A stretch of 39,689 nucleotides of DNA from an uncultured Candidatus Saccharibacteria bacterium (GTDB lineage Bacteria; Patescibacteriota; Minisyncoccia; Portnoybacterales; UBA2143). Shown one piece after another: positions 1 through 39,689 of the stretch (position 1 is its first letter; every line of letters begins with the position of its first letter). The stretch covers positions 1-39,689 of the forward strand of contig CAZBRM010000006.1 in assembly GCA_964494655.1 (NCBI GenBank), written 5' to 3'. A model generated the notes under the pieces. The model was not told where the DNA came from, searched no databases, and saw only the letters and a program-made list of their open reading frames with translations. Both the position numbers and the translations under genes were made by a program.

Positions 1-35
1 CCGTTCAAAAAAGGTTCGGATTTCGTCAAACAAAC

Positions 36-81
36 GCACAATAAAAAAGACCCGTTTAATCACGGGTCTTTTTTATTGTGC
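36..81. terminator. Intrinsic terminator hairpin at the 3' end of tRNA-Leu(UAA)
   Basis: Perfect 20-bp inverted repeat GCACAATAAAAAAGACCCGT / ACGGGTCTTTTTTATTGTGC with a 6-nt loop and A/T tracts on both sides. Confidence 0.8.
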
Positions 82-162
82 TCGAGGTGGGACTCGAACC
101 CACACGAGATTGCTCTCACATGATTTTAAGTCATGCGCGTATACCAGTTCCGCCACTCGAGC
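79..162 (-). tRNA. tRNA-Leu(UAA)
   Basis: Minus strand GCTCGAGTGGCGGAACTGGTATACGCG-CATGA-CTTAAAA-TCATG, long variable arm, GGTTCGAGTCC; CCA not encoded. Confidence 0.96.
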
Positions 163-174
163 ATTATCATTATG

Positions 175-245
175 AGGTCATGACCGGATTCGAACCGGTG
201 TAAACGGTTTTGCAGACCGTTGCCTAGCCACTCGGCCACATGACC
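175..245 (-). tRNA. tRNA-Cys(GCA)
   Basis: GGTCATG acceptor stem, ACGGT-CTGCAAA-ACCGT anticodon arm, GGTTCGAATCC, U73 discriminator. Confidence 0.96.
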
Positions 246-277
246 ATTGTCTTATTTTATCATTTTTTAAGCAAAAT

Positions 278-610
278 TCAAGATTTATTTTTAGAAAGTA
301 GTTCTTCAATCCTTTGAGCTTTGATTTCTGCTTGGTCAATTTCAAATTTAATTCTAGGAATAGACTTCATATGTAGTCTCTTGTTAAGTTTTTGCTGAAT
401 TTGAAAAATATTTTTATTAATTACTTCTAGCGCTAACTCTTTTTTTTCTTGAGGCAAAACGCTAATTTTAACTTTTGAATGCTTTAAGTCGGGTAATGTA
501 TCAATATCTGTAATGGTAACTAAAATATTATAAAAATCAATTTCTCTCAAAAGCAGCTGGCTTATTTCATGCTTAAGTAATTTATTAACTCTTTTAACTC
601 GCTGGGACAT
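278..610 (-). CDS. rbfA: 30S ribosome-binding factor A
   Basis: R..RVN.LL..EIS N-terminus, TITDIDT..DLK..KV, IP.I.F.ID motifs; directly downstream of infB. Confidence 0.93.
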   Translation of the reverse strand: MSQRVKRVNKLLKHEISQLLLREIDFYNILVTITDIDTLPDLKHSKVKISVLPQEKKELALEVINKNIFQIQQKLNKRLHMKSIPRIKFEIDQAEIKAQRIEELLSKNKS

Positions 611-620
611 TTTATTAATA

Positions 621-2132
621 TTATATTTCTCTCTTTTCCCTTTCTTCTTCGTAAAATTCTAAAATATCTTTTTCTTCAATAACAGTTGTTCCCTGAAATA
701 AGACGCCACATTCTTGATCTTTTGATACCTCTTCTATTTCTTTTTTATCTCTCTGAAGTTGGATTATTTTTCCTTGTCCTACTTTTTTTTCATTGCGAAT
801 AACGTCAATTAAAACGTTTTTTTTGATTTGTCCGTTAATGACTTTTCCTCCGATAACTTGTCTGTCTTTTTGTTTTTTAAATAAAGCGAGAACTTTTAAT
901 TTTCCTAAAGGATGCTTAATTATTTCTGGTTCTAATAATCTGGAAAGCATTTCTCTAACCGCTTGAATAAGTTCGTAAATTATTTCAAAAATAGCAATTT
1001 TTATTTTCCTTTGTTGCGCTATTTGTTGAATAGACGAGCTAGCTTTAACTCTGAAACCGATTATTCTAGCTTTGGCTGATTCAGCCAATTTAATATCAGA
1101 TTCAATAATATCTCCTGCTTCGGCTTTTAAAATTCTTAAAGAAATTTCATCATCAGGAATATTTTTAAGGGATTTTTTTATTGCTTCTATTGAGCCTTGA
1201 ACATCGGCCTTTATAATAATATTAAGAATTTTTTTATCAGGCTCAAATAAAAAAACTTCTTTTTCAGACGAAGAGTCCATCTTTGGCTTGTGTTTCTCAA
1301 TTCTTGCCTGAGCTTGTTCTAAATTATCAAGAACAGAAAACTTTTCTCCTGTTTGCGGGACTTTATTAAAACCAGTGACAATAATAGGCATTGATACGGT
1401 CGCTTTTTCAATAGAGTTAGATTGGAAATCTTCCATTGTCTTTATTTTTCCGTAAGCTGAGTCAGTTCCGACAATATCTTTATTACTCAATGTTCCTTCT
1501 TTGATTAATAAAGTTGCTGTGGCGCCTCTTTGTTTATTATGACTTGATTCAATTACAACTCCTGAAACAGGCGCATCTGCTAAAGTTTTTAATTCTTCCA
1601 TTTCAGCTATTAATAGTATTATTTCTAAAAGTTCGTCAACGCCTTGTCCTGTTTTAGCTGAAAGATTAATAGAAGGGACTTGTCCTCCTAAAGATTCTAC
1701 AATAATTTCTTTTTTTACTAATTCTCCTTTAACTTTTTCAGGTTGAGCCTCTTTTTTATCAATTTTATTCAAAGCTACAATTACAGGAATTCTTGTTTTT
1801 TTAATATGGTCAATAGCTTCTTTTGTTTGGGGTTTTATTCCTTCTTCAGCGGCAATAACTAAAATAGCGATATCAGCAACTTTAGCTCCTCTTGAGCGCA
1901 TGGCCGAAAAAGCTTCATGCCCTGGTGTGTCAATAAAAGTAATTTTTTTATTATTATGCTCTATTTGATAAGCTCCGATATGTTGAGTAATTCCGCCAGA
2001 TTCTTTTTCGGTTATTTTACTTTTTCTAATATAATCAAGAATAGATGTTTTTCCATGGTCAACATGGCCTAAAATAACCACGACGGGCGACTTTGGCTGA
2101 AAATTATTTTGTTGTTTTGTTTTCTTTGTCAT
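621..2132 (-). CDS. infB: Translation initiation factor IF-2, short form without the N-terminal extension (~503 aa)
   Basis: GHVDHGKT, GGITQHIGAY, DTPGHEAF, NKID and KADVQGS motifs; start moved to ATG 2132, just downstream of a predicted promoter. Confidence 0.97.
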   Translation of the reverse strand: MTKKTKQQNNFQPKSPVVVILGHVDHGKTSILDYIRKSKITEKESGGITQHIGAYQIEHNNKKITFIDTPGHEAFSAMRSRGAKVADIAILVIAAEEGIKPQTKEAIDHIKKTRIPVIVALNKIDKKEAQPEKVKGELVKKEIIVESLGGQVPSINLSAKTGQGVDELLEIILLIAEMEELKTLADAPVSGVVIESSHNKQRGATATLLIKEGTLSNKDIVGTDSAYGKIKTMEDFQSNSIEKATVSMPIIVTGFNKVPQTGEKFSVLDNLEQAQARIEKHKPKMDSSSEKEVFLFEPDKKILNIIIKADVQGSIEAIKKSLKNIPDDEISLRILKAEAGDIIESDIKLAESAKARIIGFRVKASSSIQQIAQQRKIKIAIFEIIYELIQAVREMLSRLLEPEIIKHPLGKLKVLALFKKQKDRQVIGGKVINGQIKKNVLIDVIRNEKKVGQGKIIQLQRDKKEIEEVSKDQECGVLFQGTTVIEEKDILEFYEEEREKREI

Positions 2133-2142
2133 TATATGGCTT

Positions 2143-2171
2143 AAAATAACATTTTTAATAATTTTGGTCAA
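2143..2171 (-). promoter_or_regulatory. Sigma70-type promoter for infB
   Basis: TTGACC-N17-TATTTT with extended -10 TG, 10 nt before ATG 2132. Confidence 0.5.
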
Positions 2172-2217
2172 ATAAAAACAAGCCATCATAGCTCATTTTT
2201 TAGTTTTTGGTCTTAAT

Positions 2218-2706
2218 TTATTTTATTCTCACCCCGGCTTTTTTTAGCGCTTCAATTTCTTCTTTTGAGAGGGGATATTTTGATTGGCCGAATTCAATTG
2301 GCTTGGTATATACTCTTGTACCTTCTCTTGTGAATAAGCTGGAAATTATCAAGCCGTTGTCATTAGAATCAAGCATGGCAATAACAAAACTTTGGTCTCC
2401 ACCAGTTTCTTTAAAGGGATTAAAACGGATAACGCTGACTTTTTGTATAGTTTTTTTAGTTATCTTTTCTAAATTTTTTGATATTTTAGAAAGTTCTAAT
2501 ATATCGCTTTCTGCTTTTTTCAGTCGTTTGATTTCCTCAAAAAGCACACCCTCTAAATCAGTTGCTTTTTTACCGTTGAAAAATGTTTTTAATTTCTTTT
2601 TAATCTGCCAAATTTTCAAATTTAGCAGAATATTCCAAGCGATTAACAAAATTAAAGCAGTTATAAAAAGAAATGTAATTTGATTGTTTATTAAAAAGTT
2701 GGTCAT
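2218..2706 (-). CDS. DUF4446-family membrane-anchored protein
   Basis: N-terminal TM helix, coiled coil, then IQKV..IRFNPF.ETGGDQSF..A.LD...NG..ISS...R..TRVY.KP. Confidence 0.8.
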   Translation of the reverse strand: MTNFLINNQITFLFITALILLIAWNILLNLKIWQIKKKLKTFFNGKKATDLEGVLFEEIKRLKKAESDILELSKISKNLEKITKKTIQKVSVIRFNPFKETGGDQSFVIAMLDSNDNGLIISSLFTREGTRVYTKPIEFGQSKYPLSKEEIEALKKAGVRIK

Positions 2707-2713
2707 AAAATTG

Positions 2714-2799
2714 CGGAGAGGGTGGGATTCGAACCCACAAGCCGCAAAGCGACGCCGCTTTTCGAGAGCGGTTCCTTAGCCAATTCGGAGCACCTCTCC
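2714..2799 (-). tRNA. tRNA-Ser(CGA)
   Basis: GGAGAGG acceptor, CCGCT-CTCGAAA-AGCGG anticodon arm, long variable arm, G73. Confidence 0.95.
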
Positions 2800-2817
2800 A
2801 TTAACAGAGTCGAAGGG

Positions 2818-2890
2818 TGGGCGGTAGAGGATTCGAACCTCTGACTTTCTGGGTGTAGACCAGACACTCTAGCCGCTGAGTTAACCGCCC
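2818..2890 (-). tRNA. tRNA-Val(UAC) with atypical C33
   Basis: GGGCGGT acceptor, TCTGG-TCTACAC-CCAGA anticodon arm, AGAGG-TTCGAAT-CCTCT T arm, A73. Confidence 0.9.
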
Positions 2891-2948
2891 AATAATAATA
2901 TCTTATCAGAAATTGTTAAAAAACTCCAGTTTTTGTTATAATAAATCT

Positions 2949-4148
2949 ATGTTGGAATCTTTAGAAAAAAAGTATTTTAATAAGTCCCTATCAAAGGGAT
3001 TTGTCCGTTTATATACAGGGAAAACAATAGTCATGATTGCTTCTGCTATGTTGGGCATATTTTTGCCTATTTTTTTATATAATCTTTTCAATAAAAATTT
3101 TCAGGCAGTAATTATTTATTATGGACTTGGATATTTTCTTTACGGAATTACTGTTTCTTTTGGAGTAAAATTTTTAAATAAATTTGGGTTTAGAAATGCT
3201 TTACGTGCAAGTGTTGTTCTAGGAATAATTTTTTATATAATTTTTTATTTTATAGATCAGAATAATTTAAAATACTTAATCCCTTTTTCTATTTTAATTC
3301 TTGTTTTTTATCGTTTGTTTTATTGGTTGCCCTACCATGTTAATTTTGCAAAATTTACTAATAAAAAAACAAGAGGCAGGCAAGTTAGTATTATTGAAGC
3401 AACTCGTTCTATTTTAGGAATATTTATTCCGCTGATAGCCGGGCTTATTGTTAGTTATTTTGATTTTGATGTTCTTTTTGTTATTGCAATTATTCTTTAT
3501 TTTATTTCCGGTATTCCTTATTTAACAATTACAAAAACCAGAGAAAAATTTGTCTGGACAGTTAAAGAAACATGGAGATATTTTTTTTCAAAAAGGAGAA
3601 GAAAAACTGTTTTAGCTTATATGGCCGATGGAGCTGAAAATGTAATTGGAATAGTTGTTTGGCCAATTTTTATTTATCAACTTTTAGACGGCGATTACTT
3701 TAAAGTGGGCGCTATTTTTACTTTAATTATTGCTATTTCTGTTGTGGCGCAACTTTTTTTAGGCAAATACATAGATTTAAAAGTTAAAAAAGAAAAAGTT
3801 TTAAAATGGGGGAGTTTCTTGTATTCTTTTGGATGGTTAATTAAGATTTTTATTTCAACTGCTTTTCAAATTTTTGTTGCTGGCGCCTATCATAGCATTA
3901 GCAGTATTTTTCTAAGAACGCCCTTTGACGCTTTAACTTATGAAATAGCGGCTGATCAAGAGCATTATGTTGATGAATTTACTGTTTTGCATGAAATGGC
4001 TATTCAATTTGGAAAATCCTTAATGGCTATTTTGGTTATTCTTATTTCATTCTTTTTTGCTATTCAATGGGTTTTTATTTTAGCGGCATTAGCCAGTATT
4101 ATTTTAAATCTTTTAGAGAAGAAGAATAGTATAATAAATAAGATTTAG
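2949..4148 (+). CDS. MFS-type multi-pass membrane transporter
   Basis: About 12 hydrophobic segments in two halves; G....NKFG.R and LGKYID loop motifs; ATG 6 nt after TG-TATAAT. Confidence 0.8.
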   Translation: MLESLEKKYFNKSLSKGFVRLYTGKTIVMIASAMLGIFLPIFLYNLFNKNFQAVIIYYGLGYFLYGITVSFGVKFLNKFGFRNALRASVVLGIIFYIIFYFIDQNNLKYLIPFSILILVFYRLFYWLPYHVNFAKFTNKKTRGRQVSIIEATRSILGIFIPLIAGLIVSYFDFDVLFVIAIILYFISGIPYLTITKTREKFVWTVKETWRYFFSKRRRKTVLAYMADGAENVIGIVVWPIFIYQLLDGDYFKVGAIFTLIIAISVVAQLFLGKYIDLKVKKEKVLKWGSFLYSFGWLIKIFISTAFQIFVAGAYHSISSIFLRTPFDALTYEIAADQEHYVDEFTVLHEMAIQFGKSLMAILVILISFFFAIQWVFILAALASIILNLLEKKNSIINKI

Positions 4149-4149
4149 T

Positions 4150-5484
4150 ATGAAAAAAGAAGTAGATTATAAACAGCGTTTTAAGAATAAAAAAATTACA
4201 GTTATGGGGCTTGGGCTTTTAGGTCGCGGGATTGGCGTGGTAAAATTTTTAGCAGAATGCGGAGCTGATTTGTTAGTAACTGATTTAAAGAATAAGAAAG
4301 AGTTAGAATTTTCCTTAAATAAGTTAAAAAAAATTAAAAATATTAAATATGTTTTAGGCAAACATAAACTAGCTGATTTTAAAAAATGTGATATTATTAT
4401 TAAGGCAGCAGGAGTTCCATTTGACTCTCCATACATTAAAGAGGCGCGAAAGAATCATATTCCAATAGAAATGGACGCATCGCTTTTTTCAAAATTATCT
4501 TCAGCAACAATAATTGGAGTTACAGGAACTCGCGGAAAATCAACAGTTACAAATATAATTTATAATTCATTAAAAAAACATTCATTAAAAAACAAGAATG
4601 TTTTTTTAGGTGGGAATATTAGAGGAATCGCTACTTTACCTTTGCTTAAAAAAGCAAAAAAGGGTGATGGTGTTGTTTTAGAGCTTGATTCATGGCAGCT
4701 GCAAGGTTTCGGCGATTCAAAAATAAGTCCTCAGATTGCTGTTTTTACTAATTTTATGTGTGACCATATGAATTATTATAAAGGAGATATGCAGCGTTAT
4801 TTTTATGATAAAGCAAATATTTTTAAATATCAGAATAGAGATGATTATTTAGTTGTCGGCGAACAAGCAGGGCAGGAAATTAAAAAAAGATTTAAAAATA
4901 AAATTAAAAGTAAAATTATTCAAATAAAAAATTATATTCCTAAAAATTGGAAAATCAATTTAATTGGAGAACATAATAAAATAAATATTGCTTTGGCAGT
5001 AGAAGCTCTGAAGATTTTAGGATTAAGTAGTTCTGTAATTAAAAAAGGAGTGGAAGATTATAATGGAGAGCTGGGCCGACTTGAGTTAGTCAGAAAATTT
5101 AAAGGTGTCGCTTATTATAATGATACAAATGCGACAACGCCCGACGCCCTTATGGCTGCGCTAAAAGCTCTGGGTAAGAAAAATATTATTTTAATAGCAG
5201 GCGGGGATGATAAGGATTTGAATTATAAAGAAATAACAGAATTTATTATTAAGACAGTAAAAATATTAATTTTGATTGAAGGGACAGCTACTAATAAAAT
5301 TATTTCATATTTACCAAAGTCGGTAGATGTTGTTAATAGTATGAAAAAGGCATTTAGAAAAGCAAAGAAATTTTCTCAAAAAGGCGATATTATCCTTTTA
5401 TCTCCAGGCGCAGCCAGTTTCGGAGTTTTTAAAAATGAATATGATAGAGGAGAGCAATTTACAAAACTGGTCAGGAGTTTATGA
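4150..5484 (+). CDS. murD: UDP-N-acetylmuramoyl-L-alanine--D-glutamate ligase
   Basis: GLGLLGRG, GVTGTRGKSTVT, ELDSWQL, DHMNYY, YNDTNAT, LLSPGAASF...NEYDRG. Confidence 0.96.
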   Translation: MKKEVDYKQRFKNKKITVMGLGLLGRGIGVVKFLAECGADLLVTDLKNKKELEFSLNKLKKIKNIKYVLGKHKLADFKKCDIIIKAAGVPFDSPYIKEARKNHIPIEMDASLFSKLSSATIIGVTGTRGKSTVTNIIYNSLKKHSLKNKNVFLGGNIRGIATLPLLKKAKKGDGVVLELDSWQLQGFGDSKISPQIAVFTNFMCDHMNYYKGDMQRYFYDKANIFKYQNRDDYLVVGEQAGQEIKKRFKNKIKSKIIQIKNYIPKNWKINLIGEHNKINIALAVEALKILGLSSSVIKKGVEDYNGELGRLELVRKFKGVAYYNDTNATTPDALMAALKALGKKNIILIAGGDDKDLNYKEITEFIIKTVKILILIEGTATNKIISYLPKSVDVVNSMKKAFRKAKKFSQKGDIILLSPGAASFGVFKNEYDRGEQFTKLVRSL

Positions 5485-6785
5485 ATCAAAATATATTTGA
5501 AGAAATAAAAAAAATTCATTTTATTGGCATTGGCGGTATTGGGGTTTCAGCTTTGGCGCAGATGATGCTTTTAAATAAGAAAAAAGTGATTGGTTCGGAT
5601 ATATTAGTCGGGCCTGCTTTGGAACAAATTAAAAAATCAGGCGCTAAGGTTTTTATTGGCCATAAAAAATCAAATCTTGCTAGAAACACAGATATAATTA
5701 TTTATTCTCCCGCTATTAAGCAGGATAATCCAGAATTAATTCAGGCGAAAAAACTAAATATTCCTGTTTATTCATATCCTGAAGCACTTGGATTAATTTC
5801 AAAAAATAAATACACTATTGCAGTTTCTGGAACTCATGGCAAAACTACAACTACAGCTATGTTGGCTGAAGTAATGATTTCAACTAAAAAAAGTCCAACA
5901 ATTATAATTGGCGGTTTCTTAAAAGAACAAAAAAGAAATTTTATTTCAGGTAAGAGTAAATATTTTATAGTTGAGGCCTGTGAATATAAAAAATCATTTC
6001 TTAATCTTTTTCCAGATATTTTAATTATTACTAATATTGACAATGATCATCTGGATTATTTTAAGAATATTAAGAATATTCAAAATGCTTTTGCTAAATT
6101 AATTAGTAAAGTTCCTCAAAACGGTTTTATTATTTGCAATTTTAAAGAGCAAAATACAAAACAGGCCTTAAAATTGGCTAAAATAAAAGCGAAAGTAATT
6201 GATTATATTAAAGAGAAAAGACTTAAGTTAGAAATTCCAGGTAAACATAATATTGAAAACGCGCAAGCAGTTTTAGCGGTTGCTAAATTAGTTAATGTTA
6301 AAAAAGAACAAGTTGAGAAATATTTAAAAAAATATCTTGGCGTTTGGCGAAGATTTGAATACAAAGGCAGAACAAAAAAAAGGGCTTTAATTTATGATGA
6401 CTACGCTCATCATCCAGCAGAGGTTAAAGCAACACTCAAAGCAATTAAAAATAAGTTTTCTGATAAAAAAATTATTGTTGTTTTTCAACCACACTTGTAT
6501 TCTAGAACAAAGTTTTTATTAAATGATTTTGCCAAAAGTTTTAATTACGCAGATCAAGTAATTATTACAGATATTTACGCAGCAAGAGAGAAAAAGGATA
6601 AAAGCATTCACGCTAAAGATCTGGTTAAGGCAATAAGAACGAAGGCCGTTGACTCTGTTCAATATATATCAGACTTTAAAGAAATTATTAAATATCTTAA
6701 AAAGAACATTAATAAAGATGATGTAATTATGACCATGGGCGCAGGAGATGTTTATAAAATCGGGGAAAAGTTAATTGTTAAGTAG
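5481..6785 (+). CDS. murC: UDP-N-acetylmuramate--L-alanine ligase
   Basis: IHFIGIGGIGVS, GTHGKTTTT, DHLDYF, DDYAHHP, FQPHLYSRT, MGAGD; ATGA overlap with murD. Confidence 0.97.
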   Translation: MNQNIFEEIKKIHFIGIGGIGVSALAQMMLLNKKKVIGSDILVGPALEQIKKSGAKVFIGHKKSNLARNTDIIIYSPAIKQDNPELIQAKKLNIPVYSYPEALGLISKNKYTIAVSGTHGKTTTTAMLAEVMISTKKSPTIIIGGFLKEQKRNFISGKSKYFIVEACEYKKSFLNLFPDILIITNIDNDHLDYFKNIKNIQNAFAKLISKVPQNGFIICNFKEQNTKQALKLAKIKAKVIDYIKEKRLKLEIPGKHNIENAQAVLAVAKLVNVKKEQVEKYLKKYLGVWRRFEYKGRTKKRALIYDDYAHHPAEVKATLKAIKNKFSDKKIIVVFQPHLYSRTKFLLNDFAKSFNYADQVIITDIYAAREKKDKSIHAKDLVKAIRTKAVDSVQYISDFKEIIKYLKKNINKDDVIMTMGAGDVYKIGEKLIVK

Positions 6786-6798
6786 TGCAATAATAAAT

Positions 6799-6827
6799 AA
6801 AAAACACTAGACTTCAGTGTTTTTTTT
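6799..6827 (+). terminator. Intrinsic terminator after murC
   Basis: AAAAAACACT / AGTGTTTTTT stem followed by a T tract. Confidence 0.65.
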
Positions 6828-6859
6828 GTGCTCTATTCTGAAAATAGTTCGAACACATT

Positions 6860-6878
6860 TCGCCGCCGCAGGCGGCGA
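6860..6878. repeat. Short GC-rich palindrome of the CCGCC-N3-GGCGG family
   Basis: TCGCCGCC-GCA-GGCGGCGA, perfect 8-bp stem. Confidence 0.7.
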
Positions 6879-7030
6879 CGGCAAGCCCCCCAAAATTTGA
6901 GCGGCTTCGCCGAGAACTTTGACAATTTCAAGTTTTTCTATGAGTTAATCATAACTCATTACAGTAAATTTTTCAAGAAAAATGAGCTTGAAAAATTTAC
7001 TGCTCTGGCGACAAATTCTTTTTAGAAAAT

Positions 7031-7060
7031 AAAAAAGAGAGACCTTAATTGTAAGGTCTC
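7031..7060 (-). terminator. Intrinsic terminator after the orphan ORF
   Basis: GAGACCTTA / TAAGGTCTC stem followed by TCTTTTTT on the minus strand. Confidence 0.7.
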
Positions 7061-7078
7061 CCCGTAATGTTTTCTTTA

Positions 7079-7732
7079 CTAGTTAATTTTTTTCGGCCGA
7101 CTTGGCCTAAAACCGTTTTTCCAGATATAGATTGCAATAGACGGCCGGAACTTCTGGGGAGGCGAATTATTTAAGCGAAAACGCTCCGGGTCTTCGCCTT
7201 TGAAAAGCTCGGATCCGAAAAGAACAACAAACTCACGATGCTTAAAGTTATTAGGGTTGAATCGGGCGAAAGAATCTCCTTCAATATTATCCCTCATGTA
7301 TCCGGTTAAGCAAGCTACTTCTCGCTCAAACTGTTGTTCAAACTCTTCTTGAATGATTCTCTCCGTTCGTTTTTTCTCTTCCGGCGTCAGAGGATAGAAA
7401 GCGGTATTTGCAATATATCTGTCAACTTCTTCCTGATTGAGACCGGGTACAAAAAATTCGTAAAGTCGCCAACGATGTCTAAGGATAGGTAAGTTCCAGG
7501 TAGCACCGTCGTGGTAAAGAATAGGTATGGTTGTTGTTGACCCTGATAATTTGTTGTCGAAAGTAGTGAGGTCGGGGTAGTGCCCGCGGCCATAGAAGTA
7601 TCGTGTGCAAACCCAACCGTATTCAATAGTATCTCTTGGGTCAAAGCGAAAAGGTTGTTTTACTCGAGACCAGATTTCCTGTGAGATGCTTTGCGGCTCG
7701 CTATGAGATTTTGAGACAATTACTTCGTTCAT
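7079..7732 (-). CDS. Hypothetical protein (217 aa) in a GC-richer islet next to tRNA-Leu(GAG)
   Basis: Open ORF with strong SD (AAGGAGGTG) and its own terminator; no family recognised. Confidence 0.75.
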   Translation of the reverse strand: MNEVIVSKSHSEPQSISQEIWSRVKQPFRFDPRDTIEYGWVCTRYFYGRGHYPDLTTFDNKLSGSTTTIPILYHDGATWNLPILRHRWRLYEFFVPGLNQEEVDRYIANTAFYPLTPEEKKRTERIIQEEFEQQFEREVACLTGYMRDNIEGDSFARFNPNNFKHREFVVLFGSELFKGEDPERFRLNNSPPQKFRPSIAIYIWKNGFRPSRPKKIN

Positions 7733-7845
7733 TTGATTTCACCTCCTTATTTCTTTTTTTGTGTTAAGGTACAAAAGCTGCATCAATTCAGTCAAAAACT
7801 ACCATTTCCGAAACTTTAAAGTAGTATAGTAAATAACAACACCAA

Positions 7846-7864
7846 CCCCGCACTTGGTGCGGGG
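7846..7864. repeat. Short GC-rich palindrome
   Basis: CCCCGCAC-TTG-GTGCGGGG. Confidence 0.7.
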
Positions 7865-7898
7865 GAGGCGAACCAACGAAATTTGACTTTTCCTTACT

Positions 7899-7985
7899 TG
7901 GTGCCCAGGGCGGGATTTGAACCCGCACAGCCTTACGACCACAAGCCCCTCAAGCTTGCGCGTCTACCAATTCCGCCACCTGGGC
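7899..7985 (-). tRNA. tRNA-Leu(GAG)
   Basis: GCCCAGG acceptor, CAAGC-TTGAGGG-GCTTG, long variable arm, encoded CCA. Confidence 0.96.
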
Positions 7986-7999
7986 TTATTTCTTTTCAG

Positions 8000-8368
8000 T
8001 TAGTGTTTCTTTATTGTTTGGCTGTTTTTAATTTCTTTAAGTCGGGATTTTTTAGCTGATTTATGGCGAATATAGTAAAGCTTAGCGCGTCTGACTTTAT
8101 GCCTTTTAACTACTTCTATTTTTTCAATAAATGGCGCGTGAATAGGAAAAATTCTTTCTACTCCAATTCCCTTGCTCATTTTTCTAACTGTGATAGTCGC
8201 ATTAATATTTTTGCCATGTTTTTTAGCAATAACAAGCCCTTCAAAGATTTGAATTCTTTGCTTATCTCCTTCTTTAATTTTTTGATGGACACAAACAGTA
8301 TTTCCTGATTTAATATCAGGCAAATCTTTCTTTAATTGTTTTTTATTAAATTCGTCTAACTGATTCAT
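8000..8368 (-). CDS. rplS: 50S ribosomal protein L19
   Basis: [21 protein letters not shown]...[18 protein letters not shown]. Confidence 0.97.
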
Positions 8369-9062
8369 TGTTTTGAATTTCTTTTAATGTATCTTTTAAA
8401 TCTTTTGGAAGCTCTGATTTGAATTCCATTATCTTACCATCAGGCATTTTAAATTTCAAGTATTCAGCGTGCAAAAACTGTCTGGTCAGTTTTTTAGGGC
8501 AAATCTGTCTTTTAAACTTATATTGCTTATCTCCAACAACTGGATGCCCAATTGATTTTAAATGAATTCTGATTTGATGTGTTCGGCCTGTTTTCGGATA
8601 AACTTCTAATAAAGTATAATTTCCGTCCTTGATGGAAAAATTTTTTATAACTCTATATTCTGTCCAGGCTTTTTTTGATTTATCATCTAATAAGACGCTT
8701 CTTTTTCTGTGGTCTTTTTTTGATAAGCTAATTGATTTTGTGATTGTTCCTTTTTTATCTTTAACTTTTCCGTGAACTAGAGCTAAATATTTTTTAACGA
8801 CTTTTCTATCTTTAAATAAATTTTTTAAATATTCAAAAAATTTATTATTTTTAGCTACAACTATTAAACCAGATGTATCTTTATCTAATCGATGAACAAT
8901 ACCAGGTCGGAGTGGGTCTTCGCCAACATTTTTTATCTCTGGATAATAGGCGAGTAATTCATTAACTAAAGTATTTTTTTGGTCTTGATTAATTGGATGA
9001 ACTATCAAATTAGTCGGTTTGTCTATTACAATAATATCTTTATCTTCATATATAATTTTCAT
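8346..9062 (-). CDS. RluA/RluD-family pseudouridine synthase without an S4 domain
   Basis: [48 protein letters not shown]; start at 9062 because the longer ORF runs through tRNA-Ala. Confidence 0.93.
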
Positions 9063-9067
9063 AATTT

Positions 9068-9143
9068 TGGTGGACCGAACAGGACTCGAACCTGCCGCCT
9101 CCGCAGTGCAAGTGCGGCGCTCTACCAGATGAGCTATCGGCCC
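9068..9143 (-). tRNA. tRNA-Ala(UGC)
   Basis: G3-U70 identity pair, CCGCA-CTTGCAC-TGCGG, encoded CCA. Confidence 0.96.
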
Positions 9144-9180
9144 AATAAACATAAAATACCAGAATTTAAGCCAAAAAGCA

Positions 9181-9205
9181 ATAAAGCCCCGTCATCCGAC
9201 GGGGC
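9181..9205 (-). terminator. Hairpin/terminator after tRNA-Val(GAC)
   Basis: GCCCCGTC / GACGGGGC stem followed by TTTAT on the minus strand. Confidence 0.65.
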
Positions 9206-9211
9206 ATAATG

Positions 9212-9285
9212 TGGGCGATACTGGATTCGAACCAGTGACCTTCTCGATGTCACCGAGACGCGCTAACCAACTGCGCCAATCGCCC
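9212..9285 (-). tRNA. tRNA-Val(GAC)
   Basis: GGGCGAT acceptor, TCTCG-GTGACAT-CGAGA, GGTTCGAATCC. Confidence 0.95.
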
Positions 9286-9286
9286 G

Positions 9287-9361
9287 TGGTGGGCGTGGAG
9301 GGGATCGAACCCCCGACCATCTAGATATAAGCTAGATGCTCTACCACTGAGCTACACGCCC
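9287..9361 (-). tRNA. tRNA-Ile(UAU)
   Basis: GGGCGTG acceptor, TCTAG-CTTATAT-CTAGA anticodon arm (anticodon TAT), A73, encoded CCA. Confidence 0.93.
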
Positions 9362-9378
9362 GCAAATATATTTTAACA

Positions 9379-11202
9379 CTAAATTTTCTTTTTCATCAAT
9401 TTTTCAAACTGCTTTCTTTCAATAACCTCTTTCTTTATAAGTATTTGGGCGATTTGATTTAGTTTTTTTCTGTTATTAATAAGAAGTCTTTTGGCTATTT
9501 TATGAGCATTATTAATAAGCTTTGATACTTCTTTATCTATTTGAAAAGCAATTTCTTCAGAATAATCTTTTTCTGTGGCGAGTTCTCTGCCAAGAAAAAT
9601 CATTTCTTCTTTTCCTCCAAATGTTCTTGGGCCTAATTTTTCGCTCATGCCGTATTTAGTTACTAATTTGCGCGCTAGTTCAGTAGCTCTTTGTAAATCA
9701 TTTGAAGCGCCAGTTGTGAGTTCGTTAAATACAAGTTTTTCAGATGTGTATCCTCCTAATAAAACAGTTAATTCATCAATAAATTCAGAACGTGTATAAA
9801 GATGTTTGTCTTCTATAGGTAGTTTTAATGTATAGCCAGCAGCAGATCCTCTTGAGATAATTGATATTTTTTGGACTGGATCAGTATTTGGCAGTAAGGC
9901 GGCTACTAAAGCATGGCCTGATTCATGATAAGCGGTAATTTCTTTTTCTTTTTTAGAAAGTATATTACTTTTTCTTTCAGGTCCTAAAAGTACTTTCTCA
10001 ATACATTCTTTTAATTCGTCCTGGCTTATTTTCTTTTTATTTCTTCTTGCTGTTAAAATAGCTGCTTCATTAACAAGATTAGCTAAATCAGCGCCTGAAA
10101 ATCCAGGAGTTCTTTCTGCAATTTCTCGAAGATTAACATCTTTTTCAAATGGCTTATTTCTAGAGTGAATTTCTAGAATTTTTTTTCTATCTTTAATATC
10201 AGGTAAATCCAATGTAATTCTTCTGTCAAAGCGTCCAGGACGAAGTAATGCTGGATCAAGAACATCAGGTCTGTTCGTCGCGCTTATAAGAATGACGCCT
10301 GTATTTGTTTCAAATCCGTCCATTTCAACAAGTATTTGATTAAGAGTTTGTTCTCTTTCATCATGTCCGCCTCCAATGCCAGATCCTCTTTGTCTGCCAA
10401 TTGCATCAAGCTCATCAATAAAAATTAACGCTGGGGCATTTTTTTTAGCTGTTTGGAAAAGGTCTCGTACTCGCGAACTGCCAACTCCTACAAACATTTC
10501 AACAAATTCTGATCCAGACACGCTGAAAAAAGGAACAATTGCTTCGCTGGCAACAGCTCTTGCTAAAAGTGTTTTTCCTGTTCCGGGCGCTCCAACAAGC
10601 AATACTCCTTTTGGAATTTTTGCTCCTAAATCAATAAATTTTTTAGGTGTTTTAAGAAATTCAACTATTTCCTGCAATTCTTCTTTTGCTTCCTTTAAGC
10701 CAGCGACATCTTTAAATCCTACTTTATTTTTTTCATCTTTTGGATTAATTAAGCGGGCTTTAGAGCGTCCGAATGTGAATGCTTTCATTTGACCTTTTTG
10801 AGCTCCTTTAAATATAAACCAAAAGAAAAAACCAATAATGAGTAGAGGAAAAAAGAAAGGCAAAATAGCTCCCATCCAAAAAGCTGTTCCTGATTCTCCT
10901 TTTATTTCTAAATTAACTAATTTTAATTTTTCTGGATTAACTCCATAATTTTTTAATGATTCTGTTAATGAAGTTTCTTTTTCTTTTGTAGCTTCTTTTT
11001 TCGTATCATCTTTTAATTTGATTTCTAGTTTGTCTCCTTTAATAATAATAGTTGATATATTTTCCTGATTAATTTCTTCAACTAAATTACTTAAAGATAT
11101 TCCTTCTGCTTTTTCTGTTGAATTATCAAAAAGAGCGAAAAAACTAGCGATTGCCAGAAATATTAAAAAAGCAATAATTAAATTTTTAACCAGATATTTC
11201 AT
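9379..11202 (-). CDS. ftsH: ATP-dependent zinc metalloprotease FtsH
   Basis: Two TM helices, [29 protein letters not shown] zinc motif, GASND. Confidence 0.98.
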
Positions 11203-11207
11203 ATTGT

Positions 11208-12290
11208 TTATATATTTTTTACTCCTAAGATCATTTTATGCGCTTTAGGAATAAATGATAATATTTCAAAATCATAAGTTTCTCCTATTGTAATAGCATC
11301 TTCCATTTCTTTGTTTTGTTTTGAAAATTCAGAAAGATGAATCATTCCATAAATTCCTTTTTTTATTTCAATAAATGCTCCGGATGGGTTGAACTTAATA
11401 ACTTTGCCTTTGACTGTTTGCCCATTTTTATAATCTTCTTTAATATTTTCCCAAGGATCCTTTTTAAGCGCTTTAATAGAAAGAGATACTTGTCCGTTGC
11501 GTATATCAATTATTTGGGCTTTGACTTTCTCATTTTCCTTAAGCACCTGTTTGGGATGATCTATTATCTGCCAGTCAAGTTCTGATATATGAATAAGGCC
11601 TTCTATATTTTCATCAAATTTAATAAAAGCTCCAAAATTAGTTAAAGCAGTAACAGTTCCTTTAATTACGTCTCCTTTTTTGTAATTACTTAGATTCTCA
11701 TATATTTTTTTCTCTTGAGAGGCCTTTTCTGAAACAACTAATTTATCTGTCTTTTTATCTAGTCCAATAATTTTAACTTTCATTTCTTCGCCTATAAATT
11801 TATTAAGTTCTTTGAGAATTTTATTTTTATCTCCGTCTTCCACTTTTGGATAATTATCAGATGAAAGCTGTGATACAGGAAGAAATCCTATTATTCCTGA
11901 TAATCTTATGACTAATCCTCCTTTATTAGCTTCAATTACTTTAACAGAAACAGTTTCGTTTAACTCTTCTTTTTTATTAATATCAGACCATCCTTTTTCT
12001 ATATTCGCTTCTTTTAATGATAATTCAATATAATTATCTTCATTTTCTGAGTCCAGAACTAAAGCTGAAATTCTTTTACCAATTTCTAAATCTCTAATCA
12101 TATCTTTGTTTTCTCTTAACTCAGCTCCATAAATAACTCCAGTGCCAAAAGGTTCTAATTCTAGTATTAATTCATTGTTGCTTATTTTTATAATTTTACC
12201 CTCAACTATATCTCCTGGCTGAGGAAGGAAAGATGTTTCTTTCTCTTTAATAAGCAATTCTTTCATTGTTTTTGGTTCTTTTTTAGTCAT
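11208..12290 (-). CDS. rpsA: 30S ribosomal protein S1-like protein with four S1 domains
   Basis: ANKGGL, GFLPVSQL, FGAFI...IEGLIHISEL, SLSIK....DPW; start chosen at ATG 12290. Confidence 0.85.
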   Translation of the reverse strand: MTKKEPKTMKELLIKEKETSFLPQPGDIVEGKIIKISNNELILELEPFGTGVIYGAELRENKDMIRDLEIGKRISALVLDSENEDNYIELSLKEANIEKGWSDINKKEELNETVSVKVIEANKGGLVIRLSGIIGFLPVSQLSSDNYPKVEDGDKNKILKELNKFIGEEMKVKIIGLDKKTDKLVVSEKASQEKKIYENLSNYKKGDVIKGTVTALTNFGAFIKFDENIEGLIHISELDWQIIDHPKQVLKENEKVKAQIIDIRNGQVSLSIKALKKDPWENIKEDYKNGQTVKGKVIKFNPSGAFIEIKKGIYGMIHLSEFSKQNKEMEDAITIGETYDFEILSFIPKAHKMILGVKNI

Positions 12291-12388
12291 AAGTATTAAC
12301 ATTTTAACAAATAATATATTGAAGTATAGCTTAAGATTGCTGACTTGGCAAGAGTCTGAATACATGATAAAATTATAATATTATATTT

Positions 12389-13036
12389 ATGATTATAAAT
12401 TGGTATGGGCATTCTTGTTTCAAAATAACTAATCAAGGAGGTCGTTTGATTATTATAACTGACCCGTTTGATAAAAAAATCGGATTGAATCCGCCTCGTT
12501 GTAGTGCGGATATTGTGACTGTTTCTCATCAGCACTATGACCACAACAATACTAAAACAATCACAGGGATGGAAGATAGTAAACCATTTATTGTTGACAG
12601 TCCTGGTGAATATGAAATTAAGGGAGTCAGTATAGTTGGCTGCCGTAGCTTTCATGACAAAGAAAAGAAAGAGCAAAACATTATATATTTGATGGAAATT
12701 GATAGAATAAGAGTTTGTCATTTAGGAGATTTAGGACAAGATAAATTAGAAGACAAGCAAATAGAAAAAATTGGAAACGTTGATGTTTTAATGATTCCTG
12801 TTGGGGGAAATTATACTATTGGAGCAAAAAGAGCTGTAAAAATAATTAATCAGGTTGAGCCAAGTATTGTTATTCCTATTCATTATAAGCTCCCAGGGCT
12901 TAAGATAAATCTGGATGATGTTAAAGAATTTTTAAAAGAAATGGGATTAAATGGCATAGCGCCAGTTGATAAGCTAACTGTGAAAAAGAAAGATTTACTT
13001 GGAAAGCAAATAGAAGTGGTTGTCATGAAGCCATAA
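12389..13036 (+). CDS. Metallo-beta-lactamase-fold Zn-dependent hydrolase
   Basis: WYGHSCF, TDPF, SHQHYDH, HLGDLG, IPVGG, IPIHY. Confidence 0.9.
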   Translation: MIINWYGHSCFKITNQGGRLIIITDPFDKKIGLNPPRCSADIVTVSHQHYDHNNTKTITGMEDSKPFIVDSPGEYEIKGVSIVGCRSFHDKEKKEQNIIYLMEIDRIRVCHLGDLGQDKLEDKQIEKIGNVDVLMIPVGGNYTIGAKRAVKIINQVEPSIVIPIHYKLPGLKINLDDVKEFLKEMGLNGIAPVDKLTVKKKDLLGKQIEVVVMKP

Positions 13037-13045
13037 ATAATTAAA

Positions 13046-13384
13046 ATGTCGTTAATTGATTTTATTCAAAAAATTCAAAAAAAGCCTCGTTATGTCCGCA
13101 TTCAATTTTTATGGGCATCTGTTTTTATTTGCATGTTTTTTATTGTTTCTATCTGGGTTTTTTCTTTGAAATATTCTTTATCAGTTGAAGATGATAATAA
13201 AAAAGATGATAACAACATTAGCAATAATATGATTTCTTTAAAAGACGCTTTTAAGGCGAGTATTAGTGCTTTTTTTGAAAAAGAACCAGAAAATGATTCT
13301 GAACAAATAGAATTTGAAACAGAAACAGAGAGCATTAATGCATCAAATGAAATAAAACCGGCTAAATTGCCGCTTTCTCAATAA
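13046..13384 (+). CDS. Hypothetical single-pass membrane protein
   Basis: Basic N-terminus, one TM helix, acidic tail; tight operon spacing. Confidence 0.75.
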
Positions 13385-13391
13385 ATATATT

Positions 13392-15824
13392 ATGGAAATA
13401 GGTCATATTAAAAAATATTCAATCACTAAAGAAATGGAAGAATCGTATTTAGATTACGCTATGAGCGTAATTATTTCGCGCGCCTTACCTGATGTTCGCG
13501 ATGGCCTCAAACCTGTTCATCGTCGTATTTTATACGCTATGCACGGATTGGGATTGACGAATTCTTCTAAATACAGGAAATCAGCTACTGTTATTGGTGA
13601 AGTTTTGGGAAAATACCATCCTCATGGTGATGCTGCTGTATATGATTCTTTAGTAAGAATGGCTCAGGATTTTTCATTAAGGTATCCATTAATTGACGGA
13701 CAAGGAAATTTTGGATCAATGGATGGAGATAATGCAGCAGCTTTTAGATATACTGAAGCAAAAATGTCTAAAATTACTGATGAAATGCTTTTAGATATCG
13801 GAAAAGGAACAGTAAATTGGATTGATAATTATGATGGGACTCGCAAGGAACCAGTTGTTTTTCCTGCAAAATTACCTCAGCTTTTACTGAATGGCGTTAT
13901 GGGTATTGCTGTTGGAATGATGACGAATATACCTCCTCATAATTTAGGAGAAATAATTGATGGAATACTTTATTTTATTGACCATCCAGAAGCAACAGTA
14001 AAAGATCTTTTTCAATTTATTAAAGGACCTGATTTTCCAACTGGCGGTGAAATTTATAATCGTAAAGGAATGATTCAAGCATATAGTTCAGGCAAAGGTC
14101 CTATTGTTATAAGAGCCAAAACGAAAATTACTGAAGATAAAAAAGGCAAATTTCAAATTTTAGTTACTGAAATGGTTTATGGCGTCAATAAAGCTAATTT
14201 GATAATTAAAATAGCTGACTTAGTGAAGAATAAGAGAATACAAGGCATTAAGGATATTCGCGATGAATCAAATAAGCAAGGAGTAAGAATTGTTATTGAT
14301 TTGAAAAACGACGCCTATCCTAAGAAAATACTTAATCATCTTTTTAAATTTACTGATTTGCAAAAAACATTTCATATGAATATGCTTGCTTTAATTAATG
14401 GAATCCAGCCGCAAGTTTTATCCTTAACTGATTTTTTAGAAGAGTATATCAAACACCGTCAAGAAATTATTATTAGAAAAACTAAATTTGAATTAAATCA
14501 GGCAAAAGAAAGAGCTCATATTTTGATGGGATTAAGTAAAGCGCTTGATAATATTGATGCCGTTATAAATACAATCAAAGAATCCAAAAACAAGGAAGAG
14601 GCGCGTAAAAACTTAATGAAGAAATTTAAATTCAGTGATAGGCAAGCAGAAGCTATTTTAGAAATGAAATTACAGACATTGGCTGGTCTAGAGCAGAAGA
14701 AAATAAAAGATGAATTAAAAGAAAAAAAGCAATTAATTAAGGAATTAGAAGTATTGCTTAAAAGTCCTAAAAAAATATTAACTGTGATTAAAAAAGAACT
14801 CAAAAAATTAAAAGAGCAATACAATGACGAAAGACGAACCAAAGTTTATGCTAATCCAGTAGGCGAATTAAATATAGAAGAATTAGTTCCAAAAGAAGAT
14901 TGCATAATTATATTAACAGAAGGAGGTTATATAAAAAGAGTTAATCCTCAGTCATATCGTGTTCAACATAGAGGAGGTAAAGGAGTTGTTGGAATAACCC
15001 CCAGAGAAGAAGATGCAGTAGGATATTTTATGCATGCTTCAACGCATGACAATATTTTATTCTTTACTGATAAGGGACGCGTTTTTAAATCAATGGCTTA
15101 TGAACTTCCTGAAACAAAAAAAATAGCTCGCGGACAAGCTATTGTTAATATTTTACAATTAGGTCCGAATGAAAAGGTTGCAGCTGTTCTTAATATCAGC
15201 AAAGGAGATGATGCTGAATATTTGGTAATGTCTACTGAAAATGGTATAATTAAAAGAACGAAAACAGATGATTTTTCTAATGTTCGCATTAGCGGTTTGA
15301 TTGCAATTAAATTAAAAAAAGAAGATAAACTTAAATGGGCTGATTTTACTTCTGGCAAGGATGAAATTATGTTGGTTACAGCAAAAGGTCAGAGTATTCG
15401 TTTTAAAGAGAATGATGTTAGAGTTATGGGCAGAGCAGCTGCTGGCGTCAAGGGCATTAATCTAAGAGATGATGATAAATTAGTAAGAATGGATATTATA
15501 AGAGATGGTAAAGATAAAAAAGATTTAAAAATTTTAGTTGTTACTCAAAATGGATTTGGCAAGAAAACAGATTTGAAATATTATAAGCTTCAAAAAAGAG
15601 GCGGTATAGGAATTAAAACAGCTAAAATTAACAATAAAACAGGAGATATTGTCGTAAGTCAGATATTAGATAAAGAGCAAGAAGATCTAATTGCTATTTC
15701 TAAAAAGGGTCAAGTGATTAAGACAAAACTTAAAAGTGTTTCTTGTTTAAACAGAGCAACTCAAGGAGTTAAAATTATGAAATTAAGGCAAGGCGATAAA
15801 GTTGTTTCAGTAGCTTGTATATAA
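13392..15824 (+). CDS. gyrA: DNA gyrase subunit A
   Basis: [30 protein letters not shown] catalytic Tyr, GyrA-box QHRGGKG, C-terminal pinwheel repeats. Confidence 0.98.
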
Positions 15825-15830
15825 AAATTT

Positions 15831-16367
15831 ATGCAAAATAATACCAATGGGTTTCTTCATCCCAAAGAAATTTTAAAACAGATAGGTATTCACAATAATA
15901 TGAATATTGCTGATTTTGGTTGCGGTAATGGTTATTTTAGTATTCCGATGGCAGAAATTGCTGAACAGGGGCGCGTTTACGCTTTGGATATTATGAAAGA
16001 TACGCTAGAAGCAGTTATGAGTAAAGCAAAATTGAGAAATATATTAAACATTGAAACAGTTCATTGTAATCTTGAAATTTCTAATGGTTCAAAATTAAAT
16101 AATAAATCAATAGATTTAGTTCTTTTGCGAAATATTTTATTTCAGTCACAAAAGAAATCTAAAATAATCAAAGAGGCAAAAAGAGTTTTGAAAGATAATA
16201 GCAGGCTTGTTCTTATAGAATGGATTAAAGATTCTTCTTTAGCGCCTAAAGACTGTTGGTTGATTTCAAAAGAAGAAGCGCAGCAATTGGTCAAATTAGA
16301 AGGATTTGATTTTGAAAAAGAATTAGAAATAGATAATCATCATTACGGACTTGTTTTTAGAAAATAA
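15831..16367 (+). CDS. Class I SAM-dependent methyltransferase
   Basis: ADFGCGNG motif I, VYALD, EAKRVLK. Confidence 0.88.
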   Translation: MQNNTNGFLHPKEILKQIGIHNNMNIADFGCGNGYFSIPMAEIAEQGRVYALDIMKDTLEAVMSKAKLRNILNIETVHCNLEISNGSKLNNKSIDLVLLRNILFQSQKKSKIIKEAKRVLKDNSRLVLIEWIKDSSLAPKDCWLISKEEAQQLVKLEGFDFEKELEIDNHHYGLVFRK

Positions 16368-16387
16368 ATATCATAATTTTTAATTTT

Positions 16388-17680
16388 GTGTTTAAAATAA
16401 AAACAATTACTATTTATACGTTTATTGCTCCTATTTTTGTTTTTGCTTTAGCAATTTCTTTTCCAGGATGCAAATCTAGTCCATTAGAACAAACGGAATT
16501 AGAATTTTGGGGAGCTTTTGATGATTCTGATGTTTTTAATGAATTGATTGCTGATTTTAACAGTGAATTTCCAAGAACTAAAATTAAATATTACAAAAAG
16601 GTTTATTTAACATACGAAAAAGATTTACTTGAAGCAATGGCAAGCGGGAGAGGTCCTGATATTTTTATGATTCATCATACCTGGGTGCCTAAATATGAAG
16701 ATAAAATTTGGGCTGCTCCATCTGATTTAGTTTTAATCAAGGATATTCAGGACAATTTTGTTGATGTTGTTTATAAAGATTTTGTTATAGATGGTTATGT
16801 TGTTGCTCTTCCTTTAAGTGTTGACACATTAGCTCTTTATTATAATAAAGATATTTTTAATACAGTTGGCATTGCTCAGCCGCCTCAAACATGGGAAGAA
16901 TTTTTAGGTGTTTTAGAGAAATTAACTATAAAAGATGAAAGGGATAATATTATTCGCGCTGGAGCTTCTTTAGGCACAGCAAGAAATGTTAATCGTTCAA
17001 CTGATATTTTATCACTTTTAATGTTGCAATCAGGCGCTCAAATGATAAATCAAAATAAAACAACAGCTACTTTTAATGGAGCTGTTGAATTAGATAATAA
17101 AAATTTTTATCCAGGTCAAAGAGCTTTAGAATTCTATACTGATTTTGCTAATCCTTTAAAATCATCTTATACTTGGAATACAAGAATGCATTATTCTATT
17201 GACGCTTTTTACGAGGGAACAACAGCAATGATGTTTAATTATTCTTATCATTTGCCAACAATTAAAGCTAAATCGCCTTATTTAAATTTCGGAGTTGCAA
17301 AAATGCCTCAAATTGAAAGTTCAGAAAAAGATATTAATTATGCTAATTATTGGGGCATGGCTGTTTCTCGTAATTCCGAGAATTCAGAACAAGCCTGGGA
17401 ATTTATAAATTGGCTTACACAGAAAGAAAGTTCAAAGAAGTATTTAGAAAAAACAAAAAAACCAACAGCTCGTAGGGATTTAGTTGATTGGCAAAAGAAT
17501 GATCAAGATGTAGGTATTTTTGCTGAACAATCATTATCTGCTCAATCATGGTATCAAACTGATAGTTTATCTATTGAAAATATCTTTGCTGATATGATAG
17601 AATCAATAGTATTAGGCGAAGAAACTATTAACAAGGCGATTGACAAGTCAATTAATCAAATTAATCTTTTGATGAAATAA
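16388..17680 (+). CDS. Extracellular solute-binding lipoprotein (family 1, sugar-type)
   Basis: Lipobox-like FPGC, SGRGPDIF, ALP...DTLALYYNKD, PPQTWEEF, AWEFINWL. Confidence 0.88.
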   Translation: MFKIKTITIYTFIAPIFVFALAISFPGCKSSPLEQTELEFWGAFDDSDVFNELIADFNSEFPRTKIKYYKKVYLTYEKDLLEAMASGRGPDIFMIHHTWVPKYEDKIWAAPSDLVLIKDIQDNFVDVVYKDFVIDGYVVALPLSVDTLALYYNKDIFNTVGIAQPPQTWEEFLGVLEKLTIKDERDNIIRAGASLGTARNVNRSTDILSLLMLQSGAQMINQNKTTATFNGAVELDNKNFYPGQRALEFYTDFANPLKSSYTWNTRMHYSIDAFYEGTTAMMFNYSYHLPTIKAKSPYLNFGVAKMPQIESSEKDINYANYWGMAVSRNSENSEQAWEFINWLTQKESSKKYLEKTKKPTARRDLVDWQKNDQDVGIFAEQSLSAQSWYQTDSLSIENIFADMIESIVLGEETINKAIDKSINQINLLMK

Positions 17681-17687
17681 TAATTTA

Positions 17688-18095
17688 ATGAAAGTTTTAA
17701 AAATATTTTTTATTATTTATTTAATTGTTATCGTGTTTATTGGATCTAATTTTGTTGATGCCGGTATTCATACTGGACCGATAGTTCCTTGTAAGGATGA
17801 TTGTACTCTCTGTCATCTTTGGCATTTAGCGAGTAATATAATTAATTTTATTAGTTTTAATTTAGCTATTCCAATTGCAACTCTTTTATTTATAACAGCA
17901 GGCATTATTTTTCTAACGTCAGGCGGAAGTGAACAAAAAGTTGGTTTAGCAAGAAGTATTTTTATTAATACGGTTATCGGCTTGTTAATTATCTTTTGTA
18001 GCTGGCTTTTAATTGATACTTTATTGAAAACAATTGCTACTGGCGAAATTAGTGGCGCTTGGAATCAATTTCCTACCTGTCCACCCATAAAATGA
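17688..18095 (+). CDS. TrbC/VirB2-type pilin with Cys-containing variable region
   Basis: Signal peptide, IVPC...CTLC, TM-G...TSGG..K...AR....N.VIG-TM architecture. Confidence 0.78.
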   Translation: MKVLKIFFIIYLIVIVFIGSNFVDAGIHTGPIVPCKDDCTLCHLWHLASNIINFISFNLAIPIATLLFITAGIIFLTSGGSEQKVGLARSIFINTVIGLLIIFCSWLLIDTLLKTIATGEISGAWNQFPTCPPIK

Positions 18096-18481
18096 TAAAA
18101 AATATGATTAAGAATATATTTAAAAAAAGTTATTTATTGATTATTTCAATTTTATTATTTGGGTTTTCAGTGGTTGCTATTTATGCAAAAGATGGAGATT
18201 CTCCGCCACCAAAAACAGGTGGTTCAATAACAAATCCGCTTAACGCGACTAGTTTTACAGAGTTGATTGGAGGCATTATTGATTGGGTTGTCGCTATTGG
18301 CATATTGATTGCTGTTATTATGATTATTTATTCTGGGATATTATTCATGACTTCTGGGGGGAAAGAAGAGAGCGTTACTAAAGCAAGAAAAGCGTTAACA
18401 TGGTCTATAATTGGTCTAGCTGTTTTGTTAATAGGCAGAGGATGGATTGGGATAGTTAAGAGTCTTATTGGAGGGGAATAA
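18092..18481 (+). CDS. TrbC/VirB2-type pilin
   Basis: ITNPL, MIIYSG...MTSGG.EE.V.KARKAL.WSIIGL; ATGA overlap with the upstream pilin (alternative start 18104). Confidence 0.8.
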   Translation: MIKNMIKNIFKKSYLLIISILLFGFSVVAIYAKDGDSPPPKTGGSITNPLNATSFTELIGGIIDWVVAIGILIAVIMIIYSGILFMTSGGKEESVTKARKALTWSIIGLAVLLIGRGWIGIVKSLIGGE

Positions 18482-18494
18482 TATAAATTAAATA

Positions 18495-18527
18495 GCCCGC
18501 CTTCGTTTTATAAAACTTCGGCGAGGC
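18495..18527. repeat. Imperfect GC-rich intergenic palindrome
   Basis: GCCCGCCTTCGTTTTATAAAACTTCGGCGAGGC. Confidence 0.5.
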
Positions 18528-18585
18528 GCTAAGTTTTCTAACTAAAATAAATTTTAGAGAAAATTTGCGAAAGGGGGTGAAATTT

Positions 18586-18945
18586 GTGAAAAAAATTAAA
18601 AAAATAACATATTCTTTTATTGCTTTTTTATTAGCTTTACCGTTTGTCGTTGGCGCTGCTGAACCAACCATTCCAGCAGAAGGGAGTGTTAATACAATTG
18701 ATGAAGTATATTTGTTATTTCTTAAAATCGTAAATTATGTTTTTGGTTTTGCTTTTGGAATAGCTATTGTTTTAATAGTTTGGAGTGGAATAAGCTGGAT
18801 GACTTCTGGAGGAGATGAAATAAAAATAACAACAGCACGCAAGAATCTGCTTTATGGTTTAGTCGGGATAGCTATTATTATTGGAGTTTATACATTGATT
18901 AAAATTGTGGCTGGTTTATTAGGTGTTAGTGTAACCATACCTTAG
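18586..18945 (+). CDS. TrbC/VirB2-type pilin
   Basis: IVWSG..WMTSGGDE.KI..ARKNL.YG.VG; GTG start after SD-like AAAGGGGGTG. Confidence 0.8.
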   Translation: MKKIKKITYSFIAFLLALPFVVGAAEPTIPAEGSVNTIDEVYLLFLKIVNYVFGFAFGIAIVLIVWSGISWMTSGGDEIKITTARKNLLYGLVGIAIIIGVYTLIKIVAGLLGVSVTIP

Positions 18946-18957
18946 TTAATGTGGTTT

Positions 18958-18977
18958 AAGATATTTTAAAATATCTT
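18958..18977. repeat. Perfect 20-bp AT-rich palindrome
   Basis: AAGATATTTTAAAATATCTT is its own reverse complement. Confidence 0.6.
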
Positions 18978-18991
18978 GTTTGTTTAAATTT

Positions 18992-19036
18992 AAAAAGCCA
19001 GGCAGGTTATTTTGCTTTTACCTTGCCTGGCTTTTT
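18992..19036. terminator. Bidirectional intrinsic terminator
   Basis: AAAAAGCCAGGCA ... TGCCTGGCTTTTT between convergent genes. Confidence 0.8.
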
Positions 19037-19038
19037 GG

Positions 19039-19455
19039 TTATTTAAGTATTGTTGCTTTTATAAGTATATCTTGTCCCGAGCAAGACATAAGTTCTACTA
19101 TTCCATTTCCTGTATGCGGTCCGGTTTTACAAGATTTTTCTGTTGTGCTCCATGAAGGAATTTTATGATTAATCCAAATGTATTTTCCTGTTTGGCCTAA
19201 TTGTTCAAGACGAATCCATCCGCCTGCTTTGAAATGAAGTTCTTTTCCGTTTGTATCACGACTGATTATTGTTCCATCAGCTGTTAGCTTGAAGATTCCA
19301 GAGATAACACGATTAGATTTTTTTTCAGTTGAGGTTTTGTTAGTAATTTCTGGTTTTGGTTTATCTATAGATATACTTGAAAATCTCAAATATGCTACTG
19401 TTATGAGAAAAATTATTGTGATGATTACAACGCTTCCCATTAAAATTCGTTTCAT
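19039..19455 (-). CDS. Hypothetical membrane-anchored protein
   Basis: N-terminal TM, low-complexity linker, beta-rich domain with two Cys; SD AAAGGAGGTG inside the end of the upstream gene. Confidence 0.75.
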   Translation of the reverse strand: MKRILMGSVVIITIIFLITVAYLRFSSISIDKPKPEITNKTSTEKKSNRVISGIFKLTADGTIISRDTNGKELHFKAGGWIRLEQLGQTGKYIWINHKIPSWSTTEKSCKTGPHTGNGIVELMSCSGQDILIKATILK

Positions 19456-19458
19456 TCT

Positions 19459-20625
19459 CTATTCACCTCCTTTTACGTTGCCGGCGAATAATTTAGCGGC
19501 CGTGAGCAGATCAGCTTGTTGTGAGCCCTCCACAGAGATTATCTGACGGCTAATTCCTTTTACATCTGCTGTTGTTTCGGTCAAATTAACAGCTTGATTC
19601 ATGGGAACATTCATGTCAATATACTTTTCTAAAATTTCTTTTTTTGCATCAAGTCTTTTTTTTGCGGCTGTCATTTTAGCTTCTGCGGCTCGCGTTTCTT
19701 CAAATGCCTCTTGCGCTTTTTTTGAAAATTTTAGTTTTGCTACTCTAAACGCGGCTATTTTAATGCCGTATAGTTTTTCAACCCCAGAGTCGGCATCAAA
19801 TTCAAATAAAAGATTTATACGACTAACATTATCTTTATAAAAACGGATAATGTCAATTTCGTCATCAACTAACTTCATATCCCACTTTAAAGGTTTCAGC
19901 TTTTTAACCAACTCTTTGATCTTTTCTTCGGATAGTTTTTCTTTAAGATTTTCAAGGGTCTCATCTTTTAATATTAATCCCATTTCAAATGGAAAGGAAT
20001 GATTTGTTTCTTCTGCTTTATTTATGTAATGATGGGGCGGTTTTTCTAATTGAAGAACACATCGGATTAAAAATTCTATTTCCGTTCGTTCTTCAACAAA
20101 AACATCGGAGTTTTTAATTCCGCAGATTTTTCCAACTTCGCTTTCCACGGCTTCGACCATTCCTTCTTCAATGGTTTTTTCTGTCATTTCAATGTAAACA
20201 TTAAGATCTGCAGGTTTATACTGAACAGATCCTTCGAGAGTAATTTCTAATTTGTCCTTACTTAACGCTACTGCATTAAGTTCTTTGGTTACTAGTTTTT
20301 TGGATTTTATGTTTTCTGGCAATAAGTCATCCATTAAAGGTCTTACAAAATTTAATCCTTCTTTTAGTATTAAGATTGTGTTATTTTCTTTTTCAATTCT
20401 TTTTTTAAATCTAGTTGGCGCTCCAAAATATACGGTTGGGATAATAATAACTGTATTTAGCGCTAACACAGTAATAATTATAGCAAGCCCTAAACAAAAA
20501 AAGCCAATCCAATCAATAAACGCGCCACCTAAAAATGCGCTCAAAATTGTAATCCCTATAATCCACGAAGACATTGCGTTAGAAACAATCTTGCCGGCTT
20601 TCAATCCTTCTTCTGTTTTAAACAT
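19459..20625 (-). CDS. SPFH/Band-7 (prohibitin/HflK-like) membrane protein with an internal insertion
   Basis: Two TM helices, IIP..YFG...RF.KR.....LKEGL.F..P, SKD...I....SVQY, YGI.I..., Ala/Glu-rich coiled coil; SD AAGGAGG. Confidence 0.72.
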   Translation of the reverse strand: MFKTEEGLKAGKIVSNAMSSWIIGITILSAFLGGAFIDWIGFFCLGLAIIITVLALNTVIIIPTVYFGAPTRFKKRIEKENNTILILKEGLNFVRPLMDDLLPENIKSKKLVTKELNAVALSKDKLEITLEGSVQYKPADLNVYIEMTEKTIEEGMVEAVESEVGKICGIKNSDVFVEERTEIEFLIRCVLQLEKPPHHYINKAEETNHSFPFEMGLILKDETLENLKEKLSEEKIKELVKKLKPLKWDMKLVDDEIDIIRFYKDNVSRINLLFEFDADSGVEKLYGIKIAAFRVAKLKFSKKAQEAFEETRAAEAKMTAAKKRLDAKKEILEKYIDMNVPMNQAVNLTETTADVKGISRQIISVEGSQQADLLTAAKLFAGNVKGGE

Positions 20626-20714
20626 TTTCCTTTCCTCCTTTTCTGTAATAAGTTTATTAAATTTTTAAAGGGCTGGGAAATCCAGCACTTCATTTGCTAA
20701 ATTTCATTGTTTAT

Positions 20715-20743
20715 ATTATATATAATAAAATAGAAAAAGTCAA
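20715..20743 (-). promoter_or_regulatory. Sigma70 promoter of the SPFH operon
   Basis: TTGACT-N17-TATAAT on the minus strand. Confidence 0.75.
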
Positions 20744-20763
20744 GGTTCGAGGGCAAGGGGACT

Positions 20764-20807
20764 TAACTAGGGACAGTCCCCAAAGCTTTGGGGACTGTCC
20801 CTAGTTA
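20764..20807. repeat. Perfect 44-bp palindrome made of two GGGACWGTCCC units
   Basis: TAACTAGGGACAGTCCCCAAAG|CTTTGGGGACTGTCCCTAGTTA. Confidence 0.9.
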
Positions 20808-20844
20808 CTTGATTTAATCAGTAAAAAGTTTAAAATATAAATAT

Positions 20845-20928
20845 GCGGACGTGGCGGAATTGGCAGACGCGCCAGGTTTAGGACCTGGTTCCGGTTACGG
20901 AGTGTGGGTTCAACTCCCACCGTCCGCA
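20845..20928 (+). tRNA. tRNA-Leu(UAG)
   Basis: GCGGACG acceptor, CCAGG-TTTAGGA-CCTGG, long variable arm; upstream TTGATT-N16-TAAAAT. Confidence 0.96.
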
Positions 20929-20941
20929 CATGTTTTTATTT

Positions 20942-22630
20942 CTATTCCTCCTTCTCTTCTATAGGATATAAGTCAGGGGATTTGTAATTAGAATAAAATT
21001 CTTGTTTATCAATAAGTTCTCCTTTTTGATAAACTTCTTGAGTAAGGATGGTTTTCATTGAGCCGTCTTCTCCTTTTTCTAAAATATAAGGTCCTTTAAC
21101 CTTTACTGTTCTGCCATCGTTGGTGCCGTAAAAATTGAAAAATAATTGGTGGCCACTTGCAAATGACTGAATCAGAATATGATTTGGGGTGTTGTTAATA
21201 AAGCGTAGGTCAGTCCATGGACTATAAACAGTAGCGTCAAATCCTTGCGGATTATAATATCCTACTGGGAAAGCATGCGGTCTTCTTTGAGTTATTTCTA
21301 ATCCTGCATTAATTGCCGCTCTGAATATAGTTGTTGAAACTTGGCATAATCCGCCTCCGTATTCTAAAACTGTTTCATCTTTTTTTATTACCATTTCCTG
21401 CAGATATCCCTGTTCTGGGCCTGTTTCGCTTATAAAACTATTAAAAGAAAATTCTTCATTCGGATTTATAATTATTCCATTAAGCGTTGCCGTTCCTGTC
21501 TTGATATTGTGAATTCTATTTTTTGAAGAACCGTAAAAGTTTGAAGTCCCTTGGCTGATTAGGACGTTAATTCCTAGGCTATTTGTTTGCCCTAATGTTA
21601 TTTCTGGCAATGATTTGTCAGCTATAATGTTTATTTTTTTATTTGGTTCGCTAGCAAGGATATTATTATTTATTTGTTTAATTGTTTTTTCTGTTTTTAT
21701 TTCAAATCCAGGCTGATCTGGTATAAAAACAATAGCCGTGCTGCTTGATATTTCTAATTGCGCGTTAGTTGCCGGTTTATTTATATCGTAAGAAATTTTT
21801 GATAGATATTTTTTAATTTTATCTTCATTTAAGAAAACACCAAGAATCTGATTGTCAGAATCAATTTCTTTTTCCGGCTTAAACTCAAGCCAATCAATCA
21901 AAGTTTCCTTGTTGATTATCCATGTTCTATCTTCAAGAATTAACTGATATGGCTGTTTTGATAATATTTTTTGAGCTTTTTCATTTGCCAAATTAGTTTC
22001 ATTATTTATTACTGATGGCTCGTCAATGATTAATTCTAAATTAATTGACTCTATAGAAAAATTTGAGGCATTTTTTGATAATTTATTTAATAATTTCCCC
22101 CTATTGATTGTTGTTCCTTTTAGTGAGTGTTGAATAGAAAAATTGTCAACTTCTTCGTTAAAAATTAAAGAAGCATTTTGAGCAGGTTTTTCAATATTTT
22201 TAAATAATTCAGTTATTTTTTCTTCAAATTTCTCGTTATTTATTTCATAAATAGGATCAGTATTTCGTAAGCCCAATAAAGCGGATAGTTGTTCTTTAAT
22301 GTTTGTTATAATATTTACTTGATGCGTAATTTGGTAAGTTTTATTAATTGTTTCTTGCAATTTTAATTTGAATCCTAAATCAGATAATTTAACAGGCCAA
22401 TTATATTCTTGATATAAGAGTATTATCTCTTGTTCACCAAAATCATCACATTGTTTTTTTAATATTTCTTTTGATCTTACAATATTATATCCGCCTAAAT
22501 TAGCATTTGCTATTTTAGTTCCAAAAGCTATTTTTTCACTATTAACAATTTGAAGAATCAGTATTAAATATATTAGTCCTATAAAAGTAACGAGAAGGCC
22601 TGTTATTATTTTACGATAAATTTTCTTCAT
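20942..22630 (-). CDS. VanW-family protein with peptidoglycan-binding-like repeats
   Basis: N-terminal TM; NRIHNI, EEFSFN, YGGGLCQVSTT.FRAA, G.DATVY....DLRF.NNT. Confidence 0.9.
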   Translation of the reverse strand: MKKIYRKIITGLLVTFIGLIYLILILQIVNSEKIAFGTKIANANLGGYNIVRSKEILKKQCDDFGEQEIILLYQEYNWPVKLSDLGFKLKLQETINKTYQITHQVNIITNIKEQLSALLGLRNTDPIYEINNEKFEEKITELFKNIEKPAQNASLIFNEEVDNFSIQHSLKGTTINRGKLLNKLSKNASNFSIESINLELIIDEPSVINNETNLANEKAQKILSKQPYQLILEDRTWIINKETLIDWLEFKPEKEIDSDNQILGVFLNEDKIKKYLSKISYDINKPATNAQLEISSSTAIVFIPDQPGFEIKTEKTIKQINNNILASEPNKKINIIADKSLPEITLGQTNSLGINVLISQGTSNFYGSSKNRIHNIKTGTATLNGIIINPNEEFSFNSFISETGPEQGYLQEMVIKKDETVLEYGGGLCQVSTTIFRAAINAGLEITQRRPHAFPVGYYNPQGFDATVYSPWTDLRFINNTPNHILIQSFASGHQLFFNFYGTNDGRTVKVKGPYILEKGEDGSMKTILTQEVYQKGELIDKQEFYSNYKSPDLYPIEEKEE

Positions 22631-22650
22631 TCTTCTATAATAACACGCTC

Positions 22651-22678
22651 AAAACCCCGCAACAATAAGCGGGGTTTT
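22651..22678. terminator. Intrinsic terminator after hsp20
   Basis: AAAACCCCGC / GCGGGGTTTT. Confidence 0.78.
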
Positions 22679-22702
22679 ATTTGAGATAATAAAGATTAAG
22701 AA

Positions 22703-23269
22703 CTATTCAGCTTTGATTGATATTTTCTTGGTTTTTACTTTTTCTATTTTTGGAAGCCTGATTGTTAAAATGCCATTTTTCATTCCAGCTTCAGCATCGT
22801 CAACTTCTACATCTACTGGCAAAATTACAGAGCGGGAAAAAGGACCCCAATAACATTCTTGGTAATAATAATCTTCTTCTTTTGCTTCGTTGTCTTTTTT
22901 TCTATTTCCTTTTATAGTGATCATGTCATTAGTCATGCTTATATCAATATCTTCTGGTTTAACTCCTGCAATAGTTGATTTAATAACTATTTCGCTTGGA
23001 GTTTGGTATACATCAATAGTAAGCTGTCCCTCTGATTCATCAAGCCAATCTTCTTTTTCATCATCTGATTTTTTTTGAAAAGAAACTTTATTTTCTTTTT
23101 TTTCAGAAACGCTTTTTCCAACCGGTTTTACTTCTTTAATTTTAGATACTTTTTCCTTAACAATAGATTCATCTCCAGAAGATTTTTTCTTTCTTTTAAC
23201 GGTTTCTTTTTCTGATTCTGCCCAGTTAGTTCCAGTTAATTTTTCAAAAAATGATGGTTTTTTAATCAT
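22703..23269 (-). CDS. Hsp20/alpha-crystallin small heat-shock protein
   Basis: EGQLTIDVYQT, AGVKPEDIDI, ECYWGPFSRS..LP, NGILTI.LPK; charged N-terminal extension. Confidence 0.93.
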   Translation of the reverse strand: MIKKPSFFEKLTGTNWAESEKETVKRKKKSSGDESIVKEKVSKIKEVKPVGKSVSEKKENKVSFQKKSDDEKEDWLDESEGQLTIDVYQTPSEIVIKSTIAGVKPEDIDISMTNDMITIKGNRKKDNEAKEEDYYYQECYWGPFSRSVILPVDVEVDDAEAGMKNGILTIRLPKIEKVKTKKISIKAE

Positions 23270-23273
23270 ATTA

Positions 23274-23339
23274 ATCTTGAAACTTGAATTATTAAACTTG
23301 AAACTAATTTTTGTTTCAGGTTTTATGCTTCATACTTCA
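23274..23339. repeat. Two inverted runs of degenerate 7-bp repeats filling the prsW-hsp20 spacer
   Basis: ATCTTGA-AACTTGA-ATTATTA-AACTTGA-AACTAAT, then TGTTTCA-GGTTTTA-TGCTTCA-TACTTCA. Confidence 0.55.
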
Positions 23340-24095
23340 AGAACTTATTTTACAAATAGATTTTTGTTTTTTTAATTTTTTAAAACAAAGAGAAATAAAT
23401 AGCGCTGTAGAAAACAAGAGAACAGCTGTTATAAAAATTAAAATCATCTTATAATTGTCTGTTCTATTAAGCGCTGTGATAATAAGATAATTATAACAAC
23501 TGTGAAAAATAATAGCAATAGTCAGTCCAATTAATATAAATCTTTTTCTTTTTTTTGCGTTTAAAAGGCCTAAAGCGAGCCAGTAGCCGATTATCCCAGA
23601 TGCTAAAGCATGAAGCAGTGTTGCGCCTAAAAAACGAAAGCCGATTATTCCAAATGATTCTCCAAAACTGGGAAAAGGACTTTTAAAAACGACAAGTATA
23701 TTTTCTATAGCGGCGAAACCAAGCCCTGCGATGATACAATATAAAATAACATCAGTTGGTTCATCAAACGCTGGTTTTTTAAGAAATTTATGTTTTATTA
23801 TTGAATATTTTAGATATTCTTCAACTAATGCTGGTACTAATGTTGCAGCTAAAATTGTTTTAATAATGCTATTATAATTTGTTTGGGATAAAAGAGATGT
23901 TAGATCGTAGCTTGGATTAAGTAGCCAGATTAATAGTAATTCCAAAATAATAGCTAGCGGGGCTAGAAGCATTCCCCAGATAAATACTCTTAGAATTATA
24001 GAATTAGGTTCAGGATGCTTGTCTTTTTTTAAATAAAAAGACAACCAGATTAAACTAGGTAAAAGACCGAGACAAATGTAAAAAATATATTGCAT
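23337..24095 (-). CDS. PrsW-family intramembrane metalloprotease
   Basis: D.HPEP, EEYLK, GLGFAAIEN, HAL, H..YN motifs in a multi-TM protein. Confidence 0.9.
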   Translation of the reverse strand: MQYIFYICLGLLPSLIWLSFYLKKDKHPEPNSIILRVFIWGMLLAPLAIILELLLIWLLNPSYDLTSLLSQTNYNSIIKTILAATLVPALVEEYLKYSIIKHKFLKKPAFDEPTDVILYCIIAGLGFAAIENILVVFKSPFPSFGESFGIIGFRFLGATLLHALASGIIGYWLALGLLNAKKRKRFILIGLTIAIIFHSCYNYLIITALNRTDNYKMILIFITAVLLFSTALFISLCFKKLKKQKSICKISS

Positions 24096-24103
24096 AAAAT
24101 TTA

Positions 24104-26161
24104 TTATTTAGGCCATTCTTCAATCATTAATAATTCTTTTTCCTTAAATGATAACGTTTGGTAAATAGCTTCGGTAGAGAATGGAATAAAAGGATGAAGA
24201 ATTTTTAAGGAATTCAATAAAACATAAGCAAGAATTTCTTTTGTTTTTTGGTCATTTTGTTTTTTAGCTGATTCAATATATTTATCGCAAAAATCATGCC
24301 AAAAAAAGTCATAAATTAAATGAGCAGCGCTTCCAAAATGATAGTCTTCAAGATATTTTGTTATTTCCTGGCTTACTTCCTTAAGCTGTTTTAGTATTTT
24401 TTTATCCGCTTGAGTTAATTTTGTTTGTAATTCTGGATTCATCATTCTTATTTCAGAATCTCCAATTTGTATTAAAGCGAATCGGCTTGCATTCCATACT
24501 TTATTAACAAATTTTTTACCCATTAAAATATTGTCTTCTGAGAATTTCATGTCTTGTCCTTCAAATGCTTGATAAATTAGACCGAAGCGCGTTGCATCAG
24601 CTCCGTATTGATTTATTAATTCTAAAGGATCAATTCCTGTTCCTAATGACTTACTCATTCTTTTACCTTGTTTATTGAATACAGTGGCGTGGATGTATAT
24701 ATCTGAAAATGGAGGTTTTTTCATAAATTCTAATCCAGAAAAAATCATTCGGGCTACCCATAAATTAATAATATCGCGAGCAGTACTTAAGGTATTAGTA
24801 GGATAATATATTTCTAAATCCTTTGTTTTTTTAGGCCAGCCAAGAGTTGCTAATGGCCACAAGGCAGAAGAAAACCAAGTATCTAAAACATCATCAACTC
24901 CATCAATTGGAATTTTATGACCCCACCATATTTGTCGTGAAATACACCAGTCTTTGATATTTTTCAGCCAATCAAAATATACTTTTTCCCAACGTTTTGG
25001 ATGAAATTTAATTTCCCCGCTTTTAACTGCTTTTATTGCTTTTTCAGCAAGCTGATCCATTTTAAGAAACCATTGGTTGCTTATTAACGGCTCTATAGTA
25101 TTATTGCAACGATAACAACAAGGGATTTGATGCGAATAATCTTCAATTTTTTCAATTAGATTTTCTTTTTCTAATTTTTCGACAACCTTTTTACGCGCGT
25201 CAAGTATTGTTAAGCTAGCAAAATCTTTACCTGCTTTTTTAGTCATACGTCCCTTTTCGCTAATTACTTGAATTGATTTTAAATTATGTTTTTGACCTAT
25301 TTCAGCGTCAACAAATGAATGAGCTGGCGTAACTTTTACAGCCCCAGTGCCGAATTCAGGATCAATAATTTTATCTGCGATAATGGATATTTCTTTATCA
25401 ATTAGAGGCAGAATTGCATTTTTCCCAATAAATTTTTTGTAACGAGAATCATTTGGATTAACAGCAACGGCTGTGTCCCCAAGCATTGTTTCTGGGCGGG
25501 TAGTAGCAACTATGATGAATTCTTTTGAATCAACCAAAGGATATTTTATGTACCACAAATGACTCTTTTCTTCTTTGTATTCTAGTTCTAAGTCAGATAA
25601 ACTTGTTTGGCATCTAGGACACCAGTTAATTACTCTTTTGCCCTGATAAATCCAGCCTTTTTTGTAATAATGAAGAAAAGCTGTTTTAACCGCGTTTTGA
25701 TAATTTTCATTCATTGTAAAAGCGGTTCGAGACCAATCGCATGAGCATCCCATTTTTTTAAGTTGTTCCAAAATTACTTCGCCGTATTTTTTTTGCCATT
25801 TCCAGACCTCTTTCAAAAACTTTTCTTTTTCTAAATTATGACGGGTTAGCCCTTTCTTTTTAAGTTCTTTTTCAACTACATTTTGAGTTGCTATTCCAGC
25901 ATGATCAGTTCCTGGCAGCCACAACGTTTTATATCCCTGCATTCTTTTGAATCTTATTAAAACATCTTGTAAGGTATTATTTAAAGCATGCCCCATATGA
26001 AGTTCTCCAGTAATATTTGGAGGAGGAATTACAATTGTATATGTTTTGGCAGATTTTTTTACTTTTAATTTATTAGGATTAAAAAACCCTGACTTTTCCC
26101 ATTGTTGGTAAATCTTTTCTTCGTTTTCTTTTGAATTGTACGCTTTTGGAAGTTGTTTCAT
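24104..26161 (-). CDS. valS: Valine--tRNA ligase, compact form without the C-terminal coiled coil
   Basis: PPPNITG.LHMGH, ATTRPETMLGD, DWCISRQIWWGH, DVLDTWFSS, RMSKS. Confidence 0.97.
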   Translation of the reverse strand: MKQLPKAYNSKENEEKIYQQWEKSGFFNPNKLKVKKSAKTYTIVIPPPNITGELHMGHALNNTLQDVLIRFKRMQGYKTLWLPGTDHAGIATQNVVEKELKKKGLTRHNLEKEKFLKEVWKWQKKYGEVILEQLKKMGCSCDWSRTAFTMNENYQNAVKTAFLHYYKKGWIYQGKRVINWCPRCQTSLSDLELEYKEEKSHLWYIKYPLVDSKEFIIVATTRPETMLGDTAVAVNPNDSRYKKFIGKNAILPLIDKEISIIADKIIDPEFGTGAVKVTPAHSFVDAEIGQKHNLKSIQVISEKGRMTKKAGKDFASLTILDARKKVVEKLEKENLIEKIEDYSHQIPCCYRCNNTIEPLISNQWFLKMDQLAEKAIKAVKSGEIKFHPKRWEKVYFDWLKNIKDWCISRQIWWGHKIPIDGVDDVLDTWFSSALWPLATLGWPKKTKDLEIYYPTNTLSTARDIINLWVARMIFSGLEFMKKPPFSDIYIHATVFNKQGKRMSKSLGTGIDPLELINQYGADATRFGLIYQAFEGQDMKFSEDNILMGKKFVNKVWNASRFALIQIGDSEIRMMNPELQTKLTQADKKILKQLKEVSQEITKYLEDYHFGSAAHLIYDFFWHDFCDKYIESAKKQNDQKTKEILAYVLLNSLKILHPFIPFSTEAIYQTLSFKEKELLMIEEWPK

Positions 26162-26188
26162 TGATTTTAATATAACAGAATTATTTTT

Positions 26189-27217
26189 TTAGGTAAACAA
26201 TCTTAAATTTGCGTTTGCTTCAATATTAAGCCAACTTTGTTTAAGAGTTGGCTTCTTTCTATGCCCAGCTATGCAGGCAATCATAGCAGCGTTATCGGTA
26301 CATAATTTTATTTGAGGCATTTGAAAATTAACATGATTCAATTCTTTTTTAACAGTCAGTTCCATCTGTTTTCTTAATTCTTTATTAGCGGCTACGCCGC
26401 CCGAAAGCATTACATTTTTAACCTTATATTCTTTTGCTGCTTTTATAGTTTTATAAACCAAAACATCAATGGCTGCTTGTTGAAACGAAGCAGCCATGTC
26501 GTTGATATATTGATTATTAATTTTTTTAGGATTTTGTTTTTTTACTTCATAAAGAACAGCTGTTTTTAATCCAGAAAAAGAAAAATCAAGATTTTGCCTA
26601 TTGATCATTGGCCTGGGTAAATTAAATTTTTTAGGATTTCCTTTTTCTGCTTTCTGTGAAATAATTGGTCCTCCTGGATAGCCAAGTCCAAGCAATTTTG
26701 CAACTTTATCAAAAGCTTCTCCAACAGCGTCATCACGTGTTTCTCCCAGAAGCTTATATTGACCATGTTTCTTCATTAATACTAATTGTGTATGTCCGCC
26801 TGAGACGATTAAGCAGAGAATAGGAAAATTTAAAGTTGAATTTGAATTATCGAGCCAGTTGGCATAGATATGTCCTTTAATATGATTAATTCCTATAATC
26901 GGTTTTTGCCAGTTATAGGCGAGCGCTTTGGCGAAATTAACACCGACTAATAGAGAAGGGATTAAGCCAGGACCGACAGTCACAGCGATTAAATCAATTT
27001 CAGGATTTTTTGCTTCTTTCAACGCTTGTTTAAGGCATGGCCCAATATTTTTCAAATGTTCGCGAGCCGCTAGATTAGGAACTATACCTCCATAAGCGGC
27101 ATGTACTTTTATTTGCGATGAAACAATATTTGATAAAATCTTAAAACCTTTAGTATTTTTTTTAACCAAGGCAATGCCAGTATCATCGCATGATGTTTCT
27201 ATTCCTAAAATAATCAT
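26189..27217 (-). CDS. tsaD: tRNA threonylcarbamoyladenosine transferase
   Basis: ILGIETSCDDT, GPGL, H..GH, VSGGHT, DDAVGEAFDK, FSFSGLKT, GGVAAN, TDNAAMI. Confidence 0.97.
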   Translation of the reverse strand: MIILGIETSCDDTGIALVKKNTKGFKILSNIVSSQIKVHAAYGGIVPNLAAREHLKNIGPCLKQALKEAKNPEIDLIAVTVGPGLIPSLLVGVNFAKALAYNWQKPIIGINHIKGHIYANWLDNSNSTLNFPILCLIVSGGHTQLVLMKKHGQYKLLGETRDDAVGEAFDKVAKLLGLGYPGGPIISQKAEKGNPKKFNLPRPMINRQNLDFSFSGLKTAVLYEVKKQNPKKINNQYINDMAASFQQAAIDVLVYKTIKAAKEYKVKNVMLSGGVAANKELRKQMELTVKKELNHVNFQMPQIKLCTDNAAMIACIAGHRKKPTLKQSWLNIEANANLRLFT

Positions 27218-27223
27218 ACTGCA

Positions 27224-27252
27224 ACTTTACAGGATTCCTTGTTTTTTTTCAA
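27224..27252 (-). promoter_or_regulatory. Promoter of tsaD, predicted leaderless
   Basis: TTGAAA-N17-TAAAGT-N6-ATG. Confidence 0.55.
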
Positions 27253-27280
27253 ATTTTTGGTAGAATATTAAAGATAATAT

Positions 27281-27351
27281 GGCCCCATCGTCTATCGGCA
27301 GGACGCTAGGTTTTCATCCTAGTAAGAGGAGTTCGACTCTCCTTGGGGCTA
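27281..27351 (+). tRNA. tRNA-Glu(UUC)
   Basis: GGCCCCA/TGGGGCT acceptor, CTAGG-TTTTCAT-CCTAG, AGGAG-TTCGACT-CTCCT. Confidence 0.94.
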
Positions 27352-27374
27352 CTAAGATTTTCTTGTTGAAAATG

Positions 27375-27405
27375 AAAAAGGGAAGCTTAGTTAGCTTCCC
27401 CTTTA
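27375..27405. terminator. Bidirectional terminator between tRNA-Glu and the dnaA-like gene
   Basis: GGGAAGCT / AGCTTCCC flanked by A and T tracts. Confidence 0.72.
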
Positions 27406-27424
27406 TATTTTCCCGCTCAAAAAA

Positions 27425-28459
27425 CTAAAAAGAAGATATTCCTCCTTTTAATCTTCTCTCCAAAGAACTTATGGTTTCTCTTAATTCAGGATCTTTTTTT
27501 GTTTCTTCTTTTAATTTATCAAGACTATAGATCACTGTAGAATGACCTCGACTTACCAATCTCCCAATTAATTTTAAAGGTTGGGCAGTTAATTCTTTGC
27601 ATAAATGAAAATAAATTCTCCTGGGCAGAGAATACGCCTTTTTTCGTGATTTAGATTTAATCATTTGAATGTCTGCCTTAAAAAAGGCACAAACAGTTTC
27701 AAGTATTTCTTTTAAAGTCAATTCTCCTTTCTGAGAAAAATATAGTCCCAAAACTTCGTTTACTGTTTCTTTGATAGGAGTCTCAGGACAGAAATTTATC
27801 CTTGTTTTAATATTTTCTAGAATTCCTATCAATTGACGAATGTCTCTTATTGGAATTGTGGCAAGATAGATGATAACATCTTTAGATATCGGCAATTTCA
27901 TGTGTTTAGCATAAGAAACAATAATCTTGCTAATTGTCTGCGAATTAGGAAAATGAATCTCAGTTCTTAAGGCACTAGAAATTATCGATTTCAACTCTTC
28001 TAGAAGATTCAATCCTTCAAGAAAAATTGAAGATGTTAATACTATCTTAACTTTTCTTTCAGCCAGCTTTTTTAAAATCGATAAAAGAAGAAGCTGATTT
28101 TTTCTATCCCTTTTCAGAAAATGAATCCCATCAAAAACAAAAGCCTGACAATCCAATAATTTCTGCTGCAACTCTTCTAGTTGTTCTTTTTTAGCAGATA
28201 TAAAGATATTGCCATCAACATAAACAAATTTCTTTCCTGTTTCCGCCATGGCGGAACACAAGCTTTCGGTTAGATGTGTTTTCCCCAATCCTGTTTCCGC
28301 CAAAATTAAGATTTTCTTGCCATAAACTTGTTCATCTTTGGCAAACATTTTTGTCAGCCAAAAAACAAAACTGTTCTCTTCTCCGACAACAAAATTCTTG
28401 AACCTAAAAGCAGGGTTCAAAGAATCTATCCTACTTTTGAAAATATCTATTATAGTCAT
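27425..28459 (-). CDS. Divergent DnaA-like protein (AAA+ domain III plus DNA-binding domain IV only)
   Basis: LNP.FRF.NFVVG..N, Walker A TGLGKTHL, IRQL.G sensor II, KSRKK....PR and HSTVIYS domain IV. Confidence 0.85.
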   Translation of the reverse strand: MTIIDIFKSRIDSLNPAFRFKNFVVGEENSFVFWLTKMFAKDEQVYGKKILILAETGLGKTHLTESLCSAMAETGKKFVYVDGNIFISAKKEQLEELQQKLLDCQAFVFDGIHFLKRDRKNQLLLLSILKKLAERKVKIVLTSSIFLEGLNLLEELKSIISSALRTEIHFPNSQTISKIIVSYAKHMKLPISKDVIIYLATIPIRDIRQLIGILENIKTRINFCPETPIKETVNEVLGLYFSQKGELTLKEILETVCAFFKADIQMIKSKSRKKAYSLPRRIYFHLCKELTAQPLKLIGRLVSRGHSTVIYSLDKLKEETKKDPELRETISSLERRLKGGISSF

Positions 28460-28505
28460 TTTTCTCTCCCTGTTTTTAAGGTTCTAGCCGATAAGTCCAT
28501 ACTTG

Positions 28506-28568
28506 ACTTTAAGACAAAATCACATTTTTGTCAATTGCTTTGACAAAACGACATTATTGTGTTATTTT
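28506..28568. promoter_or_regulatory. Back-to-back divergent sigma70 promoters
   Basis: Inverted TTTTGTCAA / TTGACAAAA; plus strand TTGACA-N17-TATTTT, minus strand TTGACA-N17-TAAAGT. Confidence 0.6.
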
Positions 28569-28577
28569 TACTTAAAG

Positions 28578-30590
28578 ATGAAAAACAAGTTTTTAGCTAT
28601 ATTCTTAATATTTATCTGGGGAGGTATTTTTGTCTTTCCGGTAAATGCTTTTGAAATAAAAGAAACATATCCAAGAACAGCTAATTATTATCTTCAACCA
28701 TTAGTTCCTGAAAATGATTATGACGCTTTATCTAAATATGATCTGCTTATTCTAGACATTGACACGCAAACAATTGATGCTTCTATGTTTGATTATCTTG
28801 AAGAAAAAAATGAAGATATTAAATTTTTAGCATATATTCCAAGCCAAAGCGTTAACACACAAGATTTAAGTTCTTGGGCGCGCTGGCGCAGATTGATAAA
28901 TGAGAAAGTTAGTAATAATGACTGGTGGCTCAGAGATAGCAATAATGAAATTATTAGTTTTTCTGATATTTGGCCAACAATTAAATTTGTTAATCCTGGA
29001 GAAAACTGGTCAGATTATTTATCTGATTTAATAGCTGATGACGCAATGCAAAGAGATATCTGGGATGGAATTTTCTATGACATGGTTTTTGCTAATTTGA
29101 GTTGGTTGAATCATGGAGATATTGATATAGATAATGATGGAGAAAAAGAAAGCGTTGATGAGATTAATGAATATTGGCGGATGTGTATGAATGAATTAAT
29201 TAAACAGACAAAAGAAAAAATAGACAGTAATCTTTTAATAGCTAATGTAGATATGCCTAATTATTATGGGGAAGAATTGAATGGATTAATGATGGAAAAT
29301 TTTCCTGTTAAATGGATGGGCGAGAACAGTTGGTCTATTTTAATGGATTATTATTTAAATAATCTTCCTAAGACAAATTTATCTCCTCAAATTTATATCA
29401 TTAACGCTAATACTGAAAATACTGGGACAATGAATAATTTTAGAAAAGTAAGATTTGGATTAACAAGCGCTCTTTTGGGTGATGGATATTTTTCCTTTGA
29501 TTATGGAGATGAGTCTCATGCTCAAACATGGTGGTACGATGAATACGATGTTAGTTTGGGAAAAGCTCAGTCAGGGGAATATAATTTACTTGGTAATGGG
29601 GATCAAGTAATAAAACCGGGATTATGGCGAAGAGATTTTGAAAATGGGATTGCTTTGATTAATTCTACTGATCAGAAACAGACATATGTTTTTAATAATG
29701 AAGAATTTGAATATATTAATGGAACTCAAGACAGAAGAATGAATAATGGTTCAAAAACAAATTGGATAAATTTGGAATCAAAAGATGGAGTGGTTTTATT
29801 GAAGATAAATAAGGAAATTAAAAATGATATTTTTAATAATGGAGTTTTTGTTCGTGTTTTTAGCGATAAAGGAGAACAAACAAGAAATGGATTTTTTACT
29901 TTTAAAGATGGATTTTTAGGGAATAGTAATATTTTAATTTCAGATATTGATGGTGATGGAATTGATGAAGTTCTAACTGATGAAGATGGAGTAATTTATA
30001 TCTACAAAAATGGAGAGAAAACAGAATTAATAACTCCTTATCCTGGATACAAGGGAAAAATATCTTTTGATTCTGGAGACATTAATTCAGATGGTAAAAA
30101 AGAAATTATTACTGGAGCTGGTTCTGGCAGTGAACCTTATGTAAAAATATTTTCTGATGAAGGTATTATTTTAAGTGAATTTATGGCTTATGATCAAAGA
30201 TTTTTTGGAGGAGTTAATATAGCTATCGGAGATGTTAATTCAGATGGTGAAAAAGAAATAATTACCGGAGCTGGTTCTGGCGGTGGATCGCATGTAAAAA
30301 TATTTTCAGAGAATGGAGAAACTTTAAATGAATTTATGGCTTATAACAAGGAATTCCATGGAGGAGTTAATATAGCTATCGGAGATGTTAATTCAGATGG
30401 TAAAAAAGAAATTATTACTGGAGCTGGTTCTGGCGGCGGACCTCATGTAAAAATATTTTCTGACGAAGGCATTATTTTAAATGAATTTATGGCCTATGAT
30501 GAGAAATCAAGAGATGGTATTATAATAATGTCTGATGATTTAGATAATAATAATATTGATGAAATTTTAGTTGGACTAATTGGAGTTTAA
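28578..30590 (+). CDS. Secreted putative glycoside hydrolase (TIM-barrel type) with C-terminal FG-GAP/VCBS-like repeats
   Basis: Signal peptide; WDGIFYD and NGLMMENF acidic motifs, WYDEYD, WRRDFENG...N; repeated GD.NSDG.KEIITGAG.GG.PHVKIF. Confidence 0.75.
   Translation: MKNKFLAIFLIFIWGGIFVFPVNAFEIKETYPRTANYYLQPLVPENDYDALSKYDLLILDIDTQTIDASMFDYLEEKNEDIKFLAYIPSQSVNTQDLSSWARWRRLINEKVSNNDWWLRDSNNEIISFSDIWPTIKFVNPGENWSDYLSDLIADDAMQRDIWDGIFYDMVFANLSWLNHGDIDIDNDGEKESVDEINEYWRMCMNELIKQTKEKIDSNLLIANVDMPNYYGEELNGLMMENFPVKWMGENSWSILMDYYLNNLPKTNLSPQIYIINANTENTGTMNNFRKVRFGLTSALLGDGYFSFDYGDESHAQTWWYDEYDVSLGKAQSGEYNLLGNGDQVIKPGLWRRDFENGIALINSTDQKQTYVFNNEEFEYINGTQDRRMNNGSKTNWINLESKDGVVLLKINKEIKNDIFNNGVFVRVFSDKGEQTRNGFFTFKDGFLGNSNILISDIDGDGIDEVLTDEDGVIYIYKNGEKTELITPYPGYKGKISFDSGDINSDGKKEIITGAGSGSEPYVKIFSDEGIILSEFMAYDQRFFGGVNIAIGDVNSDGEKEIITGAGSGGGSHVKIFSENGETLNEFMAYNKEFHGGVNIAIGDVNSDGKKEIITGAGSGGGPHVKIFSDEGIILNEFMAYDEKSRDGIIIMSDDLDNNNIDEILVGLIGV
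30075..30500 (+). repeat. Three near-identical 153-bp (51-aa) intragenic repeats
   Basis: GGAGA(C/T)(A/G)TTAATTCAGATGGT starts at 30075, 30228 and 30381. Confidence 0.85.
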
Positions 30591-30594
30591 AAAT

Positions 30595-31332
30595 ATGAAA
30601 AGAAAACTATTAAAAAAAGAAGTAAGTATTGTTGCAATAATTGTTTTTTTCTTAGTAATTGCTTTTCTAAGCTTTTATTGTTTAAAAACAAATCAAGAAA
30701 TTGCTTTAAATTACAGCAGTATTTTAAATATTTTAATTCATCAGGAAAATAAAGTAGATGAGGATATTAAAGATGAATTAGATGAAGACGAAACAGATCC
30801 AGAGGATTCTTCTGAAGATGATTCAGAAGAAGAAATATATGTTTGTAAAAATGCTTTTTTAGAAATAGAATCAGCCGGCCTTTATTATAGTTCTGAAGGG
30901 GATCAATTAGGTGTTGGTCCTTTGCCTCCAAAAGTTGATATTCAAACAAATTACTGGATTTTTTGGAGAGTGGATGGGTTTAATAAAAATTTGAGTGATT
31001 TAAATATCAGTGCACAATTGTCTGAAAATACTGTTTGGATGGATAATAAAAGCTTGCTGGCTGGCAAACTTCAATTTGGTCAAGTAAGCAGGCGTGTAAT
31101 TTGGAAAGTAGATGAAATTAAACAAAGCGGGAATTATAGGGTTGGTTTTGAGATTGGAGTTATCCCAGAGGAAAACAATATTGGAGAAGTTATGGATTTA
31201 CTGACTAATATTAAATATGAAGCATTTGACAAGGAATGTCAGAAAAAAATAGAAGGAACTTTGGGAAACATTACAACTGATTTAAAAAAAGACGCTTTAG
31301 CTTCAGATAAAGGAAAAGTTGAGTCCGACTAA
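30595..31332 (+). CDS. Hypothetical membrane-anchored protein with acidic linker and beta-rich extracellular domain
   Basis: Basic N-terminus, TM helix, D/E-rich linker, GPLPPKV...T.Y...W domain. Confidence 0.75.
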   Translation: MKRKLLKKEVSIVAIIVFFLVIAFLSFYCLKTNQEIALNYSSILNILIHQENKVDEDIKDELDEDETDPEDSSEDDSEEEIYVCKNAFLEIESAGLYYSSEGDQLGVGPLPPKVDIQTNYWIFWRVDGFNKNLSDLNISAQLSENTVWMDNKSLLAGKLQFGQVSRRVIWKVDEIKQSGNYRVGFEIGVIPEENNIGEVMDLLTNIKYEAFDKECQKKIEGTLGNITTDLKKDALASDKGKVESD

Positions 31333-31338
31333 TAATTT

Positions 31339-32892
31339 ATGCTTCTTAAGCAAAAATATTATTTGAAAATAGGGAAGGCAAGTGATTTGAAAAGCCCGAG
31401 AGAAAGAATAATCTATCGGGCTTTTGAGATTCTTCCAGGCGCTTTGGCCTGGTTCACCATTTTAGGGGTGATTTTTTTATCTTGGCTTAATCCTGCTTTT
31501 GTAGCGATTTTTATTATTACTTTTGATGTCTATTGGGTTTTAAAAACTATTTATCTGTCTTTCCATTTGAGAATAAGTTATAAACAGATGCAGGAGAATA
31601 TAAAAACAGATTGGTTTTCTAAAGTTAAATCTTTAAAAAAGAAAAATTGGCAGGATTATTACCATTTAATAATTCTGCCTGTTTACAAAGAACCATATCA
31701 AGTGATAGAAGAAACTATTCAAGCGATATTTAATACAGAATACCCCAATGACAAAATGATAATTATTTTAGCTACTGAAGAAAGAGCTGGAGGATCTGCT
31801 CAAGATATGGCTGAAAAAATAAGACAGAAATATTCTAATAATTTTTATAAATTTTTAATTACCATTCATCCAAAAGATATTGTTGGCGAATTAGCTGGCA
31901 AAGGAGCTAATTCAACCTGGGCAGCTCGCCAGGCAAAAAAGAAATTAATTGATAAGCTGAAAATTCCTTATGAAAATATTATTGTTTCCTGTTTTGATAT
32001 TGATACTCAAGTTTATCCTAAATATTTTTCTTGCTTAACATATCATTATTTAACTGTTAAGAATCCAACCAGAACAAGTTATCAACCTATTCCTGTTTAT
32101 AACAACAATATCTGGCAAGCGCCTTGTATCTCTAGAGTAGTTGCAACCTCAGGAACTTTTTGGCAAATGATTCAACAGCAAAGACCAGAGCGTCTTTCCA
32201 CTTTTTCTTCCCAATCAATAAGTTTCAAAGCTTTGAATGAAGTTGATTTTTGGCCGGTTAATATGGTTTCCGAGGATTCACGGATATTTTGGCAGAATTT
32301 ACTTTATTATGATGGGAATTACAAAGTTATTCCTTTAAATTATCCTGTTTCTATGGATGCCAATTTGTCAGATAATTTCTTTAAAACATCTCTTAATGTT
32401 TATGTCCAACAGAGACGCTGGGGTTGGGGAGTAGAAAATATTCCTTTTTTATTCTTTGGTTTTTATAAAAATAAAAAAATTAATTTAAGTAAAAAAATCC
32501 ATTGGATATGGATTCAACTTGAAGGTTTTTGGTCTTGGGCAACTAATGCTTTGTTAATTTTTCTTCTTGGTTGGCTGCCCCTATATCTAGGAGGAGATAA
32601 ATTCAATATTACTCTTTTGTCATATAATTTACCCAGAGTTACTAGAATATTAATGACTATAGCTATGATTGGATTAATTGGTTCAGCTATTTATAGTACT
32701 TTGCTTTTACCGAAGCGGCCAGATAGGTATATAGGGATTAAGGGATTTTTTAAGAGTTTTGGTATGATTATTCAATGGATTTTGGTTCCTTTTACTATTC
32801 TTGTTTTCGGAGCCATTCCTGGATTAGAGTCGCAAACTCGTTTAATGCTTGGGAAATACATGGGATTTTGGGTAACTCCTAAGAAAAAGTGA
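31339..32892 (+). CDS. Membrane glycosyltransferase family 2 (processive, cellulose-synthase-like)
   Basis: PVYKE, GKGAN, DID, SED and QQRRW (QxxRW), flanked by TM helices. Confidence 0.9.
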   Translation: MLLKQKYYLKIGKASDLKSPRERIIYRAFEILPGALAWFTILGVIFLSWLNPAFVAIFIITFDVYWVLKTIYLSFHLRISYKQMQENIKTDWFSKVKSLKKKNWQDYYHLIILPVYKEPYQVIEETIQAIFNTEYPNDKMIIILATEERAGGSAQDMAEKIRQKYSNNFYKFLITIHPKDIVGELAGKGANSTWAARQAKKKLIDKLKIPYENIIVSCFDIDTQVYPKYFSCLTYHYLTVKNPTRTSYQPIPVYNNNIWQAPCISRVVATSGTFWQMIQQQRPERLSTFSSQSISFKALNEVDFWPVNMVSEDSRIFWQNLLYYDGNYKVIPLNYPVSMDANLSDNFFKTSLNVYVQQRRWGWGVENIPFLFFGFYKNKKINLSKKIHWIWIQLEGFWSWATNALLIFLLGWLPLYLGGDKFNITLLSYNLPRVTRILMTIAMIGLIGSAIYSTLLLPKRPDRYIGIKGFFKSFGMIIQWILVPFTILVFGAIPGLESQTRLMLGKYMGFWVTPKKK

Positions 32893-32931
32893 AAGCCCAG
32901 GAAGAATTTATTTCTCTTCTTGGGCTTTTTT
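32892..32931. terminator. Bidirectional terminator
   Basis: AAAGCCCAGGAAGA / TCTTCTTGGGCTTT(TTT). Confidence 0.75.
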
Positions 32932-32938
32932 GAATCTA

Positions 32939-33277
32939 TTATATTTTTTCTTGGCAAGAACGACATCTTCTTGCCTCTGGGATGGACACAAGGCGTTGCG
33001 AAGGTATGTCTTTCCCACAACACTCGCATATCCCATATTTGTTATCCTCCAACTTTTGCAGTGCTTCTTCAATACTTTCCATGCGCTTGGCTAAACTAAT
33101 TAGGTGGCACGGTTTTTTTGATCGGTTTGATAAAGTATGGTTTTCCACAAAAGTTCTGGAACTACCTGAAGCTAATTCTTCCATAATTTTTTCTTGCGTT
33201 CGAATCATTTTGTTCGAGGTCTCACATGCCTTTTTAATTAATTTTCTTCGGATCTCTTTTTGCGCTTTCTTGTCCAT
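32939..33277 (-). CDS. TraR/DksA-family C4 zinc-finger protein
   Basis: IEEALQKL....YGICECCG..I...RL..IPEA..C..C; SD GGAGG. Confidence 0.85.
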   Translation of the reverse strand: MDKKAQKEIRRKLIKKACETSNKMIRTQEKIMEELASGSSRTFVENHTLSNRSKKPCHLISLAKRMESIEEALQKLEDNKYGICECCGKDIPSQRLVSIPEARRCRSCQEKI

Positions 33278-33319
33278 TCTTCTTTCCTCCGTAGTTAAAA
33301 GTTAGGTTCAATTCTTAAC

Positions 33320-33348
33320 ACTATAACATTTAATGTTTTATTTGTCAA
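33320..33348 (-). promoter_or_regulatory. Sigma70 promoter of the DksA-like gene
   Basis: TTGACA-N17-TATAGT with extended -10 TG. Confidence 0.7.
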
Positions 33349-33353
33349 CTCTT

Positions 33354-35420
33354 TTATTCCAAATGAATATTTTCATTAAATTTTTTTAATCTTAATTTAA
33401 TCTCTGATGTAAGCAAATTATTTTCTAAAACTATTCTGGCTGCTTGACGGGTTTTCTTTATTAATTCTAAATCGTTTAATGAGGCCATTGCTAAATCAGG
33501 CAGTCCCCATTGTCTGGTTCCTATAAAATCGCCGGCTCCTCTAATTTTCAAATCTTTTTCAGCTAATTCAAAACCATCTTTAGCTGTTAGCATTGCCTTT
33601 AATCTTTGATGAGTTTTCTTAGTGCTGGAATTGGTAAATAAAAAGCAAGATGATTGAATATTTCCTCTGCCGATTCGTCCTCTAAATTGGTGTAGTTGCG
33701 CTAATCCAAATCTATCAGATCCTTCAATAATCATAACTGCGGCGTTAGGTATATCAACGCCTACTTCGACAACTGAAGTTGAAATCAAAATATCGGTTTT
33801 TCCTTTTTTAAATTGATTCATAATTTTTTCTTTTTCATTAGGTTTTAATTTGCCATGAAGCATGGCCAGCTTAAATTTAGGAAAAATCTTTTTTGATAGT
33901 TTTTCGTATTCTTGCGTTACGGATTTAATTTCTGCTTGTCCGCTTCTGGAGGATAACTTGTCTGATTCTTCAATTAAAGGACAGATAACAAAAACTTGTC
34001 TTTTTTGCTTTATTTGTTCCCTAATAAAATTATATGTTTTATCGCGATTTTTTGGAGAAACAATTTCAGTTATAATCTTCTGTCTGCCTTGAGGCATTTC
34101 TTTAATTAAGGAAATATCTAGATCGCCGTAAATAGTTAAAGCTAAAGTGCGTGGGATAGGAGTAGCTGTCATTGAAAGTAAATGTGGAATAGTTTTTAAG
34201 CCATCGTCTATTTGACAGATTTTTTTCTGTAGAGCGGCTCTTTGAGCTACGCCAAATCTATGTTGTTCGTCAATAATAGCCAAGGCAAGATTTTTAAAAG
34301 ATAAATCTTTTTGAATAATGGCGTGAGTTCCAATAATAATATCCATTTTACCTTCAGCTATTTTTTTCTTTAATTTTGCGTCTTTATTATTTCTTGTTAA
34401 CAGACATATTTTTATATTTGATTTTTTAAGCGTGTCTTTAAATGTTTGAAAATGCTGTTTAGCTAGAATTTCAGTTGGGGCCATTATCGCTGTTTGGTAT
34501 TTCTGTTTAGCAACTGCTAAGGCTGCCATAATTGCAACGATAGTTTTACCCGAACCAACATCTCCATTGAGCAGACGATTCATAGGATTGTTTTTAGCTA
34601 TATCTTGAAATATTTCCCAGGCAGCTATTTTTTGATCGTCAGTTAATTCAAACGGCAGATTTTTAACAAAAGGCTTGATTAAATTTTTATCAAATAACAA
34701 TTTAACAGATTTTTCTTTATTTAATTTTTGTCTTTGTTGAAGGGAAATTAATTGGATTAAAAAAAGTTCGTTAAAAGCTAAACGCTGGCGGGCTTTTTTG
34801 ACCAAGGAAAGGTTTCCAGGAAAATGAATTTGCTCAATTGCTTGAGTTAAATCCATTAAATTAAACTTATTTTTTATCTGAACAGGCAGGAAATCACTAA
34901 TTTGCTTTGTTAAACATAGCAATGGTTTTATTAAAAATCTTAAATAACGAGAACTTATTCCTTCCGTTTCGCGATAAACAGGGACTAATCGTCCAGTGTG
35001 AGTAGTCTCTTTTTTTGTTAATTCATAAACAGGATTAGAAAAACATAGTGTTTTTTTATAAAAACTCAATTTCCCGGAAAGATTAACAATTTTTCCTTTT
35101 TTTAAAGTTTCAATTAAATATGGTTGATTGAACCAAACAGCTTTAATGCTTCCGCTTTTATCTTTAATTAAAGCATCGGTCAAAACCATTCTTCTATGAA
35201 AAAAGCGTGTATTTTTAATATCAACAATTTCTCCTTGAATAGTCGCTTTTTCACTTTCTTTTAATTTGTTAATTAAGGTTTTTTTTCTGAAATCTTCATA
35301 ACGATTGGGGAAATGAAAAAATAGGTCCTGTATTGTTTTGATATTAAGCTTGTTGAGCTTTTTCAAATAAGCAGGGCCTACTTTATTAATTTGTTCAATT
35401 TTAGTGTTAAGAGTTAACAT
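33354..35420 (-). CDS. recG: ATP-dependent DNA helicase RecG
   Basis: GDVGSGKT, DEQHRFGV, MTATPIPRTL, RFGLAQLHQFRGRIGR, DL.IRG.G; start at 35420 because the longer ORF overlaps tRNA-Arg. Confidence 0.97.
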   Translation of the reverse strand: MLTLNTKIEQINKVGPAYLKKLNKLNIKTIQDLFFHFPNRYEDFRKKTLINKLKESEKATIQGEIVDIKNTRFFHRRMVLTDALIKDKSGSIKAVWFNQPYLIETLKKGKIVNLSGKLSFYKKTLCFSNPVYELTKKETTHTGRLVPVYRETEGISSRYLRFLIKPLLCLTKQISDFLPVQIKNKFNLMDLTQAIEQIHFPGNLSLVKKARQRLAFNELFLIQLISLQQRQKLNKEKSVKLLFDKNLIKPFVKNLPFELTDDQKIAAWEIFQDIAKNNPMNRLLNGDVGSGKTIVAIMAALAVAKQKYQTAIMAPTEILAKQHFQTFKDTLKKSNIKICLLTRNNKDAKLKKKIAEGKMDIIIGTHAIIQKDLSFKNLALAIIDEQHRFGVAQRAALQKKICQIDDGLKTIPHLLSMTATPIPRTLALTIYGDLDISLIKEMPQGRQKIITEIVSPKNRDKTYNFIREQIKQKRQVFVICPLIEESDKLSSRSGQAEIKSVTQEYEKLSKKIFPKFKLAMLHGKLKPNEKEKIMNQFKKGKTDILISTSVVEVGVDIPNAAVMIIEGSDRFGLAQLHQFRGRIGRGNIQSSCFLFTNSSTKKTHQRLKAMLTAKDGFELAEKDLKIRGAGDFIGTRQWGLPDLAMASLNDLELIKKTRQAARIVLENNLLTSEIKLRLKKFNENIHLE

Positions 35421-35423
35421 TAG

Positions 35424-35497
35424 CGTCCTCGGCAGGACTTGAACCTGCGACCTTTTCTTCCGCAAAGAAACGCTCTGTCCAACTGAGCTACGAGGAC
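35424..35497 (-). tRNA. tRNA-Arg(GCG)
   Basis: GTCCTCG acceptor, TTTCT-TTGCGGA-AGAAA anticodon arm, GCAGG-TTCAAGT-CCTGC, G73. Confidence 0.94.
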
Positions 35498-35499
35498 AT

Positions 35500-36042
35500 T
35501 TAAAACTTTAAATTTCTTGCCAGATTATCAATTGCGGATTCCTTGTGTTTTCTTTCGGGTAAATATTTAATTAAAATTCTTCTAATTTCAACCGGATTTT
35601 CATTTCCGAGAGGCACTTTAATATATGGCATAACTGTTTTTTTACTTCTTAAACTTAATTCTTTTATTTGAGGAGGATCATAGAAAATCCAGAACGACCT
35701 TAAATTTTCAAATTCATAAAGTACACTATTTATTTTAACGCCTTTAGGACTAATTGATAATTTTACATTACTTGGTTTTTTTGATGAATAAGTAATTATC
35801 AAAAAACAGCTTATTCCGATAAGTAATCCAAATAAAAGATTTTTCGTAAAGATAGCTATGAGAAATAATATTCCAGCAATTATACCTGTGACAATAAACC
35901 AATTCTTGCTTTTTTTATAATACTCAAATTCAGGAGTTGTCCACTCCAAATGTGTTTTTATATCACCCTTAATAGGTTCAGGCTTTTTAACTTGTTTTTC
36001 TTGCTTTCTATTTTTTTCTTTTAAATTAACAATATTAGACAT
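35500..36042 (-). CDS. Conserved-looking two-TM membrane protein with C-terminal PH-like domain (DUF5673-like)
   Basis: W..PEF..Y.KS..W, TM hairpin, G.....Y.F..L.SFWI.Y. Confidence 0.7.
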   Translation of the reverse strand: MSNIVNLKEKNRKQEKQVKKPEPIKGDIKTHLEWTTPEFEYYKKSKNWFIVTGIIAGILFLIAIFTKNLLFGLLIGISCFLIITYSSKKPSNVKLSISPKGVKINSVLYEFENLRSFWIFYDPPQIKELSLRSKKTVMPYIKVPLGNENPVEIRRILIKYLPERKHKESAIDNLARNLKF

Positions 36043-36111
36043 TATATTTCTATTTTATTATGATTATTAACTTTTGGCAAATTTATTTTATCTTTAAATT
36101 AAGATAATATT

Positions 36112-36140
36112 TTGACAAACACTCTAGGGGAGTATATATT
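36112..36140 (+). promoter_or_regulatory. Sigma70 promoter of the ASCH-like/SDH-like operon
   Basis: TTGACA-N17-TATATT. Confidence 0.7.
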
Positions 36141-36183
36141 TAGAATTAATAAAATAAATATGATAAAAAGAGGGAATAAAATA

Positions 36184-36630
36184 ATGAGTACTTTAAAAAA
36201 GAAAAAATTATATCTTAACCCTGACGAGATGGCTTTTCGAGCTATTTATTGTGATTTATTAATGGAAGGGAAAATCAATGTGATCTTCAGGCCAGGAAAA
36301 AGAATTTGTGGAGATTTCCGTGGTTATTGTTCTGGTCAAGAAGTTAAAGCAAAAATAATTAAAGAAATCGGATTAGATAGAGAAAGCGTTCCTCCTGAAT
36401 TCTATAATAAATTTACTAAAACAATAATTATTGAAAAAGTGCAAGAAAAGAAAATAGGAGATTTAGAAGAAAAAGATTTTAAAGGTTCAAGTCCAGATTT
36501 AACAAATAAGGAATCATTAAAATACAATTTAGGCATTATTTATAATCTTCTTCCTTCTCAATTAACAGATGATTCTCTTGTGACTATAATTAAATTTAGC
36601 TATAAGGAGGTGAAACAAAATGGCCATTAA
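36184..36630 (+). CDS. ASCH/PUA-like domain protein (alternative start 36160)
   Basis: M.F...Y..L...GK.....R.G, IEKV....I.DL...DF and L...L..IY......D..VT.I.F.Y pattern. Confidence 0.55.
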   Translation: MSTLKKKKLYLNPDEMAFRAIYCDLLMEGKINVIFRPGKRICGDFRGYCSGQEVKAKIIKEIGLDRESVPPEFYNKFTKTIIIEKVQEKKIGDLEEKDFKGSSPDLTNKESLKYNLGIIYNLLPSQLTDDSLVTIIKFSYKEVKQNGH

Positions 36631-37636
36631 AGGGTTAATTGAAAATAAAATACTATATTTTGCTCAAAAACCGGAAAATAATCCAAATAGTTTGAATTTT
36701 CCATTTTATACGTTGAGTTTTATTGAAGATGATTATCCGGCTAGAACTCCTGTGATGTGGAATGCAGTTTATCAAAAATTTAATTTTCCCGTGGCCAATA
36801 TTATGTTAATTAGTAATGCTAGCAATGTTCGTAAGATTTTAAGTGAATTAGCTGGAGACAAAAAATATTTAGGCGGTGGAATGGGCGTTGGCTTTAAAGA
36901 TGAAGCAGTTAAATTTTTAAAAGATTTAGATTCTTTGGCTGAGATTATAGGTTCAATAAATCTTATTCAAAAAACCGAAAATGGGATTCTGAAAGGACAT
37001 AATACTGACGGTGAAGGATATGCTTTAAGTTTGGAAAAAATTTTTAAACAAAGAAAAGAAAGTTTAGTTGGAAAAAAGGTATTAATGTTGGGAGCTGGTG
37101 GTACTGGTAATGCTATTGCTTTTTCTTTAGCTAGGAGAGACATGAAAATTATTATTCTTAATAGAACAATCAACAAAGCAGAGATTTTGTCTAAGAAAAT
37201 TAATCAGTATTTCAAAAACAATCAATCTTTTTTTGGTGGAGAGGATGAAATTACTGATTATATTAAACAAGGAGTAGATGTAATTGTGAATGTATCCATT
37301 AAAGGAGCAACTGGTCCATTAGAAAAATATTCTGCTCTTGCTCAATCTCAGCTACCAACAACAGAAGAAAATATTAATGTTAATATTGAAGCTTCAAAGA
37401 AAATATTAGCAGATATCTCTAAAGACGTTATTATTAGTGATATAGTTTTGCGTTCTGAACTATCTCCTCTCCTTAAATTAGCTCAGAAAGCTGGTTTAAA
37501 TATTTTAACAGGGATTCCGATGGTAATTAATCAGGCTGTTAAAGCTTTTGAGATAATTCATAGTAAAGAATTAAGAGCAAAAAAAATCAAAATTGATGAT
37601 ATAGCAATGGCAATGAAAGAAGCTGTTAAGTTATAA
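36620..37636 (+). CDS. Shikimate-dehydrogenase-family oxidoreductase with a divergent substrate site
   Basis: GHNTDGEG, LGAGG, NRT..KA, G..M...QA...F; SD AAGGAGGTG. Confidence 0.85.
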   Translation: MAIKGLIENKILYFAQKPENNPNSLNFPFYTLSFIEDDYPARTPVMWNAVYQKFNFPVANIMLISNASNVRKILSELAGDKKYLGGGMGVGFKDEAVKFLKDLDSLAEIIGSINLIQKTENGILKGHNTDGEGYALSLEKIFKQRKESLVGKKVLMLGAGGTGNAIAFSLARRDMKIIILNRTINKAEILSKKINQYFKNNQSFFGGEDEITDYIKQGVDVIVNVSIKGATGPLEKYSALAQSQLPTTEENINVNIEASKKILADISKDVIISDIVLRSELSPLLKLAQKAGLNILTGIPMVINQAVKAFEIIHSKELRAKKIKIDDIAMAMKEAVKL

Positions 37637-37655
37637 AATCAAACAAAGTCCAACG

Positions 37656-37695
37656 AAATTCAATATTGTGTTAATCATAATATTGAATTTTTTTT
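37656..37695 (+). terminator. Terminator after the SDH-like gene
   Basis: AAATTCAATATTGTG / CATAATATTGAATTT followed by a T tract. Confidence 0.65.
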
Positions 37696-37714
37696 GAGTA
37701 TTAATTAATTAAAA

Positions 37715-37752
37715 TGGCGGTGGCGATGTCCGGAAGTTTGAACCGGTATTCG
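37715..37752 (-). other. Putative att site (degenerate tRNA 3' end)
   Basis: Minus strand CCGG-TTCAAACT-TCCGG...CACCGCCA: T-loop-like hairpin and CCA end, located at the base-composition switch. Confidence 0.45.
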
Positions 37753-37888
37753 CCTTAAAGGCCTTATCTTATGGCCGTATTGATAAAATTATACGCCGTT
37801 TAAGGTTATTTTACAAGGAAAATCCAGCCTCCTTTGAGGTTCCGGCTTTTGCTCAAAAAGTCTACTAATTCAAAACTGCTTAATTTAG

Positions 37889-38107
37889 CTAAAAAGCGTC
37901 ACCCTTCATATCCACTTCCTCAATCAGCTTCCTTTCCTTAAGGTATCGGCTGACAGCATACCAAGCCGAGTTTATGATCGGTATTAGTAGTGTCCATCGA
38001 GGATCATTCTCTACATAGGCCAAAATGATCGGTAGAATTGCCGATACTCCGGAATAAAGAAAAACGATCGCTAGGTGCTTTAAAGCTTCTTTTTGTGGTG
38101 TTGTCAT
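37889..38107 (-). CDS. Putative holin
   Basis: 72 aa, two hydrophobic helices, charged C-terminal tail, directly after the endolysin. Confidence 0.68.
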   Translation of the reverse strand: MTTPQKEALKHLAIVFLYSGVSAILPIILAYVENDPRWTLLIPIINSAWYAVSRYLKERKLIEEVDMKGDAF

Positions 38108-38113
38108 AGTGGT

Positions 38114-38683
38114 TTAATAAATTATCTTTTTAATGATTGTCAGTCCTTCCTCAATTTTCCTCACACCCTCCTCGACTGAAGTGTTTGGTGTGTGGCCTCC
38201 AGCAAGGGCAACGAGTTCATCCAATATTCTTTTATCGGTTGCTGGGCAATTCGGCTTTTTGGAATAAATTTCAAAGTGGCCGACAATATGATCACGGTCG
38301 ACCGGAATTTGCCAGCGTTGGCAGATCTCGTGGATCATCATTGCACTCGCTTGTTTCATTGCTTCAGTCCAGATGTCACCCGGCTTTCCATCGTGTTCGA
38401 TCCCGATCGTATAGAGGTTAGGATTAATCTTTGGTTTTATAAACTTCCAAATCGGGGCATCTACACGGCCAGCGTGCCAAGCAGTATCTTCCTCTTTGAC
38501 ATATTGATGCACTTCGCCGTTTTTCCCGATGCCGTAGTGAGCACTTACTTGCGATGCTGGGTTTGTAAACCACGCATCAGTTCCGGCCAGCGTGCCGTCC
38601 ATAATATGAATGACTATCGCTTCCGGTCGATAGCCATTGCGACCAGCCCAGAAGTTGGGAGACTTTTTTTGAATGATGTTCAT
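38114..38683 (-). CDS. N-acetylmuramoyl-L-alanine amidase (Amidase_2), phage endolysin
   Basis: SPNF, IVIH, SAHY.I, AWHAG, IGIEH, IVGH.EI...K..CP (His/His/Cys zinc ligands). Confidence 0.92.
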   Translation of the reverse strand: MNIIQKKSPNFWAGRNGYRPEAIVIHIMDGTLAGTDAWFTNPASQVSAHYGIGKNGEVHQYVKEEDTAWHAGRVDAPIWKFIKPKINPNLYTIGIEHDGKPGDIWTEAMKQASAMMIHEICQRWQIPVDRDHIVGHFEIYSKKPNCPATDKRILDELVALAGGHTPNTSVEEGVRKIEEGLTIIKKIIY

Positions 38684-38687
38684 AGTT

Positions 38688-38915
38688 TTATTTGTTAATG
38701 GTGATTAATAAATTAATCAGAGCCGTGATCAACCCTCCAACTGATGCTGTTGCTAATATCCAAAAGAAACGCTTGAGCCAATCAACATCAGTTCCGACTT
38801 TTGTCAGATCGGTTTTTATATGAACGAGATGATTGTCTTTGATTTCGTTCACCGTCTTTTCTACACGGTCGAGACGCTCATCTTGTATTTTGTTTTGGTA
38901 TGCTGTTCTTTCCAT
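38688..38915 (-). CDS. XhlA-like coiled-coil plus C-terminal TM protein (lysis cassette)
   Basis: 75 aa from ATG 38915: coiled coil, then WLKRFFW and a hydrophobic helix; upstream of the endolysin. Confidence 0.65.
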   Translation of the reverse strand: MERTAYQNKIQDERLDRVEKTVNEIKDNHLVHIKTDLTKVGTDVDWLKRFFWILATASVGGLITALINLLITINK

Positions 38916-38919
38916 AGGA

Positions 38920-39689
38920 TTATTTCGGCACATATACCGAGTCGAATCTGTTGATGAGACCTCTGCCTTCCAATTTTTCCTCGATTCGGTCTTGGATATC
39001 CCGATCACGCCAGAACTTTTCTTTTTCCATGTCGACTGATTTTGCTTTTGCACCGACGAGTCCATACAAGAATTTCACGACTCCTGATGTGTTGTCATCG
39101 GAGAGTTTTCCGGCCGTGGTGTAAAATCTCCCCAACGCAGTGTTTAAGAAGTGGAGTTTATAAGCATTCGCTCGATAGCTGACATTTCCACTTTTATCTT
39201 TATGTTCGTTAACCTCTAACCAGTCACGCAGTCCGGGAATCGCATTCACGAATGGATAGACACGGCTTCCTTCTTTGATCGGCTCACCAGTGAATAGATT
39301 CTGTCCTGTGGCCGCCTCAATCGGGTACTTTAGAATTGGTGATAGTTCACCGACCATGCTCGCCAAGGTTCGCTGTGGACTTCCTTTGTAGAGGCGGTTT
39401 ATATCCTCGACTGGCAGACCGAGACCGTATAGATATTGTGAGAATCCGTTTTTCTCACCAAGTCGGACCGGCAATCCCTCTCTCATGTATGGAGGTAGAT
39501 ATTGGAATTCCTCTTTGGCTTTTTCTTTATCGACTTGAAGGTTGTCTACAAGCTTGCCGATTGAGGCGTACTTACCGGGTTGCTTTACTATTTGCTCGAG
39601 CTGAAGTGGGATGTTGCCACGAGTCCATCGGTAAAACGGCAACAGTCGCTTCATAATGTTTTGCTCGAAAGGTGCGAGTGCTTCCGGTG
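38920..39689 (-). CDS. C-terminal part of a large phage protein (virion/ejection-type), truncated by the window edge
   Basis: Frame is open to the window end (PEALAPFEQNIMKRLLPFYRWTRGNIP); LSP..K.PIE..TG.NLFTG.PI motif of the kind seen in large polyvalent phage proteins. Confidence 0.62.
   Translation of the reverse strand, partial: PEALAPFEQNIMKRLLPFYRWTRGNIPLQLEQIVKQPGKYASIGKLVDNLQVDKEKAKEEFQYLPPYMREGLPVRLGEKNGFSQYLYGLGLPVEDINRLYKGSPQRTLASMVGELSPILKYPIEAATGQNLFTGEPIKEGSRVYPFVNAIPGLRDWLEVNEHKDKSGNVSYRANAYKLHFLNTALGRFYTTAGKLSDDNTSGVVKFLYGLVGAKAKSVDMEKEKFWRDRDIQDRIEEKLEGRGLINRFDSVYVPK

Follow-up and report, generated by a model that had tools for sequence, protein, structure and literature searches.

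Results

Anatomy of the prophage end

The final segment (37715-39689) of the window, by which we mean the whole stretch of DNA analysed (39,689 nt, the entire contig C6 of the genome here termed G000), is in all likelihood the attR-side right end of a tailed, temperate phage whose head module is SU10-like and which has integrated at the 3' terminus of a tRNA-Ser(TGA) gene in an ultra-small bacterium of the CPR type. Two att junctions, an unoccupied site, an attP form and complete relatives all bear out the original prediction that a prophage is integrated in a CPR-like genome. Prophages of CPR bacteria are already in print, so that the finding is confirmatory rather than surprising, although the integrase is of a type unusual for such a phage. 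The features of the region are as follows.

37637..37714, no strand: host flank (B'), AT-rich intergenic DNA after a shikimate-dehydrogenase-like gene (36620-37636), containing an inverted repeat and, next to it, a T-run
37715..37720, no strand: attR core TGGCGG, the complement of which (CCGCCA) forms the final bases of tRNA-Ser
37715..37744, minus strand: phage half-site (P arm) GGTTCAAACTTCCGGACATCGCCACCGCCA, 30 nt, conserved
37716..37868, plus strand: C-terminal tail of a large serine integrase gene, 50 codons and stop, parted from the gene body by integration
37889..38107, minus strand: holin-like protein, 72 aa, with two hydrophobic segments and a charged C-terminus
38114..38683, minus strand: N-acetylmuramoyl-L-alanine amidase (endolysin), 189 aa, single domain, Amidase_2
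38688..38915, minus strand: 75-aa membrane protein, with a hydrophilic N-terminal part of about 48 aa and one C-terminal transmembrane helix
38920..39689, minus strand: virion-associated protein, last 255 codons of about 940-1060 aa, cut by the contig end (ORF 38920-39687)

The host junction and the attachment sites

The first phage-derived base is exactly 37715, the coordinate at which the feature had been predicted to start, and the phage DNA runs off the end of the contig. Similarity to IMG/VR phage contigs begins abruptly at 37712-37715 (93-98% nucleotide identity for G001, 79% for G002); the host flank at 37637..37714 has no similarity to these two relatives, and the flanks at the B' position differ among all related prophages. 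The segment is also GC-richer than the host, as had been claimed: GC is 0.44 over 37715-39689 versus 0.31 in host DNA, climbing from about 0.30 to 0.43-0.45 in the last 2 kb, and contig means across this genome are 0.28-0.34. A phage GC content 13 points over that of the host is unusual for a phage/host pair.

The complementary junction, attL, opens contig C13 of the same genome, which carries the last 26 integrase codons (C13 2-79), a mirror half-site, TGGCGG and tRNA-Ser(TGA). Its first 78 nt are homologous to the phage DNA adjoining the G002 tRNA and are followed by the intact tRNA-Ser(TGA) gene; since the hexamer TGGCGG recurs at C13 79-84, the prophage is bounded by a 6-bp direct repeat. 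The P arm occurs once in the whole genome, as does its mirror, the P' arm, at the start of C13. Among related prophage loci, the P-arm motif terminates eight of nine, with unrelated flanks of GC 0.31-0.50 beyond it. Compared by eye, the P and P' arms mirror each other over their outer 11 nt, and these positions co-vary in all seven elements. Inverted half-sites thus surround a short core, as is a feature of serine integrases, and the core shared by attB and attP is 6 bp long; the CCGCAA and CCGCCA variants in G044 suggest that crossover takes place within CCGC. An automated repeat search of the metagenome contig L093 did not report the P/P' pair, the exact seeds of which are shorter than 6 nt. 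A tRNA gene at the junction itself was considered and rejected: ARAGORN finds none at 37.7 kb, and by eye the P arm does not adopt the fold of a tRNA 3' half, which leads us to regard it as an integrase half-site. The GC-rich end of contig C19 was likewise rejected as the other prophage end, for it carries an AIRS_C-domain gene and no phage similarity. We conclude that 37715 is a true prophage/host junction (attR) and not a chimera.

An unoccupied counterpart of the site exists in G004, a genome of the same genus, in which both host flanks lie on a single contig, phage-free between them: homologs of window 31338-35950 (84-87% nucleotide identity) and of the C13 tRNA-Ser (91%) are found 2.4 kb apart in the same orientation. 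This synteny was found through the tRNA/ACP side. Searching via the 338-aa shikimate-dehydrogenase-like gene was uninformative, the gene being present in just one of 40 relatives, and in G003 the 3 kb following tRNA-Ser(TGA) have no similarity to G000. Small islands are borne by G004 at the same tRNA.

Relatives of the phage

Complete relatives of about 36-38 kb encode an SU10-like capsid, a terminase, CI/Cro genes and a large serine integrase. The integrated layout of G002 reads tRNA-Ser(CGA), P' arm, serine integrase (phrog_95, 2.3e-97), CI/Cro, TerL, portal, SU10 MCP (2.4e-40), tail genes, large protein, 75-aa protein, amidase, holin and P arm. In G001, a convergent large serine recombinase with Resolvase, Recombinase and Zn_ribbon_recom domains (phrog_95, 5.6e-73) lies just beyond the point corresponding to the junction, and the full serine integrase domain set (Resolvase, Recombinase, zinc ribbon) is present in G001, in G002 and in all five genomes with related prophages. 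In each of these five, the integrase (80-81% identity) lies 36-38 kb from the amidase and adjoins a tRNA-Ser gene, with anticodons GGA, CGA, GCT, GCT and TGA; a tRNA-Ser gene, of any isoacceptor, is the site in six of six elements examined. Of 20 genome matches to the capsid protein, 18 share 90% identity or more, whereas host GyrA is only 54-62% identical. G001 and G002 encode a LysM protein in addition to the head and tail genes. LpxC was not found in any of five genomes tested for it.

The detached integrase tail

The stretch at 37716-37868 is not a spacer but the detached tail of the integrase. In all 11 elements its reading frame stays open over 47-51 codons, with substitutions that are conservative and indels that keep the frame, while the two other frames stop early in ten of them. 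The assembly does not contain the body of the gene. The joined attP form is provided by L093, in which integrase residues 373-506 (80.6% identity) continue in frame through the core into the tail, the sequence beyond the core being colinear with window 37715-39528 (74.7%). This contig was the one of 35 matches in a metagenome scan for the attP pattern to have a G002-type integrase upstream. Many of the remaining matches are GC-rich chance matches or other element types. In IMG/VR, a search for attP forms with the integrase protein and with an integrase alignment retrieved only G002 itself, and a 20-nt attP pattern gave no matches. The tail is not always fused to the upstream frame, as TAA directly precedes the core in seven of the 35 loci, and G001, the closest relative, has a different integrase (24% identity to that of G002), the frame of which stops eight codons past the core.

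These observations suggest a mechanism in which the large serine integrase would recombine attP with the tRNA end. In attP, mirror half-sites (GGTTCAAACTT...ATC) lie on either side of the core CCGC(C/A)A. Because crossover would fall within CCGC and the phage would supply the terminal bases of the tRNA, the latter would remain intact. Since the integrase gene spans attP, integration severs its last 50 codons and leaves them beside the lysis genes (37716-37868), and the integrase body at the other end (C13) then reads on into antisense tRNA. We raise, as a tentative possibility, that a close-knit temperate phage lineage lysogenises ultra-small bacteria across the classes of one phylum by means of an integrase aimed at the tRNA-Ser 3' end, the near universality of this target accounting for the different host classes, and that the replacement of the last 50 residues by a tRNA-antisense-encoded tail could switch between an integrating and a resident form of the protein.

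The lysis genes

The tight, co-oriented gene run that had been described is confirmed as four minus-strand ORFs separated by gaps of 4, 4 and 6 nt. The fragment of the large protein is 98% identical to residues 804-1058 of a 1058-aa protein of G001 and 95% identical to a 938-aa protein of G002. It has no significant Pfam or PHROG family, and its nearest Atlas cluster, 'large polyvalent protein associated domain' (score 0.88), serves as a lead only.

For the 75-aa protein, the start was taken as the ATG 4 nt past the upstream stop, the listed 125-aa ORF overlapping the large gene. It has 11 orthologs (80-92% identity) and weak PHROG matches to hemolysin (0.0095) and holin (0.06) families, and is probably a lysis accessory protein or a second holin. 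The description of this protein as XhlA-like fails as a family assignment: Pfam XhlA (PF10779) is matched by one of the 11 orthologs (E 0.26) and not by the window protein itself, so that membership was rejected and the resemblance is one of topology only. A family profile compared with PDB sequences retrieved nothing (best E 0.92).

The amidase scores 95.9 bits (E 3.1e-27) with the Amidase_2 profile (PF01510), for which the cut-off is 26, its residues 17-148 covering profile positions 2-130 of 131, and also matches 20 PHROG endolysin/amidase families. Its residues H26, E96, H136 and C146 align with AmpD/AmpDh2 positions, and we take H26, H136 and C146 to be the zinc ligands and E96 the catalytic glutamate. 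It is 78-94% identical in nine of ten genomes searched. Neither a signal peptide nor a wall-binding domain was detected, and the lack of a second Pfam domain agrees with the earlier remark on the latter.

The 72-aa gene begins 6 nt past the amidase stop, and its product has orthologs in all ten related elements (67-92% identity). One segment exceeds the hydropathy threshold (windows 8-17), and a second, less hydrophobic one (about 38-56) and a charged tail, KERKLIEEVDMKGDAF, are both recognised by eye. It is thus a small protein encoded beside an endolysin, with a charged C-terminus and a number of transmembrane segments within the one to three expected of holins as a functional class. Topology and position fit the holin named in the original prediction, but no Pfam or PHROG family is matched at E <= 0.1, that is, no described holin family. 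Across the family searches as a whole, matches to PT-TG (E 0.004-0.009) and Peptidase_C39_2 (0.08) were below cut-off and discarded. No gene lies between the 72-aa ORF and the junction, consistent with the reported lack of a spanin after the holin.

Upon induction, the 72-aa two-helix protein would open the membrane, possibly aided by the 75-aa protein, and the cytoplasmic zinc amidase so released would cut peptide stems from the CPR cell's own peptidoglycan; a spanin would be unnecessary in a cell without an outer membrane. The wall genes reported for the window are indeed present (MurD 4150-5484, MurC 5481-6785, VanW 20942-22630). As the phage integrates in a CPR chromosome, the CPR wall would be the simplest amidase target; no support was obtained for the suggestion that the enzyme is aimed at the wall of the CPR cell's host bacterium.

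Lysis modules of the PBSX/SPbeta type (xhlA-xhlB-xlyA) and the two-holin cassettes of Bacillus phages are the natural terms of comparison. As in these, one tight operon without spanins encodes a small membrane protein, hydrophilic at its N-terminus and with a helix at its C-terminus, together with an Amidase_2 endolysin and a small two-helix protein; unlike them, the cassette shows a difference in that it has no member of an XhlA or holin family, and its order is membrane protein, amidase, holin.

Prophage interior and alternative explanations

The lysis cassette is complete, as had been proposed; the description does not extend to the prophage, the interior of which is absent from the assembly. 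Searches by tblastn with all G001 and G002 proteins match only C6 and C13, besides two unrelated host genes, and an MCP search of G000 found nothing. Head, tail, packaging and lysogeny genes are present in G001, G002 and other relatives and were not found in G000; the terminase, capsid and integrase genes expected further along the contig occur in near-identical relatives and not on this contig, which ends, and so favour the prediction indirectly. The absence of structural, terminase or integrase body genes across the 490-kb assembly could be taken to mean that the prophage is decayed, only its ends (the lysis cassette on C6 and the integrase stub on C13) surviving an internal deletion. We consider this unlikely, because C6 and C13 both break inside phage DNA with no deletion joint, a Logan contig from run X1 goes on 874 nt past the window end, phage depth in this run (6.5) is near that of the host (7-8.5), and no damage is seen in the four ORFs, in the integrase tail or in the final 26 codons of the integrase. 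The resident copy may be an intact one.

The terminal position on the contig and the 13-point GC jump might instead point to a free phage contig joined to a CPR contig by chimeric assembly or mis-binning, in an organism that is no lysogen. Junction-spanning reads had been proposed as a check, and the outcome is favourable to the prediction, though indirectly: a 590-nt Logan contig from X1 covers 37472-38061 with zero mismatches and bridges the junction, but X1 is possibly the source sample, so that its contig is not independent, and no independent run yields a qualifying bridge. In run X6, a contig extends 26 nt into host DNA, fewer than the 31 needed to qualify; in X4, the host contig ends at 37697 and the phage contig has 98 unlike nt ahead of 37717, and a further loose end is bordered by another AT-rich sequence; in X7, much of the phage part is without cover. 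A random chimera, however, would not at the same time break exactly at the att core that bounds eight other prophages, produce a complementary junction with the host tRNA on another contig of the same genome and involve host flanks that are neighbors in a relative, and this explanation is close to refuted. The islands of G004 at the same tRNA would be compatible with a non-viral serine-integrase island carrying a lysis cassette, such as a defence or bacteriocin-like module; this is highly improbable, given that in all relatives examined the block runs without a break into genes for tail, head and packaging.

Discussion

Phages of CPR/Patescibacteria are known almost only through metagenomic predictions. 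The host link of the prophage described here is physical (both att junctions, an empty site and an attP form), and its integration system and lysis cassette are therefore directly testable. A serine integrase with a defined attP of about 50 bp and a tRNA-Ser attB, a gene found in every bacterium, could become a genetic tool for organisms that have nearly none. The amidase, being small and of a single domain, might serve as a reagent directed at CPR cell walls. The spread of a near-identical phage across classes bears on gene flow among reduced genomes.

Temperate phages with a large serine recombinase include phiC31, Bxb1, A118, TP901-1 and SPbeta (SprA). As in phiC31/Bxb1-type phages, a Resolvase, Recombinase and zinc-ribbon integrase is encoded beside attP, and imperfect inverted half-sites flank a very short core without long attP/attB identity; unlike in those phages, integration is aimed at tRNA-Ser 3' ends and the integrase gene spans attP. 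In a 2023 mycobacterial survey, tRNA or tmRNA overlap is given for 16 of 23 tyrosine-integrase attB sites and for none of six serine-integrase sites (PMC10654092), and the 2015 Islander paper describes the tRNA-gene target class as not known for serine-family integrases. An attP inside the integrase gene is described for tyrosine-family enzymes, namely IntP of the myxophage Mx8 and archaeal integrases of the SSV type (PMC6070905, PMC7253208, PMC4383910). Integration is reported to alter or split the integrase 3' end there too, and the prophage and free forms of the protein differ; the present system is distinct in employing a serine recombinase and in exchanging only a 50-codon tail.

Integrated tailed phages in ultra-small genomes, similar in this respect to the one analyzed here, comprise 147 prophages in Saccharibacteria, Gracilibacteria and Absconditabacteria (PMC10746230) and 10 Paceibacteria prophages of about 43.7 kb (PMC12455944), and groundwater CPR phages are described as mostly temperate (10.1101/2025.02.25.640227). 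For this phage family, members of which their supplementary tables may list, the passages of these three studies that were consulted mention neither att sites nor the type of integrase nor a lysis cassette. The head module of the relatives resembles that of the enterobacterial podophage SU10 (SU10_MCP 2.4e-40, SU10_adaptor 6.9e-16, and SU10_portal 6e-05, the last below cut-off), genes that lie in the relatives and outside the window; unlike SU10, these are temperate phages of about 37 kb with a CPR host, and their remaining genes are unrelated to those of SU10.

Phage DNA at the contig end

The assembly from which the window derives (G000; 490 kb in 21 contigs) has a GC content of about 0.31, and the window, which is the whole of its contig C6, changes to a GC content of 0.43-0.45 from position 37715 to the contig end. 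The original prediction of a run of four phage genes in this GC-richer DNA is borne out, the four minus-strand open reading frames (ORFs) being spaced by 4-6 nt.

Genes of the phage part of the window
38920-39687, minus strand: large protein, final 255 codons; ORF open at the contig end
38688-38915, minus strand: 75-aa protein; ORF
38114-38683, minus strand: 189-aa Amidase_2 protein (Pfam 3.1e-27; endolysin PHROGs)
37889-38107, minus strand: 72-aa protein; ORF

The remainder of the window carries housekeeping genes, among which those for MurD, MurC and a VanW/PG_binding_4 protein were all found as predicted. Two neighbouring genes with T4SS_pilin domains (E 2.6e-08 and 1.1e-11) lie at 17688-18481, adjoined by a gene for a solute-binding protein.

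The large-protein fragment is 98% identical to its counterpart in G001 (21.6 kb) and 95% identical to that in G002 (55.9 kb, rated complete), two IMG/VR phage contigs, and the nucleotide match to both starts abruptly at window 37712-37715. The packaging and head genes of these relatives code for TerS, TerL (phrog_2, 9e-21), a portal and, both SU10-like, a major capsid protein (Pfam 2.4e-40) and an adaptor (6.9e-16). BppU-like and beta-helix proteins represent the tail, and a LysM protein is also encoded. The relatives share the large protein (~1000 aa) and the three small lysis genes with the window; G002 additionally encodes CI-like and Cro-like regulators. Judged by its sequence, the DNA from 37715 to the contig end is that of a phage. 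The terminase, capsid and integrase genes that were expected further along are present in the relatives, but capsid, terminase and integrase body were not found anywhere in the G000 assembly. Between holin and attP, G001, the phage relative nearest to the window, contains an additional 181-aa ORF without family match (11850-12395), where the window has only 31 nt. A PD-(D/E)XK nuclease gene of G002 (6137-6934) has a counterpart on contig C9 of G000 (9287-10027) with 60% protein identity across 248 aa, a hint that genes have passed between this phage group and CPR hosts.

Anatomy of the attachment site

Just past the break point, G001 has a large serine recombinase in convergent orientation. 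At the left end of G002, GATGTCCAAGTTAGAACC directly adjoins tRNA-Ser(CGA) and leads to a serine integrase; at its right end, the holin is succeeded by the mirror image GGTTCTAACTTCGGGACATCGCCACCGCCA, past which the DNA is unrelated. This layout is the integrated form. The phage part of the window is closed by the same 30-nt motif as the right end of G002 (37715-37744), and the opening 78 nt of another G000 contig, C13, are homologous to the phage DNA beside the tRNA of G002, with an intact tRNA-Ser(TGA) following at 79-168. Each att arm occurs exactly once in the whole G000 genome, and TGGCGG flanks the element as a 6-bp direct repeat (window 37715-37720; C13 79-84). The outer 11 nt of both arms are exact mirror images, co-varying by eye in 7/7 elements compared. 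This arrangement of motifs marks the junction in the window as an attachment site.

Some 45-60 nt in from the left end (C13 1-78 and homologues), the P' arm is repeated inverted (GGTTCGATCTTGGAGAC) around a short hairpin. In a Nomurabacteria-titled genome (G051; L051 3281-3310, reverse strand), a second, diverged P-arm-like motif about 840 nt past the prophage end suggests tandem elements. Immediately past the right end of the G002 prophage (L003 11964-20765; L008 99-8979) come a Cap15-type cyclic-dinucleotide receptor protein, another large serine recombinase and a type I restriction-modification system, which may form a further element stacked onto that tRNA-Ser site.

The phage part of the window is genuinely the end of a prophage, as the original prediction had it, and CPR prophages as such are already known from published reports (PMC10746230, PMC12455944, 10.1101/2025.02.25.640227, 10.1101/2024.03.08.584096). 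According to the Islander paper, tRNA genes are not known as targets of serine-family integrases, and no description of a tRNA-Ser-targeting serine integrase in these bacteria was found in the literature searched, supplements aside.

Evidence for integration and excision

One contig of G004, a genome of the same genus, carries homologues of window 31338-35950 (84-87% nucleotide identity) and of the C13 tRNA-Ser(TGA) (91%). Since these flanks sit 2.4 kb apart, in the same orientation and with no phage between them, C6 and C13 are neighbours with the prophage between them. Downstream of its tRNA-Ser(TGA) (7820-7907), G004 has two partial extra copies of the tRNA-Ser 3' end (TGGCGGAGAGGGTGGGATT; L024, on G004:C12, 7063-7082 and 7743-7763), with two small ORFs (87 and 113 aa) and a GC-rich stub enclosed between them; the copies resemble scars left by previous integrations at this hotspot.

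The predicted attP joint was also sought in metagenome contigs, with 35 hits to the pattern. In one of these, L093 (2254 nt), residues 373-506 of a G002-type integrase (80.6%) run in frame through the core, past which the contig is colinear with window 37715-39528 (74.7%), and its 45 upstream nt match C13 40-84; in L093 the phage is in its excised, joined form. Sequence spanning the 37.7-kb junction, a check proposed with the original prediction, comes from a 590-nt Logan contig of run X1 that covers 37472-38061 without a difference, X1 being possibly the source sample and hence not independent. Another X1 Logan contig extends 874 nt beyond the window end, and a contig of run X6 reaches only 26 nt into host DNA.

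In X4, another lake-water run, the phage end is joined to other sequence: loose ends at window 37706 and 37745 show it with a different AT-rich flank, and two contigs diverge from the phage sequence past the half-site. The pattern is consistent with this phage, or related ones, residing in other hosts or at other sites in that water body.

An integrase gene spanning attP

A 50-codon plus-strand frame (window 37716-37868) begins inside the core. It might be taken for a spacer, a reading ruled out by the conservation of the frame in 11/11 related elements, where it stays open for 47-51 codons with conservative changes and in-frame indels, and by its fusion to the integrase in L093. The frame ends in ...FDVPAFA(V/Q)KVY in related elements, and the remaining two frames of the stretch stop early in 10/11. 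From this conserved tail frame, the frame of the final 26 integrase codons of C13, which runs into the core, and the fusion of body and tail in L093, it follows that the integrase gene spans attP and that its tail is detached on integration. In the prophage state, the gene body reads on into the antisense tRNA. Two observations speak against generalising this arrangement: the G001 integrase differs (24% identity) and stops 8 codons past the core, and a TAA immediately precedes the core in 7/35 attP-pattern loci. The tyrosine integrases of Mx8 and SSV, as described in PMC6070905, PMC4383910 and PMC7253208, are analogues of such a tail-detaching gene.

Lysis genes

Alignment with AmpD/AmpDh2 places H26, E96, H136 and C146 of the amidase at positions that we take to be metal-binding and catalytic. 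No N-terminal hydrophobic segment is apparent by eye, and Pfam gives no second domain, as anticipated from the lack of an obvious wall-binding domain. Two segments of the 72-aa protein are hydrophobic and its tail is charged, and the 75-aa protein combines a hydrophilic N-terminal part with a single C-terminal helix; both proteins are kept in 10/10 relatives (67-92% and 80-92% identity, respectively) and neither matched a described family in Pfam or PHROG. The label XhlA-like given to the 75-aa protein is rejected, the Pfam XhlA profile matching 1/11 orthologues at E 0.26. The predicted endolysin holds as to family, whereas the holin is a candidate by its anatomy; since neither small protein belongs to a described family, a holin-endolysin mechanism is proposed on the basis of anatomy.

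Distribution across hosts

A capsid-alignment scan with one genome per species returned 20 loci, 18 at >=90% identity. Nine of the 20 are labelled Saccharibacteria, Parcubacteria, Nomurabacteria, Paceibacterota, Magasanikiibacteriota or Uhrbacteria, one of them on a 742,714-bp chromosome; three are plain 'bacterium' and eight bear non-CPR names. The names in this last group look doubtful: a search for LpxC detected it in none of the 5 genomes tested, and the contig number and coordinates of one 'Gammaproteobacteria' record coincide with those of G347, placed in the phylum of G000. The amidase (78-94%) is present in 9/10 genomes searched, and the integrase (80-81%) lies 36-38 kb from it and beside tRNA-Ser in 5/5, with anticodons GGA, CGA, GCT, GCT and TGA. 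Host GyrA proteins share only 54-62% identity with that of G000, and GC content ranges from 0.31 to 0.50 in host flanks while holding at 0.43-0.49 in the phage. The lineage is wide but rare: in an even sample of the phylum the capsid protein (E <= 1e-50) matches 3/401 genomes (G000 being counted, without a match), two at 93-94%, both outside the class of G000, and one at 35%.

At the end of contig C19 of G000 (genome GC 0.31), GC content reaches 0.46 over 1.5 kb, a stretch that encodes a 411-aa AIRS_C-domain protein (L001 7571-8806); it is unlike the phage in sequence and was probably acquired separately.
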